Assembly: GCA_016839585.1 (NCBI GenBank)
Contig: JAEOTZ010000050.1
Span: forward strand, 1-64,000
DNA from: Promethearchaeota archaeon
GTDB taxonomy: Archaea; Asgardarchaeota; Lokiarchaeia; Sigyniarchaeales; SOKP01
Reading direction: 5' to 3'
DNA: 64,000 nt
Part shown: positions 1 to 64,000 of the stretch, one piece after another
How the letters are laid out: each line of letters begins with the position of its first letter
Position numbering within the stretch: position 1 is the stretch's first letter
Position numbers and translations under genes: made by a program
Notes under the pieces: model-generated
Told to the model about the DNA's origin: nothing
The model's input: only the letters and a program-made list of their open reading frames with translations
Databases searched by the model: none

Positions 1-9
1 AGTATTTTT

Positions 10-363
10 ATGAATAAAAAAGAACTTGAAAAAAAATTAGCAGAATTAATGGATATAGTTCCTGAGTGTGAAGGTTTGATTGCTGCTGATTCACAAGGGA
101 AAGTAATAGTTGGTCAGACCATAACTGAAATGGACCATGGGAAAATTGCAAAGGCATGTGCCGCAATTGTCAAGGATTCTAATAATTTAGGAAACGACAT
201 TGGAAAAGGGGGTTTAAAAACTACAACTATCGAGCTTAAGAATGGCTTTGCTGTTTTAGTGGGTAGTTCAGATAAAAATGTATTAATTGCTCTAGCTGGC
301 CTTGATGGTAAAGCCTCATTAGGCCTACTTAAACGTAATTTGATTTCAATTTCTAATTTATAA
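10..363 (+). CDS. Roadblock/LC7 (MglB-like) domain protein
   Basis: 117 aa; helix, then EGLIAADSQGKVI, helix, TTTIELKNGFAVLV, VLIALA, terminal helix SLGLLKRNL: Roadblock topology. Confidence 0.8.
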   Translation: MNKKELEKKLAELMDIVPECEGLIAADSQGKVIVGQTITEMDHGKIAKACAAIVKDSNNLGNDIGKGGLKTTTIELKNGFAVLVGSSDKNVLIALAGLDGKASLGLLKRNLISISNL

Positions 364-408
364 TTTTACTTTTCTTATTAAAAAATAGTAATTTAGGTCA
401 GAAAAAAA

Positions 409-3400
409 TTATTTTTTAGCTTTTTTCTTTTTGTCATTTAGCCCTTTTTCTTCTAATAAAGAATCTAGATCAGTAACTTTTTTCTTTTTAACTTCCTTTG
501 GTTCTTCTATTTCTTCTGGAATTTTTTTAGGTATGGGAGTAAGTTTTTTAGGTTTTTTTGTTGGTTCTTTTTTCAAATCAGACACTAATACATATTTTGC
601 TTTTCTTGGTCTCTTTTTGGCTACTTCTTCAACTGGTGTTTCAATTTTCTTTTTAATTCTCTTCGCATAAAGTAAAGTTATGATCCAAATCAATCCAAAT
701 GAACCTATTATTAGAAAAATTAGATAATCAATAAAGTAATCATAGAAGGGAGGATCAAATACATTAAAAGTCGTTTGTTTGCTAACTGTAATATTTTCAT
801 TTGTTATGATATTTTGAGCAGTAATGGAAATTGAAATATTTAGTTTTTTAATTTCAGGTATTCCTATCTTAATTATCACAAGAGAAGATTCTCCAGGTGT
901 AAACCGATTTAGTGTTGTATAATCTATTTCTACGATTGAATATTGCAACCCATCATTGATCTGAATATCGATCTCATCGATCTCAATTTGCAAAATAGAT
1001 TCTCCGATGTTATTCAAAGTAATAGATATTGTTGTAGCTCTATTCTTATAGATAAGAACCTCATTTTTTTGAATTGATATTGAAAGATTATTGGATTGTA
1101 TAAATAAATTTATTGTTACATTTTTAGATACCCCATTTATTAATGAATCACCGTCCCAACTTAATCTTAGTAATATAGAATCTTCGAAATTGAGGGTCTT
1201 AGTATCAATTGAAAATGTTGTAGAACCATTAGTATCTGTAAAATCTGAATCAATATAAACCCATGAACTAGATTCATAATGATGGCAAGAAACATTTTCA
1301 TTTACCAATATATCTCCAAACTCTGTAGTTAAAACAGAGCTAAGATTAAAAACTTGTCCATTAATGGGAGTTTTAGGATCTATGATAATATTGTTAAATT
1401 TACTGTTAAGAATTAGGGAAAATTGATAATAAAATTGATTATATGAGCTTACATAATTTTTATCTATTATATTAATTAAAAAGGATGTTTTATCTGGTAG
1501 ATATAAGCATTCATCTCTCTCAAAACCATTTAAAATGTACCAGCTTGGAGTTTCTTCAGCAATTCTTAAAGCTATTATATTTCCATCAAAATTATTGCTT
1601 GTTTCATTACTAAGTAGTGAATAATAGCTACTTTCAAATATTCCTGCTATATTATTTCCAACAAAGATAGTTACCAATGTTTTAGCGCCCCCCAATCTAA
1701 CTGGGGCATTTACACCTTCCCACACTTTTGTAACAATATTCAATGATGGTATTGTCAAATCAATATCAAATTCATACGAATCATCTGGATGCCCTGAAAA
1801 ATTTAGGCTAACTGTACTTGAAGTTGCTTCCGCGATAATCCATTCTTCATTAATATAAGATACAAAACTGACATTTATAGATATATCAATAGGGATAAAT
1901 TCATGCATATTAGAGATTTTTGTTTTAATATTAACAACTTCGTCTGGGTTTAATATATCTTGACTTTGCATGAAAGTTTCAATTAAAATAGGTAATTCAT
2001 TACCTCCAATCTCATAAATAATTTGCTCATCTAAATCAGAATTATTAATAGGATAAAACCCAGGTTGTGAAATACCTGTTGTTTCATTTATAGATGCAAT
2101 TAACAAAGTATAGTTATCAAATACTTTATTATTTATCTTTCCACTAAGTATATTTTGTTTCTTAATTGATGAATAATTGCAATTATCTAATTCAAGGTCA
2201 TAATAATCGATGTAAATAGTAATTTTATTGCAGCCAACAGCAGAACCATTTTCCCAAAAATATCCTAAATGATATTCTCCATACTCAGAAATACCCGTAT
2301 CTACAGAAAAGATAGTTTCATTGTTAAAATCATATGAAAGTACAGAATTTTGAATAATTCCACTCCAAGATTCTCTTTGAGCAATTGGGACTCCATTTGG
2401 ATCAAAGAAAGTTACATTTGCATATCCATTTGAGGGATTTGGGGCATTTTGATGATTATCTTGTATATCAACACTTACAGTTATATCATCTCCATACATA
2501 AAACCATTTGATTCCCAGAAAATTCCTTTATAGTTAATATAACTATGCATTTCGGAAATAAAATTGAAACTTGTTAAATTCAAAGAATAAATACCTCCAA
2601 TATTAGCAACTGTTGCGTTTACAACAATCTTATTTTGCATATCGGTTAACTCAGATTCTCCTCCTACTTCAGGTAATATTTCTATACCACCAGGTTTTGT
2701 TAAGTTATTCGCAGTGAAATAATCATTATAAACGAACCAAAACTCTTTAAAATTCCAATTATTAAAATTTGGACTACCTATAATAAAAGTAAAATTGAAA
2801 GTCCATTTTGGAGCTTCACTATAACTTGCATAATAAGTGGATGTAGCACCTTCAACCCAATATGCAATTACAGAATATGAAACATTAAACTTGAAGCCCT
2901 TAATAATAGATTTATTCCATAACAGATCAACTTGGAATCGATCGATATTATCATCAATAGGTGTTGAAAATGTATAGTTCCATCGGCCTATACCCCATTC
3001 TAAATAAGGCGTTCTAGATTTATTTACAGCATTTTCAATAGAATAATCTTGGATTTTTAAACCATCTTCTCCAAAATCCGATGGCATATATCCTCTAGTA
3101 ACATTTAGTTTAAAAGAATTTGCATCTAATTGAGAAGTTAAAGTAGGAGGGGGCCCCGGTAATATTTCTTTTTTAGCATTTACCCAAGTAGAACCATCAT
3201 TTTCTGTAGTTTTTAGTTGGTGTTCTGTTCTATCATCTCCGAAATTGGTCCACGGAAGGGTGACTAAGCTATAAATCGGATTAGAAATGTTAGATTTAAT
3301 GACTATGAAATAATTGTATAATTCTAAATCCTTAGTATTATCCGTATTAAATGAGAAATAAGATAAGTTGTCCCCACTATAGCTAATTACAAAGGAATCG

Positions 3401-4527
3401 ATTAATGAAGCCATACTCATATTTGGTTGTATATTATATATCGTTCGTAAATTATTCCCAGTAGGATATAAATCAAAATCTCGAATTAAAGTTGCATTTG
3501 CCTTATAAAGTGTTATGTTTAATTCAGCATTATTTGCTTCTTGAATATCTAATGTACGAATCCAAGCATAAAATCCATTAACAGTTGACTTTTCTCCTTT
3601 CAAATCGAATTCTAATGCAACATATTCTTGATCTGTAATTGGTAAATCAAGGGGATAGATCGCTCGCATATCAAATTCACGCACTTCAATCTCAAAATTT
3701 CCAAGATCAGAACGTTCAAAAATATATTGAATATAAACGCTGGGTGTGGAGTCAATATAGTTTAAATTTGTATTGATTAATCGATTCTCAATTGTTTGAA
3801 TTATTGAATCACCTTCTACTGAAATTCCATCTACCACAGTCACCCAGCTAGAATGAAAATCATCATACATTCTAATAGTTAGGTTAGCATCTTGATCAAG
3901 ACTTAAAATCATAGATACGATAAAACCTAAGATTTTTGATCTATTAAAAGGCAAATTATAGTATGTAGATGATCTCCCCGTATAACCGGCATCAATTGTA
4001 AAATTTATTACACCAGAAGAAGCTTCAATCTTATAACTTGTATCTACATCATCATCTGTTAAATAATTAAAATTTCCACTTATATATGTTCCAATATTAA
4101 TATTTATACCGGAGTATGATGTGCTAGGATTAAATGTATAAGAGATAAAATCCTCTGCATAAAGGGCACTATCATCTTCTATAATATACTCTGTTGTATA
4201 ATTATTTTGAAATGTAAAATTAAAATCTCCAGACGTAAGATACATATCTGGTGAAGAGAGTGTTGGAATTTCAAAATACTCCTGATTATCATTGGTATTT
4301 TCAGACGTATTACTTGTATAAATTCGAACATTTTGATCGTCTCCAGCACCAATGAATGTTTCATCTATATCACTACTTAAAGGTAAGGTTTCTATTTCTT
4401 TATTCTCAAAATTATTATTTTCTTCTAAATTTAAATTGGTTAGAATTTGTATATTAGTTATAAATATTAAACTTATGAAAAATACTACGACAAAAATAAG
4501 CTTTATTTCTTTTTTACGTCGAATCAA
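409..4527 (-). CDS. Large single-pass cell-surface glycoprotein
   Basis: 1372 aa; N-terminal basic+hydrophobic signal, Asn/Ser/Thr-rich body with many N-x-S/T sequons, C-terminal TM (LIFLIIGSFGLIWIITLLYA) and Lys-rich tail. Confidence 0.75.
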   Translation of the reverse strand: MIRRKKEIKLIFVVVFFISLIFITNIQILTNLNLEENNNFENKEIETLPLSSDIDETFIGAGDDQNVRIYTSNTSENTNDNQEYFEIPTLSSPDMYLTSGDFNFTFQNNYTTEYIIEDDSALYAEDFISYTFNPSTSYSGININIGTYISGNFNYLTDDDVDTSYKIEASSGVINFTIDAGYTGRSSTYYNLPFNRSKILGFIVSMILSLDQDANLTIRMYDDFHSSWVTVVDGISVEGDSIIQTIENRLINTNLNYIDSTPSVYIQYIFERSDLGNFEIEVREFDMRAIYPLDLPITDQEYVALEFDLKGEKSTVNGFYAWIRTLDIQEANNAELNITLYKANATLIRDFDLYPTGNNLRTIYNIQPNMSMASLIDSFVISYSGDNLSYFSFNTDNTKDLELYNYFIVIKSNISNPIYSLVTLPWTNFGDDRTEHQLKTTENDGSTWVNAKKEILPGPPPTLTSQLDANSFKLNVTRGYMPSDFGEDGLKIQDYSIENAVNKSRTPYLEWGIGRWNYTFSTPIDDNIDRFQVDLLWNKSIIKGFKFNVSYSVIAYWVEGATSTYYASYSEAPKWTFNFTFIIGSPNFNNWNFKEFWFVYNDYFTANNLTKPGGIEILPEVGGESELTDMQNKIVVNATVANIGGIYSLNLTSFNFISEMHSYINYKGIFWESNGFMYGDDITVSVDIQDNHQNAPNPSNGYANVTFFDPNGVPIAQRESWSGIIQNSVLSYDFNNETIFSVDTGISEYGEYHLGYFWENGSAVGCNKITIYIDYYDLELDNCNYSSIKKQNILSGKINNKVFDNYTLLIASINETTGISQPGFYPINNSDLDEQIIYEIGGNELPILIETFMQSQDILNPDEVVNIKTKISNMHEFIPIDISINVSFVSYINEEWIIAEATSSTVSLNFSGHPDDSYEFDIDLTIPSLNIVTKVWEGVNAPVRLGGAKTLVTIFVGNNIAGIFESSYYSLLSNETSNNFDGNIIALRIAEETPSWYILNGFERDECLYLPDKTSFLINIIDKNYVSSYNQFYYQFSLILNSKFNNIIIDPKTPINGQVFNLSSVLTTEFGDILVNENVSCHHYESSSWVYIDSDFTDTNGSTTFSIDTKTLNFEDSILLRLSWDGDSLINGVSKNVTINLFIQSNNLSISIQKNEVLIYKNRATTISITLNNIGESILQIEIDEIDIQINDGLQYSIVEIDYTTLNRFTPGESSLVIIKIGIPEIKKLNISISITAQNIITNENITVSKQTTFNVFDPPFYDYFIDYLIFLIIGSFGLIWIITLLYAKRIKKKIETPVEEVAKKRPRKAKYVLVSDLKKEPTKKPKKLTPIPKKIPEEIEEPKEVKKKKVTDLDSLLEEKGLNDKKKKAKK

Positions 4528-4692
4528 TAAATCAACTGTAATATCTAATTTTTGATTATTAAATTAATTAAAAATATTAAAATTTCCTAAATTTTTTAAA
4601 TTTTTTAATTTGTTTTAAGTTATATCAAAATATTCTAAAGTTTCACAATATAACAAAAACTCAATTAAGAGATCAATATTATTAAAGGTTAT

Positions 4693-6054
4693 ATGACTGA
4701 AGAAAAAATTTTAAATGAAATTGATAAACATAGGGAAGATTACATCACCTTTTTAAGAGAATTAATAGCAACAGAATCCTATAATCCTCCTGGAAATGAA
4801 AAAAATGTTGCCTTAAAAATTGAAAAATATTTAAAGGACGTAGGTATAGGTTGTGAAATTTTTCCCTTTGGAGACAATAGAGCAAATTTAATCGCTTTTC
4901 TTAATGATAATTTCAAGGGAAAGAATCTTTTATATAATGCACATATGGATGTAGTTCCTCCTGGAATTGAAGAGGAATGGAAATATCCTCCTCTCTCTGC
5001 GTTTATTAAACGTAAAAAGTATATGTATGGGAGAGGGACAGTGGATATGAAAGCAGCATTAGCGGCGATGGTGATATCATTAACAATATTGGAAAAAATT
5101 GGGATTAAGACATCAAGAAATTTAATTGTAAACGCAGTTGCAGACGAAGAAACGGGTGGTACATTAGGAACAGGGTGGTGTTTGGAAAATATTCTAAAAC
5201 CAAGATCAATTAAATGTGATTTTGTTTTAATTGGAGAACCTAGTGGACTATCTCCACTCCCAAAAACAATAATTTTTGGTGAAAAAGGTCATCTTCTAAT
5301 AAAAGTAATAACAAATGGAAAATCAGCTCATTCTATGGTACCTTTTATGGGTGAAAATGCCATCTATATGATGAGTAAAATAATAGAAAATTTAGATACC
5401 CTGGATGAATTTGTTCCAAAAGTTGATCCACCACTTTCATTAGAGGAACTAAAGAAATTGATTAATAAAGTTTTTCCAAATGAAGAAATCTTTAATCGTA
5501 TATATAATGATCAGCCTTTATTACGAAACATAATGAAATCACTAACCTTATTTACTAAGAGTTTAAATATGATTGAAGGTGGTATTAAAGAAAATGTTAT
5601 TCCCGATCACTGTGAAGCGATCATTGACTTTAGACTATTACCCGGACAAACAGCAGGAATGATTTTAGAAGGTTTAAAAAAATTAATAGACCATATTGGT
5701 TTTGAAGTACAAGATATATCTTCAGATGTTCCAAAGGAAGTTTTTGTCTCTTTAGAAATTTATCATGATGGACCATCTTCAATCTGGAAAGAATATCATA
5801 AATCCGAAATGGTAAAAAAATTAAAGGAAGTTGTAGAAAAAGTTTATAATAGAGAATCTTTCTTTTTCATTGCTCCAGGAGCAACCGATGCCCATTTTTA
5901 TCGTAATAGTGGATATTGTGAAAAAACTATTCATTTTGGGCCTGGAAGTGCTAATGAAATGCATGCAATAAATGAGAATATCGAAATTCAAGATTATATT
6001 GATGCTATCAAAATTTACACATTATTTGGTTATAATTATTTAAATTATAAATAA
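4693..6054 (+). CDS. M20 family metallopeptidase (ArgE/DapE-like)
   Basis: NAHMDVVP, GRGTVDMK, DEETGG, GEPS, GKSAHS, HAINE motifs. Confidence 0.9.
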   Translation: MTEEKILNEIDKHREDYITFLRELIATESYNPPGNEKNVALKIEKYLKDVGIGCEIFPFGDNRANLIAFLNDNFKGKNLLYNAHMDVVPPGIEEEWKYPPLSAFIKRKKYMYGRGTVDMKAALAAMVISLTILEKIGIKTSRNLIVNAVADEETGGTLGTGWCLENILKPRSIKCDFVLIGEPSGLSPLPKTIIFGEKGHLLIKVITNGKSAHSMVPFMGENAIYMMSKIIENLDTLDEFVPKVDPPLSLEELKKLINKVFPNEEIFNRIYNDQPLLRNIMKSLTLFTKSLNMIEGGIKENVIPDHCEAIIDFRLLPGQTAGMILEGLKKLIDHIGFEVQDISSDVPKEVFVSLEIYHDGPSSIWKEYHKSEMVKKLKEVVEKVYNRESFFFIAPGATDAHFYRNSGYCEKTIHFGPGSANEMHAINENIEIQDYIDAIKIYTLFGYNYLNYK

Positions 6055-6105
6055 ACAAAATTTTCCTAATTTAATTCTTATTTAAATAATGGTATCGAAA
6101 AAAAT

Positions 6106-7287
6106 TTGCATGACTTTAAAATAGAGGATACAATCCTTCTTCTTGATACTTCAAGGTCTATGTTAAGAAGAGACTTTAAACCTAATAGACTTATAGTTGA
6201 ACTTCAGACAGCTAGAAATTTTATTCAATCCAAATTATCAATTGATTTAAAAGATAGGATTTCGATATTGACTTTTGGGGAAGCTCCTAAAATGGTAATC
6301 TCCTTTTCTTACAATTCAGATAAATTATTAGAATCTTTGACAAAAATTCAAATCTCAGGTAAAGGACGTTTACATGACGGATTAGCTTTTGCTATGCAAA
6401 TGCTTATTGAAGAAATGCGAAAAATAAGTGGTAAAGTGCCAAGGATTTTCATAATAAGTGATAATAAATTACAAATTGATCCTGTAAAGATAGAACAAAT
6501 TATTAATATTGCTAAAGGATTGGGAATATATATCGATGTTTGCCAATTAGGAATGACACAAGATTACCAATTGAGTATATTAGAAAGAATAACTAAGATT
6601 ACGAAGGGAAAATTTGACTTTTTCAATAATTCAAAAGAACTAATAAATGCTGGAAAATCTTACGCTTCAAAAAAAGAATTAAAAGATGAAATAGATTACT
6701 TTTCTCCTGATAAGCAAGATAAAATTCCCCCCTTGATTAGTGAAATTGCCCTTCCTTTGAGAAGACCTACTGTCTTAGAAATTAGTTTAATGATGAGTGG
6801 AAAAGATAGAAGTCAACAGAAATGCCAAATATGCCATTCACTTAAAGCTCCCATAACAGGATCAGACTTCTTTTCAGAAGGAAGATATTGCACATCATGT
6901 GGTAAACCTATGCATCTGTCTTGTGCTGCAATGTGGGCAAAAAAAACGGAATATACCGAAAAAGTATTTCGATGTCCCTTTTGTTTTTTTTTGTTAGAAT
7001 TGCCAAAATCTACACTAAAACTAGTAGAAGAAAAAGCTGACAGTGCTCAAAAAATAACAATATTAGAGGATAATATAAACCAAACTACAAAGATGTTATT
7101 AATTCCAGAAGAAAATGTAGATAGAATCGATCTATCATGCTCATATTGCCATAGTATCTTTTTAGGAGATTTTAAAGTCTATCAATGTGAAATTTGTCAT
7201 TCTTATTATCATGAACCATGTCTTGAAAAAATGAAAAATGAAATCAAAGCTTGCAGATATTGTGGTGCTAAAATTGCATTTGACTAA
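6106..7287 (+). CDS. VWA domain (Ssl1/Rpn10-like) protein with two C4HC3 zinc fingers
   Basis: LLLDTSRSMLRRDFKPNRL MIDAS; CxxC..CxxC-x4-HxxC..CxxC occurs twice. Confidence 0.75.
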   Translation: MHDFKIEDTILLLDTSRSMLRRDFKPNRLIVELQTARNFIQSKLSIDLKDRISILTFGEAPKMVISFSYNSDKLLESLTKIQISGKGRLHDGLAFAMQMLIEEMRKISGKVPRIFIISDNKLQIDPVKIEQIINIAKGLGIYIDVCQLGMTQDYQLSILERITKITKGKFDFFNNSKELINAGKSYASKKELKDEIDYFSPDKQDKIPPLISEIALPLRRPTVLEISLMMSGKDRSQQKCQICHSLKAPITGSDFFSEGRYCTSCGKPMHLSCAAMWAKKTEYTEKVFRCPFCFFLLELPKSTLKLVEEKADSAQKITILEDNINQTTKMLLIPEENVDRIDLSCSYCHSIFLGDFKVYQCEICHSYYHEPCLEKMKNEIKACRYCGAKIAFD

Positions 7288-7365
7288 ATCATTTTAAATT
7301 TCATTTATTTAAAATATTTAAGAGATCCTTCTTTTTATTAATCAGAACTGAGAGGTGAGTTTAAA

Positions 7366-9417
7366 TTGACTACGACTAACAAAACTAAATGGGTCATCAC
7401 TTCAGCATGGCCTTATGTGAATGCTATTCCACATTTAGGAACTATGATTGGAAGTGTTTTATCTGCAGACATATTCGCTAGGTATCTCAGATTAAAAGGA
7501 GATGAAGTTGTTTTTGTTTCAGGTTCAGATTCCCATGGAACTCCTGTAGCTGTAGCTGCTAAACAGCAGAATGTAGCTGTGGAAGAATTAGCTACGAGAA
7601 ACCATGAAATCACTAAAAATTTGTTTAAAGAATGGAAAATTTCGTATGATAATTATACAATCACCCATAATCCTACTCATATTAGATTTGTTCAAGAGTT
7701 TTATCTTGATGTTCAAAAAAATGGATATATCTTAGAAAAAGAGATTGAATCACTATATTGTGAAAAAGATAATCTCTTTCTCCCAGATAGATTTGTAGAA
7801 GGGATATGTCCGCATTGTGGTTTTGAAGATGCGCGAGGAGATCAATGTGATAACTGCCAAAAGTTATTAACACCTCTCGAATTAAAAAAACCTCGATGTG
7901 TGATATGTGATAATACTCCTGAAATTCGAAAGACAAAGCATTGGTATTTGGATTTTCCAAAATTACAAGATCGTTTGAAAAAGTTAATAGAAGATAACAA
8001 GATCATCCCTCAAAATGCAAGGCAGATGTGCTTAAATAGTATTGCAGAAGGACTTCCTGAAAGAGCAATTACGAGAGATTTAGAATGGGGTATTCCGGCA
8101 CCATTTAAAGGAGCTGATGATAAAACAATATATGTATGGTTTGAAGCTGTTTTAGGTTATGTCTCTGCTGTAAAGGAATGGGCAGATAAAATCATTAATC
8201 AACCAGAGAAATTTGATTACTTTTGGAAAGATGATAATACAAAAACAGTATATTTTATTGGAAAGGATAATATAATTTTTCATTTAATTGTATTTCCCGG
8301 CTTATTAATAGCTTACAATGATGATAAAACCGAGAAAGAGAAATTAGTCCTACCTTACAATGTTTCATCTACTGAATTTTTAATGTATGAAAATGATAAA
8401 TTTTCAAAATCTAGAGGAGTTGGAATATGGATTGATGAAGCACTAGAATTAGCTCCACTAGATTATTGGCGTTTTAATTTGATTTATAATAGACCTGAAA
8501 AAAGTGATACATCATTTCTTTGGTCTGAATTTGCCAATAACATCAAGACTTTAAATGATGTTATTGGAAATTTTATCCATCGAATATTGACGTTTTTAAA
8601 TAAACAATTCAAAAGTACAATTCCTAATAGGATAAGATTTGATGATCTTGATAAAGAATTTGTGACTAGGTTAAAATCAATAGGCAATTTAGTAGGTGAA
8701 TTATTAGACAATTTTGAATTGAGAAGAGCGTTAAGAGAAATTGTTAATTTTGGAAGAGATGGAAACGTTTACCTAAATAATAAGGCACCCTGGCATTTGA
8801 TAAAAAAAGATAAAAATGTTGCTGGACATGTTTTTAATTTATGTGCCCAAGCTGTTTATGCCTTGGCAATTTTATTAGCTCCATTCATTCCTGATACATC
8901 TGTAAAAATTCTAGATTATTTAAATATTCCAGAAAAATTAAATCAATTGTCATGGAATAGTATAAATGAGAATGCTCTTAAACAAGGGCATAAAATTAAA
9001 GTTCCAATGCCAATTTTCCAAAAATTAGAGATAAGTGAATTAAAAGAAGAACTAAGTCGAATTAGAAAGAATAAAGAAAAACAAGGTGTTAAAAATTTGG
9101 TTTCTTATGAAGAATTTAAAAAATTAGATATAAGGGTTGCTTTAGTTGAGAAAGTTGAAAAAGTTCCAAAAGCAGATAAGCTATATAAACTCTCTGTTGA
9201 TCTGGGAACTGAAAAAAGAACATTAGTAGCTGGATTAGCAGAACACTATAAAGCTGATGAATTAATTGGTAAAAAGATTGTTATTTTAACTAATTTAGAA
9301 CCAAGAAAATTAAGAGGAATTTTAAGTCAAGGTATGCTACTTGCTGCTGTGGAAGGTGATAAAGTATCTATACTAACACCGGATAAAGATTTGCCTTCCG
9401 GTGCCAAAGTTGAATAA
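7366..9417 (+). CDS. metG: Methionyl-tRNA synthetase with C-terminal tRNA-binding domain
   Basis: AWPYVNAIPHLG (HIGH), Zn knuckles, KFSKS (KMSKS), C-terminal OB domain (LEPRKLRGILSQGMLLAA); TTG start after GAGGTGA. Confidence 0.97.
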   Translation: MTTTNKTKWVITSAWPYVNAIPHLGTMIGSVLSADIFARYLRLKGDEVVFVSGSDSHGTPVAVAAKQQNVAVEELATRNHEITKNLFKEWKISYDNYTITHNPTHIRFVQEFYLDVQKNGYILEKEIESLYCEKDNLFLPDRFVEGICPHCGFEDARGDQCDNCQKLLTPLELKKPRCVICDNTPEIRKTKHWYLDFPKLQDRLKKLIEDNKIIPQNARQMCLNSIAEGLPERAITRDLEWGIPAPFKGADDKTIYVWFEAVLGYVSAVKEWADKIINQPEKFDYFWKDDNTKTVYFIGKDNIIFHLIVFPGLLIAYNDDKTEKEKLVLPYNVSSTEFLMYENDKFSKSRGVGIWIDEALELAPLDYWRFNLIYNRPEKSDTSFLWSEFANNIKTLNDVIGNFIHRILTFLNKQFKSTIPNRIRFDDLDKEFVTRLKSIGNLVGELLDNFELRRALREIVNFGRDGNVYLNNKAPWHLIKKDKNVAGHVFNLCAQAVYALAILLAPFIPDTSVKILDYLNIPEKLNQLSWNSINENALKQGHKIKVPMPIFQKLEISELKEELSRIRKNKEKQGVKNLVSYEEFKKLDIRVALVEKVEKVPKADKLYKLSVDLGTEKRTLVAGLAEHYKADELIGKKIVILTNLEPRKLRGILSQGMLLAAVEGDKVSILTPDKDLPSGAKVE

Positions 9418-9455
9418 AAGTTATGAGATTTTTCTTTTTTTTTCTTTTTTTAAAC

Positions 9456-10700
9456 TTATAATTTTAAGGAGAATAAAGGATTCAAGCGAGCAATAATTTC
9501 TCCAAGGTCCAATTGGATTGTTTTGAGAATTATATCACGCCCTCTATACTCAAATTGTAATTCTCTAACATTTCTAATAATTTTCAATCTACTTATATTT
9601 GATTTTAAAGAAGTAACAAAATATCTTTGATCTTTATATTCAAGTACATCTTGAACTTCTACAATATCAGACAAAAGATAGCCACCTCCGTGAGGTAATA
9701 TATCCGAATTCTGTAATAAATCTAAAAGTTCTAATTTTTCTGCTCTGTCTAAAAGATTTATATTCCTTAATGTTGTTTCAGTTAAATTTTTTTTACCTTT
9801 AAATAGATAAGCAGCAATATCTGGCCTAAGAGTCGTTGGAAATATATTAGAGGTTATAATTTCACAATTAGTGTCTGTACAATTGCTTCCTAAATACATA
9901 TTATTATAATCTTTTAGAAATTGATGGGGTTGATTACAAATAACCTTATAGCCATAATCAAACAAGTTATCAGCTATAATTTCTCTTTTTTTACTTGAAA
10001 ATTCTAGAGCTTTATTATTAAAATTTGAATATTCCGTTGCATCAGTGTCTAATAAAATGAATTGCTTTCCAAATTTAGTATCTTCTTCAATTGCTTTTTC
10101 TTTTAAGGTTTTCGATTTATCTACATAAAGACCTATCCCATATTTATCATCTCTAAATTCCGGAGCAGATCCATGAATCATAATTATATAAGGAGGAATG
10201 TCTATATCTGATAGATTTCTTGTTTCTAAACAATTAATAAAATGATTAGATATTCCATAATCCCAATTGATTAGGATATCATTATGGTAAAGTTCTTTAG
10301 ATTTTATATCATCGATCTTTTTGATTATTTCATATGGATCTGGAACCTCATTTATACCTCCAATGAGTATTCCACAGCAATTAGGTTTTATATTAAGAAA
10401 TATCAATTTTTCCTTGCCAGATCCCCAATTTAATCTTCCTCCATATCCTAAACCAGAGTTCCATCGAAAATTATTTCTTGAAATTGTCTCGTCTGGTGAA
10501 GAAATAAACGTTGTTTTAGGTTCAAATCCATATCTCTCTTGAATAATTTGAAATTGTGCTATTCCATATTTCATATTAGCTTTACACAATTGAGATGCTC
10601 CATCATTTAACCCAGTGGAAAAAATGAATTCTTGTGCTCTTTGTAATAAATCTGTTTTTGATAACTCCGAAATGTTTTGATAAAGGATTCTTGAGCCCAT
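9456..10700 (-). CDS. Divergent RtcB-family (RNA ligase-like) protein
   Basis: Ordered RtcB-like motifs SPD, NCCG, SNHF, IMIHGS, PHQ, LPHGGG, YRGRD, ARLNPLFSLK. Confidence 0.65.
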   Translation of the reverse strand: MGSRILYQNISELSKTDLLQRAQEFIFSTGLNDGASQLCKANMKYGIAQFQIIQERYGFEPKTTFISSPDETISRNNFRWNSGLGYGGRLNWGSGKEKLIFLNIKPNCCGILIGGINEVPDPYEIIKKIDDIKSKELYHNDILINWDYGISNHFINCLETRNLSDIDIPPYIIMIHGSAPEFRDDKYGIGLYVDKSKTLKEKAIEEDTKFGKQFILLDTDATEYSNFNNKALEFSSKKREIIADNLFDYGYKVICNQPHQFLKDYNNMYLGSNCTDTNCEIITSNIFPTTLRPDIAAYLFKGKKNLTETTLRNINLLDRAEKLELLDLLQNSDILPHGGGYLLSDIVEVQDVLEYKDQRYFVTSLKSNISRLKIIRNVRELQFEYRGRDIILKTIQLDLGEIIARLNPLFSLKL

Positions 10701-10835
10701 TTTTTTGAAATTTGCTTATTAATTAAATATATTCTACCTAAAATTATATGGAAAGTTTAATATATAAGATTAATGTTGTAACATTCAGAGTTCATAATAT
10801 TTTATATACGATATATCATCATAAATGTACTGATA

Positions 10836-11465
10836 ATGAATAACACAGATAAAATTATCTTATACGATTCTATAAATAAAATTAAAATTATTGGAGAATT
10901 TACAGGTTCAATTATTTCAAAATATAAAGACTCAATTATCTTTTCAGATAATATAAAAATTACAGAATCTGAAGGAATTAATATTTCTCAAGGTTTATTA
11001 GTTGGATTTGAAGATATATCTGAAAATAAGATTGCTTATTCGAGGAAATCTGATTTCTCCTGGGAAAATCTGGAGGATTCTGCCTTGGAGTATTGTGTTT
11101 TAATACCAAATGATATTATGGAACTTTATAGCGAAGGACAATTCTCTGATGCATTTCCGTTTACAATTACTCTTTTACACACTGCAGGATTATATTTAAA
11201 TGATTTTAAACAAGGAATTAATCATCTTGATTTTTTTAAAGGTGAAATTCTTAAAAATCCAGTTGCTTTAATTAGAAATGGGATGCTAGTTGCTGATAGA
11301 GTTGTAATTAATGATAAAGGTGATCCTGTCTTTTATGATTGTTTAATTGTAGGACGAGACCAAAAAGAGGATCTTAATATAAGTTTTGAACCTTTAGCTA
11401 ATGTAGATGACCGAGTAGTTGAATTCGTAATAATTTTAGGTATAGAGTCACTTAAGACTACATAA
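10836..11465 (+). CDS. Hypothetical protein
   Basis: 209 aa ORF, no recognised motif. Confidence 0.6.
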   Translation: MNNTDKIILYDSINKIKIIGEFTGSIISKYKDSIIFSDNIKITESEGINISQGLLVGFEDISENKIAYSRKSDFSWENLEDSALEYCVLIPNDIMELYSEGQFSDAFPFTITLLHTAGLYLNDFKQGINHLDFFKGEILKNPVALIRNGMLVADRVVINDKGDPVFYDCLIVGRDQKEDLNISFEPLANVDDRVVEFVIILGIESLKTT

Positions 11466-11504
11466 TATAAAAATTAAAAATTTAAATCTTTATGAATCAC
11501 TGAG

Positions 11505-12734
11505 ATGCTACTTTTCGAAAATACCAGACAAAAGTTATTGTATTTCTTGAAAATTCTTGGCTCCCCTTTCAAAAAATTTGTATCTACAGGTGAGTTTAAG
11601 GAAGAGCTTAGTCTAGTTCAATCAAGACAGGATTTATTAGAATCAATAATAAATATAATTGAGAATAACGAGAATTTTATCTTACCTATTATTGGAGAAG
11701 TAGGAATTGGAAAGACACATTTATATTGGACACTAAAAAATAAATTATATTATCATAATACTGTATATATTTCATTAGAGAATGTATATAAGAAATTCTA
11801 TTACAATACATATTCAGAATTTATTGAAAATTTGGGAGTTGAACCATTAAGATATATCGCAAATCAATTGTGTAATAGTTGGGGTGCATTAGAAAGAAAA
11901 TTTGGATTTTTTCATGTAGCTGATATAAGTAAAGTAAGAAAAACTGCTTGTGAAAATTGGTCATCAAAGTTTGATGATGAAATTGCATTAACAGATGTAA
12001 TAAATGCAATTACAGCTCATCAATTAGATCCTTATAAAAAAATTGATGCTGAAAGATGGCTTCTTGGAGAATTAATGGATGTAAGAGAATTATCAAGATT
12101 AAATTTAACACATGATTTAAGGAAAGAAGTTAATTCATTTTTAATGTTGAAAATTCTTATTGAGAATTCCAAATTAGGAAGCGTACTTTTTATTGACGAT
12201 TTTGAAAAAATTCTCTCTATGATGAAGGCTGCTGAAGAAGAAACAGATGAGACTGAAGAAGTTTTTGATCCAAGTTGGCTTTATGGAACGCAAAATCGAG
12301 CTTTACCCGAAATTAGGACTGCTAAAAAAATACTTGATAAAATTCTCAATTTACAGAAGATACATGGAATAAGAACTATTATTACCCTAAAATCAATTGA
12401 TTCATTTGAAGAAATAAAAAAAATGATTGAAGAAAAGAATAGAAAACTCTTATTTTTCTTAAAGGAACCTCTATTTCTGTTAGGATTGGATGAACGAGAT
12501 ATGTTCCAATTTTATAAGAAAGCAATGGAGCAATTCCTCGAAAATATAAATTATGTTGAATTTCTTAAGGAAAATCCAGATTCTTATTATCCTTTAAATG
12601 AAAAAGTTTTAAAATATATATTCAATGAGTCCAATGGTAATCCGAGAGAAATAATAAAATTTTTAATAAAAATATTTAATGAAATAATTTTTTCTTATGA
12701 AGAATTAGATGATATTCTTGTAAAATATGAATAA
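11505..12734 (+). CDS. P-loop AAA+-type ATPase
   Basis: Walker A GEVGIGKT, Walker B VLFIDDFE, sensor-2-like SNGNPRE. Confidence 0.8.
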   Translation: MLLFENTRQKLLYFLKILGSPFKKFVSTGEFKEELSLVQSRQDLLESIINIIENNENFILPIIGEVGIGKTHLYWTLKNKLYYHNTVYISLENVYKKFYYNTYSEFIENLGVEPLRYIANQLCNSWGALERKFGFFHVADISKVRKTACENWSSKFDDEIALTDVINAITAHQLDPYKKIDAERWLLGELMDVRELSRLNLTHDLRKEVNSFLMLKILIENSKLGSVLFIDDFEKILSMMKAAEEETDETEEVFDPSWLYGTQNRALPEIRTAKKILDKILNLQKIHGIRTIITLKSIDSFEEIKKMIEEKNRKLLFFLKEPLFLLGLDERDMFQFYKKAMEQFLENINYVEFLKENPDSYYPLNEKVLKYIFNESNGNPREIIKFLIKIFNEIIFSYEELDDILVKYE

Positions 12735-12744
12735 ATCTATTAAA

Positions 12745-13479
12745 TTATAGATTTTTTAGCAAAATTCTTTCATAAGTATCAATTTCTTTAATGTATATCT
12801 CTTTAGAATCCTTATCCCAATTAGCGTTTTCTATCTTTTTTTTGAAAGATTCTAGGTTTATAACTGATTTAAAATAAGCTATTAGTAAAGATCGAATTGT
12901 TCTTTTTTTAATACTTTTATACATCTCTGAATCATTTAATAGGAAAAATAATTGATTTGAATCGTGAACAAATTTTTGTAAAATTAAGGAACATTCCCGA
13001 ATAATTTCAGAATTTTTAGATTTTAAAATTTGTATGATATTTTTCAAAATAAAATTAGGAAGATTTTGTAAACCAAGTAAAATCTTTAAAGAATTAATAA
13101 CAACTGGTTCATAATCATCTATTAATGAAAATCTTATCAATTGAAGGTGATATCCTGGCAATTCTGATTTTCTTGAAATTTTATCTATTGCCTGAATTAT
13201 TTCATTTCTTACCCACCTATCAGATTTGTAATATATTTCTTCTAAGAATTTGAGATATCTCTCATCCAATTGGACTTTTTCTCCAATTTCGCCCAATGCA
13301 AAAATTAAATTTATCTTAATTTTTTCAAAAATTGGGAGGTTAATATTATCAATGAAATAGTTTAAAAATGCAAGATATTCTTTTTCTGGATCTTTACTTA
13401 ATTCAATTAGAAATTCATTAATTTCTTCCGAATTTTTAGATTTAATAGCTTTTTTAAAAAGATTATTCATTGATTCCAT
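12745..13479 (-). CDS. HEAT-repeat protein
   Basis: INLIFALGEIG, SDRWVRNEIIQAIDKI, DDYEPVVINSLKIL repeats. Confidence 0.65.
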   Translation of the reverse strand: MESMNNLFKKAIKSKNSEEINEFLIELSKDPEKEYLAFLNYFIDNINLPIFEKIKINLIFALGEIGEKVQLDERYLKFLEEIYYKSDRWVRNEIIQAIDKISRKSELPGYHLQLIRFSLIDDYEPVVINSLKILLGLQNLPNFILKNIIQILKSKNSEIIRECSLILQKFVHDSNQLFFLLNDSEMYKSIKKRTIRSLLIAYFKSVINLESFKKKIENANWDKDSKEIYIKEIDTYERILLKNL

Positions 13480-13684
13480 GAATTATAACAAATCTTTTAT
13501 GTATATTGTAAAAATAATAAAGAAAGTTAAGCTAAAAAATTTAATTAGAGTTAAAATTTAGGGGGAAAATTTCCATATTTTTAATAGATCTATTTATTAA
13601 TGATAATTTCCACTAACTAGTTATTATTACAAAACATCAATTAAGAAGCTAATCTAATTAATAAATGATAAGAGGTTTGAGTAA

Positions 13685-14662
13685 ATGAAAATTCAAATCA
13701 AAGAAATGATTATATATGGGACACTAAAAGCAGTATTCTACTTAGTTCTCCCTATTATTCTTATTAATGTACTTTCTGATATTGGAATTATGGAATTTAG
13801 CTCAAGTTTCATTATTTTTCTTATAGTTATTGGAGCTATAGGTACTGTTATTGCAGTTTTAAAACACACATTTCCTAAAGACACAGTAGCGAATAGCGTT
13901 ATGGGTATAATTGATTCAATTTTTTCTGGTATTTATCTCTTTTACATTTTTGGTGGTTTTGCTGTAGGAAAAACTTTTGGGGAATATCGTATCGAAATAG
14001 AAAATATCAAAGTACTTCTGGGGTTGCAACTAATCGCATGGTTACTTTTAGCAGCTGCCGGGATCAAAGCTTTAGAACATATTATCAGAACTATAGAATT
14101 AAGTAGGAAAAAGGAATATCATGTTAAAGTTAAACGTCAATTTAAAGCCAGTACTTTCTTCCGTGCTATCGGAACTTTAGCCAATATCGCATTTGCTTTC
14201 TATATTTTAAGTATTATTGTAAGCGGTGCAAATATATCAGTTGATCTCCATGAGAGTTTCGTACCAGGTTTTTATGAGGGAAATCCATACCCAGATCTTT
14301 CTGATGATACTGTAAATATTACGATAACTTTTGATGTGCAAAATAAGGGAATTTATGCAATTCATGATGTTAATCTTGATGTTAGTGTTTACACTGTAAA
14401 TACGTCTCACACATTGCCATTTGACCTTCCTGATAATACAAAAATAGGTGAGTTAACAGGGGTCCATTATTTTGAATTTAGTTCTTTTTCTACAACGAAA
14501 GATAAAAATCTCACGGTCCTCATTGATCCTACGCATGTACCAGCATTACTTACTAATAATGCAACTCTAAGTTTTCGAATTTCATTCTTGGCACTCTATG
14601 CTGGAATTTTTGTTAATTTAAATATATCCATCGAAGTCCCATGGATTCTTAGATATCCTTAG
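13685..14662 (+). CDS. Multi-pass membrane protein with C-terminal beta-rich domain
   Basis: About 5 hydrophobic helices followed by a beta-strand-rich region (VNITITFDVQNKGIYAIHDVNLDV). Confidence 0.6.
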   Translation: MKIQIKEMIIYGTLKAVFYLVLPIILINVLSDIGIMEFSSSFIIFLIVIGAIGTVIAVLKHTFPKDTVANSVMGIIDSIFSGIYLFYIFGGFAVGKTFGEYRIEIENIKVLLGLQLIAWLLLAAAGIKALEHIIRTIELSRKKEYHVKVKRQFKASTFFRAIGTLANIAFAFYILSIIVSGANISVDLHESFVPGFYEGNPYPDLSDDTVNITITFDVQNKGIYAIHDVNLDVSVYTVNTSHTLPFDLPDNTKIGELTGVHYFEFSSFSTTKDKNLTVLIDPTHVPALLTNNATLSFRISFLALYAGIFVNLNISIEVPWILRYP

Positions 14663-14710
14663 TCTAAATATAATATAAAAAATTTTTTATTTTTTTATTA
14701 TTCAATCAAT

Positions 14711-16111
14711 TTATTTATCAGGATGAGCTACAATACTTTTTAATGGATTAACGATTGCCTCTTTAATCATAGAATAAAATTTCTTTCTAAATTTTTCATT
14801 ATTTTCAATTACTGGTATAAGCTGCTCATTCATTTTTTTTGCCATTTCATCATTTTGTGGAAACGTATCATAGAATCCCTGTTTTTCATAATACTTATCA
14901 TCTGCCCGAAATATTAATCGAAGTCTACTATAAACAGCATCACGAAAAAGTAATTTTCCACCTACACTAAGATAAGTTTCAGGTTGTATATAATTAGAAT
15001 TAGAAAAACGAATTAGTTGGTGAGCACAATTCTGAAGCACCGAATTGATTTCAGCAGAATCCCCAAATTCGTCGGTGATAAAATCAACACAATTAGATCC
15101 TTGAGACTCCAAATACGCTTGAAAGATCTGTTTAATATTTGGAATTTGACTAAGAGGACCCGAAATAATAAAGGCAATTTGCTTTCCTATTAAAGTTGGA
15201 ACATGATTATTAAAAAAAGCTCTGTCAAAAACCATTTTCCATCGTGAAGATAAATATCTATCTTTTATATTTCCAGCAAAAACCAAAATATCTGAAGGTT
15301 TAAGTTTTTGGTTCCAAAAAGCCATAAACTCGTCTTTCTCTTTATAAACACATTGGTTATCATACCCACACTGACAACAACCAAGACATCCTCCTTTAAT
15401 ATTAATATCATAAATATTGATAATTTCAATATTTTCAGTGAATGAATTGCGAAATGTGTTAATCATCTTCCCTAAATTTGTCCTATCATCAGTTGAATCT
15501 GTTATAATAAGGATCTTTTTACCTTCAGTACTAATTTTATTTTTTTTAACCTCTATCTTATTCGGGTTATAACTAAAATTCCGGTAATTAAGAGGTGGAA
15601 AATGTTTGGAGGTGGGTATATTATTTTCAATTGCATAAAAAAAGTTTTTTGCAAAATGAATTAACTTAGTTCTATTTTCAGATCTGAATAATTCATTCAT
15701 ATCAGGAGAAAATTTTCCTACGTACTTCATTTCGAGATCATCACAAATAGCATGCAAATAGTTATGAGCTGTATGGTCAAAAAAGTGAATTGAGGTCGTT
15801 AAAGCTACAGTATATTTATCTTTAAAAGCACCTTTGGCATTTCTTTCAGTAATAAGTTCAATGAATCGTTTATATTGAGATGGTACAAGTAAAACATATA
15901 CAGGAGTCCCCCAAATGATTCCATCTGATGCTTTAATTTCTTCGATAATCTCGTAAAATTTTTCTTGATCCCTATCAAGATGTTTAATTTGCTGAGCTAC
16001 ATTTAAGATTTTTAATTCATGCTGGGGAAATTTTTTCTGAATGTATAAGATATATTGCATAGTAACACTTAGATCACCTTTAGGGCTTCCATTTAAAACT
16101 ATAATCTTCAT
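14711..16111 (-). CDS. Tandem flavodoxin-fold NAD(P)H-dependent FMN reductase / iron-sulfur flavoprotein
   Basis: LNGSPKG, GTPVY; second domain with the Isf-type motif CLGCCQCGYDNQC. Confidence 0.8.
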   Translation of the reverse strand: MKIIVLNGSPKGDLSVTMQYILYIQKKFPQHELKILNVAQQIKHLDRDQEKFYEIIEEIKASDGIIWGTPVYVLLVPSQYKRFIELITERNAKGAFKDKYTVALTTSIHFFDHTAHNYLHAICDDLEMKYVGKFSPDMNELFRSENRTKLIHFAKNFFYAIENNIPTSKHFPPLNYRNFSYNPNKIEVKKNKISTEGKKILIITDSTDDRTNLGKMINTFRNSFTENIEIINIYDINIKGGCLGCCQCGYDNQCVYKEKDEFMAFWNQKLKPSDILVFAGNIKDRYLSSRWKMVFDRAFFNNHVPTLIGKQIAFIISGPLSQIPNIKQIFQAYLESQGSNCVDFITDEFGDSAEINSVLQNCAHQLIRFSNSNYIQPETYLSVGGKLLFRDAVYSRLRLIFRADDKYYEKQGFYDTFPQNDEMAKKMNEQLIPVIENNEKFRKKFYSMIKEAIVNPLKSIVAHPDK

Positions 16112-16294
16112 TTCTGTAATTCTTCTCTTAAATGATGATTGGTATTTGTTAGAAATAAATAATTAATAAATAATTAATTATTGCATATTCAGTAAATTAC
16201 CTACAATTTTGTATTTTTTAATTTATCATAATAGTATAAATTGTGAAATTTTGGGATGCTTACATCAAAGAGCTTCTTTAAATTCAATATAATA

Positions 16295-17047
16295 TTATTC
16301 AATTGACTCAATATTTTTCCCAACAACTCCAATATAAACAACAGTCTCATTTAGGCCGTCAATATTCAGCAAGTTGTTTAACTCATCATCATAAATTGCA
16401 CCAATTGTACAAGCTCCAAGTCCTAATGCTTCAGCAATTAAGTAAAAATTCTGACCAATATGACCACAATCCATATAAATGTATCTATAACATCTCTGTA
16501 AGTATTTCCATTTTGATCTTTCAATCACAGCAGTCCAAATAAAGTTTATAGCAGAGTTGTATGTCATTTCTTGCCCTAAAGCCCCTTCAGTTACATCATG
16601 ACGGAAATCTCCTTCTTTTAATAACTCAAGGGCATGTTCAGGAATATTATAATGATAAACTCCTTGTTTAAGATTATCAACATTATTTACAACCGGATAA
16701 GTCTCTATAGGATAAAGCCCTCCAGCAGATGGAGTAGTACGAAAAGCATATTGTGGAAAAATTCTTGTAAGTCCTGACATCCCGAATAAAAGTAAGCTCA
16801 TTCCCATCAAAGTCAGTGGTTTATCTTTAAATTCGCGAGTAGAATGGCGATTCTGTATCGTCTTCCAAAAGCTTATTTTCTCGTTAAAATCTGGTTTAGG
16901 TAATTTGATCTTCTTAATAGCATTTGGAAAAGTTTTATATGTTTTTGGTTTATATGCCCAATCTAAATAATGTTTAGGTAATTTACCTCTATAATACTTA
17001 GATTTTTGCTGGAATTTATCGCCAAAATTATCTAAATTCTCACTCAT
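16295..17047 (-). CDS. SagB/ThcOx-family FMN-dependent dehydrogenase (nitroreductase fold)
   Basis: RHSTREF, RTTPSAGGLYP, DCGHIGQN, GACTIGA. Confidence 0.9.
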   Translation of the reverse strand: MSENLDNFGDKFQQKSKYYRGKLPKHYLDWAYKPKTYKTFPNAIKKIKLPKPDFNEKISFWKTIQNRHSTREFKDKPLTLMGMSLLLFGMSGLTRIFPQYAFRTTPSAGGLYPIETYPVVNNVDNLKQGVYHYNIPEHALELLKEGDFRHDVTEGALGQEMTYNSAINFIWTAVIERSKWKYLQRCYRYIYMDCGHIGQNFYLIAEALGLGACTIGAIYDDELNNLLNIDGLNETVVYIGVVGKNIESIE

Positions 17048-17143
17048 AATTAGATTGATTTATTTTAATTTAAATAAATTGATTTTATTTTCTATAAATC
17101 ATATAAAAAGAAAAAAGAAAAGAATATTAATTACGTTTAGTTT

Positions 17144-17380
17144 TTATTTAACTGCTTCGAAATATATATACCACTGTTCATCATCGTCTATGAATTCTGT
17201 TCCGAGATGCTTATGTTTTGTTTTAGCTAAATCTCTAGGAACGCTCTCAGATGCTGGCTTGTAATCAGTAATTACTTTTAAAACTGTGCCCGGTCTCATT
17301 TTCATGAGTTGTTTTTTAGTTTTTAAAGCAGGAACAGGACATACTAATCCGCAGACATTTAATTCCATATCAAATTTCAT
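17144..17380 (-). CDS. tusA: TusA-family sulfur carrier (second copy)
   Basis: LNVCGLVCPVP (CPxP) motif, 78 aa. Confidence 0.88.
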   Translation of the reverse strand: MKFDMELNVCGLVCPVPALKTKKQLMKMRPGTVLKVITDYKPASESVPRDLAKTKHKHLGTEFIDDDEQWYIYFEAVK

Positions 17381-17407
17381 AATTTTTACCTCTTAATTTT
17401 TTTAATT

Positions 17408-19879
17408 TTAATCACACATTAAAGTAAATATTGGTTCATCCATACCTGGTTCAACCTTCATTTCAACCTGCATTAATTGAGCCAATCGAAGTGCCTCATA
17501 TCGTACTTTTTTAGGCTCCAACTCTAAATTTTTTACCATATCGCTTATGGTGCTTGGTCCTTGAAGGGTGATATAATCTAGAACTTGTTGCCTTGGAGCT
17601 TTTACAAAAGTTAAAAGTTCTCTTTTTGATTTAAGATTAATAGCTTTATTCAATTCATCCTTATTCACTTTTCCTTCTTCAAATAAACCTTTTTTAATAG
17701 CATTTTCTACAATTTCTTTACCTCTGTCAGTCCATGCTACTACCGTCGTGTAGCCCTTTTGAGAACCAACCTCACCAGCAGTTAAATCGGAATAAATTGC
17801 TGGAAAATCCTGGCAATGTGAACAGAAGTGATTGCAGCTTAAACAACGACGTGCTTCTTGTAATGCCATTTCTTCATTGAACATCTGATCAATTTCATCA
17901 AAACTCCACTGAATCTCTTCTGTAGCTTCTAATAAAGTCTCCGGCTTTAATGAATAATCTTTTGGAGGTTTTTTTGGACCAGTAAAGAACATTTTATCTT
18001 GTTTATACCGACCGGCTATCATATCTTTACCTTTTAAAAATTTATCAATTGAAATTGCAGCTTCCTTTCCGTGAGCAATCGCTGCGATTGCTACTGCTTT
18101 TGAATTGTTAATTATATCCCCACCAGCAAAAACTCCTGGTATGTTAGTTTCAAAAGTAATTTCATTTATTTTGATTTTATTTCTTTCTTTTTCTAACTTG
18201 TTATCAGTCGCATCATCAATAAGTTCAAAATCTACAGCTTGACCAACTGCTATAACAATTGAATCGATTGGAATTTCGTACTCAGAACCCTCAATTATAT
18301 TTAACGATCGTCTACCATTCTCATCAGGTGAACTCCATTCTGTTTTGTGGCAATTTAACACTAATTTACCATCTTTATTTTGGGTAATTTTAGATGTTGA
18401 AGTTGAAAAGTGATATTGCATGTATTTAAATTCATTTTCTGGAATATCTTTCAAAACTAATTCAAGTTGTTCTTCTGACATGATATCAACAAGATGAATT
18501 TTATCAGCCCCTAATCGGAGGGCAGTTTGTGCAACATCAACTGCAACCGGACCACCCCCAATGATACCTAAGGTTTTTCCCTTGAATTCTTCTTTTTTTT
18601 CCCAATAGCGATATTTTCTATCAATAAGAAATCTAATAGCAACATGAACATCAGGGAGATCTTCTCCTTCTAAATGAAGTGTTCGTGGTTTATATTGACC
18701 TGTACCAATGAATATAGCTTCAAAACCATCATTTTTTAGATCTGCTATTGTCATCTCAGGTCCTAATGCTTTATTAAGTTGAATCTCAACACCTGCATTT
18801 TTTATCATTTCAACATCATAGTCCAATACATAGTTTGGCAATCTAAATTGTGGAACACCAAATCTCAACATACCTCCTGTTTGATCGGCTTTTTCAAAAA
18901 TTTTTGGAGCATATCCTAACTTTGCCAAATAATATGCGGCAGTTAATCCTGCTGGTCCAGAACCGATAATTGCTATTTTTTTACCATTCTTTTTAGATTT
19001 TCCCTTTGTTTTTACACTATTTTTATCACCATGCTTCATTTCCCACTCAGTGACGAATTTTTTCAATTCACGAATAGCTACCGGGTGATCGTCACCAATC
19101 AGGGTGCAACCATGCTCGCATTCATTAGTACAAATTCTACCACAAATTGAAGGCAGTGGATTATTCTCACGAATTAAATCTACTGCCTCTTGATTTTTTC
19201 CTTGCCTTATCAATGATATATATCCTTGGGCATTAACACCTGAAGGGCAACCGTTACAACAAGGTGAACAAATTAAACCCATATCGGTTTGTTCTGTTCT
19301 CATATGAGAATTACAAAATAAACCTATCTTCAAAATTTCTCTATTCATTTGGGTCTCTAAATCGGCGGCACCTCTCATTTCACATGGAACTCCAACTATT
19401 CCTATTGGTTCAAATGTTTCACCCATTAAGTCCACCAATTTTTCGAGAACTCCCGAACGACCATAAACAACTCCTGCTTTTTCTATAACTTCATTAGGAT
19501 CAGATACTTTGTCTGCTTGAGGTTTATCACCAATATCTTGGACCATTACTATATCAGTAAGACTTTTTTCCTCTAAAAGATTTTTAGCTATTGTTGTAAC
19601 AAAACCACCATTAGCTGCCTTTGCCAAAATCTTAGGATCTTTACTTCTCAGGGAATAAATGCCTTTAGGTTGTTTTTGTATAAACTGTTTTTGGATAACT
19701 TGAGGGCAGCTTTGATAGCATTTACCACAATACTGACCATTTCTCTCAAGGATACAATAATCTTTTAATATTGGACGTAGTACTTCCATCTCAATATGTT
19801 TACATGAACCTGCACATAATCCACAGCCTTGACATAACCCAACATCAATAATTTCTTTGTTTAATAACTCAAAACTCAT
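17408..19879 (-). CDS. FrhB-like FAD/Fe-S protein with an inserted GltD/NfnB-like NAD(P)H-FAD module and a C-terminal wHTH
   Basis: N-terminal ferredoxin + AANGGFVTT, VGVPCE, IGLFC; then PCCNGCP..ICGRICTNECE, GSGPAG, GGGPVA, FAGGD, RCLSC; then CSHCQDF..SDLTAGEVGS..GYTTVV; helical wHTH at the end. Confidence 0.8.
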   Translation of the reverse strand: MSFELLNKEIIDVGLCQGCGLCAGSCKHIEMEVLRPILKDYCILERNGQYCGKCYQSCPQVIQKQFIQKQPKGIYSLRSKDPKILAKAANGGFVTTIAKNLLEEKSLTDIVMVQDIGDKPQADKVSDPNEVIEKAGVVYGRSGVLEKLVDLMGETFEPIGIVGVPCEMRGAADLETQMNREILKIGLFCNSHMRTEQTDMGLICSPCCNGCPSGVNAQGYISLIRQGKNQEAVDLIRENNPLPSICGRICTNECEHGCTLIGDDHPVAIRELKKFVTEWEMKHGDKNSVKTKGKSKKNGKKIAIIGSGPAGLTAAYYLAKLGYAPKIFEKADQTGGMLRFGVPQFRLPNYVLDYDVEMIKNAGVEIQLNKALGPEMTIADLKNDGFEAIFIGTGQYKPRTLHLEGEDLPDVHVAIRFLIDRKYRYWEKKEEFKGKTLGIIGGGPVAVDVAQTALRLGADKIHLVDIMSEEQLELVLKDIPENEFKYMQYHFSTSTSKITQNKDGKLVLNCHKTEWSSPDENGRRSLNIIEGSEYEIPIDSIVIAVGQAVDFELIDDATDNKLEKERNKIKINEITFETNIPGVFAGGDIINNSKAVAIAAIAHGKEAAISIDKFLKGKDMIAGRYKQDKMFFTGPKKPPKDYSLKPETLLEATEEIQWSFDEIDQMFNEEMALQEARRCLSCNHFCSHCQDFPAIYSDLTAGEVGSQKGYTTVVAWTDRGKEIVENAIKKGLFEEGKVNKDELNKAINLKSKRELLTFVKAPRQQVLDYITLQGPSTISDMVKNLELEPKKVRYEALRLAQLMQVEMKVEPGMDEPIFTLMCD

Positions 19880-19881
19880 TA

Positions 19882-21117
19882 TTATCCCTCTCTAATTTTA
19901 ATTTCTTTAATTATCCCATTAGAATCTATGCTATATTCTACAAAACCATTCTTATAGGTTCCCTCAACCAGTTCAAAAATATGGGTTTTATAATTATCAA
20001 AATTATCTTCCTCTTTAATTTGCGATTTGAATCCACCAAAAAAGACATTTGATAAATTCATATTACCGGCAATTTTCCGAATTTCATTAGTTACTTTTTC
20101 ATACTGTTTTGCATCATGCATTTCAATTGCTTTCTGTAATTCTTTTTCTAATTTTAACAATTCTTCACGATATTTCTTTGTTTCCTCACTTATTTCAATT
20201 TGATTTGCTTTTTCGTATGGTTCAATTATTTTGAGAGTTAATAAAATCGATTTATCCCCTCCTAATAATCCTGTAATTAATGGCAATTCCTCAATTAATC
20301 TTCCAATAAATACATCTTCTAATAGTTTACCTGAAGATTCAATCCTTCCTTTAGGCAAACCGGATGTAGCTAATGAAAATCTAAAAAAGTTTCCAAGGAT
20401 ATCCGGGAGGCTTTTAGTCACATCATCCTCTTCGTCTGCAAGTTTATCAGTTGCTCCCTTTTCAGAGTGTTCAGTAGCCACTTCAATGTTTCCCATAAGA
20501 GTACCAAACATTCCTAGCATTCTGATACCAGACCTTTCAACCATAGGTTTGCAACCTCTGCAGGGTGTATTATAATCAATACATCGTTCTTGACATTCTT
20601 TAGCAATAAATCCAATACATAGAAATCCTAAATCATTAAAGCAGGTTTCGTTATCAACTAATTCAATTTGCCGGTGAACTGTATCTAGATATTCGCATGT
20701 TGCCCTACGATTACACACTTCACAGAGAGTTCTAAGTTTCGATGGTTTTTCTCCGTTAATTGCAGTTTTTAGTTCCTCAATTTCTCCTAAACATCCATTA
20801 ATGTTTATGGGATTATCAATTAAGTTTTTTAGGGGTGAGATTTCATGACCATGTTGATTTGCTAATGCAAAAATACCTCCCATACTTGTACAATTTCCAT
20901 ATGCGATAACTTTTTCTGAGTTAGCTTTAATTCTTTCCAGATTTTCCTTATTATGTGGTAATAGGTATCCTGTAATTACAGCAACTTGAGTTTTTTCTCC
21001 TTTCCAATTTTGAGGATTAGCAATAAATTGTACTTTATAGCTAGGATCAAGCTTTAGAAGTAAAGATTCGTTATAACACTTATTACAACCATTAAATTGA
21101 AATACTTTAACATCCAT
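19882..21117 (-). CDS. MvhG/VhuG-like [NiFe]-hydrogenase small-subunit homolog with a C-terminal large-subunit-like extension
   Basis: GCNKC, AYGNCTSMGG, INGC, CEVC, CF..LGFLCIG, CRGC; about 150 aa extension resembling MvhA without its Cys motifs. Confidence 0.75.
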   Translation of the reverse strand: MDVKVFQFNGCNKCYNESLLLKLDPSYKVQFIANPQNWKGEKTQVAVITGYLLPHNKENLERIKANSEKVIAYGNCTSMGGIFALANQHGHEISPLKNLIDNPININGCLGEIEELKTAINGEKPSKLRTLCEVCNRRATCEYLDTVHRQIELVDNETCFNDLGFLCIGFIAKECQERCIDYNTPCRGCKPMVERSGIRMLGMFGTLMGNIEVATEHSEKGATDKLADEEDDVTKSLPDILGNFFRFSLATSGLPKGRIESSGKLLEDVFIGRLIEELPLITGLLGGDKSILLTLKIIEPYEKANQIEISEETKKYREELLKLEKELQKAIEMHDAKQYEKVTNEIRKIAGNMNLSNVFFGGFKSQIKEEDNFDNYKTHIFELVEGTYKNGFVEYSIDSNGIIKEIKIREG

Positions 21118-21559
21118 CTTTTATCGTCCCCTCATCTTTAATTGCATTTGATAATCTCTCTACAATGTCTTCAAAATCTCCTACAGCTGTTTCGCCTTCT
21201 GCTGCCCTAGATGTATACTGGTTAATGAATTGATCGCTATATCCTAACTCTTTAAATAACTTTTTCATGAGTTTAATTCTATGCATTGAAAGTATATTTC
21301 CATTAAAAAAGTGGCAAGCTCCTAAACAGCATCCAACACAAGCAACAGCATCTGCCCCATTATTTAATGCATCCATGATCTGAATAGGACCGACTTGACC
21401 AGTACATTGAACTCTTATTATTCTTATTGCCGGATCATATTTCATTCGTGCTACACCTGCAGTATTAGCAGAACCTTGTCCACATTCGTTACACATGAAA
21501 ACAACCACATCCTGAATCTTTCCTTGAATTTCTTCATCCACTACTTCACATTCAGTCAT
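21107..21559 (-). CDS. mvhD: MvhD-type [2Fe-2S] adaptor subunit
   Basis: FMCNEC, IRVQCTG, GADAV..GC..GACHF..GN; ATG overlaps the hdrA stop (ATGA). Confidence 0.9.
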   Translation of the reverse strand: MTECEVVDEEIQGKIQDVVVFMCNECGQGSANTAGVARMKYDPAIRIIRVQCTGQVGPIQIMDALNNGADAVACVGCCLGACHFFNGNILSMHRIKLMKKLFKELGYSDQFINQYTSRAAEGETAVGDFEDIVERLSNAIKDEGTIKDGC

Positions 21560-23586
21560 TCGCAAATAGCACCTCCGCCAGAAACGGCAATTATTTCATC
21601 TAATAATTGTTCATCTCTAAAATTGATTAACTGAATTGCTCCTGTAGGACAAACAGGCATACACATACCACAAGACTTACATGCCACCTCATTTACAGAT
21701 GGAATTCCATTTTCATCTATATCTATTGCTGCCGGAGCACAAATAGTTTTACAAAGTCCACATTTTACACATAAATCATAATCAATTGAAGGAATTAACA
21801 TTTCTCTTTCGATATATCCTTTTACCAATGGAGCCGCTGCTAAAGCCGCAGCACTTCCAGCATGAGCAACAGTCTCAGATATATCTTTTGGTCCTTGTAT
21901 TACACCCGCCAAGAAAATTCCTCCCTTACTACTCAAGGTAGGATTCATTTTTATATGAAATTCTTTTAAGAAACCTTCTTTTGATCTTAGAATATGAAGC
22001 TTCGAACCAAGTGGACCAATTCCCTCAGGAGGAACCATAGCAGCAGAAAGTACAACTAAATCAGCTTTTAATTTTAAAGGAGTTTGAGTTAATGTATCTT
22101 CAACAATTACACTTAAATCACCTGAAATTGGATCTTTAATGATTTCAGATGGTCTTCCGCGAATAAATCTTACTCCAATCTCTTGAGCAGATTTATATAA
22201 TTCTTCAAAATTTAATCCCGGGGTCCTAATATCTATATAACATATAGATACATTAGTATCAGGGTAATTTTCTTTGATAATACGAGCGTTTTTTATAGCA
22301 AACTTACAACATACACCAGTACAATATTGATTGCCAACTTGATCATTTCTACTTCCTACACACTGGATCATAACAACAGATTTAGGAATTTTTCCATCAG
22401 ATGGTCGTAATACTTCACTATTTGTAAGTGATGTTGGAGATAACATTCTTTCTAACTTTAGCTGTGTAATAACATCTTCATATCCTTCTTGACCATAATG
22501 ATAAGGTTCAATTTCAGAAGGATCATATTCATCATATCCTGCAGCAACGATAATCGAGCCAACTTTTACGGTTTTTGTCTCAGGCTGCATAGAAAAATCA
22601 ATAGCCTGAACAGGACATATGTTAATACAGGTATTACACTCAATACAATTTTTTTTATCTCTAATGTATGTAGCTGGTATTGCTTGAGGATAAGCTTTAT
22701 AGATTGCATTTCTCATAGACATTCCCATATCCCATTCACTTGGTAATTCTACAGGACAGTGTGCAGCACATTCGCCACAAGATGTACAATTATCTTTCAC
22801 ATATCTTGGCTTTATTTCAATTTCAACCTCAAAATTCCCTAATGAACCATCAACACTTTTAATTTGAGCATTTGTATAAAGTTTTATTAATGGATGATTA
22901 GCTACGCCATTAGTAAGTGGAGATATTGAACACTGTGGACATTCTAAAGTTGGGAATGTTTTATTTAACCGTGTCATATGACCTCCTATAGTTGATTCTT
23001 TTTCTACTAGATAAACAGGAATTCCTAATTCTGCTAAATCATAAGATGATCGGAGACCAGCAATTCCAGCACCGATAACTAACGCTGCTTTTGTCGTTGG
23101 TATTTTTCTTGTTTCTACATCTTCTAATTTTCTTGATCGATTGACTCCTGCTTCAACCAATCTCATAGCTTTTTGCGTTGCTTTCTCTTTTTCTTTTTGA
23201 TGAACCCAACTGTCATACTCTCTCACATTAACCTGTTGATGACGATGTTTGTTCAATCCAACCTCTTCAATTGCTCTAGCAAAGGTTTTTCCATGCTGAT
23301 TTTTGGAGCATGAAGCTACAACAGTTCTATTAACTCCAAGTTCTTCGATAGAATCTTTGACCATTTGAACTCCTGGTTTGGAACACATAAACATATAATG
23401 TTCAGCTTTCACTACATTTGGTAATGTCGAAGCATATTCCGCAACTTTAGCAACATCCACAGTTCCAGCAATATTATGTCCACAATGACACATGAATACT
23501 CCTATTCGTGGTTCTTCGTTTTCCAATCTTTCAACCTTTTCCCCTAATTGTTCAGTCTTCTTAACTTTTCCTTCTTTAACAGTCAA
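21556..23586 (-). CDS. hdrA: Heterodisulfide reductase subunit A
   Basis: CHCGHNIAG, GAGIAG, KTFPTLECPQC, inserted 2x[4Fe-4S], IQCVGSR, YCTGVCC, QGPKDI, C-terminal ferredoxin. Confidence 0.95.
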   Translation of the reverse strand: MTVKEGKVKKTEQLGEKVERLENEEPRIGVFMCHCGHNIAGTVDVAKVAEYASTLPNVVKAEHYMFMCSKPGVQMVKDSIEELGVNRTVVASCSKNQHGKTFARAIEEVGLNKHRHQQVNVREYDSWVHQKEKEKATQKAMRLVEAGVNRSRKLEDVETRKIPTTKAALVIGAGIAGLRSSYDLAELGIPVYLVEKESTIGGHMTRLNKTFPTLECPQCSISPLTNGVANHPLIKLYTNAQIKSVDGSLGNFEVEIEIKPRYVKDNCTSCGECAAHCPVELPSEWDMGMSMRNAIYKAYPQAIPATYIRDKKNCIECNTCINICPVQAIDFSMQPETKTVKVGSIIVAAGYDEYDPSEIEPYHYGQEGYEDVITQLKLERMLSPTSLTNSEVLRPSDGKIPKSVVMIQCVGSRNDQVGNQYCTGVCCKFAIKNARIIKENYPDTNVSICYIDIRTPGLNFEELYKSAQEIGVRFIRGRPSEIIKDPISGDLSVIVEDTLTQTPLKLKADLVVLSAAMVPPEGIGPLGSKLHILRSKEGFLKEFHIKMNPTLSSKGGIFLAGVIQGPKDISETVAHAGSAAALAAAPLVKGYIEREMLIPSIDYDLCVKCGLCKTICAPAAIDIDENGIPSVNEVACKSCGMCMPVCPTGAIQLINFRDEQLLDEIIAVSGGGAICE

Positions 23587-23587
23587 G

Positions 23588-24499
23588 TTAAATTACCTCC
23601 TCTTCTTTTTCTTCTCCTCCAAAAATGTACTCTCTGCCCATTAATTGGTATTGAAGACCAATAAATTCTTGATCCATACCCATACAATAAGCAGTAAGTT
23701 GAGAAAGATGAATTACTGGATAATCATAATTACAACTTTTATTTTTGTTTAGATAATCTTGACCCGTTTCATATTGTAAGTGACAAAAAGGACAAATGTC
23801 AAGTATAAAATCAGGTTTCACTTCATCAATATTCTTCATTTTTTCTCCAAAAATTCTCATACTTGCTGTTCCATCGTAAGCTTTTACTCCACCACCAGCA
23901 CCGCAACAAGTAAGTTGTTCTTTGAACCTTACAGATTCTATGCCTAACGCCTCAACAAATTCTTCAATAATTGTTGGTCCTTCAGAACTTTCAATTTCTC
24001 TAATTCTAGTTGGTTTTAAGAAATGACAACCGTAATGGATTACTGCTCGAGCATTAACTTTTCTAATAATGACATCTTCTATTCCCCATGGTCCAACTTC
24101 ATAACCTAATACCTCAGCTACATGTCTAACATCAATCGTTCCCCTAAACTCATAATTACCAATAAGTTTCAATTTTTCATTAACTAGTTCTCTATGCTCT
24201 TTGTTTTCTTTTAAATGTTTATTGACCTCTTGAAGCGTGCCAAAACAACCATTACACACAGTTAAAATGTCAGAATCTAACTTTTCGGCAATACATAAAT
24301 TTCTTGCTGCAGCAACCATCCAATCACCTTTATTAAATGATCGGAAGACTCCTGGTGCAGGACAACATGTAGCTCTTTCCATATCTAAAATTTCATATCC
24401 TAGTTTTTGCATTACAAATTTCGTTGATTTTTCAATAGCAGGATATCGATTTGGCATCAAACACCCTAAAAAGAATGCAAATGTGTTTTCTTTAACCAT
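23588..24499 (-). CDS. hdrB: Heterodisulfide reductase subunit B
   Basis: Two CCG domains: GC..TCCPAPG..CNGC and HYGCH..TCCGAGGG..CPFC. Confidence 0.95.
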   Translation of the reverse strand: MVKENTFAFFLGCLMPNRYPAIEKSTKFVMQKLGYEILDMERATCCPAPGVFRSFNKGDWMVAAARNLCIAEKLDSDILTVCNGCFGTLQEVNKHLKENKEHRELVNEKLKLIGNYEFRGTIDVRHVAEVLGYEVGPWGIEDVIIRKVNARAVIHYGCHFLKPTRIREIESSEGPTIIEEFVEALGIESVRFKEQLTCCGAGGGVKAYDGTASMRIFGEKMKNIDEVKPDFILDICPFCHLQYETGQDYLNKNKSCNYDYPVIHLSQLTAYCMGMDQEFIGLQYQLMGREYIFGGEEKEEEVI

Positions 24500-24502
24500 T
24501 TT

Positions 24503-25063
24503 TTAAACTTCCTCCTCTTCTTCCTTTTTTTCCTCTTTAACTGGAGGTAAATCGAACATGTGTTTTTCAATATTTTTTAAATCGCGATCATCTCCCTCTT
24601 GTTTAAACTTAAACGCAGTAGGAGGTAGTTCTTCTAAGCCTAATTCAACCCTTCGTTTTTTTACCTCATCATTTATCGGTACCGCATGTCCATAATTCTT
24701 TAAATAACCTACAACAGCTCTATGATTAGGAGAAATATTCCCTAATTTAGTAGCATAATTTCGCAATTCCATAATTACATCTGTAGGTCTCACATCACGC
24801 GGACACCGTTCATAACATTGATAGCATGTAGTACACAGCCAAATATCAGGATCTTTCAATACCGATAAGTCTCCTAATACAACTTTTCTTACGATAGAAC
24901 GAGTCTTTAAGGCAGTCCATCTACCACTTTCACAACTCGCTGTGCATGTCCCACATTGGATGCACTGCCAAATATTTGATTTTCTTTCAATATTTTTAAA
25001 AAATTCTTTATCAAAATCTTCGTCTGTTTTAAATTCCCTTGGTTCTTCTTCTACATCAGACGT
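24503..25063 (-). CDS. hdrC: Heterodisulfide reductase subunit C (186 aa, probable ACG start)
   Basis: Frame is open 68 codons upstream of the called TTG and contains the first cluster WQCIQCGTCTASC; second cluster WLCTTCYQCYERCP. Confidence 0.9.
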   Translation of the reverse strand, partial: TSDVEEEPREFKTDEDFDKEFFKNIERKSNIWQCIQCGTCTASCESGRWTALKTRSIVRKVVLGDLSVLKDPDIWLCTTCYQCYERCPRDVRPTDVIMELRNYATKLGNISPNHRAVVGYLKNYGHAVPINDEVKKRRVELGLEELPPTAFKFKQEGDDRDLKNIEKHMFDLPPVKEEKKEEEEEV

Positions 25064-25116
25064 TTATCATCACCTTTTTTGAAATATAAAATAAAAAAAA
25101 AAAATTTTAATTTTGT

Positions 25117-25533
25117 TTATAGTGAAACTATTCTTCCACCATCGCTCATTTCTAAAAATGCAGCGGCGCCAACAGGATCTTCAGCGATTTCCATTATATC
25201 TTCATGCTTAATTCCCATTAAATCCATAGTCATCTGACATGGAAATAACTTCAAATTACCGTTTTCAACACCGTCCTTAATCAAACCCCATGGATCTTCA
25301 ATTCCAAATTTTTTCATCCTTTTTCTAAATATTTTTGCTCCCATACCTTTCATAGGAGTAGGCATTCCTGCAACTTTAGGTTTAAATTTTTTTGTTAATA
25401 AATTTAAACCCCAAAAAGTAAAGAAAAAATTCATTTTCATATCCATAGCGTCACCTGTTGAACCAAGGATAGCCATCATTGCAAACTTCTCGAATGACTT
25501 ATCCTTTACAATAAAATTTATTGTTTCAGCCAT
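25117..25533 (-). CDS. DsrE2-like sulfur relay protein
   Basis: FFFTFWGL and PCQMTMDLMG..VGAAAFL motifs; ATG after AAGTGA. Confidence 0.85.
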   Translation of the reverse strand: MAETINFIVKDKSFEKFAMMAILGSTGDAMDMKMNFFFTFWGLNLLTKKFKPKVAGMPTPMKGMGAKIFRKRMKKFGIEDPWGLIKDGVENGNLKLFPCQMTMDLMGIKHEDIMEIAEDPVGAAAFLEMSDGGRIVSL

Positions 25534-25683
25534 TTTTTTCACTTTTTTTTAAATTTTTTTTCAATCTTGTATTTTACTTTTAATTATTTGAGTTAACTAA
25601 TTGTTAACCATGACCAATTTTTTTCAATTCAATTTTTAAAAATTTTCTATTTATTTGCTTTCTTACTTTTATGCCCTTACTTA

Positions 25684-26025
25684 TTACATCCATGAAACAA
25701 TCTTTTGTGAATTATCCAATATATCTATGAGTTCATTATATTCAATTGGTTTGATTTTATCATCGAGATAATCAAGAGATATTCCACGTGCTTTTAAATC
25801 TGGAATCATCGCAAAAATAGTAAGGTTTATACTAAAAAGTTCTTTCATTGATTCGGAAACTTTTCCTCTTGAACTACCGCCTATTACTCCGTCATGTATC
25901 AAAATGAATCCAATTTTTGCACCATCAATAGATTGAGTTTTAACAATTGGAAGCAATCGACTTAACTCATTACCATGTCTAGGACTGAATCCGTATAGAT
26001 AAACTATATTTAAATTCTCTGTCAT
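25684..26025 (-). CDS. dsrH: DsrH/TusB-like sulfur relay protein
   Basis: LIHDGV, DLKARGI, IEYNELID, C-terminal VSW. Confidence 0.85.
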   Translation of the reverse strand: MTENLNIVYLYGFSPRHGNELSRLLPIVKTQSIDGAKIGFILIHDGVIGGSSRGKVSESMKELFSINLTIFAMIPDLKARGISLDYLDDKIKPIEYNELIDILDNSQKIVSWM

Positions 26026-26040
26026 TTTTTCCACCCTCCC

Positions 26041-26409
26041 TTAAAATCTAAAACTTGTGTCTGCATTTGCGATTAATTTCGCAAGGTTAACGATATCTAT
26101 AACCTTAAGATTTTCATATTCAACAAAATCCGCTTCAGTTAAACCAGCATCCTCTAAACCAGTATCTAGAATATAAATTTCTAAATCTGAAAGGTCACCC
26201 ATTTCCAATGGTTCCTCGAAAGAATCTACTCCAACCACGGTTGGATCAGCGTTTTTATTTACAAAGTATACAGCATCTCCCATCAAAACTACTTTACAAT
26301 CAATCTCTTCTCCTAAACCCAAAAAACCAGCTGCTAATCTTAGAGCTTCGCGCGCAGAATTTTTACCAACTGGAGATTGATCAACAATAATAACTACTGA
26401 TTTTATCAT
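26041..26409 (-). CDS. dsrF: DsrF/TusC-like sulfur relay protein
   Basis: SPVGKNSAREALR, VLMGDAVY; positioned between dsrE and dsrH. Confidence 0.75.
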   Translation of the reverse strand: MIKSVVIIVDQSPVGKNSAREALRLAAGFLGLGEEIDCKVVLMGDAVYFVNKNADPTVVGVDSFEEPLEMGDLSDLEIYILDTGLEDAGLTEADFVEYENLKVIDIVNLAKLIANADTSFRF

Positions 26410-26412
26410 TTT

Positions 26413-26781
26413 TTAGCCTCCCGTTCCAAAAATTATTAATTTTTCTGATTCTGCTGTCCAATTCGATAGTTCACCTAAACCCTCCTCTTTCGCTCCATCA
26501 ATAAAACATTGCTCTTTCATTCCACAGAGCCCAATCCATGTAGTGCATCCAGCAACCGGAATCTTGTTTTCATTTATGAACTCTTCTAATTTTTTTGGTA
26601 AATTTCTCACAGTAATACCTGTTTCAATATCTTTTTTTATATTATAGACACCACTCCCATAGAAAAAGATCCCCTTAATTTGATTGCCCTTTTCAAGTAT
26701 AGCTTTACTTAATTGTATCAAGGAATCTGTAGCTTCAAATTTATACGGTTCGGTGCTAATCATTATTGTATAAATTAACAT
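26413..26781 (-). CDS. dsrE: DsrE/TusD-like sulfurtransferase
   Basis: EPY, IFFYGSGVYN, active-site-like AGCTTW, GLGEL. Confidence 0.8.
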   Translation of the reverse strand: MLIYTIMISTEPYKFEATDSLIQLSKAILEKGNQIKGIFFYGSGVYNIKKDIETGITVRNLPKKLEEFINENKIPVAGCTTWIGLCGMKEQCFIDGAKEEGLGELSNWTAESEKLIIFGTGG

Positions 26782-26811
26782 AATCGCTCTAACTCGTTTC
26801 TATTGAAGTTT

Positions 26812-27036
26812 TTATGCTTTTTTAATCATGAATGTAATCTGTTCCCTATCTTCTCTCGATTCAAGCAGTTCATCGCCAGTTCTATTTAAAAGTGCTGGAA
26901 CATCTTTTAATGCTCCAATATCGTCTACGATAAGCTCAAGAGTTTGTCCTGAACTCATTTTCTTCAATTCTTTTTTAGTCATTAAAATTGGCATTGGACA
27001 TTTTTTACCTAATGCATTAAGTGTTATATCAGCCAT
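26812..27036 (-). CDS. tusA: TusA-family sulfur carrier
   Basis: LNALGKKCPMPIL, DDIGALKDV; ATG at 27036 after AAGTGA. Confidence 0.92.
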   Translation of the reverse strand: MADITLNALGKKCPMPILMTKKELKKMSSGQTLELIVDDIGALKDVPALLNRTGDELLESREDREQITFMIKKA

Positions 27037-27080
27037 TTTTTTCACTTTCACTTATTTTTTGTTTCGTTTTTTGATTTTTT

Positions 27081-27222
27081 TTATCACGTAAGAAGTGATT
27101 TTCTATTTTAATTATCACAAATGCAAACTCATATTTAAATATTAATCACATAGAATAAAAATTCTCTAGGATTTTAGCACAAAAAAGAGTTTTATTTATA
27201 AATGAATATCACGAACGCAAAG
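27081..27222. promoter_or_regulatory. Phased operator array between the divergent tusA operon and lrp
   Basis: ATCAC at 27083, 27114, 27145, 27208 and AGCAC at 27176 (31-32 bp spacing); the first is the palindrome ATCAC-N7-GTGAT. Confidence 0.6.
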
Positions 27223-27342
27223 TTTATATTTTTTTAATACTATTTATATTTAGAGATGCTTAAAATGAAATTTAGAAATATTATGCTAAATTTAAGCAAA
27301 TCTTAAGGATTATTAAAAAATGAAAAAAATTGTAGTGATAAC

Positions 27343-27816
27343 ATGGCAGGTATGCCTGAAATAGTAGAATTAGACGATTTAGACAAACAGATATTAAATA
27401 TTATTCAAAATAATGCTAAAGCATCGCTTCGGGATATCGAGAAGGAAATAGATTTAACTACAACCTCAATTCGAATGCGAATCAATCGCTTAAAAGAAAA
27501 AAATGTCATTAAGCAATATATTACACTTATTGATTGCCGTCATTTAGGTTATCGCGAAATGGTAATGGCATCACTTCGAGTAAATTCTTCTTACCCTTTA
27601 GAGGATATTAAAAAAAAAATAGAAGAAATGATAAAAATCAAATATGCCTACATAATAACTGGAGAATATCCAATATTCATTATGGCAAAATGTCTTGATC
27701 ATTCTGATTCAATGGAACTCATTGAAAGACTTCGTAATCTCCCAGGAGTAGAAGAAATTAAGACTCAAATTGTTTTAGATAAAATAAAAGAAGATCCTTC
27801 TGTGATAATACCTTAA
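27343..27816 (+). CDS. Lrp/AsnC family transcriptional regulator
   Basis: LDDLDKQIL..RINRLKEKNVIK HTH plus RAM domain (ITGEYPIF..LPGVEEIKTQIVL). Confidence 0.92.
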   Translation: MAGMPEIVELDDLDKQILNIIQNNAKASLRDIEKEIDLTTTSIRMRINRLKEKNVIKQYITLIDCRHLGYREMVMASLRVNSSYPLEDIKKKIEEMIKIKYAYIITGEYPIFIMAKCLDHSDSMELIERLRNLPGVEEIKTQIVLDKIKEDPSVIIP

Positions 27817-27869
27817 TAGAAATATATTATCTTTTACCATATAGAATTAATATCTTAGTTGACTTTTTC

Positions 27870-28433
27870 TTAATCATTTTTGTCTTCTTCGTTACTGACA
27901 CGTTCCCCAAGCTGGTAGAAATTAAAATCACCGCCCGTAGCCCAAATAATTGGATGAACTTTTCTCCAATCAAGGTTATCCTCTATCAAACACTTAGGAT
28001 CCACATATGACTTGACTACTCTCCCTATGATTCCATCATTAGGATAATAATCCAGGATTTCTGTCACTTCACACTCCATATTTATAGGACATTCGCGAAT
28101 CATTGGTGCGGTTTTTAATTCTCCATAAAATATGTCAAAAAGAGATCCCTTATCAAAATCCCTACCAGACCTATTTCCACAAATATTTGTTTCAGTTAAA
28201 AGATCTATTGATGGGATATTAACACTAAATGTCATATTTTCGTGAATTCCAATCCGTGTATAACGTTCCTTATACAAACTAAAGAAAATATACTTCCCAA
28301 AATCAAAAGGGCAGATATATCCGATTACTAGAAAGTTTGGATGATTATTAACTCGTGCCCCCACTAATACTACTGGTAACGGACTTAGCAGATTTCCTTC
28401 AAGTTCTTGCTTTTTCATTTTAGTTTTGCTCAT
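27870..28433 (-). CDS. Flavin reductase-like (flavoredoxin) protein
   Basis: PLPVVLV, FSVNIP, CGNRSGRDFDK, APMIRECPINMEC. Confidence 0.88.
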   Translation of the reverse strand: MSKTKMKKQELEGNLLSPLPVVLVGARVNNHPNFLVIGYICPFDFGKYIFFSLYKERYTRIGIHENMTFSVNIPSIDLLTETNICGNRSGRDFDKGSLFDIFYGELKTAPMIRECPINMECEVTEILDYYPNDGIIGRVVKSYVDPKCLIEDNLDWRKVHPIIWATGGDFNFYQLGERVSNEEDKND

Positions 28434-28638
28434 TTAAATTCATCTTTAATATATATAATATTTCTCTATTATTCAAATCTTTTTACTCAGAAGTTCTGAA
28501 TAACTTTGAACTTTATTAAAAGTTTATATTATAATTCTATTTATATTTAAAGAAGTTAAAAATGAATATTAGAAAAACAAAACTTGTTTAAGAATAAATT
28601 AAGAATTATTAAAAATTAAAAAATAATAAAGTGATAAT

Positions 28639-28842
28639 ATGTCGGGCATGCCTGAGATAGTAGAATTGGACGATTTAGATAAACAAATATTAAATATAAT
28701 TCAAAATAATGCTAAGGCATCGCTTCGCGATATCGAAAAGGAAATAGATTTAACTACAACCTCAATTCGAATGCGAATCAATCGCTTAAAAGAAAAAAAT
28801 GTCATTAAGCAATATGTTACACTTATCGATTTCAAAATCTAA
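28639..28842 (+). pseudogene. Truncated (HTH-only) duplicate of the Lrp gene at 27343
   Basis: First 64 codons give 62/64 identical aa, then a stop; about 120 bp upstream is also homologous. Confidence 0.7.
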
Positions 28843-28943
28843 TTTCATTTGATTCAAAGCTTCATCTTCATTAATATTGTCAAATTCTATCAATATAACA
28901 TCTTAGGTTTTTTTATTTCAAACTATAATTTGAAATAGGTTCT

Positions 28944-29213
28944 TTATAATTTTCTCAGTTTTTTAATTTTTTCTTTACTGACTTTCTTTATTTCTTTCTT
29001 TAATAGTATAATAGCACTGTTTAATTCTGCCTTTTTTGATTTAAATTTAGAAATATGTGAATGTTCAATCTTTTTTGATTCATGAGCAATTTGTTTTTCA
29101 ATTTGCTTCAATTCATTATGTTTTTTTGCTAATTGAGCTTCGAGATCTTTCAATTTATTATTGTATTCAGATTTTATTTTATTAATTAAGTCCATTTTTG
29201 AAGGGTTAGCCAT
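28944..29213 (-). CDS. Small Lys-rich coiled-coil hypothetical protein
   Basis: 89 aa, heptad-like charged helices. Confidence 0.6.
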   Translation of the reverse strand: MANPSKMDLINKIKSEYNNKLKDLEAQLAKKHNELKQIEKQIAHESKKIEHSHISKFKSKKAELNSAIILLKKEIKKVSKEKIKKLRKL

Positions 29214-29611
29214 AACATAACCTAAAATAAAATTTAATTATTAGAAACAAATTTATCCTAAATGAAATAATAAAATTAGAAATTTATATTATTCCTAAAT
29301 AAAAGATCATTCTATGATACTCGTTTGATCCGCTTTATTATTAGACATAAAAATTTTCCAACAATAGCACCCGAAGATGATCCAATCTTATTAAACATGA
29401 TAATCTCTGCTTTGTCTTTTTAAAACCTTATTAAATCACTTTATTTTTAGATTTTCTAAAAATTTCTTATATTTCTTCAATATTTCAAAACTAAGACTTT
29501 TTTAGTTTCATTGAGGAATACTTAAAATATATGCTTTCTTAGAATAGAGTTAAGTAAGATTCTTTTCTCAAAGAATTTACCTAATTAAACTTTATTTAAA
29601 AAGAATCCAAT

Positions 29612-31114
29612 ATGCCGAATGAAAATAAAATTCTTTTTGTTCAAATCTATGCTGGAGGAGGTATTGCTTCAGAGTTTTTATATAGAAAACCATCGCAGTA
29701 TAGAGAAGAACTTCTCAATACTTATCCTGAAATGAAAAAATGGGCAAAAGAAGAAATATTTAATCAGATCCGAGAATGGCCAAATGAAATTGATATTCGA
29801 TATGAAGCAGATGCTATTAATCTTTCAGGTCGTTTTTTAGCAGATAATATAATAACACCTTCAAAAGTTATCGACATACCTGTTAATCCAGAACTTTTAA
29901 TTTCTGAATTGGAAAAGGATTCTTATACTCATGTAGGGTTTTCAATAATCTCTAATGATTACACGAACTTTATAAAGTGTGCTCAAGCAGTTAAAACTTA
30001 CGATCCATCAATAAAAACTGTCGCAGGAAGTACAGGAGCCATGTTTGAAGAAACTAAGAATTATGTTGATTATATATGTATTGGTAGAGGAGTCCCATTC
30101 CTAAGAAAGTTATTTAATGAAAAAATTGACGACCCTTTTCATCTCTCTATTATGCCTAATCGACTTCAATGGAGATATATGAATCTTGAAATCCCGAACG
30201 AATTATATAGAATTGTGACTAAGATTGGGTGCCCTTTAACATGCGATTTTTGCACAACTCCTAAAATGTACAATAACGAATATACAGGAGAACTATTTTC
30301 TCCTAAATATGTTCATGATGCATTAGTAGAATTCAGAGAAAAACTTAGTAAAGATAAACTACTTGTTTATTTTGAAGAACCTACTTCTTTATATTCATTA
30401 AAATGGTGGTATGAATTTTTTGATCTATTTAAAGAGGATTATGGAGATTTTGGTTTTATTGTTTATAGTATTACATCGGTCTTGAATAAATTAAACCTTG
30501 ATAAAATATCGAAATATGCTGCCAGACTTCATATTGTTAATTTTGGAATTGAAAGTTTTAATAAAAATTATAATAAGAACATTAAAGTCGATATAAGATC
30601 CTTAATTCATAGATTATCTGACTATGGTATTATAACAAATCCCAATTATATTATTGGTTTTGATTTTGATTCTAAAGAAAGCGTTTGGGACGATATTAAA
30701 AAATTAATAGATCTCAGAGCTGAGGTAAATACTGTTCTTCATTTACATCCTCATCCTATGACTGATATTTGGGAAGAATTATATTCTCAAAATCGTTTAC
30801 TCGATATTCCACCCGATTTTTATTTTATACATGGATTTCAATCATTTATTCATCCTCATTTTAAACCAGGATTTGAAGATATCCTTCCTTTACTCTGTGA
30901 TATTTATGATTTTATTGAAAAAGAAACTGGAGATAAAATCTTATATGTTGCTCAGACTATGAAAAATTTATTAAATCACACAAATCATCCAAATCTTTTT
31001 AAAAAGGAAATACGAAGTTTATTATCAATTGGAAAATCATTATATCCAAAATGGAAGGAATTCTTTAAACCTAATGAAAGACAAGATTCAAATTTTTTAA
31101 ATCATTTAAAATAA
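29612..31114 (+). CDS. Radical SAM protein, probably with a B12-binding-type N-terminal domain
   Basis: GCPLTCDFC (CxxxCxxC), FGIESF, YIIGFDFD; N-terminal HVGFS..VAG..DYICIGRG. Confidence 0.8.
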   Translation: MPNENKILFVQIYAGGGIASEFLYRKPSQYREELLNTYPEMKKWAKEEIFNQIREWPNEIDIRYEADAINLSGRFLADNIITPSKVIDIPVNPELLISELEKDSYTHVGFSIISNDYTNFIKCAQAVKTYDPSIKTVAGSTGAMFEETKNYVDYICIGRGVPFLRKLFNEKIDDPFHLSIMPNRLQWRYMNLEIPNELYRIVTKIGCPLTCDFCTTPKMYNNEYTGELFSPKYVHDALVEFREKLSKDKLLVYFEEPTSLYSLKWWYEFFDLFKEDYGDFGFIVYSITSVLNKLNLDKISKYAARLHIVNFGIESFNKNYNKNIKVDIRSLIHRLSDYGIITNPNYIIGFDFDSKESVWDDIKKLIDLRAEVNTVLHLHPHPMTDIWEELYSQNRLLDIPPDFYFIHGFQSFIHPHFKPGFEDILPLLCDIYDFIEKETGDKILYVAQTMKNLLNHTNHPNLFKKEIRSLLSIGKSLYPKWKEFFKPNERQDSNFLNHLK

Positions 31115-31227
31115 AAATACTCTATTATCATTCCAGAGTAAATTATTATGTAAAATCAAGAAACTTGAAGATATGAAATTTGATGTGATAGTCTTAAAGA
31201 AACAACAATATGATAAAAATGTTCAAT

Positions 31228-32025
31228 TTAACTTTTTCTTCTAGTTTGAACATAAAATAATATGACGAAAAGATTTGTCAGAAAATGAAATATCCAAGGA
31301 TATAATAACCCTAAATTTATTAATGCATAAAAATAAATTAAAGATGATATTAGAGTAGAAAGCACATGACCCAGATTTTTCGAAGCAGAATAATGTACTA
31401 TTCCAAATAGACATGAAATAAAAAATATGCTAAAAACAAGATCCCAATTAAGGGAATAAATCAAAACACTTAAAAATAAACATCTGTAAATAAATTCCTC
31501 CACAAAGGCTCCAAGAGGAAAAAGAACTAATAAAAGAATTATTTTCTTGTTGGTTATATCTTGAGTAAAAAATTCAAATATCTCATCTCCCTTCCAATCT
31601 GTATTAACTTTCATACTTATCGAAAAATAGATTTTAACACCTATTAATTTTAGAAATATTAGTGAAAACATAAGTAGGATTAAAAAAAGGTTATATTGAT
31701 GTTTAATACCTATTAAATCATAAAAATCTATCAAAAAAGGGGGAGTAAAAGCCTCATAAAAAAAAATTATATCTAAAAGAAAAGTTATTGGAATTAAAAT
31801 TAGTAAGATATAAAGTATTTTAGCTCCTAATTCTATCCCCTCTTTTATATTTTTAGTTAAAGAGTATAATGTCAAAAATAAAATTGAAAAACAAATTAAA
31901 ATCAGAATAGGAATAAAGTCAAATGTTGAATAAAAAAACCACAATAAGAAAAATAAAAAAATGATTAGATTATAAATAATATTATTTTTAATTCTAACCT
32001 CTGTTTTGTTCTCGTCAGTTTCCAT
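31228..32025 (-). CDS. CPBP (Abi/Rce1-like) intramembrane glutamic endopeptidase
   Basis: EEFIYR, FGIVH, HFLTN motifs in a multi-TM protein. Confidence 0.85.
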   Translation of the reverse strand: METDENKTEVRIKNNIIYNLIIFLFFLLWFFYSTFDFIPILILICFSILFLTLYSLTKNIKEGIELGAKILYILLILIPITFLLDIIFFYEAFTPPFLIDFYDLIGIKHQYNLFLILLMFSLIFLKLIGVKIYFSISMKVNTDWKGDEIFEFFTQDITNKKIILLLVLFPLGAFVEEFIYRCLFLSVLIYSLNWDLVFSIFFISCLFGIVHYSASKNLGHVLSTLISSLIYFYALINLGLLYPWIFHFLTNLFVILFYVQTRRKS

Positions 32026-32134
32026 TAAAAATTATCTTTGACTTTTGTGTTTAATTTGTATTAGATCTACTATCCTTTATTATTTTTTAATCTATTTACA
32101 AAATCCTATAATGATTATAGGATTATTTTGTATA

Positions 32135-32222
32135 CTCCTTTGGAATAATATAGAAAATCTTTTTTGGAGGTTTTAATACTTTTTTTACTTTATCAACCTC
32201 AAAAGTTCACATTGGAACTGAG
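32135..32222 (-). pseudogene. Degenerate remnant of the 3' end of the sagB-like gene at 33819
   Basis: Translates SVPM*TFEVDKVKKVLKPPKKIFYIIP versus SVPIGAFEDDNVKKVLKLPKKIEPLYIIP in the intact gene. Confidence 0.8.
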
Positions 32223-32272
32223 AAAGCAGTTAACTAAATTTTGAAAGATGAAAATAAATTGATTAAAAGAAA

Positions 32273-33613
32273 TTATTTATAATTTCTTTTCTTTAGTGAA
32301 ATTACTGTTATAATACCAATTACAAAGAAAAGCACTAATAAGTAATACCCAGATATTATTTGGTCTTTTTCTGTTTTTTCTACATTATATTTCACCAGAA
32401 CCATATCATAAAGTCCTGCACCGAAACTATATGTGTATCCTGCAATATAAACATTGTCAGACCAATCCAATATCACTTCTTCGCTAACATCATTATTACT
32501 TCCACCCCACATGTGCAACGATTTCAGCTCGCCGGAACTGCTATATTTCGCCAGAATTATCTCATCTAATCCCACCCCAGGATTGTCTATGTATCCCGTA
32601 ACATAAATATTATCTGAAGAATCCACTGCCACTCCCCTCGCATATACATCATCAGTCACTCCCAAAGAACGATTCCATAACTGTATACCAGAATTGTCAT
32701 ATTTCGCTATAACTATATTATAACTTCCCCCACCAAAACTTAAAGTGGTTCCTATTAGATAGACATTGTCAGAAGAATCCACTGCAACTCTCCCATCGTA
32801 GTCTCGACTACCCCCACCCCATGTGCGATTCCATTGCTGCACACCAGAACTGTCATATTTCACTAGAACTATATCATCATTTCCTGCTCCAAAACTCCAA
32901 GTATATCCCGCAAGATAAATATTGTCTGATGAATCAATACCTAATCCCTGGCTAAAATCAAGACTACTCCCACCCCATGTGTGATTCCATTGCTGCACAC
33001 CAGAATTATCATATTTCACTAGAATTATATCAGAACCTCCCTCCCCGAAGCTCTCTGTTCTCCCTGCAATATAAACATTGTCTAAAGAATCCAGGGTCAC
33101 TCCCCAGGCACTATCATCATTAATCCCGCCCCATGTCTTATTCCATTGCTGTATACCGGAACTGTCATATTTTACTAGAACCAAATCAAAACCTCCTGCC
33201 CCGAAATTGTCCGTATACCCTGCAAGAAAAATATTACCTGACGAATCTACTATTACTCCTCTGCCAGAATCAAGATTACTCCCACCCCATGTGCGATTCC
33301 ATTGCTGTATACCAGAACGGTCATATTTTACTAAAACCATATCTCTATCACCTGCTCCATAACTCCAAGTATCTCCCGTAAGATAAATATCGCCTGATAA
33401 ATCCACTGCTACCCCCCTGCCATAATCATTATCACTTCCACCCCATGTGCGATTCCAATCATTTACATTTGAATTGCTAGCAGAAATAAGGGGCAAAATA
33501 TTTTTAATTTCTTTATCATTACAATTATTAAGAGAAGTGGTATTTCCTTGAAATATACAACTAAAATGCAGGATTAAAATAAATATTATTAAATAGGTTT
33601 TTTTAATTTTCAT
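32273..33613 (-). CDS. SBBP-repeat beta-propeller surface protein with Loki-CTERM-like anchor
   Basis: About 7 repeats of WNRTWGG..D.G.GVAVDSS.NIY.AG.T.SFGAG..D.VLVKYD; C-terminus ISGY-TM-KKR. Confidence 0.85.
   Translation of the reverse strand: MKIKKTYLIIFILILHFSCIFQGNTTSLNNCNDKEIKNILPLISASNSNVNDWNRTWGGSDNDYGRGVAVDLSGDIYLTGDTWSYGAGDRDMVLVKYDRSGIQQWNRTWGGSNLDSGRGVIVDSSGNIFLAGYTDNFGAGGFDLVLVKYDSSGIQQWNKTWGGINDDSAWGVTLDSLDNVYIAGRTESFGEGGSDIILVKYDNSGVQQWNHTWGGSSLDFSQGLGIDSSDNIYLAGYTWSFGAGNDDIVLVKYDSSGVQQWNRTWGGGSRDYDGRVAVDSSDNVYLIGTTLSFGGGSYNIVIAKYDNSGIQLWNRSLGVTDDVYARGVAVDSSDNIYVTGYIDNPGVGLDEIILAKYSSSGELKSLHMWGGSNNDVSEEVILDWSDNVYIAGYTYSFGAGLYDMVLVKYNVEKTEKDQIISGYYLLVLFFVIGIITVISLKKRNYK
32500..33460. 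repeat. Intragenic ~156 bp tandem repeats (propeller blades)
   Basis: CCCATGT core recurs near 32818, 32974, 33130, 33286 and 33442. Confidence 0.8.
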
Positions 33614-33818
33614 TTTAATTATTTCTTTAGATCTTCATTTTATTAATATATATCTAGACAAATTTTTTATAAAAATTTTATGTACCAAGAATACGAAAAA
33701 GTTGAATAAAGACTAGTTATAAATCATAATTATTAAATAACTGTAATTTTTAATTAAAAAAATAATACAAATTACTCAAATAAATTATCAAAAAAATTTC
33801 ACAATTTCTATGAAATAA

Positions 33819-34391
33819 TTAAGGATAACCTATGGGAATAATATAGAGAGGTTCAATCTTTTTTGGAAGTTTTAATACTTTCTTTACATTATCATCCTCA
33901 AAAGCTCCTATTGGCACTGAAGCTAAATCTAAAGCAACAGCTTCTAGATGTATATTTTGAGCGCAATGTCCAACTTCCATAAATACATATCGTATTCCTC
34001 TTTGACGATAATTCCAAGTTGTTCTTGAATATTCAGCACAAATAATAATATTCATATATGATTCAGCAATAGACTCTTGATCCCAAGACGCAGCTGCTAA
34101 TTTACCTTCTAATTTCTCCTCAGTAACTAATTCTAAAGAATGTCTATCAATATCATAGTGAAAAAAGCCTTTATCCTTTATTGTGACATAAATCTCTAAA
34201 GGATATGTTGCGCCAGCAGAGGGTACAGTTCTTTTATATCCCTTTTTTCCTTGTGTTGCCCATAGAATCTGTGAAATCTTCTCAATTTCAATACTTTTCT
34301 TTTTATAATGTCTTACACTCTCACGTTCATAAATACATTCTTCAAGACTTTTAATCCCCTTTAGTTTTGGCTTTGGAAGTTGGATTGCTAT
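33819..34391 (-). CDS. SagB/ThcOx-family dehydrogenase (190 aa, probable ATA start)
   Basis: Frame is open 112 codons upstream of the called ATG: IQLPKP..ERESVRHY..RTVPSAGATYPLE; continues into EVGHCAQN. Confidence 0.85.
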   Translation of the reverse strand: MAIQLPKPKLKGIKSLEECIYERESVRHYKKKSIEIEKISQILWATQGKKGYKRTVPSAGATYPLEIYVTIKDKGFFHYDIDRHSLELVTEEKLEGKLAAASWDQESIAESYMNIIICAEYSRTTWNYRQRGIRYVFMEVGHCAQNIHLEAVALDLASVPIGAFEDDNVKKVLKLPKKIEPLYIIPIGYP

Positions 34392-34500
34392 TTTTTAACA
34401 CCTTTAATTTAAGATTTTATAATCTAATAAAGAATATTCAATTAATATTTATTTCCTTGATAATAACAAGTTTTATTTTTATCAAATGAAATAAGTTCTT

Positions 34501-34854
34501 ATGGCATCAGAACCTATTTTGGAAGGCATGTTCCAAGAATGGAATGATTTAAATAAACAAGCCCAAGAATCTCTTGGACAATTTGATTTCTCTAAAATTA
34601 AGGAAATAAGAAAAAAACAGAAAAAACTTGAAGATTCTATATTTAATGTACTTAAAGATAATGCGCCAGATAATATTAAAAAGATATTACCTGAAGTTGG
34701 TGAGATGGAAGTTGGTTTTGAAAGTGAAGGTAATATTTTTTATTTTGTAATGTATGATCCTGAAGATGAGGATGATGAAAATCCAAAACTTATTGCAATC
34801 ACTCTTGATGCTAATAAAAAGGTTGATATGATTAAAGATTTTGAAATTGAATAA
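34501..34854 (+). CDS. Hypothetical acidic protein
   Basis: 117 aa ORF with ATG start. Confidence 0.65.
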   Translation: MASEPILEGMFQEWNDLNKQAQESLGQFDFSKIKEIRKKQKKLEDSIFNVLKDNAPDNIKKILPEVGEMEVGFESEGNIFYFVMYDPEDEDDENPKLIAITLDANKKVDMIKDFEIE

Positions 34855-34891
34855 CTAAAAGAAAAAAGAAAATAAATTAGAAATAAGTTAC

Positions 34892-36421
34892 TTAAAACTT
34901 ATCCGAATCATCATACCATTCTGGAAACCACTGATAATACTCTTTTGGGAATGCTTTCTTTAATCCCAAGTATGTTGCTTTAACTAATACCATCTTACCA
35001 GAACGGTCTCTATGGGAAACAACGAGCTTTTGTTTTTCAAGTGATTCTAAAATCTTTCCAATAGTAGACCTACTACCCCCGATATCTTCCTTTATATCAT
35101 CAATAGTCATATATATTCCTGGATTAACTTTATAATCGTGAGCAATAACTTTTAAAATATTTTCCTCGTTTACATCTAATCCTTTAAATTTCGACTCTCT
35201 TTTTGAGATAATGGGTGCATTAACCTCATCATTCCATCTTAATCTGATATGTTTATTATACATGGGTAACATTGAACTAAACCGATATATTATCATTTTT
35301 TGAACTTCTGTTGTACCTGCTGCTATTTCTCCTATTTTTGATTCTCTTAGTATTCTCTCTACAGGAAGGAATCTAGTGAGGCCATCCCCTCCAAGGACCT
35401 GAATCGCTTTAATCCCAACTTCTCGCACGAATTCTGTATTTACCATTTTTGCAATGGAAGCTTCAATCATAGGCTCTTTACCATCATCTAATAATTTGGC
35501 ACAATGATAAGAAAACAATCTGGCTAATTTTGCTTTAGTAATAATATCTGCAATTTCATTCTGAATTCCAGGGAATTGAATCGTAGCTCGATTAAATTGT
35601 ACTCGTCGTTTTGTATAGTAAAAGAGTAAAGAAACGATGTCTTCGAATAGCCCTCCAAACACAGTGGCACCAATCAACCTTTCAAAATTCAGTCCTGCCA
35701 TCATCACATTCCAACCTTTCCCTACGGTACCAATCCGGTTTTCATCTGGTATTCTTACATTTTCAAAGTCAATATATCCATTTGGTACGTTATCAAATCC
35801 AATTAATGGATTAATTTTTTCAAGCGTAAAACCAGGTCTCCCTTTTTCTACCATAAAAGAGGTCAAATGACCATATTGTTTACGAATAGAGGGATCTTCA
35901 TTAGTTTTGGCATATATAAAATATCTGTCTGAAACACCGGCACCTGTAATAAATCTTTTTTTACCATTTATTACCCACTCATCTCCATCTTTTTCTGCAG
36001 TCGTAAAAATATTTGCGGCATCAGATCCGGCAAAAGGTTCAGTGATACAGAGTGCACCTAATTCATTCCCTTTTGCGATTTTATGAAGCCATTTTTCTTT
36101 TTGCTTTTCAGTCCCAAATCTTAGAATTTGCTCTGTACCTGCCAGCATACTCACAGTAAAGACGTGCCCTACTGCATAAAGACGTCCTAATTGCTCAGCA
36201 ACTATACATGAGCCGGTAGCACCTAATCCCATTCCTCCATACTCTCTTGGAACACCTACTCCAAAATATCCCTCATCAGCAACTTTTCTCACCAATGGCC
36301 AAGGAAACTTAGAATTCCAAAAATATTCTTCAGCTTCTTCAAAATTATCTTCTACAAATTGAGACACCTTTTTAGCAACTTCCTTTTGCTCATCTGTCCA
36401 CCAAAAAAACGGTTCAATCAT
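34892..36421 (-). CDS. Acyl-CoA dehydrogenase with C-terminal winged-helix domain
   Basis: ITEPFAGSD, NGKKRFIT, LNFERL, RRVQF, QVLGGDG, GTTEVQ; tail MTIDDIKEDIGGSRSTIGKILESLEKQKLV..KATYLG. Confidence 0.9.
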   Translation of the reverse strand: MIEPFFWWTDEQKEVAKKVSQFVEDNFEEAEEYFWNSKFPWPLVRKVADEGYFGVGVPREYGGMGLGATGSCIVAEQLGRLYAVGHVFTVSMLAGTEQILRFGTEKQKEKWLHKIAKGNELGALCITEPFAGSDAANIFTTAEKDGDEWVINGKKRFITGAGVSDRYFIYAKTNEDPSIRKQYGHLTSFMVEKGRPGFTLEKINPLIGFDNVPNGYIDFENVRIPDENRIGTVGKGWNVMMAGLNFERLIGATVFGGLFEDIVSLLFYYTKRRVQFNRATIQFPGIQNEIADIITKAKLARLFSYHCAKLLDDGKEPMIEASIAKMVNTEFVREVGIKAIQVLGGDGLTRFLPVERILRESKIGEIAAGTTEVQKMIIYRFSSMLPMYNKHIRLRWNDEVNAPIISKRESKFKGLDVNEENILKVIAHDYKVNPGIYMTIDDIKEDIGGSRSTIGKILESLEKQKLVVSHRDRSGKMVLVKATYLGLKKAFPKEYYQWFPEWYDDSDKF

Positions 36422-36735
36422 CCTTATTTATCCTCATCAATTTTACAATATTAAAATGTTCTTTAATTTTATAAGAAATAATAGTAAATTGTATTTCAAT
36501 TTTCTTTAATAATGCAGTTTTTAATCAGTTTTTTAAAATTATTTCGATAAGATAATATAAAATCCAATTGTCCTTAAAATAGAATCTTTGACAAAAAGAT
36601 TTAACTACTGTTATTTCTTTATTTTTAATATTTATACCCGATTACACTAAAAAATGAAGTGAATCTAAGATCTCTATTCCCGCATCTTTACGAGAAGGAC
36701 CAAGAACAACAAATGTTTTAGCTAAAAAAAGATAT

Positions 36736-38283
36736 ATGATTTTATATTTTATAATTATAACTTTAAGTGCTCAACCATCAATTTTATGGATTTGGTACTT
36801 CTGGCAGCATTTTCCTAAACTGGAGCTAATGTTTTATTTGCTTTTTCCTTTAGTTTTTTTTATAGGTATTATTCTTTTAATTTTGAGTTCTATTATAGTT
36901 GCAAAAGTCGCGGTATTTTTGGTAAATTTAATACATAAACCTAAAGAAGGTGTTTTTTTTAGAAACAAAAAGGATAAAGATTATTGTTATTGGAGTTTAA
37001 GATCTGTTATAAAAAAATGGCCTGTATGGCTAGCTCGTCAATTATCTTTACCTTTACTCGAATCTATAGCTTTTAAAATTTTAGGAGTAAAAACATCTTT
37101 TTCTAATTCCTTAAATGAAGGGTGGGTTGATTGTGAATTTGTTGAATTTGGTAAAAATGTAAAAATTGGTCAAGGTAGCCTTATAATGTCTAATATAATT
37201 GTTCAAGATAAATTAATCATAAAAAAGGTGATAATTAAAGATAATGTAATTATTGGTGCTCATGCTGTCGTTTTACCCGGAACTGTAATTGAACCAAATA
37301 CTATTCTTGATGTAATATCTATGACAACCATTAATCAATATCTTGAAAGTGATTCAGTATATCGGGGCGTACCTGCTAAAAAACTAGAGGAAAATAATTT
37401 AAGCAAAAATGTAGAAGCACTTAAAACCTTAATTTTTGAGGAAGCTATTGAAAAAGAGTTTAATGAAGAAGATTTAAGAGCATATGTAAAAGAATTATCA
37501 GTACCATTTCATTTTTACATTATTACCGGGTGGGTTATTATAGGATGTTCATTTATAATACCTGGATTTCTATTTATCCTATTTCTTTTTGGGGTGTTAA
37601 TTCCACATACCTTATCAACAACATTATCGTTAGAATCACTCTTGAGTATAGATGTAATTGTACTTTCATTATTAACTCCTTTAATTTTTATCGGAATATA
37701 TTTATTGCATTTATTTTTTGTTGCTCTATTTACAAAATGGTTCTATAAATTAGCAGATAAAAGAGGACCAGAGCAAGGCGTATATGATCGAAACTTAGAT
37801 GAATCTTCTACAGTCTTAGATTATTATCATTTTAGATCCTTTCTATTCAAATACCCAGTTTTCGCATTTATACGTTCTCCATTTCCGTGGTTAATAAATT
37901 GGGAATTAAAATTCATAAGATCTAATCAAGTTGGAAAAAATACAATTTTTGAGGAAGTTTTTTTCCATAGTCATATTGATTTTGGGAAAAATTGCTATAT
38001 TGGGACATTTGCTCATATTACTAATCATTTAGTTGATGGTGTATATGGGGAAGAAAATTTAACTTTTTTTGGAGCAGATGTTGGCAATAATTGTATTTTT
38101 AGTGCTTCAAATGGATCGCTGCCAGGATTGGAAATGGGAGATAATTCAACTATATTACCTATGTGTGCGACAATTAAATATGATAAGCTAGGAAAGAATG
38201 GAATATATGGTGGATTCCCTGCAAAAAAACTTGATATGAACGAAATTAAAGAAATTTTTGGAGGAGAATATGATGGAGAGTGA
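36736..38283 (+). CDS. Membrane protein with two TM-pair + left-handed beta-helix repeats (start possibly 36670)
   Basis: Two blocks of TM helices, each followed by hexapeptide repeats ending in GVPAKK / GFPAKK. Confidence 0.75.
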   Translation: MILYFIIITLSAQPSILWIWYFWQHFPKLELMFYLLFPLVFFIGIILLILSSIIVAKVAVFLVNLIHKPKEGVFFRNKKDKDYCYWSLRSVIKKWPVWLARQLSLPLLESIAFKILGVKTSFSNSLNEGWVDCEFVEFGKNVKIGQGSLIMSNIIVQDKLIIKKVIIKDNVIIGAHAVVLPGTVIEPNTILDVISMTTINQYLESDSVYRGVPAKKLEENNLSKNVEALKTLIFEEAIEKEFNEEDLRAYVKELSVPFHFYIITGWVIIGCSFIIPGFLFILFLFGVLIPHTLSTTLSLESLLSIDVIVLSLLTPLIFIGIYLLHLFFVALFTKWFYKLADKRGPEQGVYDRNLDESSTVLDYYHFRSFLFKYPVFAFIRSPFPWLINWELKFIRSNQVGKNTIFEEVFFHSHIDFGKNCYIGTFAHITNHLVDGVYGEENLTFFGADVGNNCIFSASNGSLPGLEMGDNSTILPMCATIKYDKLGKNGIYGGFPAKKLDMNEIKEIFGGEYDGE

Positions 38284-39172
38284 AAAATCTATTTCAAGAA
38301 TCGAAGATATTAAATCGATCGATATAAAAAAAATACCTATAACAACTAATGTTTTTACTTGGAATTATGTGGGAGTAATTCTCTTCCTATTATTACATAT
38401 TTTATCCTTTATGATGCCTTCTGTGATGATTTTAACTTTTTATAGTTTTGCGATGGATTCGAATTTCTTTCACTGGCGTATTTTAGTTATAGGTGTTGAT
38501 ATTTTAGTATGGTGGGGATCTTATCTTCTTATTAGTTTGCTTTTTGGAAAGTTTATTTTAATAATTTTAAAACTACTTCATAGACCCAGAGAAGGTCTTT
38601 TTAAAGTAAATACTCATGATAGAGATTACTACTTTTTTTGTTTAAGAGTAACTGTGAAAAAATACATCTTTTGGATATGGAATAATTTTTGTTTTCCCTG
38701 GGTAAACAATTTTGCATTCAAAATGTGTGATATGAGAGCAGATTTTAAAAGTACTATGTTTGATGGTTGGAGTGACGTTGAATTTATTGATTTTGGAAAC
38801 AATATAATGATTGGACAAGCTGCCCAAGTTTTTTCAAGTATTATTATTAGAATTGATAATATAGACTATCTTTTAATTAAAAAAGTAATTATAGGAGATC
38901 ATGTTGTACTTGGAGCAAATTGTATCGTTACTCCCGGTACTATTGTTTGTAAAGGAACAACCTTAGGTGTGTGGACAGTTACTCATATTAATCAAATTTT
39001 GGACCCATATTGGATTTATATTGGAAATCCAGCCAGAAAATACCAACCTGTTCAAAAAGCAATTGAAGATAGTAAGAAACAAGCAGTAAGAAGAGTTGTA
39101 GATACAGGTGAAAGAACCCAATTTGATGTCCACCAATTCATACGAAAAAAAAAAGTCAACAAAAGTAACTAA
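38270..39172 (+). CDS. Membrane protein with one TM-pair + left-handed beta-helix repeat
   Basis: HRPREGLF..DYYF, VIIGDHVVLGANCIVTPG, YIGNPARK; overlaps the upstream paralog; ATG after GGAGGAG. Confidence 0.75.
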   Translation: MMESEKSISRIEDIKSIDIKKIPITTNVFTWNYVGVILFLLLHILSFMMPSVMILTFYSFAMDSNFFHWRILVIGVDILVWWGSYLLISLLFGKFILIILKLLHRPREGLFKVNTHDRDYYFFCLRVTVKKYIFWIWNNFCFPWVNNFAFKMCDMRADFKSTMFDGWSDVEFIDFGNNIMIGQAAQVFSSIIIRIDNIDYLLIKKVIIGDHVVLGANCIVTPGTIVCKGTTLGVWTVTHINQILDPYWIYIGNPARKYQPVQKAIEDSKKQAVRRVVDTGERTQFDVHQFIRKKKVNKSN

Positions 39173-39234
39173 GATTTAAATGGTAAGAAATGGAACGTTC
39201 AAGAAAAAATGATTAAAAACAGAGATAATAAATA

Positions 39235-39924
39235 TTAATAAAAATCTTCTTTATTTTCTTTTTTTTTAAGTGCTTTCTTTTCTAACATTTTTGAATATAC
39301 CTCCCATTTATCTATTTCACCTGGTTTTTTCTCAGAAATAATAAAAGTACAGCATTCTGCTCCTGTAGGAATTGTTTTTGTGAATTCTATTTGATATTCT
39401 TTATCTAATATATTAGAATCTCTAAATGCGTTTATAATTCCTTGTACTAAGTATCTTTGAACTCTACAATCAAAAGCTGAATACACATCTTGTAGTGGAC
39501 ACCATAAGATATCAAATGAACATTGTTTATCGTTATCTATTCGTGGATCTTCTATAGAGGTCCATGCTTGTGTGTTTATAATTGTTGCTAAAAAACTCAT
39601 CAATTCTATAGGGCTTATTTCTAATGGAATAGTAATATCCTTTATTATTTGTTCTCCTACCATATATCCAGTTTTTATTAGTGCTTCATTTACAGCTTTT
39701 TGACCTTCTATTCCAAATCTAGCTTCATTCTCTTTTAAAATATTAATTACTCCCATGGACATAAACAGCCCAAATTGGAGTAAGGATGTTGGATCAAAAT
39801 CTTTTCGGTTTAAAGCTTTTTCTTTAAATTGATCTAACGCTTCTTTAAAAGGTTCGCCTAATTTAGACCTATTCCAATTTGTTTCTGTACGTTTTCCTCC
39901 TTTTAATATACCTTTTTTTATCAC
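39235..39924 (-). CDS. ATC-hydrolase/V4R-like family protein
   Basis: WCPL..DC..G..FTKTIPTGAECCTF pattern. Confidence 0.6.
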   Translation of the reverse strand: MIKKGILKGGKRTETNWNRSKLGEPFKEALDQFKEKALNRKDFDPTSLLQFGLFMSMGVINILKENEARFGIEGQKAVNEALIKTGYMVGEQIIKDITIPLEISPIELMSFLATIINTQAWTSIEDPRIDNDKQCSFDILWCPLQDVYSAFDCRVQRYLVQGIINAFRDSNILDKEYQIEFTKTIPTGAECCTFIISEKKPGEIDKWEVYSKMLEKKALKKKENKEDFY

Positions 39925-40054
39925 TATTTATCTCTCATAAGTATAAATTTTATCTTTTAATATTCTAAATAATTAACTAACAAAGAAATAATTTAATATT
40001 TAAGTTAAAAATATTTAAAATTTAAAAATAAGTTGAGTAATGAGGTGAATTGAT

Positions 40055-40801
40055 ATCTACATAGTAGTGCTGCTACGACATGGAGAAAGCACTTGGAATA
40101 AAGAAAATAGATTTACTGGATGGACCGATGTGGATCTTTCAGAAAAAGGAATTGAAGAAGCGGAAGAAGCTGCTAGATTATTAAAAGAAGGAGGTTATAC
40201 GTTTGATATAGCCTATACATCTGTACTGAAAAGAGGTATAAGAACTCTATGGATAGTTTTAGATCATATGGATTTAATGTGGATACCTGTCTATCGTTCA
40301 TGGCGATTAAATGAAAGACATTATGGAGCATTACAGGGTTTTTATAAGGCTAAAATGGCAGCAGAAGTAGGTGAAGAGCAAGTACTTATTTGGAGAAGGA
40401 GTTATGATACCCCTCCACCCGCTCTTAAAACGACAGATCCCAGATATCCAGGAAATGATCCGATATATAAAAATTTAGATCCAAAGGATATACCACAAAC
40501 AGAATGCTTAAAAGATACAGTTGAGAGATTCTTGCCTTACTGGCATGATGTAATAGCACCAACTATTAAATCTGGAAAAAGAGTGCTGATATCTGCCCAT
40601 GGAAATAGTTTGCGTGCATTAGTAAAATATTTAGATAATGTATCAGAAGAGGAAATAGTGGGTTTAAATATTCCTACAGGGATTCCCCTTATTTATGAAC
40701 TTGATGATGATTTAAAGCCAATAAAACATTACTACCTTGGAGAAGCTGAGAAAGTGAAAGAAGCAATAGAAGCTGTAGCAGCTGAAGGAAAAGCAAAGTA
40801 A
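40055..40801 (+). CDS. gpmA: 2,3-bisphosphoglycerate-dependent phosphoglycerate mutase (probable ATC start)
   Basis: [39 protein letters not shown]. Confidence 0.95.
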
Positions 40802-40840
40802 ATTAATAGAAGATGATTTGAAATAAATTCAAAAGTAGGT

Positions 40841-41376
40841 TTGAATTCTAAAATCCATAGATATTTGGTTCTTATTCTATTTTTATTGTTACTTTTCTTA
40901 TCTTTTAATTACATCTCAATTGTTAATGTTAAAGCACAAAGTTATACAGATATTGATGTATCCACAGCACGGACATGATAAATAATAATGCCCAATTTCC
41001 TGATCTAATTGTTTTGGATGTAAGAGATCAATGGGAATATGATGAGGGTCATTTATGTGGTGCAATTTTGATACCGCTTGGTGAACTTGCAACAAGAATT
41101 AGCGAGCTTGAACCTTATAAGGATACAGAGATTATTGTATATTGCAGAATTGGTGGTAGACGTCAAGTTGGAAGCCAGACGCTTGTAGATCACAATTTTA
41201 CGAAAGTATACAATATGCTTGGAGGTATTACAGCATGGGAAGCTGCTGGTTATGAAACATGCTTAGATGAAAATGGACAAGTTATTAATTTTTCATTTGG
41301 AATATTCTTTTTAATATTGCTTAGTACAGTTTCAGTTCTTTTAGTATTATATAAGAAAAAATTAAATAGAAAATAA
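40841..41376 (+). pseudogene. Secreted/anchored rhodanese, frameshifted near 40972
   Basis: TTG 40841 encodes a signal peptide + SYTDIDVSTA; LDVR..GHL.GA..YCR..GGITAW and a TM-KKK tail continue in another frame from 40975. Confidence 0.7.
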
Positions 41377-41407
41377 AAAAAAAGATTTAAAATATTGATT
41401 AATTTTA

Positions 41408-41713
41408 CTACCAAGTCATTCCCATTAATTTAAAGCTATCTGATACACCTGTTAGTGGTTCAAATAGCAAATTAAAACCTTCAATACTGGTAAATGGCAT
41501 AAAATATTTATATATCTCCAATCCTGCCTCTTCAAGTTTCCCTCTTTCAGTGTAAATTATATGGTATTGCTTAAACCCATCTGTTCCTGCTGGTGTATTG
41601 AAAGCTCGCCATTTTGTTACAAAAGGTATCTCTCTGGGCCGTTTTAGATATATTTTTGCTATATCAGCATTTTTATGCATTGGATACCATACAGTTACCA
41701 TTATAATTCCCAT
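41408..41713 (-). CDS. Small hypothetical protein
   Basis: 101 aa; ATG after GAGGT. Confidence 0.65.
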   Translation of the reverse strand: MGIIMVTVWYPMHKNADIAKIYLKRPREIPFVTKWRAFNTPAGTDGFKQYHIIYTERGKLEEAGLEIYKYFMPFTSIEGFNLLFEPLTGVSDSFKLMGMTW

Positions 41714-41876
41714 AATTAATCAAAACCTCTTTTATTTTTTTATAATTGGATACAAATGTAGGTAAATACTTATCTCAATTTTATTTAAAAGTTATGCATT
41801 TTGTACAAAAATTTTAAAAAAAAATATAAGCATTTGAGCAATTTTATAAAAATACAATAAGAGAAGATATTCTAAT

Positions 41877-42665
41877 ATGGTAAAAAAATCGTTCATTGAT
41901 AATCCTGCTATTTCCAATGTTGTTTTTTATCCTCGAAAAACACCAATTCCACAAAAGTTAGAAGCCAATATTGAAGTTTTACAATTTCAAATTAGTAAAT
42001 ACATAATAATTGGTGGATTTTTCTACTTAAACAATAAAGAATTGCCAACAATTCTACTCTTCCATGGAAATGGAGAGATTGCATTAGAATATCGCTACTT
42101 TTTAGACTTTTTTTTTGAATGTGATGTTAACTTAGCGGTTGTTGATTTTCGCGGCTATGGATTTAGCTCCGGTGAACCAATTTATAGTAGTCTAATAACA
42201 GATGCAATACCAATTTATGATGAATTTTATAAATGGATGCATAATAATAATTTAAACGATTCTCTATTTATCCTAGGTCGTTCACTTGGAAGTATTTGTG
42301 CTTCTGAAATTGGTGCTCATAATCCAGATGGTTTGCGTGGAATTATTTTTGAGAGTGGATTTGCAAGTGCTTATAATATGATGACCCGGTTATTTAGAGT
42401 TAGTAGCCCTGAAATCACTCCAGAATCCTTAAAAGAGTATTCCAATGATACAAGAATAAAGAAATTTAACAAACCCGTTCTAGTAATTCACGGAACAGCA
42501 GATTGGATTATTCCAACTGAAGAAGGAATACTAATATATAAAAATCTCCCTGAGATCGTTGAAAAGAATATAATCTTAATAGAGGGAGCTGGTCATAATA
42601 ATATATTCTCTTTTAAAAATGAGTATATTACTCCCTTGAAGGAATTTATCTCTAAATATAAATAA
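41877..42665 (+). CDS. Alpha/beta hydrolase (ABHD13/17-like)
   Basis: FHGNGE, DFRGYGFS, GRSLG, IHGTAD, GAGHN. Confidence 0.9.
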   Translation: MVKKSFIDNPAISNVVFYPRKTPIPQKLEANIEVLQFQISKYIIIGGFFYLNNKELPTILLFHGNGEIALEYRYFLDFFFECDVNLAVVDFRGYGFSSGEPIYSSLITDAIPIYDEFYKWMHNNNLNDSLFILGRSLGSICASEIGAHNPDGLRGIIFESGFASAYNMMTRLFRVSSPEITPESLKEYSNDTRIKKFNKPVLVIHGTADWIIPTEEGILIYKNLPEIVEKNIILIEGAGHNNIFSFKNEYITPLKEFISKYK

Positions 42666-42790
42666 CCAACTCTTTTTATCTTCGCTTCTAAGAAATCTTT
42701 TTTTCTTCTAAAAATTGGACTAAAGATCATTTTATTACTTTTATTAATATTTGATATTAAGTTAAAAAGTGATCTAAAAAACAGATAATA

Positions 42791-43120
42791 GTGAAAAGTA
42801 TCTTGTCTAAATATGGTTATAATTATTGTACCTATTGTGGTAATAAGCTACCTGATCATAATAAGAACAAAGCGAATTTTTGTTGTTATTGTGGAAAACA
42901 ATTAAGAATTGAAAAGATTATGATATCAAATCAAAGAATTCAATGTACAATCTGCCACAAATATATCAATTATAATGAAACTAAAACCATAACTTGCTCC
43001 TATTGTGGTAGTAAATATCATGATTATTGCATATCATCTTGGTTGATAAAATATAATGCGTGTCCTTTGTGCCAAAATGTATTTTTAAATCCCAATCTTA
43101 TTCAATTAAATAAGGAATAA
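42791..43120 (+). CDS. Double zinc ribbon + C4HC3 RING-finger protein (putative E3)
   Basis: CTYCG..FCCYCG, then CTIC..CSYC..HDYC..W..CPLC. Confidence 0.75.
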   Translation: MKSILSKYGYNYCTYCGNKLPDHNKNKANFCCYCGKQLRIEKIMISNQRIQCTICHKYINYNETKTITCSYCGSKYHDYCISSWLIKYNACPLCQNVFLNPNLIQLNKE

Positions 43121-43143
43121 TAAAAAAAAGATTAGATAAAAAA

Positions 43144-43779
43144 TTATTTTATTTTTAGTATAAAAAATCCATTTTCAACAAACCAAGTTAGGTTTGCGAA
43201 GAGAAATAACCACTCAGCAAGAGTTCGGGGCTCAACAGCAACATCCTCATTTATTCTATTAACTATTAATAAAATCAAATATAAGATAAAGAAAAATGCC
43301 ACTATTATATTAAATATAACTTGCCATTTAGAGAAATCTGATATCTTACGTTCTAAAGCTGCATAACCAAAAAGATATAGGATTCCTGTAAAGAAAAAAA
43401 GTAATTCTGAAATGTAGTGCATTTTATACGCATCTTCTGCATTAAATATTGCTAAGCCTAGAATTCCTACTGCTGAAAGTACACCAAAAATACACATTAA
43501 CCAAGTTCCCAGTTTATAAGCTCCTTTTTCTAGCAGGTATTGAGTAAAACCAAATATAAAGAAGATCATTAATATTCCTGTGATAAACCATAGAGCATTA
43601 AAATATATCCATAAGTCATTCGATGATGGTTCTCCTAAGTTACTGATAAATGTAGACAAAAAGCTAAAATCAGGGTGTACTAAAATGGCAGGTATAAGCC
43701 CAATCATGAATATTATGACTCCTATAATAGCAAAATAACTTGCATGAATTTTTTCATAGATTTTATTTAGTTTTTCCAT
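43144..43779 (-). CDS. DUF998/Frag1-like membrane protein
   Basis: FISNLG, FN, H..S..FF, EW motifs across about 6 TM helices. Confidence 0.65.
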   Translation of the reverse strand: MEKLNKIYEKIHASYFAIIGVIIFMIGLIPAILVHPDFSFLSTFISNLGEPSSNDLWIYFNALWFITGILMIFFIFGFTQYLLEKGAYKLGTWLMCIFGVLSAVGILGLAIFNAEDAYKMHYISELLFFFTGILYLFGYAALERKISDFSKWQVIFNIIVAFFFILYLILLIVNRINEDVAVEPRTLAEWLFLFANLTWFVENGFFILKIK

Positions 43780-43966
43780 CGTTAACAACTTATTTTTATT
43801 TTTAACATATAGTTTTTATTAAAACTATATAGAATTTAGGTCATATTTATAATTATTTCAATTAAATGTTTTTGAAAAACTTCCTGTAGGGAAGTTAATG
43901 AGAAAATTTTACTTTCACCTTTAATTTATAACATTTAAAAATAATATAGAAAAAAAATAATAATTA

Positions 43967-44167
43967 TTAGAATTCGAAAGAGGGAATAGCAAAATCATTC
44001 ATTGCGCTAAGACTTTTTGAGACCAAATCACTATTGTCGGGATTGGTTTTGGAAAATCGTTGTAAGAAAAAGAAACTTAACACGGGGATAAAGGTTCCAA
44101 GATATATGGAAATAGTTAGTAATAAAGAGAATAAAATTGCATTTTTAAAATTAGTTGCCTTTAACAT
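43967..44167 (-). CDS. Possible small single-TM protein
   Basis: 66 aa, ATG start, one hydrophobic helix. Confidence 0.35.
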   Translation of the reverse strand: MLKATNFKNAILFSLLLTISIYLGTFIPVLSFFFLQRFSKTNPDNSDLVSKSLSAMNDFAIPSFEF

Positions 44168-44431
44168 GTTTAGATATAGGAAATTTATATTTAAAAAGTT
44201 AAGTATCTTTAGTCTTTTATTAAATTTTTTGTTGTTCTGCTAACCAAGGAGAAGAAGAAAGTTTTGAGAGATTACGGGCATATATTAAAAAATTGTATAA
44301 AGAGCAACAATAAGAAAAAAGTTGAATAATAAATATTAATTTAAATTTTTTCTTTTAGTAACAATTCAAGAAGTTCATGCCTCAGAATCAAGTTTTTTGC
44401 AGATATGCATTAATTGGTGATGATTTAGAAC

Positions 44432-44692
44432 TTAAACAGAATGTTTAAATTCTTCTAACGCATTTTCAAACTCATAAATTAATATAAGTTTGAATTCTGG
44501 GTCTTTTTTTTCAAAAGGAATAATCTCATTTCCGGTATAAATATCTGAAGGAGTTAATTTTTCAAAAATGGTAGAAAAAGGAATTACTAAAGTTGATATG
44601 TCAATAAACTCTTCAGGAGTATTAACTTGTTTTCTTTTCTCTATATTATTGATTCCTTTACTTATTAATTCTAAACTCAATTTCAATCTCAC
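44432..44692 (-). CDS. Small hypothetical protein, paralog of 47161-47442
   Basis: Shared GNExIPFxxxxPEFxxILxxEFxxAxxEF motif. Confidence 0.6.
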   Translation of the reverse strand: MRLKLSLELISKGINNIEKRKQVNTPEEFIDISTLVIPFSTIFEKLTPSDIYTGNEIIPFEKKDPEFKLILIYEFENALEEFKHSV

Positions 44693-44781
44693 ATTAATTT
44701 ATTTAACCATATTATAATATCAGTCGTATTTAAAAGAAAACTCTCGACAAATTTAGTAATAAAACTAAAATCGAATATTAA

Positions 44782-45066
44782 TTATCTCTTAAGATTTTTT
44801 ATTATCTCCCTCAAATATAATTTCATGAAGAATCTTTCACTTTTACAATAGTCCAGCTTTTGTTTATTAGTTAGATTTGAATTAGTTAATAAAAGAGAAT
44901 GTAGAATTTTTATTATTGCTAAATTCTCATTAGTAATAATTATCGAATCTCTTGTAATAATACAATTAATCTTATCATTTTCATTCTCGATTACAGATGA
45001 CCTTTTAAAATCTGGTTTTTGATGGATTAGATATGATTGTTTTATCTTTCCAACATTTAAACCCAT
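44782..45066 (-). CDS. Small hypothetical protein
   Basis: 94 aa, GAGGTGA before the ATG. Confidence 0.6.
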   Translation of the reverse strand: MGLNVGKIKQSYLIHQKPDFKRSSVIENENDKINCIITRDSIIITNENLAIIKILHSLLLTNSNLTNKQKLDYCKSERFFMKLYLREIIKNLKR

Positions 45067-45076
45067 CTTTCACCTC

Positions 45077-45397
45077 TTAAAATTTCTTTTTCATTAGGAA
45101 TTCTTGCTTCAATATATGTTTATGTTTAGTCGTCGACTTTACTTGTATATCTTTTTCTTTATTTGCAAAAATATCAACAGGAAAAGTATCTTTATACAAA
45201 TTAAGCATTAAAATTATAAGATTTGAGATATTATGATAACATTCTCTTGAATCCTTGTTGTTGAATAAATCAGCTACAAGTTTAGATAACAGTCGAAATT
45301 TTGTTCTTTGAATTCTCCTTTTATTTTGTGATTCCTCTGGTTTTAGAATTGTTTCTAAAAGATTCTCAACCTTCCTTTCTAATAATTGTGAATTCAC
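45077..45397 (-). CDS. Small hypothetical protein
   Basis: 106 aa, 10 nt gap to the next gene; ends ILKQEF. Confidence 0.55.
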   Translation of the reverse strand: MNSQLLERKVENLLETILKPEESQNKRRIQRTKFRLLSKLVADLFNNKDSRECYHNISNLIILMLNLYKDTFPVDIFANKEKDIQVKSTTKHKHILKQEFLMKKKF

Positions 45398-45515
45398 TTT
45401 TCATCCAAGTCAGAATATTAGTTTAAAGGTAATTCTTTACCAAAATATAAAAAGAAAGAGGATTTTTGTTCAAGAAATACTGAATCTAATAGGCGATGTC
45501 ATAACATAGAACTAT

Positions 45516-45713
45516 CTACTTTAAATCTTCTTTTATTTCTCCATTTGGAAGTAAATTATCGGGGTGGGGTATACCTTTTTCTTCCATTTCGTATCTTACA
45601 CATTCAATATTACTAATTAAGCAATATTCTTCAATCCATTTTCTTTCAAGTTTACCACTTTCCACATAATATTTAATTGGACAGCAAAAATACCACTTAC
45701 ATACTTTTGGCAT
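45516..45713 (-). CDS. Small Cys-rich conserved hypothetical protein
   Basis: CKWYFCCP..YC..C.RY..G.PHPDNLLPNG; ATG at 45713. Confidence 0.7.
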   Translation of the reverse strand: MPKVCKWYFCCPIKYYVESGKLERKWIEEYCLISNIECVRYEMEEKGIPHPDNLLPNGEIKEDLK

Positions 45714-45858
45714 GCCTAAATACCTTTTTATATGAAATAAGAAAAAAAATCCTATCAATTCTGATATTTAATAAAAAGAATAATAAGCTTTATGGTTAAT
45801 AATATCAATTTATTAAAAAGAAGATTAATTTTTCAAAACATATCATTAAAAGACTTAA

Positions 45859-46218
45859 TTGAAAATGAAAGCAATTGGATTGGTTTTTTTGTACAATCGG
45901 ATAGAAGGTAATCCAGAAGAAGTTTCTAGAAAATTTAGCAAACACTTCCATCTGGTTAGTGAGAATTTAGTCACGGAAGGTTTAATTGATTTGCCTGAAC
46001 TAAAAAAGATAATAGATTTGAAACAAATTTATTGGGCAGGGATTAAAGAACGATTTTTAGAAATATTAGAAGATGAAAAAGCTATAGGAAAACTAGCATG
46101 GAAAGTTTTTAAAGATTTTTCTGGTAAAGAACCTTTTGATGAAGTTAAATCTTTAGTATATGATAAAAATGAAGTTCCATGGAAATTTATCTTGATGGCT
46201 TGCGTTCTTTATGAATAA
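45859..46218 (+). CDS. Hypothetical protein
   Basis: 119 aa ORF. Confidence 0.6.
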   Translation: MKMKAIGLVFLYNRIEGNPEEVSRKFSKHFHLVSENLVTEGLIDLPELKKIIDLKQIYWAGIKERFLEILEDEKAIGKLAWKVFKDFSGKEPFDEVKSLVYDKNEVPWKFILMACVLYE

Positions 46219-46263
46219 TAAACTTAAATTGTGTAATTAAAAAGATAAGAAAAAAAAAAGGAA

Positions 46264-46986
46264 TTATTTTAATTTATTTCGTTTTCTTACAAGGAGTATG
46301 GAAATACCAATCATTACACAGATCAGTATGAATAAATTATAACTAGGAATCTTGTCTCCTCTTGTAGTGGACAGATCAGGAGCGAAATCCGCGTACTCAC
46401 AATCGAAAGGATACTGCCAAAAATGAGTATATAACAGACATTTCATATTACTCGGAATTTCCTCAACAGCATCAGGAATATAGGCAATTATTGAATGTTG
46501 TGAGACATCACTAAGGATATTTGCTGGGGTTGCTGTACTTGAATTTTCCCAGGCAGTACCATTCCAGACTTCAAAAGCTACATCGGTTCCTCCCAAACTT
46601 TAACATTTCTCTAATGTAACGAAAAGAGAGCCAAAATTTTCAAATTCTAATCTGTAATAAGGGACTCTACATGCATAATTAATCTCACCCCATAGCATAA
46701 ATCCTTCAGAAAAAGTAAGAGTAGTCCAATGACTACTATTCCAATCACCAAGATCACCCACTACAGTAAAGCTTACGTAGTTTCCAGTAATATTAAGTTT
46801 AACAATATCAATTTCATCATGAAAATCCCCAATAACTTTTTCATCAGTACTTTCGCAATATCGATAAACATCGTCTTCAGCATCAATGAATATATAATCA
46901 TAACCATTTACTACTGGTAAGAAAGATATTACTGATAAAAAGACAAGAATACCAAAAACAGCTAAAAGGATATTTTTTTTTGTCAT
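46264..46986 (-). pseudogene. Loki-CTERM-type surface protein interrupted by an in-frame TAA
   Basis: The signal-peptide ORF and the anchor ORF (IPSY-TM-RKRNK) share a frame: TGT TAA AGT TTG at 46605-46594. Confidence 0.75.
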
Positions 46987-47160
46987 TTTCTATCAATATG
47001 TATTTTTTTATTATAATCCTTTATTGGATTAAATAGACATAAGTTAAATGGTTATTTAAAGAATTTGGACTTTTCTTACTAAATATAAATTAACGAGTTC
47101 AAAGTGAAATATTAGTTTTTTTATAGGAAACTTAATTTTCCTATTAAAATCAAAAAATCT

Positions 47161-47442
47161 TTATATCTTTTTATTAAGATTTCTACTGAATTCCTTGATA
47201 GCACTAGAAAATTCATTTCTTAATATCATCCTAAATTCCGGATGTCTCTCTTTGAATGGTATCTTTTCATTTCCGAAATAAACCCAAGAACACTGCTTGC
47301 TTTTAGATAAAGAAGAAAATGAAACTACACAACTAGAAAGAGAAAAATAATGATCTACAGAATTATTATATCTGCTCTTTAATACATCATTGTAAAACTT
47401 TTCTATTCTTCCAGAACTCATTTTCAGCCAACTTTTTACCAT
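47161..47442 (-). CDS. Small hypothetical protein, paralog of 44432-44692
   Basis: YFGNEKIPFKERHPEFRMILRNEF; abuts the upstream stop (TAAATG). Confidence 0.65.
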   Translation of the reverse strand: MVKSWLKMSSGRIEKFYNDVLKSRYNNSVDHYFSLSSCVVSFSSLSKSKQCSWVYFGNEKIPFKERHPEFRMILRNEFSSAIKEFSRNLNKKI

Positions 47443-47892
47443 TTATTCTAATTTAACTACATAATTACCGTCAATTTCAAGATTTAGACCTTTTGCTTCT
47501 AATTCATCTCCATAATCCGTTATAATATCAATTAAAGTATCATAAGGTATCTCCATTTTATCTGCTAATTTTGATATTTCAAATCTTCTCATTCTCTTAA
47601 AAAGGTGAATTAATCTTTCAATCACTTTTTCCTTTTCTTCTTCTATTACTTCTATTTGTAGTTCTCTCCGTATATCTGAAAACTTAATTCCATAAGTATT
47701 CTGAATTATATCAGTATTAGCCCCTATCCATTTTTTCAATATTGTTCGAATGACCTCTGATTTGTTCTGTCCTTCATACCCAACTAAATTACTGATAAGT
47801 AATTCATCAAATTCATCTAGACTAACAGTAATTCTAGGTAATTTAGGTTTTTTACGTTCCTTTTCAGTATTAACATCAGAGTTGGAACTCAT
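47443..47892 (-). CDS. Ribbon-helix-helix protein with C-terminal wHTH-like domain
   Basis: RITVSLD..LI..LV....NKSEVIRTIL; then FEISKLADKMEIP..LEIDGNYV; probable start ATG 47892. Confidence 0.7.
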   Translation of the reverse strand: MSSNSDVNTEKERKKPKLPRITVSLDEFDELLISNLVGYEGQNKSEVIRTILKKWIGANTDIIQNTYGIKFSDIRRELQIEVIEEEKEKVIERLIHLFKRMRRFEISKLADKMEIPYDTLIDIITDYGDELEAKGLNLEIDGNYVVKLE

Positions 47893-47940
47893 CGTTCTAT
47901 GTCGACAAAAATTTGTTCTACTAATTTTCATATGGGAAGA

Positions 47941-48003
47941 TGCATTTATAAATCTTTGCATAATATGATCTGCATCTGCACTGCATCACAAGATTTAAAT
48001 ATG
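47941..48003. promoter_or_regulatory. Back-to-back BRE/TATA promoters with TGCA repeats
   Basis: Minus-strand CAAAGATTTATAAATG and plus-strand CAAGATTTAAATATG flank CTGCATCTGCACTGCAT. Confidence 0.5.
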
Positions 48004-48094
48004 AAAAGGATCATAGTTTTAATATCCAAATAATATTGCTATAACACATCAATATTACCATAAAAAATGAATAAGTATCGAATGTGTGTGTGAA

Positions 48095-48736
48095 ATGTTA
48101 GAACTTTATACACCTAATTATGAAATTCTTAATACAAAAGAAAGGATAACGGTTGATTTATTAAAAGAAAGCCAAGAATTTTTGGAGCAACTCGACATTA
48201 ATTTTGATTTGTTACTAGATACGATTACATTAATATATCGATATTTGAGGAAATGTGAAAAAATCCCTCATAACTTGTTTAAATTCCTAATTTCTGCATA
48301 TTACATAGTCTCAAGACACCCTTTAGCATTTCCTCTTCATGAATCAAAACAAGATTTTTGTGAGAAGTTTGGACTTCAGCCTAGCTCATTAGAATACAGT
48401 GTAGATAAGATCTCAAACAAATTAAACTTGGTAAAAATCTTGGATGACATGAATTATCCATATTTTCTTGATCCAGATTCTGATTTAGGTTTAAAGTTTG
48501 TGAAAAATATTGTTAAAACTACTGTTGAAAAATCTATGATGAAGTTTTTACTATATAATAAACCAATCAATTCACAAATCTTAACTGAACAATTAGTTTC
48601 AAAAATAATTTTTGAGGAGAATATCTTTCCAGAAGAACTCTTTCGACAATTTTACGAGATAACTTTCGAATTTGTAGAAGAAAAATTTCAAGATTATTAT
48701 GATTATGTTGAATTACAGCAAAAATATCTTATTTAA
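48095..48736 (+). CDS. Hypothetical protein with a TFIIB/cyclin-like helical repeat
   Basis: LISAYYIVSR..P...KQDFCEKFGLQPSSLEYSVDKI resembles a TFB core repeat. Confidence 0.5.
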   Translation: MLELYTPNYEILNTKERITVDLLKESQEFLEQLDINFDLLLDTITLIYRYLRKCEKIPHNLFKFLISAYYIVSRHPLAFPLHESKQDFCEKFGLQPSSLEYSVDKISNKLNLVKILDDMNYPYFLDPDSDLGLKFVKNIVKTTVEKSMMKFLLYNKPINSQILTEQLVSKIIFEENIFPEELFRQFYEITFEFVEEKFQDYYDYVELQQKYLI

Positions 48737-48770
48737 TTTTTTTAATTTAAATTTTTTTAATTTCCTTAAA

Positions 48771-49613
48771 TCAACTCTCATATAAGCTTATATTACTTAA
48801 AATTGAATCTACTTTGGAAAATAATCCTGTTATTAAACTCAATTCTTTTTTTGACATAAAAGCACGTTCAAAAACATTTTTAAACGCAAAAAATACATTT
48901 TCTTTTTTATGAGATCTTATTCTCAACTTTTCAATAAGGTGGTCTATAAATTTATAAAGAGTAAGACGGTTTTCTTTATTTGCATAAAGAATAGGGTGTT
49001 GTCCTCGTCCAATTGTTAATATGCTTATTTTTTTAAATATTTCATATAAAACTATTCCACAAGCGTGTGAAATATTTAAAGTAGGGTAATTAGGTCCTGT
49101 AGGGATTCTTAATAATATATCTACAAAGTTGATTTCTTCATTAGTTAAACCTCGAGACTCCTTACCAAAAAGTATAGCAATTTTTAATGGAGTTTCGGAT
49201 TTTGGAAATATTAAGTCTTCAGGGAAAATCGCTAATCTTCTAATATTTGAGTAGCTTTCGCCTTTGGCCGTTGTAGCAATAATTAAATCAAATTTTTTTA
49301 AATAATTTTTTAATGTAGGCAGATGATCTTCTTGATCTTGAATAGTTATTAATTCAGCATTAAAAAGAATATCTTTTCCATGCATAGCAAATCCTTGGGT
49401 TTCATAACTGAATATTTTCTCAATTTCTTCAATTGGATTAAAAATAACAAGCTTTTTAAAGTTGAAATTTTCCATTAGACGTGCTATAGATCCAATATTC
49501 CCTGCATGCTCAGGTTGAACCAATACTACAGAAAAAGATAAAGTTTCATATTCTTTTATTATATGTGTTTCTTGAAAAGTGTCAATTTCTCTTTTAATTT
49601 TCTTTTTATCCAA
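48771..49613 (-). CDS. trmJ: SPOUT tRNA (position 32) 2'-O-methyltransferase, TrmJ family
   Basis: VVLVQPEHAGNIGSIARLM, LFGKESRGLTNEE, IPTGPNYPTLNISHA. Confidence 0.85.
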   Translation of the reverse strand: MDKKKIKREIDTFQETHIIKEYETLSFSVVLVQPEHAGNIGSIARLMENFNFKKLVIFNPIEEIEKIFSYETQGFAMHGKDILFNAELITIQDQEDHLPTLKNYLKKFDLIIATTAKGESYSNIRRLAIFPEDLIFPKSETPLKIAILFGKESRGLTNEEINFVDILLRIPTGPNYPTLNISHACGIVLYEIFKKISILTIGRGQHPILYANKENRLTLYKFIDHLIEKLRIRSHKKENVFFAFKNVFERAFMSKKELSLITGLFSKVDSILSNISLYES

Positions 49614-49831
49614 TTTTGCTCACTCATTATTGGAATTTTTAAACTTTTTATCAAGGAGAGTTATTAAAAATTAAAAATCTTCCTTTATAATTTATATTAT
49701 TTATTAAGAACCGATTCAAAAAAATTGATATCGTTCATGAAAGATATTTATATTGAAATTACCATTAATTAGTTATAATATTAATTTTGAATAATTATTA
49801 CTTCAAAAGTATTAATTTTTAAGTATTTAAT

Positions 49832-50434
49832 GTGAGTCAAATGCCAGTATATAAAAACATCGGAGAGTATCTTGAATTTATCAATATAAGTAATGAAAAG
49901 TTCACATTATTTGAGTGGAAACCAGCTAGATCATTTAAAAGATATGATTTAGATTTAAATATTGTCAAACAAAATCCAGTTAACGATATTTTCTTTCATT
50001 TAACCAAGGGAAATATGAAAATTGTACATATCAGAAGAGATAATTTAATATATACTGTTGGTTCGAGAAATGAAGTACAATTTCAATTATTGGAAGCTTT
50101 ATTGGATCATGTAAGTTTTAAATTTCATGATATATATGATGTGGAGGTAATTTTGTCCTATGGAAATTTTTCTATTAATATTTTTAATGCTTTTAAAAAT
50201 GAAATTGAAGATATTATAGTACAGTTTGCAGATTTGGGCTTATTAAAAAGAATAAATGTTGAATGTAGAGTATGTAATAAAGTTCTAACCTTATTTGTTA
50301 AAAAAAATTTTATTGAAAATGCTGAATCTTATCCTGTTCCAATAGTATATGTTCATGAGGGGCACGCTATTTTATGCTTTATTGATCAAAATTTTGATAT
50401 ACGTGGAGTAGAATTAGTTAATATTACAGGGTAA
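49832..50434 (+). CDS. Hypothetical protein: longin-like domain + CxxC/His metal-binding domain
   Basis: KIVHIRRDNLIYTV..LLEALLDHV..KF; CRVC..YPVP..HEGH..IDQNFDIRG. Confidence 0.55.
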   Translation: MSQMPVYKNIGEYLEFINISNEKFTLFEWKPARSFKRYDLDLNIVKQNPVNDIFFHLTKGNMKIVHIRRDNLIYTVGSRNEVQFQLLEALLDHVSFKFHDIYDVEVILSYGNFSINIFNAFKNEIEDIIVQFADLGLLKRINVECRVCNKVLTLFVKKNFIENAESYPVPIVYVHEGHAILCFIDQNFDIRGVELVNITG

Positions 50435-50508
50435 TGATAAAGAAATTAATTAAATTAATAATAAAATATTAAGAAATAGTTATAAAATAACTAAACAATT
50501 TAATAATT

Positions 50509-51531
50509 ATGGCAGAAGAGAATTCCAAAGATTCTCCTTTTTTTGAGGAAATAATTAAAAAAACTAAAACTGGAATCACATTTCCAAAAACTCTAAGAGA
50601 TCTATTGTTTGAAGATGAAGAAGATATATTTTTTAGATTAATTGTACCAGAAGAAAAAGATAAAATAATTTTAGAATTTTTATCTAAAGAACAAGCAGAA
50701 AAGTTAACAGAAGAGTTTAAGGCGAAACCAAAAAAATTTCCCACAAAACCTAAGCAAAAACAATCTGTAAAAACGGGAAAATCAATTGGGTATTCACCAA
50801 GCTGGGGTGAATATTTCGTTTATGATTTCGATGCTAAAGATAAGGTTCAACCGATTTTAGAATCAGCATTTTACAAATTTGCAGAAAAACCTTTAAATCT
50901 TGAAGATGCTATGGGTAGAGTTAAGTATGCTTTAGTTTCTTTCCTAACTTCTACAAAAACAGAAAATGCAAAGTTATATTTTACTATAGAGAAATTCTTA
51001 CTAGATATCGTTGAGAAATTTGATTTACCTAATTTATTAGATTGGATTTTTGAAAAAATTATACCTAGCATTGAAAGTAAATTTCTCTATGAGTTAGCTC
51101 TTTTAGAATTAATCGAATCGAGTTTAAAATTTAAAAGATGGGAAAAGGCGGAAATTTATATTTTCCATGTGTTGAAAAATATTGATAGCTACACTGATTC
51201 TGAATTGTATAATATAATGAACAGTTTTAATCAATTAATCAGAAAGGTAAAATATGTTGAGAGATCTGATAAGATAGATATTTTACTCAAAGAAAAATTA
51301 TTAGAATATGGAGAAGGAATAGAAGATATAGATTATAAAATTCAAATTATAGAGTTCCTCGAAGATCTTAATTATATTGAGCTAGCATATGATCTAGCAA
51401 AAAAAATTCAATTGAGTTTGGCCCCAGAAAGTATGAAAATAGAAGAAGTTCGAAAATTAGTGAGAAGATTACATAAAGCTCCTATTACTGAGAATAAACC
51501 CCAATCTAGTATTGATTTTGATGAAGAATGA
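50509..51531 (+). CDS. Hypothetical protein with AbrB-like N-terminus and helical repeats
   Basis: GITFPKTLRDLL..FRLI..KIILE. Confidence 0.55.
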   Translation: MAEENSKDSPFFEEIIKKTKTGITFPKTLRDLLFEDEEDIFFRLIVPEEKDKIILEFLSKEQAEKLTEEFKAKPKKFPTKPKQKQSVKTGKSIGYSPSWGEYFVYDFDAKDKVQPILESAFYKFAEKPLNLEDAMGRVKYALVSFLTSTKTENAKLYFTIEKFLLDIVEKFDLPNLLDWIFEKIIPSIESKFLYELALLELIESSLKFKRWEKAEIYIFHVLKNIDSYTDSELYNIMNSFNQLIRKVKYVERSDKIDILLKEKLLEYGEGIEDIDYKIQIIEFLEDLNYIELAYDLAKKIQLSLAPESMKIEEVRKLVRRLHKAPITENKPQSSIDFDEE

Positions 51532-51534
51532 AAC

Positions 51535-52779
51535 TTATTCCTGTAATTCTTTATTTTTTTCTTCGTCAGGTTCTATTTTTTTAAGCTCTTCTTTAATCCT
51601 TTTGGTTTCTTCTTCTTTAAGTTTCTGTTCTTTTTGTTCAATTGCTTTTTGCTTTAGTTCTAACTCTACTTGAGATAGTTCCTTTTCTTTTTCAATTAAT
51701 TCTTCTTTTAATTTTAATACCTTTTCCTTCTCTAAGATTTCTTTTTCTTCTAATGCCTTCTCTTTTTCTTCTAATGCCAATTTTTTCTTTTTAATCTCTA
51801 TATCTTTCTTTTTTAGTTCCAATTCTTTATCAATAATTTCCGATTCTTCCTTCTTTAGCTTTTTTGGTATTTTTAATTTTGCAGGCTTTTCTTTACTTTC
51901 TATATCTTCTACCAATTCTTGTTCTTTCGTTATTATTTCCTCTTTTAATCTTAATGTCTCCTCTTTCGTTTGCATTGCCTTTTCTTCAATTTCTTTCTCT
52001 TTTTCTTCTAATGCCAATTTTTTCTTTTTAATCTCTAATTCTTTCTTTTTTAGTTCCAATTCTTTATCTAAAATTTCTGATTCTTCCTTTTCCAAATGTT
52101 TTTCCATCTTTTCTTCTTCTACAATTTCTCCTATTTTATCAATGGAAACTATGGATTTTAATATTGAATCTATGGATTTTTTTAAATCTTCATTCTCGGG
52201 AATATTTAGTATTTCTTTTGCATAATCAGTTAAAGTTCTAGTTATTACAGTTGGGTTATTCCTACCTATCGCTTTTAGAGTTTGAATAGCTTTTTCAACT
52301 ACAAAATCTTTATCATCTGATAATTTTAATATAATTGTTTTTATAAGAGCCTCATCATCAATATCAGTTTCTCCACCCGCCATGTATATTAATAATTGTA
52401 AAGCCGCTTCTCGGACATTAGGATCATTAGAATTTAATAAATCTTCACTATGAGGGAGGAATAAATCACATTCGTTTTCACACATAGTTTTCAGTAGTAG
52501 TAAAAATGTATATCTCAATAACGAGTCTTTTTTTGAAAGGTTGTTTAATAAAGTAGGTATATCAATAATTAAGTTTTCAATTAAAAATCTCAATACTGTT
52601 CTACCTCCATGAAGAGGTATTAATGTTTCTATAATATTTTCTAATCTTTCTATATAATTTTCTTCTGTTGGATTGCCCAAATAACGCGCGATTGTTTTTA
52701 CAGCATCATCAATTCTCCCATCTTTTATAAAATCTTTAACGATTTGAATTTCCTGATCTTTTTTATTAACCTCATTCAT
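51535..52779 (-). CDS. HEAT-repeat protein with a long E/K coiled-coil tail
   Basis: SNDPNVREAALQLL, DDKDFVVEKAIQTL; E/K-rich C-terminal half. Confidence 0.75.
   Translation of the reverse strand: MNEVNKKDQEIQIVKDFIKDGRIDDAVKTIARYLGNPTEENYIERLENIIETLIPLHGGRTVLRFLIENLIIDIPTLLNNLSKKDSLLRYTFLLLLKTMCENECDLFLPHSEDLLNSNDPNVREAALQLLIYMAGGETDIDDEALIKTIILKLSDDKDFVVEKAIQTLKAIGRNNPTVITRTLTDYAKEILNIPENEDLKKSIDSILKSIVSIDKIGEIVEEEKMEKHLEKEESEILDKELELKKKELEIKKKKLALEEKEKEIEEKAMQTKEETLRLKEEIITKEQELVEDIESKEKPAKLKIPKKLKKEESEIIDKELELKKKDIEIKKKKLALEEKEKALEEKEILEKEKVLKLKEELIEKEKELSQVELELKQKAIEQKEQKLKEEETKRIKEELKKIEPDEEKNKELQE
51758..52088. repeat. ~94 bp intragenic direct repeat (offset 237 bp)
   Basis: 51758-51851 vs 51995-52088 encode EESEI(I/L)DKELELKKK(DI/EL)EIKKKKLALEEKEK. 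Confidence 0.85.
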
Positions 52780-52804
52780 TATTATTAACCTCTTCTCTTT
52801 TCAT

Positions 52805-53761
52805 TTAATCTACCCAAATAATATAATAATCATTATAAATTCGTGTTATAAAATTAAAAATTAATCGCAAATCTCTAAATCTTAAAGGTAACCGCTTATT
52901 ATGTTCGATATAATTATTAGATTCTACACTAATATTCAACATTATTTCTAAATTTTCATTATCATCCATTTGTAAATGTATTTCTTCACAATACTGTGTA
53001 AGAGCATCTAGATCTTCTGCAAAAACATTCCAAAAATATTGATCTATTTTTGAAATATTTTCTTCTGGAAGTTTATCTTTAATTTTTAAAAGAACATCAT
53101 GAGGTACCATTGTTGAAACTGATACATATTTGGATGGAATTAACTTCATGCTTACCTCAGGAAAATAGATTTGAGCATATAATATGATTAAACCTAACAA
53201 TAATTCAAGACTAACAATATTTTCGCGATTAGCATTACAAAGGACATATTTTTCATTAATATTGATAACATGTATACGGTCATCATATTTGAAGATCATA
53301 TAATTATTCATTAATATGTATTTAAAATTCTCATTTCGATTTTGAATCCTATCATCGAATATCTTCAAAGCATCTTTCCATTTTTCGAAAGAAATAAACT
53401 GATTTAATTTACGATAATCTCCATGAAAAAAGATATCTAAAAAGTCTAATAGATATAAGTAAGTATCATAAGGTCTATATACAACAGTCTTATTTCTAAA
53501 ATCCCTTTCGATGACCCCTTTATGAACGCTATAACAAAATTTTGGTAGATCCTCTAATTTTAAGCCATTTTTTATTCTTAATTTCAATAAAAAGCGTCTA
53601 GCGCATAATGGTGTTAATGTACATTGAATTCTATCAATCTGACATTCTTCAAAACATAATTTATCAATTCTATTCATCAATAAGTCAATCAAATCTGATT
53701 TGTATTTAGTTTCTGATTCGTTTGCCAAATAATCTAATAGATGTTCTGGTTGTAAAGGCAT
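52805..53761 (-). CDS. Hypothetical protein with an N-terminal Cys cluster
   Basis: CFEEC-x6-C-x5-C ... CYSVH. Confidence 0.65.
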   Translation of the reverse strand: MPLQPEHLLDYLANESETKYKSDLIDLLMNRIDKLCFEECQIDRIQCTLTPLCARRFLLKLRIKNGLKLEDLPKFCYSVHKGVIERDFRNKTVVYRPYDTYLYLLDFLDIFFHGDYRKLNQFISFEKWKDALKIFDDRIQNRNENFKYILMNNYMIFKYDDRIHVININEKYVLCNANRENIVSLELLLGLIILYAQIYFPEVSMKLIPSKYVSVSTMVPHDVLLKIKDKLPEENISKIDQYFWNVFAEDLDALTQYCEEIHLQMDDNENLEIMLNISVESNNYIEHNKRLPLRFRDLRLIFNFITRIYNDYYIIWVD

Positions 53762-53958
53762 CTTTTTAAATTAGAATATCAAAATTTTATTATAGATCTT
53801 ATAAAGAAACTAATTTTCAAGTCTAATATTTTTTATTAATTTTTTATTATTCTATAAAAATACTTAAACTTTTATTAGAAAGGAATTATAAAGAATTATT
53901 AAGAAGCATTACTTCTTTCTTTGTAGGATAGAATAGAATGTGTTAGGATAAGTAGAAT

Positions 53959-55524
53959 ATGTTAAGACAAATTCACATTTTTCTTAAAGCTGAACATTTA
54001 TTTTGTAAGGATTATGCAATGGCATTAAGTGGCGAGGAATTAAACAACGTTAAAGAAATTATCCAAGAATATATCGATATGCCAATGCCTAATAAAACAT
54101 TTAGTCGTCCGGTTTCAAATTTTCAGATATTTCATAGGGGAACCGGAGAATTGTATTTCTTATTTATAGCTGATTTAGTCGATTCACTTGATATATTAAA
54201 TGATATTATAAAAAGTACGATGGAAAAGTTTAAAGAGTTATTTCCTGATCCCTCTAAGATTAAAGAATCAAGTCCTTCTAAATATGAGTTTATGCGCTTC
54301 TTAGATTTGATCCAAAAAGATCTTCACTCGAAGATAGCAATTATAGGACCAACTGGTTCTGGAAAATCAACGCTCTATAACATGCTACGTAGTGGTGGAG
54401 AAAGATCAATAATGAATTTTGCAAAATCATCAATTTTTGAGATGGATGGTTTAAATTTTGATTTATGGGATTTTCAAATAAAAGATAATTTTTCTCCTTT
54501 ATGGTCTAAGTTCATCAGTGGATCTGATTTAATTATTCTATTATTTGATTTATCAAATTATCATTTGAAGGTAGTTAATCATTTTATAAATTTGCATAAG
54601 CTTGAAAGTAATTTTTCCAGATTATTAATGATTGCTAACAAACGAGATTTAGTAGATGATGAAGATATAGGAAGAATTAAGAATGAATTAGATATAGATG
54701 ATTTTATTGAACTTTCTCTAAATGATCCTGAAACTAAGCAAAATATCGATGGATTATTAAAAAAAGCTGTAGGTTTAAAGGAAACATTACCATCAAATTT
54801 TAACGAACTAATAAAAAAAGCTGATGAATTAGTTGCTGTTGGAAATAATGTCCAAGCATTAGCGAAATATAATGAATTAATCAATGTATGTAATTTATAT
54901 CAAGATTTTATGTATTTACCAAGTCTTCAAACAAAAGCAGATAATCTTAGAAAATTAATTGACGAAAAAGTAAAGATTAGAAAAGAAATGGATAGAAAGA
55001 AAGAATTTGCAATCCCTGCTAAATTAAAATTTGCAAAAAAAATAATGGTAAAACCTCTTCCTGGTACAAAACCTATACCAGAAAATTCTGTTCAAATAAA
55101 AGCACCTGATACAGCTCCTGAGACAACTAAAAAAATGGCGTCATTTAAACAACTAGAAAAGAAACCAAAAGAATTGAAAATTTTCAAAACTGAGGAAGTA
55201 TCTCCCAAACCTAAAAAACTTACATTAACTCCAAAAGATTTAAAGATCGTAATACCCACCGAAAAAGAATTGAAAATTAAAGAAACTAAATTGCCTACTG
55301 ATTTATTTCCAAAATTGGATGAATCAAAAGTAAAAATAGATGAAGCTAAATTAGGTGACTTCGCTAGCGAGTTACAAAAAATGATAACTGAGAAAGGAAG
55401 TTCCTTGAGTTTAAAATTATGCGAACAATTGATAACAGAATTACATAATTCCTTAGGAAGAACATTGACTAAGGAGGATATTAATCTAGCAGCAGATTTT
55501 TTTGTTAAACAAGAACAAATGTAA
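53959..55524 (+). CDS. Longin + atypical small GTPase + helical/Pro-Lys-rich protein
   Basis: N-terminal longin-like pattern; GPTGSGKST, LWDFQ, NKRD. Confidence 0.75.
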   Translation: MLRQIHIFLKAEHLFCKDYAMALSGEELNNVKEIIQEYIDMPMPNKTFSRPVSNFQIFHRGTGELYFLFIADLVDSLDILNDIIKSTMEKFKELFPDPSKIKESSPSKYEFMRFLDLIQKDLHSKIAIIGPTGSGKSTLYNMLRSGGERSIMNFAKSSIFEMDGLNFDLWDFQIKDNFSPLWSKFISGSDLIILLFDLSNYHLKVVNHFINLHKLESNFSRLLMIANKRDLVDDEDIGRIKNELDIDDFIELSLNDPETKQNIDGLLKKAVGLKETLPSNFNELIKKADELVAVGNNVQALAKYNELINVCNLYQDFMYLPSLQTKADNLRKLIDEKVKIRKEMDRKKEFAIPAKLKFAKKIMVKPLPGTKPIPENSVQIKAPDTAPETTKKMASFKQLEKKPKELKIFKTEEVSPKPKKLTLTPKDLKIVIPTEKELKIKETKLPTDLFPKLDESKVKIDEAKLGDFASELQKMITEKGSSLSLKLCEQLITELHNSLGRTLTKEDINLAADFFVKQEQM

Positions 55525-55711
55525 TGATTTTTTTAAAAATTTTTAAAATATACTTCTAATCTGTAATTTGTTTTTATTGTGCTTTATCCTCTTTAGATTG
55601 ATAATTAATTCAAAAAATATTACATTTAGGAAAAATAAAACTAAAATTTATTTGTATATCCTTAATTATCTTTTTTAAAAATTTTTATCATTACAATATA
55701 AAGTTTTTAAA

Positions 55712-57208
55712 ATGAATGCTATAGAAGAACTTAAGGAATATTTTGCTGAAATAATGAGACTACACTATATACAAGTGACATTGGGATGGGATCAAGAGGT
55801 AAATATGCAAAATTATAAATCATTAGAAGGTAGATCTAAGCAAGTATCTTTGATTGAAAAATTAATTCATAAAAGAGTAACTTCAGAAAAAGTCGGTAAA
55901 TTAATAAAGGAAGCAGAAGAACTTGCTGATCTTAATGAAATTGAAAGTGCTATGCTACGTGAAATTACTAGAGAATATAATCTTGCAACAAAATTACCTG
56001 AAAAATTAGTAACAGAAATTGCTGAAACTAGTATATTAGCAGCCAAAGATTGGAGAGAGGCTAGAGCTAAAAGTGATTTTTCAATTTTCCAAAATATCCT
56101 TGAGAAGAGTGTTGAATTACAAAAAGAAAAAGCAAGAAGGCTTAAGACTCATCCAGATATGTATTCAACTTTAATTGATTTATATGAACCTGGTGCCACA
56201 TATAATTGGATTGCTAATGTCTTTAATCCAATAAAACCGAAACTAATAGATTTTGTTAAAAAGTTAAATTATTCTTCAAATAAACCTGATGATTCAATAC
56301 TAAGGAAGTATTATGATCCAGATAAACAGTTTGAACTTAGTTTTGAGATAATTAAAAAACTTAATTATGATCTTGGGTATGGTCGGCAGGATAGATCTAC
56401 TCACCCATTTACATCATCACTTGCTTCTATGGATACGCGAATCACTACAAGGACATCAGAAAATTACCCTAATGAATGTATCTTTGGAACAATACACGAA
56501 TGTGGTCATGCACTTTATGAAATGGGCATTAAGAAAGAGCTTCATGATACAATTTTATGTAACGGCACTTCAATGGGAATTCATGAATCTCAATCAAGAA
56601 TGTGGGAGAATTTTGTAGGTCGTAGTAAGGAATTTTGGATGTATTGGTATCCAACTTTTCAAAAGTATTTCCCTGAAAATTTAAAAAACTATCCTATGCA
56701 AGAATTTTATAGAGCTGTTAATACTGTTCAGCCATCATTTATAAGAGTAAATGCTGATGAGGTAACATATGGTTTACATATTATTTTGAGATTTGAATTA
56801 GAAAAAGAACTTATAGATGGTAAAATTCAAGTAAAAGAATTACCACAATTATGGAATTCTAAATTTGAAGATTTATTAGGAATTATTCCCCCTAATGACA
56901 CTCAAGGAGTATTACAAGATATACACTGGAGTATGGGAAGTATAGGATATTTCCCTACATATTTTCTTGGAAATCTTTATGGAGCGCAGATATATCAGAA
57001 TGTTCTCAAAAAAATTCCGCAATTACCAGAAGATTATAGAAAAGGTGAATTTTCTAATTTATTGAATTATCTAAGAGAAAATGTGCATCAACATGGAAGT
57101 GTCTATAGAGCGAGTGATTTAATAAAAAGAATCACAGGGGAAGAATTAAACCCAAATTACTTTATGGATTATCTTGAAAAGAAATATTATCCAATTTATA
57201 ATCTCTAA
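55712..57208 (+). CDS. M32 thermostable carboxypeptidase
   Basis: HPF, HECGHALYE, HESQS, IRVNADE, QDIHW, GYFPTY. Confidence 0.95.
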   Translation: MNAIEELKEYFAEIMRLHYIQVTLGWDQEVNMQNYKSLEGRSKQVSLIEKLIHKRVTSEKVGKLIKEAEELADLNEIESAMLREITREYNLATKLPEKLVTEIAETSILAAKDWREARAKSDFSIFQNILEKSVELQKEKARRLKTHPDMYSTLIDLYEPGATYNWIANVFNPIKPKLIDFVKKLNYSSNKPDDSILRKYYDPDKQFELSFEIIKKLNYDLGYGRQDRSTHPFTSSLASMDTRITTRTSENYPNECIFGTIHECGHALYEMGIKKELHDTILCNGTSMGIHESQSRMWENFVGRSKEFWMYWYPTFQKYFPENLKNYPMQEFYRAVNTVQPSFIRVNADEVTYGLHIILRFELEKELIDGKIQVKELPQLWNSKFEDLLGIIPPNDTQGVLQDIHWSMGSIGYFPTYFLGNLYGAQIYQNVLKKIPQLPEDYRKGEFSNLLNYLRENVHQHGSVYRASDLIKRITGEELNPNYFMDYLEKKYYPIYNL

Positions 57209-57313
57209 TTTTATTTTTTTTTAAATTTTATAATAATAAAACTGATAAAATATTCTGAAATATTTTAACTATTCATGAATGAGAAATCACACGATTAGGC
57301 TATTTGAGATAAC

Positions 57314-57904
57314 ATGTTATTGCAAGTGAAAAAATTTTCAGAAAAACTATTGCTTCCCTTAGGAAGAAAATTAACAAAAATACCTGCAAATTATTTTACT
57401 TTACTTGGTATGATCTCTGCCATCATAACATTTATTGGTTTTTATTTTCAAAATCTCCCTTTAATTATTACTTTCTTATTTGTTACTGAGTTTTTTGATC
57501 AATTAGACGGTGTAGTTGCCCGTCTTCAAGGACCAACAAAGATAGGTGCATTTCTAGATTCTACCTTAGATCGAATCGGAGATTTTTTTCTATTTTTTGG
57601 AGTAATCCTTGGTGGATATACTTCGATTGAAATAGGTCTAATAGTAATTATTGGTGCATTTTTAACTTCTTATACAAGAGCTAAAATTGAAGCACTTGGA
57701 ATAAAAAGTATGTATGGAGTTGGATTAATTGAAAGAACAGATCGTGTTCCAATTTTGTTTATAGGGGCTATTTTTCAAATTTGGTTTCCAACCGCTATAT
57801 GGTGGACGATGATAATTTTAGCGATAGGAACAAATATTACTGCTATACATAGAATTCTTTACGCCTATAGTAAATTTTCTAAAAAGGAACAAGATTTGGA
57901 GTAG
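57314..57904 (+). CDS. CDP-alcohol phosphatidyltransferase (archaetidylinositol-phosphate synthase-like)
   Basis: DQLDGVVAR..GAFLDSTLDR, SYTRAK, GLIERTDR. Confidence 0.9.
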   Translation: MLLQVKKFSEKLLLPLGRKLTKIPANYFTLLGMISAIITFIGFYFQNLPLIITFLFVTEFFDQLDGVVARLQGPTKIGAFLDSTLDRIGDFFLFFGVILGGYTSIEIGLIVIIGAFLTSYTRAKIEALGIKSMYGVGLIERTDRVPILFIGAIFQIWFPTAIWWTMIILAIGTNITAIHRILYAYSKFSKKEQDLE

Positions 57905-57936
57905 AATTTTTAGAAAAATAAAAAATATTAAGTAAG

Positions 57937-58602
57937 TTAGAATTGCTTTCTATTAAAGATAAATATATTTAACAGCATAATTATAGTAGTAACAGAATAT
58001 CCTATTATTGGAGTAACCACAACTGGTTTACCAAAATCTATAAAAAGAGGTAATAGAAAAATTATCGAAGAAAGTTGATTTCCCAAATAAACTGATAAAA
58101 TTGCTGCAGCTGCTACTGATGGGACTAATACTCCGAAAAATATTCCCATTGAACATGAAACTGCCATAAAAGCCATAAGAATTAACATAGATTCTAGGAC
58201 TTCTATAAAGTCATCTACAGTTACTCCAACATCAAACGCTTCTAATATTAACATAGCTAAATATGAAATAAAAACCGCTATTACTAGACATAAATAAACA
58301 GCAAAAAATTTAGCTAAAAGGAAATACCACCTTTTAACGGGTCTTACTAAGAATAATTCATACACATTATGATTTTTTTCACTTACTATTGATGTACTTA
58401 ACATAACAGAAGAAAGAGTACTACCTATACTTGATATTATCAATCCTATGGAAATGGTTATTAAAGGATCCTCTACATCTGCTTGTTGATATAAAAAGCG
58501 AATTAAGATAGCTAATGCTGGCATCCCAAACCATAGGATAATCATAACCTTTGATTTAATATATCCTCTCAACTCATCAAAAAAAAGTAATAAGAAAGTC
58601 AC
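57937..58602 (-). CDS. ABC-2 type permease
   Basis: About 6 TM helices, SEK..YELFLVRPVKR..LLAKF; overlaps the ATPase. Confidence 0.85.
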   Translation of the reverse strand: MTFLLLFFDELRGYIKSKVMIILWFGMPALAILIRFLYQQADVEDPLITISIGLIISSIGSTLSSVMLSTSIVSEKNHNVYELFLVRPVKRWYFLLAKFFAVYLCLVIAVFISYLAMLILEAFDVGVTVDDFIEVLESMLILMAFMAVSCSMGIFFGVLVPSVAAAAILSVYLGNQLSSIIFLLPLFIDFGKPVVVTPIIGYSVTTIIMLLNIFIFNRKQF

Positions 58603-59546
58603 TTTAATTCACCCCCTACATACGATAGGTATACTTCTTCTAAACTCGGTTTAACGATACTAAAATTTCTTATCTTACAATCATTTTCTAGTAATAATTT
58701 TAGAATTTGATTAACAGTAGAATTTAAATTAATATCAGAACTTAAGTGTACAAGTTGAATATTTGAAGCTAAATTTTCTACTTTTTCAACCTCAGCAATA
58801 TTTTCTAAATCTTGGTATAACAACGTATTTTTAGCAACTTCAATTCTTATCATATTCCCTATGCGAAAATCACTTTGTAATTCATCAGGACTTCCTATTT
58901 TAAGAATTTTCCCTTTATGCAAAATTCCAATAACATTTGCTATATCTTGAACATCACTTAAGATATGTGAAGAAAATAGAATAGTCTTCCCACTTTTAGC
59001 AAGCGATTTGATTAATCCTTTTATTTGGTACCTAATGGAAGGATCCAAACCAGATAACGGTTCATCTAAAACAAGAATTTCTGGTTCGTGTAAGAGAGCT
59101 TGACATAACCTAAGTTTTTGGATCATACCCCCTGATAAATGTTTAATTTTTTTATATCTTACATCTTCAAGTTCGGTAAATTTTAAAACATCATAAATAC
59201 GATTTTCAAGATTGCCTTTACTCACTCCAGATAAACGACCAAAAGTTGTAAGAGCCTGGTTAACTGTTCTCCATTCTTGAAATCCTACTTCTTGAGGATG
59301 ATATCCTACAATTTTGTGAAGATCTTTAAAATTAGATACAGATATTCCATTAACATATACTTCCCCTTTATAATTTGGAATTAATCCGACTAAAATTTTA
59401 ATAGTTGTAGTTTTCCCCGCACCATTTGGTCCGATATATCCAAATATATCTCCTTTTTCTATTATAAAAGAGATATTGTTTAAAGCAAGAAGATCTTTAT
59501 AACTTTTAGAAACATTATGTAATTCAATACAGCTATTTTGGCTCAT
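58599..59546 (-). CDS. ABC transporter ATP-binding protein
   Basis: GPNGAGKTT, LSGGM, LDEP, SSH. Confidence 0.95.
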   Translation of the reverse strand: MSQNSCIELHNVSKSYKDLLALNNISFIIEKGDIFGYIGPNGAGKTTTIKILVGLIPNYKGEVYVNGISVSNFKDLHKIVGYHPQEVGFQEWRTVNQALTTFGRLSGVSKGNLENRIYDVLKFTELEDVRYKKIKHLSGGMIQKLRLCQALLHEPEILVLDEPLSGLDPSIRYQIKGLIKSLAKSGKTILFSSHILSDVQDIANVIGILHKGKILKIGSPDELQSDFRIGNMIRIEVAKNTLLYQDLENIAEVEKVENLASNIQLVHLSSDINLNSTVNQILKLLLENDCKIRNFSIVKPSLEEVYLSYVGGELK

Positions 59547-59753
59547 TTCTTTAACATCTATACTATTTAAATATTAATTGATTTTAACTTCTCTGAATTT
59601 TTAAAATTATTATTCTATAACTATTTTTACATATATAATTTAAAGCTTTATTATCTAAAAAAAAATTAACAGATTTGTACTCAGAACAAATTTATATATA
59701 AAATCTGTCATAATTTATTCAATTAGATTTCTTATACAAACTGGGATACGATA

Positions 59754-60734
59754 ATGTTCATTAATGAAATTAATATAAAATTAGTTGTTTTTGGAGATGG
59801 TGGTGTTGGTAAGACTTCTATTATAAACTCTTATTTAAATAAAGGTTTCCCAGAAAGATATATTCCTACAATAGGAAGTAATATTTCTAGAAAAGAATAT
59901 AAATTGAAGGATTATTTTATTCGTATGAATATATTTGATATTGGTGGCCAACGTGCTTTTAATCCGCTAAACCCAGTATATTTTAACAATGTTGATGTAG
60001 CCCTATTAGTTTTTGATTTATCTAAGACAAAAGAAACACTTATAGAACTGCAAAAAACATATTTAAAGAAATTAACAGAGTCTTCTGAAGATTGCTTAAC
60101 TTATTTAATTGGAAATAAATTAGATTTAATATCAACAGAAGATGATTTAAAGGAAATTTCTGATCGATTTAGTATTAAAGAAATCCCATTAATTCTTATT
60201 TCTGCTAAAACGCAACATAAAGTCCAAGATCTTTTTGAATTATCAGTTTTTAATTTTTTGCAAGATTGGGATAATAAAATTGAAGATACTGATAGTAGAC
60301 TTTCAGAAGAATTTTTGGGATTTATCAGAAAAAGTGAGAATGATCTAAATGATTTATTTACAAATTTAACAAATATTGATTTACATGCTCTTAAAAAGAA
60401 ATCAACTACAAAGATCACAAAAAAAGTCTCAATTTCATCAGAAAGTGAAATTGAATTACCTGAATCTCTTGAGAAAATTAAAGATACTCAAAATCAAATT
60501 CCCAAATTCGATGAAATTAAAGAGAATATTATAAATGCTTATAGCAATAATTTAACAGCAATTAAAGATATAATTATAAATTTAAAGAACACTCCAATAG
60601 CTTTACTCAACGAGATAATTGATAAAACATCCAAAGATTTAAATTATTTCAAAGAGGATTTTGAGTTAAAGCTGCAATCAATATTAAAACTAGAAAAAGA
60701 GAAAAAAACAAAACACAATCAAAAGATTAATTAA
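59754..60734 (+). CDS. Rab/Ras-like small GTPase with a C-terminal helical extension
   Basis: GDGGVGKTS, PTIG, FDIGGQ, GNKLD, ISAK. Confidence 0.88.
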   Translation: MFINEINIKLVVFGDGGVGKTSIINSYLNKGFPERYIPTIGSNISRKEYKLKDYFIRMNIFDIGGQRAFNPLNPVYFNNVDVALLVFDLSKTKETLIELQKTYLKKLTESSEDCLTYLIGNKLDLISTEDDLKEISDRFSIKEIPLILISAKTQHKVQDLFELSVFNFLQDWDNKIEDTDSRLSEEFLGFIRKSENDLNDLFTNLTNIDLHALKKKSTTKITKKVSISSESEIELPESLEKIKDTQNQIPKFDEIKENIINAYSNNLTAIKDIIINLKNTPIALLNEIIDKTSKDLNYFKEDFELKLQSILKLEKEKKTKHNQKIN

Positions 60735-60757
60735 AAAAAGAGAAATGGTGAATAAGA

Positions 60758-61318
60758 TTGCCTAAAAAAGAGGTTATCAAGGAAATAACTCCAAAGTTAA
60801 TTCAGAAATTAGTAGACCAAGTAAATAAACTTGAAGAGAATATTGAATTAATCAATAACGAACTTAAAGAAAATGTTGAATTAATTAATGAAAATATTAG
60901 AAAAATAAAAGAGGAGATTACAATATATAAAGAACAAACTGAAGAAACGATTAGAACTCAAGAAGATATCATAATCAGTATGGTACATAAATTTAATGAC
61001 CAATTTTTATTAGAAAAAAACAAAATCATATCTGACTTAGAAGCAGTTAAAACTCAATTTGATGTAATGAAAATCTCTTTCACTGTTAACGAAAATCAAC
61101 TTTTAGAGAAACTAAGAACTATGATAAGGGGAGAGTTAAAAAATGTAATTACTGGTAAAGAAGATGAAATATTAATGAAATTATGGATTGATGAATTAAA
61201 ACAAATAATTTTGAATTTTGAAAATTTGAAAAAGGTTCATCCTAAAGAATTTAATTTACAAATTGAAGAGATTTCTAACACTATTGAAGTTTTCAAGCAA
61301 AAACTTCAAGGTTCTTAA
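60758..61318 (+). CDS. Coiled-coil hypothetical protein
   Basis: TTG 7 nt after GGTG; ENIELINNELKENVELINENI internal repeat. Confidence 0.65.
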   Translation: MPKKEVIKEITPKLIQKLVDQVNKLEENIELINNELKENVELINENIRKIKEEITIYKEQTEETIRTQEDIIISMVHKFNDQFLLEKNKIISDLEAVKTQFDVMKISFTVNENQLLEKLRTMIRGELKNVITGKEDEILMKLWIDELKQIILNFENLKKVHPKEFNLQIEEISNTIEVFKQKLQGS

Positions 61319-61353
61319 GTGAATCAAATAATGAAGAAAGATAAAATAATATG

Positions 61354-62496
61354 TTAATTTCGCAATTTAGGAGGAGGGACGTAGACTTTACGCATTCCTT
61401 CCAATAAAGATATGGCATTTTCAGGGCAGAAGTGAGCACAAACTCCACATCCTATACACCATTCTGCATTTCTCTCAGCTTTGTTATCATCATTTAATTC
61501 GATTGCATTAACAGGACATTTATTTATACAAATGCTACATCCAGTGCATAATTTTTCATCTATATATGATAAATAATTAGTCGAATTTATCATAGAGATG
61601 GCTCCTTTTCTCCACATCTCAAAAGTTGCACAACAACATTCACAACAATTACATATACTTGTTTCATCCCTTTCAATGTCTTCATGAGGATGAAAAGCTT
61701 TATGAACTAAACCAGCTTTTTCAGACTCTTTTATAATTTTTAGTGCTTCATCTTTAGATATCATTCTAGCAAATCCATGGTCACTTGTATAGCGCGCAGA
61801 TTTGCCAAAAGTAAAACAATTTTCTCTTATATTTGTTGTTTTACAAGGATTTCCTAATATATCTTTGTGATGCCGACAAAAACAATGACCCACTGCAATA
61901 TCTTCAAATTTATTTATAAGTTCTTCAACTTTTTGTGTAGGTAATACTTTTTCTTCTGGTATACTTATCTCTTTATTAATTAAAATCTTAAGTTCTTCAC
62001 CTGTTGTTGTTTTATCTAATATAGGTACAGTTCTATCAATTGGAGGGAAATTTTGATATATTGGAACTATATTATCATAATTTTTTTGAACAAAATTCCT
62101 TAACTCATCGAATAATTTAGCAAATAGCATAGCTAATTTTTCATTTTCTTCAGAAATTTCGAGTTTTTTCATAAAAGTATATTCAAATACTCCAACCATA
62201 AATAACGGCATTAATCTATATACCATTACTTCTTTTGAACTGGGTTGATTGAATATAAACCCTTTTTTAGTTAATTTTTTCACATGCATTTCTATCTCGT
62301 TTTCTGACATTTTACTACTTAATTTTAATTGCTCCATAGTTTGAGAAGACTTTTTTCTAAATGCCATTACAAAAGGTAAATGTTCTTCATCAATTAATAG
62401 CTTCAATAATTCAATCATAGTATCATTTATGGGAAATGGAATCAAACCAGCTTTAACAATGGTTCGTGCAGCTTTTCTATATTTTTCATCAGACAT
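61354..62496 (-). CDS. 4Fe-4S dicluster protein with N-terminal wHTH-like and Cys-rich middle domain
   Basis: CFCR, GLVH..ICNCCECCC, CTGCSICINKCP, CIGCGVCAHFCP. Confidence 0.8.
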   Translation of the reverse strand: MSDEKYRKAARTIVKAGLIPFPINDTMIELLKLLIDEEHLPFVMAFRKKSSQTMEQLKLSSKMSENEIEMHVKKLTKKGFIFNQPSSKEVMVYRLMPLFMVGVFEYTFMKKLEISEENEKLAMLFAKLFDELRNFVQKNYDNIVPIYQNFPPIDRTVPILDKTTTGEELKILINKEISIPEEKVLPTQKVEELINKFEDIAVGHCFCRHHKDILGNPCKTTNIRENCFTFGKSARYTSDHGFARMISKDEALKIIKESEKAGLVHKAFHPHEDIERDETSICNCCECCCATFEMWRKGAISMINSTNYLSYIDEKLCTGCSICINKCPVNAIELNDDNKAERNAEWCIGCGVCAHFCPENAISLLEGMRKVYVPPPKLRN

Positions 62497-62732
62497 TTTT
62501 ATCCCCTAAAAATAATTAATCAATATTATATTAATTGAAAAATAGAGTGAATTATGATCTTAATAGTCTTTCGATTAAGTTTTCGGATTTTTTCACCAAT
62601 TAATAATTACTTATAAAAATTGATAATAATCATTGGTTAATAATTAAAATTAAAATTATTTGGTAATCTAAATAAATCAAACTGATAAATAAATTAATGT
62701 ATAATTAGATTTCTTAAATGTGTTGAATATTT

Positions 62733-64000
62733 ATGGTTAATTGCTTAATTATTGGCCATGGTGCTAGAGAGCATGTAATTGGGGAATCTTTAGTACGTGG
62801 AGGTGCGACTTTATATTCTTTTATGAGTTTTAAAAATGCAGGTTTAGAAGATTTAAGTAAAGATATAAAAATTCATTCTGAAACAGATTTCAAAGAAATT
62901 GTTGAGTTCTGCAAAAATAAAAACATTGATTTTGTTGTTATAGGACCAGAAGCTCCTTTATGTGTTGGGATTGTCGATGCTATAGAAAAGAACAATATTC
63001 CATGTGTTGGTCCACGAATTGAAGCTGCGCAATTAGAAGGATCAAAAGTATTTACACGATTTTTACTTGAAAAATATAAAATTCCCTCTAATGTAAAAAG
63101 TAAGATGTTTGACTCGTTGAATGGTATAGAAAATTACGTTAAAGATATAGGAGAAGAACATATTGTTATAAAACCAGAAGGTTTAACTGGGGGAAAAGGA
63201 GTAAAGGTTTACGGAGATCACCTCTTTTCGAAAAAAGAAATTTTGGAGTATTGTCAAGAATTAATAAATAAGAGAAGTAGATTTCTTATAGAAGAGAAAT
63301 GCGATGGAGAAGAGTTTACATTACAAACTTTTGTAGATGGTAAAAATGTAGTAGGTTCACCTTTAGTTCAAGACCATAAGAGGGCATATAATGGTGATAA
63401 GGGCCCAAATACAGGAGGTATGGGCTCATATAGTATGGAAGATCATCTATTGCCATTTATTACTCAAGAAGATGTTAAAATGGCATTAGATGATATGAAA
63501 AAAACCGTAGCAGCTGTGAAAGCTGAAACAGGTGTGGAATATAAAGGATTTCTCTATGGACAATTTATGAAAACAGCAAAGGGGCTGAAAATGATTGAAT
63601 ATAATGCAAGATGGGGAGACCCTGAGGCAATGAATGTCCTACCGTTGCTTGAAGCTAATTTTGTGGATATATGTTGGAAGATTATTGATGGAAATTTATC
63701 AGGAAATATTCGTTATGAAAAAAATGCAACTGTGTGTAAATATCTAGCACCTGAAGGATATCCAGTATCTCCAAAAAAAGATCAAATTGTAAAAATTAAC
63801 AAGGAAAAACTAAATGATGTTGGCGCGAAATATTATTATGCTTCTGTATATCGGGAAGGAAATTATATTTATACGACGACATCAAGAGCAATGGGAGTCC
63901 TAGGGATTGCTAACACACTTGAAGAAGCAGAAAAAATTGCCGAACGCGGTGTTAGTTGTATTGAAGGCAAACTATTTCATAGAAAAGACGTGGGAACATT
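62733..64000 (+). CDS. purD: Phosphoribosylamine-glycine ligase (partial, runs off the window)
   Basis: MVNCLIIGHGAREH, VIGPEAPL, LEGSK, GLTGGKGV, QDHKRAY.GDKGPNTGGMG, EYNARWGDPE; missing from the ORF track because no stop is in the window. Confidence 0.95.
   Translation, partial: MVNCLIIGHGAREHVIGESLVRGGATLYSFMSFKNAGLEDLSKDIKIHSETDFKEIVEFCKNKNIDFVVIGPEAPLCVGIVDAIEKNNIPCVGPRIEAAQLEGSKVFTRFLLEKYKIPSNVKSKMFDSLNGIENYVKDIGEEHIVIKPEGLTGGKGVKVYGDHLFSKKEILEYCQELINKRSRFLIEEKCDGEEFTLQTFVDGKNVVGSPLVQDHKRAYNGDKGPNTGGMGSYSMEDHLLPFITQEDVKMALDDMKKTVAAVKAETGVEYKGFLYGQFMKTAKGLKMIEYNARWGDPEAMNVLPLLEANFVDICWKIIDGNLSGNIRYEKNATVCKYLAPEGYPVSPKKDQIVKINKEKLNDVGAKYYYASVYREGNYIYTTTSRAMGVLGIANTLEEAEKIAERGVSCIEGKLFHRKDVGT

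Follow-up and report, generated by a model that had tools for sequence, protein, structure and literature searches.

Twelve open reading frames, all on the minus strand between positions 17144 and 27051 of the window (the whole 64,000-nucleotide stretch of DNA analyzed), lie in the order tusA-dsrE-dsrF-dsrH-dsrE2-hdrC-hdrB-hdrA-mvhD-MvhG-like-frhB (GltD inside)-tusA (Table 1). The original prediction had placed such a co-oriented tusA/dsr/hdr/mvh/frhB block here, in an Asgard archaeon; Pfam and NCBIfam family names agree with it for all twelve products, and the Asgard (Lokiarchaeia) origin of the cluster is upheld. The host genome is 99% complete. The genes had also been described as abutting or overlapping, which holds from hdrC to tusA2 (gaps of -11 to +27 nt) but not for the rest of the block: 141 nt separate dsrH from dsrE2, and 53 nt separate dsrE2 from hdrC. 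This second spacer carries a T13 run and then a TATA-like box, a layout that recurs before hdrC in 22 loci and, judged from its sequence, is likely a terminator followed by an internal promoter. The sulfur genes are thus probably transcription units separate from hdr, and because the conserved oligo-T tract and TATA-like box precede hdrC, co-transcription of the relay with hdr is doubtful. The position of the Lrp/AsnC-family gene is constant in every locus long enough to show it, except in Promethearchaeum syntrophicum MK-D1 and Lokiarchaeum ossiferum, where it has moved to a co-oriented position between dsrE2 and hdrC.

Table 1. Genes and other features of the block, with positions in the window.
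Feature	Position	Strand	Assignment
tusA2	17144..17380	-	Pfam TusA 3.1e-19; always attached to the Hdr core
frhB::GltD (P0003)	17408..19879	-	FrhB with GltD/NfnB-type insert and winged-helix tail
mvhG fusion (P0001)	19882..21117	-	411 aa; Pfam Oxidored_q6; small subunit plus large-subunit remnant
mvhD	21107..21565	-	[2Fe-2S] connector; Pfam FlpD 3.3e-32
hdrA	21556..23586	-	Full-length type I, 676 aa
hdrB	23588..24499	-	Two CCG domains; TIGR03288 361 bits (cut-off 345)
hdrC	24503..25063	-	TIGR03290 175.6 bits (cut-off 160)
Spacer	25064..25116	-	T13 run, TATA-like box, GGTG
dsrE2-like carrier	25117..25542	-	Pfam DrsE_2 1e-21
dsrH (TusB-like)	25684..26034	-	Pfam DsrH 3.4e-11
dsrF (TusC-like)	26041..26409	-	Pfam DsrE; NCBIfam TusC match under cut-off
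dsrE (TusD-like)	26413..26781	-	Pfam DsrE; NCBIfam TusD match under cut-off
tusA1	26812..27051	-	Sulfur carrier; Pfam TusA 1.4e-22; start likely the ATG at 27036
Lrp/AsnC-family regulator	27343..27816	+	Divergent; Pfam HTH_AsnC-type and AsnC_trans_reg

The hdrC frame has no ATG, GTG, or TTG upstream of its first cluster motif and begins at an ACG at 25063; at the aligned position, 10 other loci also have ACG and 11 have ATG. All eight cluster cysteines of HdrC are conserved in 31 of 31 orthologues. In HdrB, the CCG cysteines C13, C45, C46, C82, C85, C158, C198, C199, C236, and C239 are retained in 36–37 of 37 orthologues; these ten CCG-motif residues are the ligands for two non-cubane [4Fe-4S] clusters. 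HdrB matches the methanogen HdrB chains 9sfi_C and 5odc_B (1e-89), and residues 24–668 of HdrA match 9sfi_A and 5odc_A (7e-197; both phmmer). The flavin-tuning pair at the FAD of bifurcating HdrA, E356 and K409 (residue naming per PMC12054007), corresponds to E379 and K432 in this protein. Full length, with an N-terminal cluster domain, inserted and C-terminal ferredoxin domains, and equivalents of E356/K409, this HdrA has the characteristics of the methanogen-type bifurcating subunit. The 99%-complete genome returned no match to McrA (PF02249) or ComA (PF02679), and judged by these two markers CoM-S-S-CoB is an unlikely substrate.

HdrA is followed by MvhD, whose gene overlaps both hdrA and the MvhG-like gene and whose cysteines are conserved in 40 of 40 orthologues. 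The cluster was predicted to have no intact hydrogenase large subunit, and a PF00374 gene is indeed absent from the block. The gene called MvhG-like does encode an MvhG part, with residues 1–263 matching 5odc_E (fold Z 13.8) and 9sw2_E, but a vestigial large-subunit domain is also fused to it. Its thirteen conserved cysteines all fall within residues 11–189, with none beyond 189, and the ~150 residues of the remnant (263–411) contain no cysteine in 39 of 39 orthologues. The predicted structure of this region (pLDDT mostly 70–97) matches large subunits and Nqo4 (6qgt_A, Z 12.5; 5aa5_C, Z 11.1; 6u8y_l, Z 10.2; 5yxy_A, Z 9.7), and its assignment to the [NiFe] large subunit is by fold match only. 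The absence of cysteines after residue 189, in combination with a modeled fold like that of a cut-down large subunit, indicates that the C-terminal domain is a vestigial, nickel-free [NiFe] large subunit and that the hydrogenase arm is dead.

Both modules predicted for the frhB::gltD product are present, but GltD sits inside FrhB rather than in an end-to-end fusion. Pfam places FrhB_N at residues 75–146, Fer4_20 and Pyr_redox_2 at 197–604 (1.8e-24 and 7.8e-27, respectively), and FrhB_C at 668–739; FrhB_N and FrhB_C are split by GltD, and the fold model is a poor guide to the F420/FAD site. Residues 3–179 match the FrhB-type chain 8rja_E, residues 201–619 match NfnA 9n5u (6e-89), and residues 192–618 match NfnB 4ylf_B. 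The insert has the GltD/NfnB/SudA layout, in which a two-cluster Fer4_20 precedes the Rossmann folds for FAD and NAD(P)H; its nucleotide motif reads GxGxxA, yet an Asp follows strand 2. Genes for F420 biosynthesis (CofH, CofE) occur in the genome, and FrhB lacks GltD in older variants of the cluster.

Each sulfur-carrier product other than DsrH has a conserved cysteine. The CPxP cysteine is invariant in both TusA proteins (C18 of TusA1 in 22 of 22 orthologues, Cys14 of TusA2 in 35 of 35), and the active-site Cys79 of DsrE (25/25), Cys38 of DsrF (25/27), and Cys102, the one conserved cysteine of the DsrE2-like carrier (27/27), are similarly retained. No cysteine column occurs in the orthologue alignment of DsrH, whose gene is the sole DsrH match in the genome. 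TusA2 is 90–97% identical inside the family and 59–77% in distant variants, and the translational proximity of tusA2 to frhB holds in every gene order compared. A genome search for a DsrC/TusE acceptor gave no PF04358 match, with a positive E. coli control, and the search found no YeeE/YedE importer. A second tusA-dsrE pair, on contig C61 of the same genome, adjoins genes for cysteine desulfurase and NifU; such carriers therefore serve biosynthesis too.

Using the MvhG fusion as a marker, we detected the cluster in 79 of 400 Asgard genomes. Every sufficiently long locus among 32 contains the same 12 genes, although these orthologous loci come mostly from two genera of one family and are not independent. 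Beyond these, the Hdr-MvhD-MvhG*-FrhB-TusA core adjoins DsrE-family genes in about five gene orders, including those of MK-D1, L. ossiferum, a Thorarchaeota MAG, in which dsrEFH lies downstream of tusA2, and metagenome contig L048, in which dsrE and dsrF lie upstream. The gene dsrE2 is missing from the Thorarchaeota and L048 variants. The adjacency thus survives several rearrangements, and hdr and the sulfur-carrier genes are conserved together, in line with the original prediction, which had listed a lack of such co-conservation among the outcomes that would refute it. A survey of the kind that it proposed, here across Asgard genomes, points the same way, with DsrH in 77 of the 79 genomes carrying the MvhG fusion versus 148 of the 321 without it. 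DsrEFH itself was found in 225 of the 400 genomes, many of them without the cluster's Hdr, and the cluster is missing from congeneric genomes that are 99% complete. In MK-D1 and L. ossiferum, the cluster's key protein is annotated just as "hypothetical".

With the gene set, cofactor ligands, dead hydrogenase domain, and conserved carrier linkage observed here, we hypothesize that the product of the block is a cytoplasmic heterodisulfide reductase that bifurcates electrons by a flavin-based mechanism, works independently of hydrogenase, and has carrier-bound sulfane sulfur as its acceptor. We infer the substrate, the donor, the docking carrier, and the direction, and hold this reading to be just short of probable. 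Hydride would enter at FrhB::GltD, where the NfnB/GltD-like module would take NAD(P)H and the FrhB part might take F420H2; the fused large-subunit remnant would have a scaffold role only. Of the two electron paths, one would run via HdrC to both non-cubane clusters of HdrB, where an S-S bond (persulfide, polysulfide, or thiosulfonate) would be reduced; the other would reduce ferredoxin. Sulfur would be gathered by TusA, DsrEFH, and DsrE2, with TusA2 most likely delivering it to HdrB. The net result would be an internal electron sink in which sulfide is released and the carriers are regenerated. A broader proposal, possible but somewhat below an even chance, is that canonical bifurcating HdrABC in non-methanogenic Asgards has a TusA/DsrE persulfide or thiosulfonate as its physiological high-potential partner, and that the input arm derives from a group 3c hydrogenase whose catalytic subunit decayed, with FrhB and then GltD recruited to it.

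Several observations weigh against the carrier-bound acceptor. HdrB is very near the CoM-S-S-CoB reductases, whose small-molecule pocket may not accommodate a persulfide bound to a protein; many Asgard genomes have DsrEFH but not this Hdr; the relay genes and hdr probably form separate transcripts; and neither DsrC/TusE nor YeeE/YedE was found in the genome searches. Energetics are a further concern. The potential of sulfane sulfur/sulfide is about -270 mV, compared with about -140 mV for CoM-S-S-CoB, and at so much lower a potential NAD(P)H-to-ferredoxin bifurcation has little driving force, which favors other sulfur species or the reverse direction. In reverse (confurcation), reduced ferredoxin and sulfide or carrier thiols would be oxidized and NAD(P)+ or F420 reduced, loading TusA/DsrE with sulfane sulfur for Fe-S clusters, thiolated tRNA, and cofactors. 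This direction is thermodynamically favored, since, by established values, about -270 and about -450 mV average to a potential lower than that of NAD(P)+; a confurcating Hdr has been proposed for MK-D1 by Imachi et al. (PMC7015854), and the pair near cysteine desulfurase and NifU on C61 fits a biosynthetic role. We nonetheless consider it unlikely: cysteine desulfurase is already there to make persulfide, the cluster is dispensable given its absence from 99%-complete congeneric genomes, and a big bifurcating machine is an expensive route to trace sulfane sulfur. A somewhat similar doubt attaches to HdrB reducing a small disulfide or polysulfide outside the carriers, such as the disulfide of a thiol cofactor, with TusA/DsrE engaged in, for example, building or repairing Fe-S and non-cubane clusters. 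The HdrB score above the CoB-CoM HdrB equivalog cut-off, its 1e-89 match to solved methanogen HdrB, the frequent occurrence of DsrEFH without this Hdr, and the probably separate carrier transcripts all agree with it. However, DsrE/TusA genes stay adjacent to the Hdr core through about five orders in Lokiarchaeia, Thorarchaeota, and an unplaced contig, tusA2 keeps its translational proximity to frhB throughout, and ComA and McrA were not found in the genome, and we regard this alternative as improbable.

Published Asgard reconstructions would instead make the complex a group 3c Mvh-Hdr that oxidizes or evolves H2 by means of a [NiFe] large subunit from another locus. Large subunits (PF00374) do occur in 41 of 43 good cluster-bearing genomes, the MvhG part retains its proximal-cluster cysteines, and the Nerearchaeum preprint (2025) links a group 3c hydrogenase with Hdr and TusA/DsrE. 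This co-occurrence is uninformative, because nearly all of these genomes encode [NiFe] hydrogenases. Both of the large subunits found elsewhere in this genome lie beside their own small subunits, as does the sole one of Harpocratesius, and they have Hdr-like partners of their own; by homology, the MvhG-fused remnant occupies the docking place of a large subunit, and a dedicated hydride-entry flavoprotein comes after the MvhG fusion in almost every variant. On this anatomy, MvhA is unlikely to be supplied in trans, and we give an H2-linked complex only a slim chance. Least probable, to the point of being far-fetched, is that carriers and reductase handle selenium, with delivery of selenopersulfide or selenide. 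Selenocysteine is used by Lokiarchaeia (PMC9723677), the best score of TusA2 is to YedF, and YgfK and a "dicluster near Sec" family are hit by the GltD module. Those scores are far under cut-off and represent cross-hits among related families, TusA1, DsrEFH, and DsrE2 score better with sulfur-relay models, and the block contains no selenium gene.

The role of soluble HdrABC has been a question of long standing for archaea and bacteria that lack both coenzyme M and coenzyme B. Metabolic models of Asgard archaea, including hydrogen/sulfur syntrophy for eukaryogenesis, take these genes as an H2-evolving "MvhADG-HdrABC". The hydrogenase part of the present cluster appears to be a nickel-free fossil, the enzyme is always accompanied by sulfur carriers, and carrier-bound sulfur becomes a testable candidate acceptor of Hdr in microbes that make no methane. 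The complete cluster occurs in two cultured strains, MK-D1 and L. ossiferum, making the question directly testable. If true, our hypothesis would describe a new energy-coupling reaction by which archaeal relatives of eukaryotes join sulfur with ferredoxin and NAD(P)H/F420.

Among known systems, the FlxABCD-HdrABC complex found in Desulfovibrio and in syntrophs is an Hdr that has no hydrogenase, is coupled to NAD(P)H, and uses the MvhD-like protein FlxD as its connector. Only this MvhD/FlxD-like subunit is shared with our cluster, whose input is the MvhG remnant with FrhB::GltD; proteins of the FlxA/B/C type are absent from the twelve products (Pfam), and identity with Flx-Hdr was rejected. In Dsr systems, a TusA-DsrEFH-DsrC relay feeds DsrK, a CCG-domain HdrD-like reductase. 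The TusA CPxP cysteine, the equivalent of DsrE Cys78, and a CCG-domain enzyme as likely end point recur here, but the genome has no DsrC/TusE match, DsrH is without cysteine, and the reductase is soluble HdrABC rather than membrane DsrMK. MvhADG-HdrABC and VhuADG-HdrABC (5ODC, 9SW2, 9SFI) share close HdrA/B/C and MvhD homologues with all cofactor ligands, along with a three-cluster MvhG-type subunit. In place of catalytic MvhA, our cluster has only the Cys-free remnant fused to MvhG, together with flavoprotein hydride entry, attached sulfur-carrier genes, and a host without McrA/ComA matches; an Mvh-Hdr with intact hydrogenase was rejected, as the block has no PF00374 gene and the remnant lacks the N- and C-terminal cysteine pairs that ligate Ni-Fe.

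An NAD(P)H module is also grafted onto the Hdr chain in which a GltD/NfnB-type module sits in HdrA at the ferredoxin site, whereas here GltD lies inside FrhB, on the donor arm. The sulfur-oxidizing sHdr-LbpA system with TusA/DsrE3 (PMC11094781, PMC4175335) joins an Hdr-type enzyme with TusA and DsrE-family transferases. Its HdrA is short, HdrB/HdrC occur as two pairs, and the lipoate-binding protein LbpA belongs to it; the present cluster has one pair and a full-length HdrA, and differs also in its MvhD and electron-input arm. Identity with sHdr was rejected on the single HdrB/C set, the 676-aa HdrA with ferredoxin domains, and the absence of LbpA from the block. A related idea, in which Hdr and TusA/DsrE are coupled with a group 3c hydrogenase, is put forward in the Nerearchaeum preprint. 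In Elp-Hdr (ElpABC-HdrABC) of Methanothermobacter marburgensis, the donor arm was swapped around a dead catalytic scaffold (PMC12350162). Pfam and fold matching detected no FdhA-like protein among the products of the block, and so no counterpart of ElpA, which is a truncated FdhA lacking molybdopterin. Both systems combine a dead donor-enzyme relative as scaffold with an MvhD-homologue connector to HdrA, and hydride entry is by an FrhB/FdhB-type subunit in Elp-Hdr and probably here; Elp-Hdr reduces CoM-S-S-CoB in a methanogen and has an FdhA-derived scaffold, whereas the scaffold here is apparently hydrogenase-derived and FrhB has an NfnB/GltD insert. The MvhG-fused remnant would thus be a second, independent dead catalytic subunit reused as an Hdr donor-arm scaffold, after ElpA.

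Pfam and NCBIfam assignments bear out the gene list of the original prediction for the block, tusA1-dsrE-dsrF-dsrH-dsrE2-hdrC-hdrB-hdrA-mvhD-mvhG fusion-frhB::gltD-tusA2. The sulfur carriers are named TusA, DsrE, a second DsrE-family protein (DsrF/TusC-like), DsrH, DrsE_2 and a second TusA. The redox genes encode HdrC (TIGR03290, 175.6 bits against a cut-off of 160), HdrB (TIGR03288, 361 bits against 345), a 676-aa HdrA and MvhD (an FlpD match in Pfam), followed by a 411-aa protein whose sole Pfam/NCBIfam match is Oxidored_q6 and an 823-aa flavoprotein, FrhB::GltD, with domains FrhB_N, Fer4_20, Pyr_redox_2 and FrhB_C. Just downstream of tusA2, genes encode a SagB-type nitroreductase (TIGR03605) and a protein of 466 aa that begins with an FMN_red domain; in several other loci both recur in the vicinity of the cluster, at distances that vary.

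Coordinates of the block, its neighbours and the compared loci
Feature	Position	Strand	Remarks
Block	window 17144-27051	minus	12 co-oriented ORFs
Nitroreductase and FMN_red genes	window 14711-17047
Lrp/AsnC regulator	window 27343-27816		divergent from the block
dsrE2/hdrC spacer	window 25064-25116		T13 run, TATA-like ATTTTATATTT box, GGTG, then ACG start
hdrC start (ACG)	window 25061-25077	minus	right after an in-frame TAA, 7 nt past GGTG
C49 hydrogenase (same genome)	L044:5626-12441		hypD-hypE, small subunit-large subunit-HdrC-like-HdrB-like
C59 hydrogenase (same genome)			hdrA::mvhD-mvhG-mvhA
C61 sulfur-trafficking locus (same genome)	L047:5479-10772
FrhB without GltD, and extra HdrC/HdrB-like pair, L016	L016:1955-4924		same family
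FrhB without GltD, and extra HdrC/HdrB-like pair, L019	L019:6443-9334		same family
Short flavoprotein, Harpocratesius	L038:8980-9393
FrhB::GltD orthologue, L042	L042:10695-13139

Cysteine conservation in the redox core was read from alignments of 31-40 orthologues. All eight cluster cysteines of HdrC and the ten that belong to the two HdrB CCG motifs are conserved, as are those of MvhD and thirteen in the MvhG-like protein, the latter all within its first 189 residues. HdrB matches solved methanogen HdrB at 1e-89, and HdrA matches solved HdrA over nearly its whole length (7e-197), with E379 and K432 aligned to E356 and K409, two residues that a survey found key to the bifurcating flavin (PMC12054007). 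Judged by these comparisons, HdrABC-MvhD of the block is canonical type I, neither sHdr nor short HdrA, and the separation from sHdr that had been proposed holds for this full-length HdrA.

The hydrogenase arm, on the other side of MvhD, is a fossil. Sequence similarity of the 411-aa protein to MvhG is confined to residues 1-263. Its fold, predicted from a 19-row alignment, is confident in the N-terminal domain and residues 260-410, with low confidence in the cluster-binding loop region, as is usual for a model that lacks the cofactors. In an exhaustive structural search residues 1-247 came out as an MvhG fold (5odc_E, Z 13.8), while the only matches across residues 263-411 were [NiFe] large subunits and related proteins of complex I: FrhA (6qgt_A, Z 12.5, 148 aligned), 5aa5_C (Z 11.1), Nqo4 (8qby_D, Z 10.4), MbsL (6u8y_l, Z 10.2), HyhL (5yxy_A, Z 9.7) and HucL (7uus_A, Z 8.8). 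On a full large subunit the matched residues are spread over positions 58-523, which means that some two thirds of that protein is gone. Residues 263-411 are free of cysteine in every aligned orthologue, and hence no Ni-Fe site can exist there. Because this region has no sequence similarity to the genome's own large subunit, its predicted identity as a large-subunit remnant applies at fold level only. The fusion family is narrow, with 17 of 1.84 billion cluster representatives below 1e-30 and about five of full length.

Hydride entry would fall to FrhB::GltD. The protein matches FrhB-type subunits (8rja_E, Fsr) over residues 3-179, NfnA/NfnB/SudA/GltD over residues 192-620 (9n5u 6e-89; 4ylf_B 3e-72) and the C-terminal cluster region of FrhB over residues 686-740. 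GltD is an insertion, since the match to the Pfam FrhB_C model breaks in two at about position 48/78. Thorarchaeota, metagenome contig L048 and loci L016 and L019 carry FrhB without the insert, for which reason FrhB alone looks ancestral and GltD a Lokiarchaeia addition. At L016 and L019 an extra, distant HdrC/HdrB-like pair (27-37% identity) lies 3' of tusA2. In Candidatus Harpocratesius repetitus the flavoprotein is down to ~140 aa, an N-terminal ferredoxin part with a winged-helix tail in which a hydride entry is not evident; 3 kb separate dsrF/dsrH from dsrE2 there. In the L042 orthologue, codon 498 is an in-frame TAA adjoining an A7 run, so that the gene is a pseudogene or its assembly is wrong. 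The genome encodes CofH (above cut-off), two copies of CofE and roughly a dozen FrhB paralogues, which makes F420H2 and NAD(P)H equally plausible as donors. The AlphaFold2 model of FrhB::GltD (13-row alignment; mean pLDDT 54.7, pTM 0.37) is too poor to show whether the two separated FrhB halves come together again as an F420/FAD site.

Among the carriers, the CPxP cysteines of TusA1 and TusA2, DsrE Cys79 and the single DsrE2 cysteine are invariant in the orthologue alignment, DsrF Cys38 is nearly so, and DsrH has no cysteine. TusA2 is the most conserved carrier and lies 3' of frhB in every variant. A role as a two-cysteine, DsrC-like substrate was rejected, since C10 is replaced by R or Q in Promethearchaeum syntrophicum MK-D1, Thorarchaeota and L042, with another cysteine elsewhere in the protein; TusA2 is therefore a classical one-cysteine carrier and not a DsrC analogue. 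Complex prediction of HdrB and HdrC with TusA2 scored 0.00 (mark 0.32), which counts neither for nor against binding. Searches of the genome found no DsrC/TusE and no YeeE/YedE transporter. Contig C61 holds a second sulfur-trafficking locus, where tusA and dsrE stand with genes for a class-V cysteine desulfurase, NifU and a CoA-disulfide-reductase-like protein of 797 aa. This last protein, which also has a TusA and two rhodanese domains fused to it, resembles NADH persulfide/polysulfide reductase. As these carriers adjoin a cysteine desulfurase, cysteine is a possible source of sulfane sulfur.

Scanning species-representative genomes gave 32 loci, most from two genera of one family by genome taxonomy and thus not independent; wherever the locus is long enough, all twelve genes recur in unchanged order (70-97% identity). 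Rearranged versions are more informative: in MK-D1 and Lokiarchaeum ossiferum, recognised through exact protein look-up, lrp lies between dsrE2 and hdrC, Thorarchaeota have dsrEFH 3' of tusA2 and lack dsrE2, and L048 has two DsrE-family genes 5' of hdrC. The core of Hdr, MvhD, the MvhG fusion, FrhB and TusA thus stays linked to DsrE-family genes through about five gene orders. The fusion protein was found in 79/400 Asgard genomes (22 of the 90 of high quality) and is missing in several genomes of the same genus that are 99% complete, which makes the block accessory. DsrH accompanies it in 77 of the 79 and is common overall (225/400), so dependence is one-way. A 10-kb contig (C137, locus L043) of G073, a genome from a different family, carries genes 74-97% identical to those of the window and looks like binning contamination or recent transfer.

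Spacing divides the block. Two stretches are tightly packed: tusA1-dsrH, with 3-30 nt between genes, and hdrC-tusA2, where genes overlap by 10-11 nt or are 1-27 nt apart. The spacers at dsrH/dsrE2 (141 nt) and dsrE2/hdrC (53 nt) are wider. The abutting or overlapping arrangement that the original prediction gives for the redox genes is accordingly true of hdrC-tusA2. The layout of the dsrE2/hdrC spacer (T13, TATA-like box, GGTG, start) is kept in 22 loci and suggests that transcription ends after dsrE2 and that hdrC-tusA2 has its own promoter, which would split the block into transcription units. Of the claimed link between relay and hdr genes, co-conservation therefore stands, whereas co-transcription is unsupported. 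The hdrC start itself is a conserved near-cognate codon: a 1-nt frameshift or assembly error was ruled out because ACG occupies this position in 11 independent assemblies (the window's and 10 others) and aligns with ATG in 11 more.

By homology with the solved Mvh-Hdr and Elp-Hdr complexes, electrons would pass from the flavoprotein through the FrhB, MvhG and MvhD clusters to the HdrA flavin and split there, one branch going to HdrBC and the other to ferredoxin. The acceptor would be a sulfur-sulfur bond that the carriers either bear themselves or deliver; this is where the neighbouring carrier genes point, together with the lack of McrA and ComA in the genome. Established potentials make a persulfide far weaker as an acceptor than CoM-S-S-CoB, a serious obstacle to bifurcation driven by NAD(P)H. 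This unfavourable potential speaks for the complex running in reverse, in a confurcating or biosynthetic direction, and, being so far below that of CoM-S-S-CoB, also for other sulfur species such as thiosulfonates as acceptor; we keep both readings beside the forward persulfide scheme. TusA and DsrE3 carry thiosulfonates (PMC4175335).

We consider it improbable that an MvhA encoded elsewhere works in trans with the block. Large subunits of [NiFe] hydrogenases co-occur with the cluster in 41/43 genomes, a count that is uninformative because almost all such genomes have hydrogenases. Against an in-trans partner, the two large subunits of this genome (on C49 and C59) each lie beside their own small subunit, so each catalytic subunit has a cognate partner, and the single Harpocratesius large subunit likewise has its own. 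The block's MvhG, moreover, carries its own large-subunit remnant and has the hydride-entry flavoprotein 3'. The C49 hydrogenase is divergent: its 434-aa large subunit has a good PF00374 match at the N-terminus only, no HdrA was found among the ORFs scanned at the locus, and the same type of set is present in Harpocratesius (L046). Its 441-aa small subunit was considered as a similar fusion and dismissed, the extra length being a duplicated cluster region.

Asgard reconstructions label these genes MvhADG-HdrABC or Flx-Hdr (PMC7015854, PMC9723677), and a preprint figure legend offers the hypothesis that Hdr reduces TusA/DsrE-bound sulfur with a group 3c hydrogenase (bioRxiv 10.1101/2025.07.22.663070). 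Apart from that legend, our literature search turned up no published description of this gene set, nor any of the FrhB::GltD arm or of the fusion with its dead hydrogenase domain. The closest characterised design to the block is Elp-Hdr (PMC12350162).

Follow-up and report, generated by a model that had tools for sequence, protein, structure and literature searches.

Flavin-based electron bifurcation has its archetype in the Hdr complexes, and the electron donor that feeds them decides an anaerobe's livelihood. In the 64,000-nucleotide stretch of Promethearchaeota archaeon DNA analysed here (the window), an hdr-type gene cluster contains one intact open reading frame, frhB::gltD (17408..19879, minus strand; 823 aa, P0001 in the ORF list and translations), in which an FrhB-type sequence breaks off, gives way to what looks like a second flavoenzyme, and then resumes. 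Do the two FrhB pieces form one domain, which coenzyme would the inserted module use, could the FrhB half still use F420, and what might the protein feed with electrons? Our literature search, from which subscription journals mostly lay out of reach, found no account of a GltD module lodged within an FrhB.

Architecture of the FrhB::GltD protein

Five parts can be delimited along the chain, all encoded on the minus strand: an N-terminal ferredoxin domain (aa 1-62; 19694..19879), placed by PDB alignments and invariant cysteines; the FrhB N-domain with the first part of its C-domain (aa 63-189; 19313..19693), placed by Pfam, profile and PDB alignments; the inserted GltD/NfnL-type module (aa 190-685; 17825..19312), placed by Pfam Fer4_20 and Pyr_redox_2 and by PDB matches; the resumed FrhB C-domain (aa 686-750; 17630..17824), placed by the FrhB_C profile and PDB alignments; and a linker helix plus winged-helix domain (aa 751-823; 17411..17629), placed by a model of the tail and its fold matches. 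This nested FrhB/GltD arrangement had been proposed in the preliminary description of this DNA, and the Pfam domains, the split FrhB_C profile and the structure model bear it out; the motifs lie where that description put them (IGLFC at aa 185-189, CSHCQDF..SDLTAGEVGS..GYTTVV at aa 686-714 and QVLDYI...EALRL at aa 765-799), and the profiles of all four expected domains (FrhB_N, FrhB_C, Fer4_20 and Pyr_redox_2) match. Homologues of equal length and 72-86% identity are found in more than 120 clusters, and since column identity among them is similar across all of the modules (0.77-0.91), none of the modules looks vestigial.

The ferredoxin domain has eight invariant cysteines (C16, C19, C22, C26, C42, C51, C54 and C58), which are predicted to bind two [4Fe-4S] clusters, and 8rja_E, Fsr (7np8/7npa) and 8riu_B have N-terminal ferredoxin domains to which it aligns. 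An FpoF-like NCBIfam match spans aa 9-192. By its sequence FrhB::GltD is thus an FpoF/ElpB-type FrhB protein, with a ferredoxin domain for two [4Fe-4S] clusters and a predicted FAD/[4Fe-4S] core.

Pfam FrhB_FdhB_N (PF04422) matches aa 75-146 with 41.4 bits against a cut-off of 22, and FrhB_FdhB_C (PF04432) is likewise above its cut-off with 65.1 bits, but in two stretches that are not contiguous: in a genome-wide FrhB_C scan, profile positions 4-48 map to aa ~159-199 and ~78-148 to aa 665-739, and about 29 central positions (49-77) are replaced by the insert. The insertion point lies between two of the FrhB cluster cysteines, C189 and C686, although about 10 residues past GLFC and about 20 ahead of CxxC still fit the FrhB profile. 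The spacing from the GLFC cysteine to CxxCxD is 496 residues here and 56-62 in nine further FrhB-type frames from this genome (motif spacing was used for this comparison; a MAFFT alignment with one genomic FrhB paralogue was poor). All four cysteines that would ligate the FrhB [4Fe-4S] cluster (C166, C189, C686 and C689) are invariant, and the FAD loops N90-G91-G92, Y139-G140-R141 and G186-L187-F188-C189, as well as the SDLTAGEVGS motif, are invariant or nearly so; in M. marburgensis FrhB the FAD loops are QDGG, G73-T77 and I132-F138 (PMC3930138). The resumed part, which carries C686, C689, D691-F692, SDLTAGEVGS and GYTTVV, aligns to residues 272-331 of 8rja_E and 192-245 of FrhB 3zfs_C.

The full-length AlphaFold (AF2) model has pLDDT values of 80-90 in the first FrhB part (aa 63-189) and below 50 at the Fe-S loops (aa 1-63, 190-209, 245-268 and 634-691). 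Foldseek with the whole model returned GltD-type matches only; the FrhB matches came from a wide VIA search, in which FrhB 9r51_B (Z 21.8, rmsd 2.9 Å, 205 aligned, model 66..759), ElpB 8rvu_E (Z 21.0, rmsd 3.2 Å, 207 aligned) and 8rja_K (Z 20.7, rmsd 3.0 Å, 202 aligned) all extend over model residues ~60..759, that is, across the insertion. In the model, then, the two FrhB pieces superpose on solved FrhB and ElpB structures as a single compact domain, as the preliminary description had supposed.

The inserted module

The insert is 496 aa long. Pfam Fer4_20 (PF14691) matches aa 197-283 with 86 bits and Pyr_redox_2 (PF07992) aa 301-604 with 95 bits; NCBIfam NF009410 (PRK12771) reaches 384.4 bits, below its cut-off of 516, with aa 202-689 on model positions 45-520 of 566. 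Ligands for two [4Fe-4S] sites are present (C204/207/208/211, C246/250/254/258, C679/682 and Lys273), and the FAD Rossmann motif GSGPAG (306-311) and the NAD Rossmann motif GGGPVA (441-446) are invariant. Its best PDB matches are NfnA 9n5u (E 6e-89), 9bov and StnC 8oh5_C, and 9n5v_A superposes on the model over 411 aligned residues (model 205..681; VIA Z 24.9, rmsd 7.3 Å). The topology is permuted, with a C-terminal helix and an RCLxC motif (here RCLSC) after the flavin domains, and the alignments reach aa 681-691 in 9bov, 8oh5_C and most representatives. The invariant K273, a predicted ligand of the FAD-proximal cluster, aligns with a Lys of NfnA, where NfnB/NfnL has Glu; in NfnABC this Lys ligates cluster A7 (PMC12018979). 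Taken together, these features identify the insert as a predicted non-bifurcating GltD module of the NfnA/StnC type.

The coenzyme signature

V464-D465-I466-M467 stands in the alignments at the V-Y-R-R of NfnA, StnC, NfnB, E. coli GltD and PreT: the D465-I466-M467 codons (18479..18487, minus strand) replace the YRR 2'-phosphate motif, and VDIMSEEQLEL occupies the place of the NADPH-type YRR...EMPA motif after beta-2. LVDIM or a D/E variant of it occurs in more than 110 homologue clusters, D465 is at least 90% conserved, and every operon copy has D or E at this position. NAD(H) use is classically marked by an acidic residue at the end of beta-2, and the coenzyme is probably NADH. YRR is retained in the second tandem copy that Promethearchaeum MAGs carry and in the modules of the nearest outgroups; one of the closest of these (39% identity to the insert) belongs to a giant 1648-aa HdrA-GltD-MvhD protein of the same genome (GltD, HdrA-like and MvhD parts). 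In our tree the nested modules all fall in one clade (100/100) and the acidic type in one subclade (100/100), and because the tandem paralogue and nearest outgroups keep YRR, the acidic residue is derived, with a single origin. The change from YRR to DIM pointed out in the preliminary description is thus both conserved and derived. The (E)MPA motif is also lost, yet NADH-dependent E. coli PreT keeps EFPA, so the nucleotide site may be altered beyond a simple NADPH-to-NADH switch.

The gene cluster and its distribution

The conserved gene order is dsrE-dsrF-dsrH-dsrE2-hdrCBA-mvhD-mvhG-like-frhB::gltD-tusA. In the window all of these genes lie on the minus strand: a cluster head of dsrE2-like, dsrH, dsrF-like and dsrE-like genes (25117..26781; Pfam DrsE_2, DsrH and, twice, DsrE), then hdrC (24503-25062, with an ACG start read from the sequence), hdrB (23588-24499), hdrA (21556-23586) and mvhD (21107-21565), all four assigned by Pfam and NCBIfam. 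The mvhG-like gene (19882..21117, 411 aa; Pfam Oxidored_q6, NCBIfam VhuG-like) encodes a hydrogenase small-subunit Fe-S domain followed by a C-terminal half of no assigned family, and its stop codon lies 2 nt ahead of the frhB::gltD ATG. The tusA gene (17144..17380, 78 aa; Pfam TusA E 3e-19), which the ORF lists, with their cut-offs of 80 aa and 100 aa, leave out and which was read directly from the sequence, begins 27 nt downstream of the frhB::gltD stop. Start and stop codons are tightly coupled within the cluster. A bacterial-type scan, of little value in an archaeon, found no intrinsic-terminator-like site between frhB::gltD and the downstream nitroreductase gene, and promoter-like sites there were no more frequent than chance.

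Wherever the flanks are long enough, in about 60 loci, the order is the same, that of Ca. Lokiarchaeum ossiferum among them; the dsr genes are kept upstream in about 45 loci, and tusA follows frhB::gltD in nearly all (71-99% identity). The frhB::gltD gene is never found alone: hdrCBA, mvhD and an mvhG-like gene always accompany it in one cluster, together with genes for DsrE/TusA sulfur carriers, and the cluster is confined to one Asgard order (Lokiarchaeales), cultured Lokiarchaeum ossiferum and Promethearchaeum MAGs included. Bacterial GltD modules of the insert's subfamily also adjoin hdrA/mvhD. An Lrp/AsnC regulator gene diverges from the cluster at its promoter. Short contigs of sediment RNA-seq library X9 match 17163-17412, 18487-18637 and 18797-18947 with 99-100% identity; as these are assembled contigs and DNA carry-over is possible, they are a weak hint of expression.

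The C-terminal tail

A separate model of the tail (pLDDT 84) has the topology H-H-H-beta-beta and fits the winged-helix fold H1-(beta)-H2-H3-beta-wing-beta. It superposes on 1ku9_B (Z 10.9, rmsd 2.0 Å, 64 residues), 6uvu_B (Z 10.9, rmsd 1.7 Å, 62 residues) and PKZ Zalpha (rmsd 1.0 Å, 57 columns), and its 50 best VIA matches and the Foldseek matches are all winged helices, so that the winged-helix tail of the preliminary description finds support in the modelled fold. Pfam gives sub-threshold matches only (HVO_A0114, E 0.0019, 18.4 bits against a cut-off of 27.6; HTH_9, E 0.028). The tail is kept in all family members at 35-85% identity, with R763, R793, L797, R798 and L799 invariant and K790/K791 nearly so. 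The same genome encodes an 848-aa HdrA-MvhD protein whose N-terminal extension (Pfam DUF7347) may be wHTH-like. Comparison of the tail by hhalign with the N-terminal extensions of a 928-aa FrhB-NfnB fusion and of this HdrA-MvhD protein gave probabilities of 5% and 3.5%, neither significant.

Proposed function

What, then, would such a protein do? We lean towards FrhB::GltD being the dehydrogenase, the subunit for hydride input, of an electron-bifurcating complex of the Hdr type that contains no nickel; this complex would be made up of HdrABC, MvhD and the MvhG-like Fe-S subunit and would work with DsrE/DsrEFH/TusA sulfur carriers. Two precedents are relevant: ElpB/FdhB pass electrons from F420H2 to Hdr via MvhD/ElpC (PMC12350162), and a GltD module inserted in HdrA has been proposed to be an NADH port (PMC12054007). 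NADH would reduce the GltD FAD, as the acidic D465 in place of YRR suggests, and electrons would pass singly along the pair of GltD clusters, then via the FrhB cluster and those of the N-terminal ferredoxin domain, and onward through the MvhG-like cluster chain and the MvhD [2Fe-2S] cluster to the bifurcating FAD of HdrA. HdrA would then send one electron to HdrBC, with a relay-borne disulfide or persulfide as acceptor, and one to ferredoxin; the path could also operate in reverse, and the FrhB FAD may remain a second port for F420(H2). It is gene order that suggests a physical association with the Hdr subunits; a complex prediction with the two FrhB pieces and the MvhG-like protein scored 0.00 and is uninformative either way. 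The potential of NADH is -320 mV, and by our estimate from textbook potentials NADH with a persulfide-type acceptor leaves little driving force for ferredoxin reduction, which counts against this explanation.

In FrhB, one side of the F420 access channel is walled by subdomain 128-188 (PMC3930138). The insert replaces the middle of the corresponding subdomain here, so that the FrhB half may or may not still use F420. The preliminary description had spoken of a former F420 module rewired to NAD(H); the NAD(H)-type signature stands, and F420 use may or may not have been lost: the FrhB FAD and cluster motifs are invariant and the organism is predicted to make F420 (cofH, cofD and cofE are all above cut-offs), but the channel-wall subdomain is cut. 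If F420 reactivity has gone, the FrhB half would be a scaffold and Fe-S adaptor that docks an NADH dehydrogenase module onto the MvhG-like subunit, much as FrhB sits on FrhG; we regard this sub-variant of the hydride-input explanation as quite possible, though we lean against it. In its favour, the insert takes the place of half of the lid subdomain (PMC3930138), the MvhG-like partner is homologous to hydrogenase small subunits, with which FrhB naturally pairs, and FrhB folds without F420 chemistry exist (HCAR 5dqr_A: Z 16.8, rmsd 3.4 Å, 207 aligned); however, a mere adaptor would not need NGG, YGR, GLFC and SDLTAGEVGS to be invariant or nearly so, and the sequence that still fits the FrhB profile on both sides of the insertion also speaks against it. 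The opposite reading, that both flavins are active and the protein is an F420H2:NAD+ (or NADH:F420) oxidoreductase with its FrhB and GltD FADs linked by three Fe-S clusters, draws on the two complete flavin sites with invariant motifs in a single chain, the F420 genes, at least nine other FrhB proteins in the genome, an FrhB part as conserved as the rest, and the finding that no Fno/NpdG (TIGR01915) in the genome is above cut-off (the best, a divergent candidate, has 83.6 bits against 149.8). On this reading the protein would equilibrate the F420 and NAD pools, either by itself or as a sideline of the Hdr complex. We think it unlikely: the subdomain lining the F420 channel has lost its centre to the insert; the potentials of F420 and NAD nearly coincide, which would make a machine of five clusters and two flavins a costly stand-in for Fno; and the tandem 928-aa FrhB-NfnB fusion of the same genome (L093:2745-5531, minus strand), with its NfnA-like partner, is better suited to the role. 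Nor is the F420/NAD transhydrogenase of the preliminary description likely as a stand-alone enzyme, since the gene is always in the hdr/mvhD cluster with DsrE/TusA, never alone, and since in solved relatives the N-terminal ferredoxin domain anchors FrhB-type subunits to partner enzymes (PMC11493965).

Two further readings concern the nucleotide site and the tail. That the NAD(P) site is dead, with the GltD module kept as an FAD/Fe-S relay or binding another ligand, would fit the loss of both YRR and (E)MPA and the fact that the NAD domain is the part most unlike the YRR paralogue (32% identity); but the GGGPVAxD pyrophosphate loop shows no variation, beta-2 still ends in a D or E across about 54% sequence divergence, and column identity in the NAD domain (0.83) equals that of the other modules, and we consider the reading improbable. 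We have similarly little confidence in a moonlighting redox-sensing transcription factor, in line with the possible redox-sensing DNA binder of the preliminary description, whose winged helix would bind DNA under control of the cofactor state. The fold, near MarR/ArsR/Zalpha domains, is what favours it, together with a basic helix 3 on which R793 and R798 lie, and one JGI homologue annotation that includes 'predicted transcriptional regulator'; but there is a single winged helix per chain, the Lrp/AsnC gene at the cluster promoter is a dedicated regulator, and winged helices also make protein-protein and RNA contacts (ESCRT-II, SelB, RPC62 and TFE are among the matches). The DUF7347 extension of another Hdr-type protein, if wHTH-like, would likewise hint at an assembly role for such domains. 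Docking or assembly is a likelier role for the winged helix than regulation.

The hydride-input explanation can be carried one step further, as a tentative suggestion that goes well beyond it. FrhB::GltD might give a nickel-free machine two hydride ports in one nested subunit, for NADH at the GltD FAD and for F420H2 at the FrhB FAD, coupled by HdrA bifurcation to ferredoxin and to protein-bound persulfide delivered by DsrE/TusA, while in some genera the duplicated YRR copy would take NADPH. If true, this two-port machine would be an electron-bifurcating enzyme of a new class, and a central hub of redox metabolism in the closest cultured relatives of eukaryotes.

Comparison with known systems

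Our analysis suggests how one Asgard order may have swapped [NiFe] hydrogenase input for pyridine-nucleotide, and perhaps F420, input, namely by splicing a whole flavoenzyme into an Fe-S loop of an existing adaptor subunit; insertion of a GltD module, previously described for HdrA, has occurred in FrhB too. This bears on Asgard metabolic models that assume an H2-evolving Mvh-Hdr. Domain-level annotation could mistake such an hdr/mvh-type cluster for a hydrogenase-linked one. The D/E and YRR paralogues are a natural experiment on coenzyme specificity, and the predictions are testable, as cultured Lokiarchaeum ossiferum carries the cluster and so do Promethearchaeum MAGs.

A close parallel is the Elp system, in which an FrhB core with FAD, a [4Fe-4S] cluster and extra clusters is encoded with hdrABC and an MvhD homologue and feeds two-electron donors into the HdrA bifurcation site, as proposed here. 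ElpB, however, has neither a GltD insert nor a winged helix and takes electrons from F420H2, its partner scaffold is a truncated FdhA (ElpA) rather than an MvhG-like subunit, and its hosts are methanogens that use CoM-S-S-CoB, unlike the Asgard host. The insert itself resembles the NfnL-like domain of NfnA/StnC (9N5U/9N5V, 9BOV, 8OH5; PMC12018979) in its permuted topology, Lys ligand and predicted non-bifurcating FAD that feeds a cluster chain, but the modules of NfnABC (Bfu-type) and StnABC have YRR and use NADPH (PMC12018979), and they are fused in series with NuoG/Fdh-like domains rather than nested in another domain. Type III HdrA (PMC12054007) also has a GltD module spliced inside an Hdr-complex subunit as a proposed direct NAD(H) port, although there the host domain is HdrA and not FrhB, and FrhB and winged helix are both absent. 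FrhB of FrhABG (3ZFS/4OMF, 9R51; PMC3930138) shares the fold (205 of 282 residues), the FAD loops and the four Cys ligands, and the mvhG-like neighbour encodes a homologue of hydrogenase small subunits, the place that FrhG takes beside FrhB; that FrhB has an uninterrupted 128-188 subdomain and a real [NiFe] partner, and lacks the ferredoxin domain, GltD module and tail. The 928-aa fusion of the same organism likewise combines the FrhB and GltD/NfnB families in one chain, but one after the other: its FrhB_C is unbroken (profile 2-148), and its NfnB part has the canonical topology (N-terminal RCLQC, YRR, EMPA). Its GltD part is only 38% identical to the insert, and its neighbours are the NfnA-like gene and a Pfam Mpt_N gene (methylene-tetrahydromethanopterin dehydrogenase, N-terminal).

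Architecture of the split FrhB protein

The frhB::gltD gene (17408–19879, minus strand) is a single intact ORF whose 823 aa product, P0001, carries the database label ‘FAD-dependent oxidoreductase’. The G+C content of the window is ~29%, the genome to which it belongs is 3.45 Mb long and 99% complete, and P0001 homologues are from MAGs named as Promethearchaeota/Lokiarchaeota, which marks the source as a Loki-type Asgard archaeon. The preliminary description took the protein for an FrhB split by a GltD-like module, and Pfam domains, a genome-wide FrhB_C scan, alignments to solved structures and cysteine spacing all agree with this, as follows: Pfam places FrhB_FdhB_N at aa 75–146, Fer4_20 at aa 197–283, Pyr_redox_2 at aa 301–604 and FrhB_FdhB_C in two stretches, the best at aa 668–739; in the scan, FrhB_C profile positions 4–48 fall on aa ~159–199 and positions 78–148 on aa 665–739, with ~29 central positions replaced; residues 5–200 and 272–331 of 8rja_E, an FrhB-type F420 reductase subunit, match aa 3–179 and 685–744, respectively; and the distance from the GLFC cysteine to CxxCxD is 496 residues, versus 56–62 in nine further FrhB-type frames from this genome.

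An AlphaFold2 model of P0001 built from 40 homologues (a shallow alignment, mostly >72% identity) has a mean pLDDT of 71; its FrhB, FAD/NAD and tail parts are good and its Fe-S loops poor. When it was compared with 48,161 chains by VIA-align, FrhB chain 9r51_B matched model residues 66 to 759 (Z 21.8, rmsd 2.9 Å, 205 aligned residues), and other FrhB-fold matches were ElpB 8rvu_E (Z 21.0) and 8rja_K (Z 20.7). Since the ~205 aligned residues are spread over a 690-residue span, the model unites the N- and C-terminal pieces in a single FrhB domain, as the split-protein reading requires.

The insert (aa ~190–685) matches NfnA of the T. sibiricus NfnABC complex at E 6e-89, as well as 9bov, StnC (8oh5_C), NfnB and GltD, and most of its thousands of distant matches cover aa 205–~690, including a helix and RCLxC motif located after the flavin domains. 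The equivalent helix element of NfnB (…EEAQRCLQC) is N-terminal, so the topology of the insert is permuted as in the NfnA/StnC group. Invariant K273 pairs with the lysine of IRQLKRF in T. sibiricus NfnA, where NfnB has glutamate; in NfnABC that lysine ligates the cluster adjoining the non-bifurcating FAD (PMC12018979). Counted from invariant cysteines, the chain has predicted room for two FADs and five [4Fe-4S] clusters, of which the ferredoxin domain and GltD would hold two each and FrhB one. The stretch C679-x2-C682-x3-C686-x2-C689 contains ligands for a GltD cluster and the FrhB cluster back to back, and short electron-transfer distances are plausible there.

Coenzyme signature and the possible F420 site

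The V-Y-R-R-x-x-x-E-M-P-A of NfnA, StnC, NfnB and E. coli GltD is V464-D465-I466-M467-SEEQLEL in P0001, and alignments to all four thus bear out the reported change of the NADPH motif YRR to DIM after the second Rossmann motif. LVDIM or close variants are found in >110 homologue clusters, and the deeper branches (L. ossiferum, Sigynarchaeum-like and Promethearchaeum copy 1) have glutamate at the D465 position. The classical NAD(H) fingerprint is an intact GxGxxA loop followed by an acidic residue where beta-2 ends. The NADH-dependent E. coli PreT likewise lacks YRR (VAREELDEFPA) but retains FPA.

A second nested FrhB::GltD copy lies directly behind tusA in two Promethearchaeum MAGs (L065:8106–10549 and L071:265–2709, both plus strand) and retains YRRSENELPA, as does P0128. 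The L065 copy is broken into two ORFs of 145 and 639 aa (the latter, at 8630–10549, contains YRRSENELPA), which a non-canonical start, a frameshift or an assembly error may explain. In a maximum-likelihood tree of 28 selected module sequences all nested copies form one clade (100/100), within which a single acidic-type clade (100/100) and the YRR copies (97/91) are sister groups, and the closest outgroups, P0134 and a giant (1648 aa) HdrA-GltD protein of the window's genome, are YRR modules. With the moderate support of this outgroup rooting, the topology suggests one insertion, one duplication and one event, in the operon copy, that removed the NADPH signature. In bacteria (L084–L088; Myxococcota, Rhodospirillales and Deltaproteobacteria), GltD modules of this subfamily adjoin hdrA/mvhD genes and likewise lack YRR, having CLE or VRG instead.

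The FAD loops of M. marburgensis FrhB (24-QDGG, 71–77, and 131–138 with Cys134; PMC3930138) have invariant counterparts in P0001 at NGG 90–92, YGR 139–141 and GLFC 186–189. FrhB subdomain 128–188 walls the F420 access channel (PMC3930138), and by alignment Cys134 corresponds to C189 and residue 192 to C686; the insert therefore takes the place of the subdomain's central part. The site may still accept F420. The genome has cofH, cofD and cofE, each above cut-off, and many FrhB paralogues, several of which adjoin mvhD genes; this gene content indicates that F420 is a working cofactor in this organism.

Other redox proteins of the genome

A 928 aa end-to-end FrhB-NfnB fusion (L093:2745–5531 on contig C59, minus strand) opens with an N-terminal extension and a ferredoxin domain, after which come an intact FrhB and a canonical NfnB with YRR. 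Its gene adjoins those of a 290 aa NfnA-like protein (Pfam DHODB_Fe-S_bind) and an Mpt_N protein (Pfam; methylene-tetrahydromethanopterin dehydrogenase, N-terminal), and it may be an F420-linked Nfn. An 848 aa HdrA-MvhD fusion with an N-terminal DUF7347 extension is encoded at L093:9257–11803 (plus strand); genes for the small and large subunits of a hydrogenase come next, and this is a genuine Mvh-type locus. A 1648 aa protein (L094:2982–7928 on contig C26, plus strand), preceded by a 401 aa Fer4+CCG protein, contains a GltD module with YRR, ferredoxin motifs and an HdrA-like FAD domain, and ends in MvhD; it resembles an Asgard version of ‘type III HdrA’ (HdrA with an inserted GltD). Four of the genome's 13 MvhD/FlpD-family loci (C90:33126–33494, C47:150607–150975, C79:46989–47357 and C45:36079–36444) have two in-frame TGA codons each, three of them adjoin FrhB paralogues, and they may encode selenocysteine-containing MvhD homologues.

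Gene cluster and distribution

The frhB::gltD ATG lies 2 nt behind the stop codon of the gene for a 411 aa MvhG-like protein (mvhG*), upstream of which are mvhD, hdrA, hdrB, hdrC, a dsrE2-like gene, dsrH and two dsrE/F genes. The tusA gene (17144–17380, minus strand) is 27 nt downstream of frhB::gltD; its 78 aa product fell below both the 80 aa and 100 aa cut-offs of the ORF lists, and at 71–99% identity across the order its conservation is the highest in the cluster. No ATG, GTG or TTG precedes the first CxxCxxCxxxC motif of hdrC, whose start is apparently the ACG at 25062 (minus strand), 7 nt behind GGTGA. The order dsrE-dsrF-dsrH-dsrE2-hdrCBA-mvhD-mvhG*-frhB::gltD-tusA is found in all ~60 loci with enough flanking sequence, Ca. 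Lokiarchaeum ossiferum included. Downstream of the cluster (14711–17047, minus strand) are a 250 aa nitroreductase-family gene, present near the cluster in ~14 loci, and a 466 aa gene whose product has an FMN_red/flavodoxin-like fold in duplicate.

In a survey of 400 genomes of the phylum, full-length frhB::gltD was confined to the order of the window (families f1, f3 and f4), with one exception: a genome of a different family holds an 84% identical copy (G073:C137:2056–4533), which may reflect a binning error or recent transfer. Elsewhere outside the order, ~240 genomes carry none, and closed genomes from the window's genus do not all have the gene. Clustering at 50% leaves just two further representatives with the complete architecture. 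Evidence for expression of the gene is weak.

The winged-helix tail

Folded alone from 28 sequences (pLDDT 84), the tail has H-H-H-beta-beta topology and matches only winged helices (1ku9_B at Z 10.9 and 2.0 Å over 64 residues; PKZ Zalpha at rmsd 1.0 Å), so that, as modelled, its winged-helix fold is certain. The tail had also been proposed to act as a redox-sensing DNA binder. The fold stands, and the conserved basic residues on helix 3 would suit binding to nucleic acid. Protein contacts, however, are another role of winged helices, and at the cluster's promoter lies a gene for an Lrp/AsnC regulator. We consider a regulatory role improbable. Another Hdr-type protein of this genome has an N-terminal DUF7347 (Pfam) extension that may also be wHTH-like.

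P0001 as a putative Hdr donor arm

Electrons that ElpB and FdhB take from F420H2 travel by way of clusters and MvhD/ElpC to HdrA, where the bifurcating FAD receives them (PMC12350162). An F420-reductase subunit is anchored to Ethanoperedens CODH by its N-terminal ferredoxin domain (PMC11493965), and the hydrogenase small subunit FrhG is the docking site of FrhB (PMC3930138). In HdrA, an inserted GltD domain has been put forward as a direct NAD(H) port (PMC12054007); the literature searched describes that arrangement, and GltD inserted in FrhB was not found there. From this precedent and the adaptor role of the solved relatives, we read P0001 as the probable donor arm of this Hdr complex. NADH would reduce the GltD FAD, and we infer that electrons would then pass through the GltD clusters, the FrhB cluster, the ferredoxin domain, the MvhG-like chain and MvhD to HdrA. 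Conservation is about equal across all P0001 modules, so none looks like a relic.

P0001 differs from the FrhB family in that its FrhB_C domain is not contiguous, from the GltD/NfnB/NfnL family in the absence of YRR, and from NfnA/StnC-type modules in a PRK12771 score below the cut-off. As a putative Hdr donor it resembles ElpB and FdhB, and as a putative NAD(P)H port it resembles the NfnL-like domain of NfnA/StnC.

Follow-up and report, generated by a model that had tools for sequence, protein, structure and literature searches.

Candidate near-cognate start codons positioned by strong Shine-Dalgarno motifs in a family of Lokiarchaeia

How translation begins is the question raised by four genes in the window, the 64,000-nucleotide stretch of Lokiarchaeia DNA analysed here. 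All four reading frames are intact, and none holds a usable ATG, GTG or TTG that would give the complete protein, as judged by Pfam domains for hdrC and a nitroreductase-family gene and by orthologue comparison for gpmA and a hexapeptide-repeat gene. The heterodisulfide reductase subunit C-like gene hdrC (24503-25063, minus strand, 186 codons including the start) opens with ACG at 25063-25061; its Shine-Dalgarno (SD) motif lies at 25071-25076, the strand reading GGTGAT over 25074-25069, and GGTG is followed by 7 nt and then ACG (GGTG-N7). The nitroreductase-family gene (33819-34391, minus strand, in a stop-to-stop frame of 33819-34394) has ATA at 34391-34389, 7 nt downstream of a GGTG at 34399-34402, and gpmA (40055-40801, plus strand), encoding a cofactor-dependent phosphoglycerate mutase, has ATC at 40055-40057, again 7 nt from the GGTG of a GAGGTGA motif at 40042-40048. 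The gene for a hexapeptide-repeat membrane protein (36670-38283, plus strand) has ATC at 36670-36672 behind an SD-like AGTGA at 36658-36662, with 8 nt between AGTG and the codon. All four codons are thus preceded by a strong SD at optimal spacing, that of the hexapeptide-repeat gene being weaker (AGTG vs GGTG) and one nucleotide further away (8 vs 7) than the other three. An earlier sequence-only reading of this DNA had placed the starts of hdrC, the nitroreductase gene (as sagB-like) and gpmA at non-AUG codons a fixed distance from the SD, and GGTG-N7 is confirmed at all three; its fourth candidate, at 36670, keeps its ATC start behind an SD-like motif, but with AGTG and 8 nt instead of GGTG and 7. 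The TTG starts and gene names that it gave for metG, an hdrA-like gene and a SpoU/TrmJ-like gene hold as well; metG (7366-9417, plus strand) and the hdrA-like iron-sulfur flavoprotein gene (21556-23586, minus strand) both begin with TTG and have a 7-nt SD match upstream. Alignment of orthologs at the homologous Met codon, which that reading had proposed as a check, puts each of the four near-cognate codons in frame with the initiator ATG position of orthologues or paralogues, the downstream protein being unchanged.

In hdrC the first canonical codon is a TTG at residue 69, and the Fer4 domain spans residues 33-91 (Pfam). The start column of the orthologue alignment holds ACG in 9 species and ATG in 6 genus orthologues, and the same ACG is present in an independent public Logan contig. 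Among the ACG-type genes dN/dS is 0.03-0.14 at dS 0.4-1.5, indicating strong purifying selection, and the upstream GGTG is intact in all 10 of 10 ACG-type copies vs 1 of 6 ATG-type orthologues. ACG appears to be the ancestral hdrC start in the genus, with at least three changes to ATG. The gene at 36670 has ATT at the start codon in 13 genus orthologues, so that ATT/ATC is common to 14 species, and in one orthologue the ATT is directly preceded by two stops. Its paralogues carry ATG (one GTG) in the start column, giving proteins that open with M-S-V/I-P, and a downstream ATG at 36736 corresponds to Leu or Ile in the orthologues.

The other two codons have a different distribution. The Pfam Nitroreductase domain occupies residues 21-190 of the stop-to-stop frame, which is the whole profile, and the first ATG is at residue 114; the start codon is ATG in 22 of 22 genus orthologues and ATA only in the present genome. 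In the gpmA frame, residue 6 is the first of the His_Phos_1 domain, and the start column holds ATG in 27 orthologues, ATA in one genome (G002), TTG in another (G004) and ATC only here. The sole nearby canonical codon is GTG at 40067, four codons downstream and 19 nt from the SD, which is not kept as GTG in orthologues (GTA, GTC or GTT instead). The GAGGTGA motif is not found in ATG-type orthologues and was gained only where the start is ATC. Because nearly all relatives have ATG at these positions, the nitroreductase ATA and the gpmA ATC are recent, genome-specific changes; we infer that both genes are expressed, and the two changes could be mildly deleterious mutations. The sequence-only reading had held that ATG in all close relatives, combined with absence of the proteins here, would speak against such starts: nearly all relatives do have ATG at these two codons, but not at those of hdrC and the gene at 36670.

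To extend the comparison to the whole genome (29% GC), we collected the codon 7 nt after GGTG wherever it opens an ORF of at least 100 codons that lacks a canonical start both upstream and in the next 15 codons. ATT, ATA, ATC, ACG or CTG occupies this position in 23 of 28 such startless ORFs and other codons in 5 of 28; at the flanking in-frame positions N4 and N10 of the same sites, near-cognates make up 10 of 55 codons (Fisher p=2.9e-8 vs N7). The excess of near-cognate starts amounts to about 40-55 genes, including those for L7Ae, TFB, MvhD and the initiation factor aIF1, which suggests that at least about 40-55 genes, or about 1.5-2% of the genes in this genome, use such starts. The codons rank ATT > ATA > ATC > ACG > CTG, with AAG and AGG essentially unused. 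Of 40 further candidates, 15 have a Pfam domain that starts before any canonical codon is reached, among them L7Ae, the TFB zinc ribbon, FlpD/MvhD (ACG), and ThiF and Oxidored_q6 (CTG). The SD optimum, taken from the sequence profile ahead of ATG genes, is GGTGAT at -11 to -6, and among 1012 confident ATG starts just 14 are preceded by GGTG at N7. Within N5-9, near-cognates cluster at N7 (23 of 41) vs 37 of 130 canonical starts, and their enrichment increases with SD length. Weak codon and strong SD are, on this pattern, functionally coupled: near-cognates are almost confined to sites with a strong SD at the optimal distance, and reversion of the codon to ATG is accompanied by decay of the SD.

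The same comparison was made across lineages by counting near-cognate and canonical starts at N6-8. The counts are 35 near-cognate vs 94 canonical in the present genome (G000) and 9 vs 15 in a second genus of the same family (G084), compared with 2 vs 48 in a sister family (G032) and 0 vs 18 in another order (G050), where the same scan of 0.4 Mb of sequence found no near-cognate starts; the contrast between lineages gives p=1.4e-4. These counts support a lineage-restricted trait, which two genera of the family have and which the sister family and the other order almost lack, and near-cognate start use, as judged from genome comparison, is a heritable trait of the Lokiarchaeia family to which the window belongs. 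The sequence-only reading had regarded three such genes in about 55 as far more than expected, attributing them to relaxed, SD-positioned start selection. The genome-wide N7 enrichment bears out the excess, although three in 55 is a local high compared with a genome-wide lower bound of about 1.5-2%. Positioning by the SD likewise agrees with the orthologue ATGs, the conservation, the enrichment and the lineage restriction, but the word relaxed goes further than the data, normal machinery with compensation by a strong SD fitting equally well.

We consider it highly probable that the four genes are intact and translated from near-cognate starts (ACG, ATA and two ATC) that are positioned by the SD, as a trait of the family. 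It is proposed that the SD of the mRNA, whose core is GGTGA(T), base-pairs with the 16S rRNA 3' end, that this pairing would put the codon 7 (+/-1) nt downstream into the P site, and that the ordinary initiator Met-tRNA (anticodon CAU) would accept the near-cognate codon with one mismatch; the protein made would be full-length, its yield probably reduced. No match to the 16S rRNA 3' end CTGCGGCTGGATCACCTCC with up to three mismatches was found in the assembly, and the anti-SD was deduced from the sequences that precede ATG genes. A search for the initiator anticodon arm with a loose pattern returned mostly noise and one good match, which is the single candidate initiator tRNA, with a normal CAU anticodon, A1:U72 and a GGG/CCC stem. 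Detection of tRNA genes is incomplete, with 18-24 found by ARAGORN and Rfam, and a second initiator is possible; the low count is presumably due to introns.

The aIF1 gene has no ATG, GTG or TTG before the CX2C...CXC zinc knuckle, and its ATT start is conserved across the family. Several further families of the class also have a near-cognate aIF1 start (ATT, ATC or ATA), and the putative ATT start is, by this distribution, older than the genome-wide trait and found more widely. In the sister-family genome aIF1 starts with TTG and near-cognates are few genome-wide, as expected if the aIF1 start were a sufficient cause of the trait. That idea was rejected, because the genome from the other order, whose aIF1 frame likewise reaches the zinc knuckle without a canonical codon and apparently starts with ATA, is without the trait; the aIF1 start codon alone does not explain it. 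Two columns of the aIF1 alignment distinguish the family from every other one sampled: column 60, with Lys/Arg, and the column immediately following the GDHR motif, with Phe/Leu.

The codons could instead be decayed starts, produced by AT-biased mutation under weak selection in slow-growing sediment archaea, the genes being silent or dying and the pattern mutational. The nitroreductase ATA and gpmA ATC, confined to this genome while some 22-27 relatives retain ATG, would agree with decay, as would the AT-rich direction of ATG to ATA and ATG to ATT in a genome of such low GC. We nevertheless find decay highly improbable: all four frames are intact, the hdrC ACG opposes the AT bias and has persisted in 9 species over divergences of up to dS 1.5, at dN/dS below 0.15, and ATT is retained in the 14 species of the 36670 gene and family-wide in aIF1. 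Moreover, AAG and AGG are as reachable by mutation yet essentially absent, essential genes (L7Ae, TFB, aIF1) are hit too, and relatives of similar AT-richness lack the pattern. Initiation at the next canonical codon, yielding N-terminally shortened proteins as in the public annotation, is the choice made by gene callers, and gpmA offers a GTG four codons on. It would deprive HdrC of its first [4Fe-4S] motif and the nitroreductase of more than half of its fold, the stretches left untranslated are conserved as protein among relatives, and the codons in question (the gpmA GTG, the ATG at 36736) have no properly spaced SD and are not conserved, so that we give this reading a very small probability.

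Errors of assembly or sequencing, or an AUG supplied at the RNA level by removal of a BHB mini-intron, by frameshifting or by editing, seem the least probable of the explanations weighed. The source is a metagenome assembly, and the Logan contigs of one DNA run break between 34350 and 34391 (none of the runs listed as containing this DNA is of RNA); but the same ACG and ATT recur in many genomes that were assembled independently, and in a Logan contig, and errors would need to strike specifically the start codons behind strong SDs. An out-of-frame ATG at 25070 lies inside the hdrC SD, from which a +1 frameshift could be imagined; it was rejected, as this ATG abuts GGTG (spacing 0) and ATG-type copies have the same letters. 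BHB-intron rescue at the four sites was also rejected, since SD and start are arranged collinearly with those of ATG-type orthologues and an intron neither fits nor is needed. A dedicated decoding change, either an extra initiator tRNA with another anticodon or a low-stringency aIF1 or aIF2 variant specific to the family, is unlikely, though less so than the foregoing. It would suit the family-specific trait, the two distinguishing aIF1 columns and the many tRNA genes left undetected. On the other side, one canonical CAU initiator candidate was found, the use of several codons fits mismatch tolerance of one tRNA better than a new anticodon, and the aIF1 columns are drawn from related sequences. 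Such a change is compatible with compensation by the SD and does not exclude it.

Non-canonical starts are known from bacteria, including AUU in E. coli infC and, in S. aureus, AUA in infC, AUU in cvfC1, AUA in ccpN and AUA in citZ (PMC13009471; PMC4705826). Initiation at near-cognates reaches about 1-3% of the AUG level in E. coli and, where the SD is extended, about 10-30% in S. aureus (10.1101/063800; PMC13009471), and by analogy a lower yield is expected for the archaeal starts. The Lokiarchaeia codons resemble the bacterial starts behind extended SDs in being of AUU/AUA/AUC type, with a strong, well-spaced SD, conserved among relatives and missed by annotation. Bacteria, however, have a handful of such genes per genome, as opposed to at least 40-55 here, about a third of the starts behind GGTG at N6-8; the list also includes ACG and CTG, and the host is an archaeon with eukaryote-type aIF1, aIF1A and aIF2 instead of IF3. 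In eukaryotes CUG, ACG, GUG and others are read by Met-tRNAi (PMC4705826), with a similar codon hierarchy, single-mismatch codons and avoidance of AAG and AGG, and e/aIF1 and e/aIF2 are homologous. Eukaryotes choose these starts by scanning and Kozak context; the sites described here are tied to SD pairing at a fixed distance, with no sign of start choice by 5'-end scanning or by context without an SD. Ribosome profiling of Haloferax volcanii found about 30% of putative alternative initiation sites to be near-cognate, which the authors set aside as possible false positives (PMC7261190). These too are near-cognate sites in an archaeon, but mostly alternative ones, unlike the Lokiarchaeia codons, which would be the sole starts of conserved housekeeping genes. 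Our literature search found no report of near-cognate or other non-canonical starts in Asgard archaea or Lokiarchaeia, and the searchable literature holds none of near-cognate initiation at comparable scale in any prokaryote.

Factors that guard start selection may control their own synthesis, and eIF1 autoregulation is known in eukaryotes. The bacterial counterpart is autoregulation of infC, encoding IF3, through its AUU start (Butler et al. 1987, as cited in PMC4705826). In vitro, AUU is rejected by aIF1 (PMC4705826, PMC8211752), and the aIF1 gene is comparable in that it encodes a factor acting against non-AUG codons and itself begins at ATT, ATC or ATA, family-wide. aIF1 is, however, unrelated to IF3, and its near-cognate start also occurs in the other-order genome without the genome-wide trait. 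The ATT start may, speculatively, give infC-like feedback on initiation stringency. It is conceivable, although we regard it as doubtful, that start-codon stringency is a tunable global variable, with aIF1, itself made from an ATT start, tuning by feedback the translation of several dozen SD-anchored near-cognate genes as one regulon, which would take in energy metabolism (HdrC, MvhD, HdrD-like), TFB and L7Ae, and the threshold lowered by the family-specific aIF1 substitutions by GDHR. If this is true, the near-cognate initiation controlled by eIF1 and eIF5 in eukaryotes would have an archaeal counterpart, which might be its forerunner. The host belongs to the archaeal group closest to eukaryotes, with initiation factors homologous to those that govern eukaryotic non-AUG initiation, and families with and nearly without the trait at similar GC form a natural experiment that could show what sets start-codon stringency.

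Asgard genomes are mined for eukaryote-like proteins with gene callers limited to ATG, GTG and TTG, and therefore at least 1-2% of the proteins of this family are probably truncated or lost in databases, skewing domain inventories, structure predictions and metabolic reconstructions. The systematic truncation foreseen by the sequence-only reading is seen in public HdrC calls of 117-139 aa, which start inside the gene and lack the first iron-sulfur cluster motif; in one of them (L295), GGTG-N7-ACG lies upstream of the annotated start.

It is proposed that four genes in the window, which covers the initial 64 kb of contig C37 in a metagenome-assembled genome (G000; 3.45 Mb, 29% GC), begin at near-cognate codons, by which we mean ATT, ATA, ATC, ACG or CTG. 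The hdrC gene (24503..25063, minus strand) occupies a stop-to-stop frame in which ACG directly follows TAA; its first ATG, GTG or TTG is codon 69, and the two-cluster ferredoxin domain covers residues 33-91 (Pfam). In the nitroreductase gene (33819..34394, minus strand), likewise a stop-to-stop frame, ATA lies two codons past the upstream stop, the first ATG is codon 114 and the Pfam domain spans residues 21-190. For gpmA (ATC at 40055) the sole nearby canonical codon is a GTG; a start there would leave the catalytic RHG motif preceded by just two residues. The claim of the sequence-only reading that these three codons lie exactly 7 nt behind GGTG is borne out by the raw sequence and the frames. 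Its further candidate, a hexapeptide-repeat membrane protein gene, holds up as well: ATC at 36670 lies behind AGTGA, at a spacing of 8 nt from AGTG, and 13 orthologues have ATT at this position, in one of them directly 3' of two stop codons. A four-codon mini-ORF (ATG ATA AAC GTC TGA; 25056-25070, minus strand) lies immediately 3' of the GGTG of hdrC and, in another frame, overlaps its ACG; it also occurs in ATG-type orthologues and is probably just part of the hdrC Shine-Dalgarno (SD) and spacer region.

For each gene, 25-40 related genomes were searched and the 5' ends aligned. At hdrC, the sequence is '...GTGATGAT(A/T)A ATG TCT GAT GTA...' in six species of the genus and identical except for ACG in nine. 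The nitroreductase ATA corresponds to ATG in 22 of 22 orthologues; the gpmA ATC corresponds to ATG in 27, ATA in one and TTG in one, and the protein read from it begins M-Y-K-V-V-L-L-R-H-G. A family paralogous to the fourth gene has ATG (one GTG) at the ATC position, and the ATG at 36736, which gene finders would be expected to pick, is Leu or Ile in orthologues. All four near-cognate codons therefore occupy the initiator position, and we infer from sequence that translation starts there. The codons are also coupled to the SD. The hdrC GGTG is intact in 10 of 10 ACG-type copies and one of six ATG-type copies, the others having AGTG or less, and gpmA has GAGGTGA in G000 only, no comparable SD being found in its ATG-type relatives. 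SDs are generally weak in G000: GGTG at 7-nt spacing precedes only 14 of the 1012 ATG starts assigned with confidence.

For the nine hdrC genes of ACG type, dN/dS is 0.03-0.14 at dS of 0.4-1.5. An hdrC-hdrB tree shows ACG in all parts of the genus, down to the deepest branch, and ATG at three or more derived positions. GGTG, seven nucleotides and ACG also stand at hdrC in an independent public contig, which comes from a different sample. The nitroreductase ATA and gpmA ATC were found in G000 alone, and both ORFs are intact. Contigs from the source study's second sample stop at 34350 and restart at 34391, and in a different study a related strain carries a 1-nt insertion behind 34390; the population may vary at precisely the nitroreductase start (34350-34391).

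Start codons and SD spacing were then tabulated across G000. Every GGTG was scanned at spacings 3-12 for codons that open a frame of at least 100 codons, with an upstream stop at most 10 codons away and no canonical start (ATG, GTG or TTG) either upstream or among the 15 codons that follow. The codons at spacing 7 are ATT 9, ATA 7, ATC 3, ACG 3 and CTG 1, against five for the other 54 sense codons together, AAG and AGG being absent; at the in-frame spacings 4 and 10, which represent ordinary codons, near-cognates make up 10 of 55 (Fisher p=2.9e-8 versus spacing 7). Behind GGTG at spacings 6-8 they account for about one third of all starts (35 versus 94 canonical) and are more tightly concentrated at spacing 7 than canonical starts. 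With a register-aware SD score, the near-cognate excess over background rises with SD length; over all SD runs of 5 nt or longer it totals about 40-55 genes, a minimum of roughly 1.5-2% of the genes of G000. A Pfam scan of 40 of the 43 best candidates placed the domain start upstream of the first canonical codon in 15, including ribosomal protein L7Ae, a TFB zinc ribbon, ThiF, GFO/IDH/MocA, Roadblock and, further along the window's contig, an HdrD-like CCG protein (all ATT), FlpD/MvhD (ACG), Oxidored_q6 (CTG) and seven more.

The scan was repeated unchanged on sequence of other genomes. At spacings 6-8, G084 (same family, another genus; 0.7 Mb, 29% GC) has 9 near-cognate versus 15 canonical starts, G032 (sister family; 1.2 Mb, 31% GC) 2 versus 48, and G050 (another order; 0.4 Mb, 30% GC) 0 versus 18. 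Since G000 and G084 are rich and G032 and G050 poor in near-cognates, the trait looks family-level (family versus G032, p=1.4e-4, with four genomes sampled and kin not independent), and the scan alone does not create the signal in similarly AT-rich Lokiarchaeia. One Arf/Ras-like GTPase, whose N-terminus carries a long extension, has an ATT start in G000 (C5:85921-87894) and an ATA start (ILRQVYIYKG...) in another genus (G084:C10, sequences L260-L294); this Asgard small GTPase has thus kept a near-cognate start in different genera.

The single aIF1 (SUI1) gene of G000 lies outside the window (C73:9248-9583, minus strand) and itself starts with ATT. No ATG, GTG or TTG precedes its zinc knuckle ICPICSFPKELCIC, a motif as described previously (PMC6237735), which aligns with M. 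jannaschii aIF1 from residue 3 on. The ATT lies about 10 nt past a conserved GGTTGTGA element, a longer spacing than the 7-nt optimum of other genes, and is kept through the family as ATT or, in some genomes, ATC; at the homologous position some other families have ATA, the genus of G032 has TTG and a further family has ATG or TTG. AUU is a codon that aIF1 selects against in vitro (PMC4705826, PMC8211752), so an ATT start on its own gene recalls bacterial infC autoregulation. In G050 aIF1 also lacks a canonical start, yet the genome-wide trait is absent from the 0.4 Mb scanned; the near-cognate start of aIF1 therefore predates the expansion and does not suffice for it. Two columns of an aIF1 alignment from 20 genomes separate the near-cognate-rich family from all others sampled: column 60, in KAKKKCASGG (Lys/Arg versus Ala/Ser/Thr elsewhere), and column 82, right after GDHR (Phe/Leu versus a polar or basic residue), the latter where the classical Sui- mutations of yeast eIF1 map. 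These columns are a lead rather than a result. A candidate initiator tRNA (AGCGGGG..., anticodon CAU, A1:U72) lies on the minus strand of contig C16, about 470 nt from its low end, with anticodon arm GGGCTCATA/ACCC, whose stem is GGG/CCC; two introns of about 25-29 nt each interrupt the gene. ARAGORN detected only 18 and Rfam 24 tRNAs in G000, although its estimated completeness is 99%, and introns thus seem to hide most of its tRNA genes.

Non-canonical starts behind extended SDs occur in bacteria in few genes per genome (PMC13009471), whereas the 40-55 genes of G000 are a lower bound. Their yield is 10-30% of AUG in S. aureus (PMC13009471), and that of near-cognates about 1-3% in E. coli (10.1101/063800). 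Ribosome profiling in Haloferax noted near-cognate peaks, which its authors set aside (PMC7261190), and our literature search found no report of near-cognate starts of this kind in Asgard archaea.

The gene truncation expected in annotations is seen in public HdrC entries. The closest homologues are named Lokiarchaeota or Promethearchaeota; entries of 117-139 residues (one cluster n=52) begin inside the gene (MLEDPDIW...) and have no Pfam match. In one that we examined, the gene call begins at a GTG within the gene, 200 nt past GGTG, seven nucleotides and ACG, which leaves a false 254-nt intergenic gap. Directly upstream of hdrC-hdrB in the window are three DsrE/DsrF/DsrH-like genes and one DsrE_2-family gene (25117-26799, minus strand), and the public contig L295 has the same order DsrE_2-hdrC-hdrB. 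The gene at 38240-39172 (plus strand) is paralogous to the hexapeptide-repeat gene that precedes it, whose end it overlaps by 44 nt, with candidate starts at ACG 38240 (4-nt SD match), TTG 38258 or an ATG ATG further in. The gene at 32273-33634 (minus strand) encodes a secreted or anchored protein with repeats of about 45 residues (WNRTWGG...D.G.GV..D), which give rise to many false joints when public contigs are aligned there.
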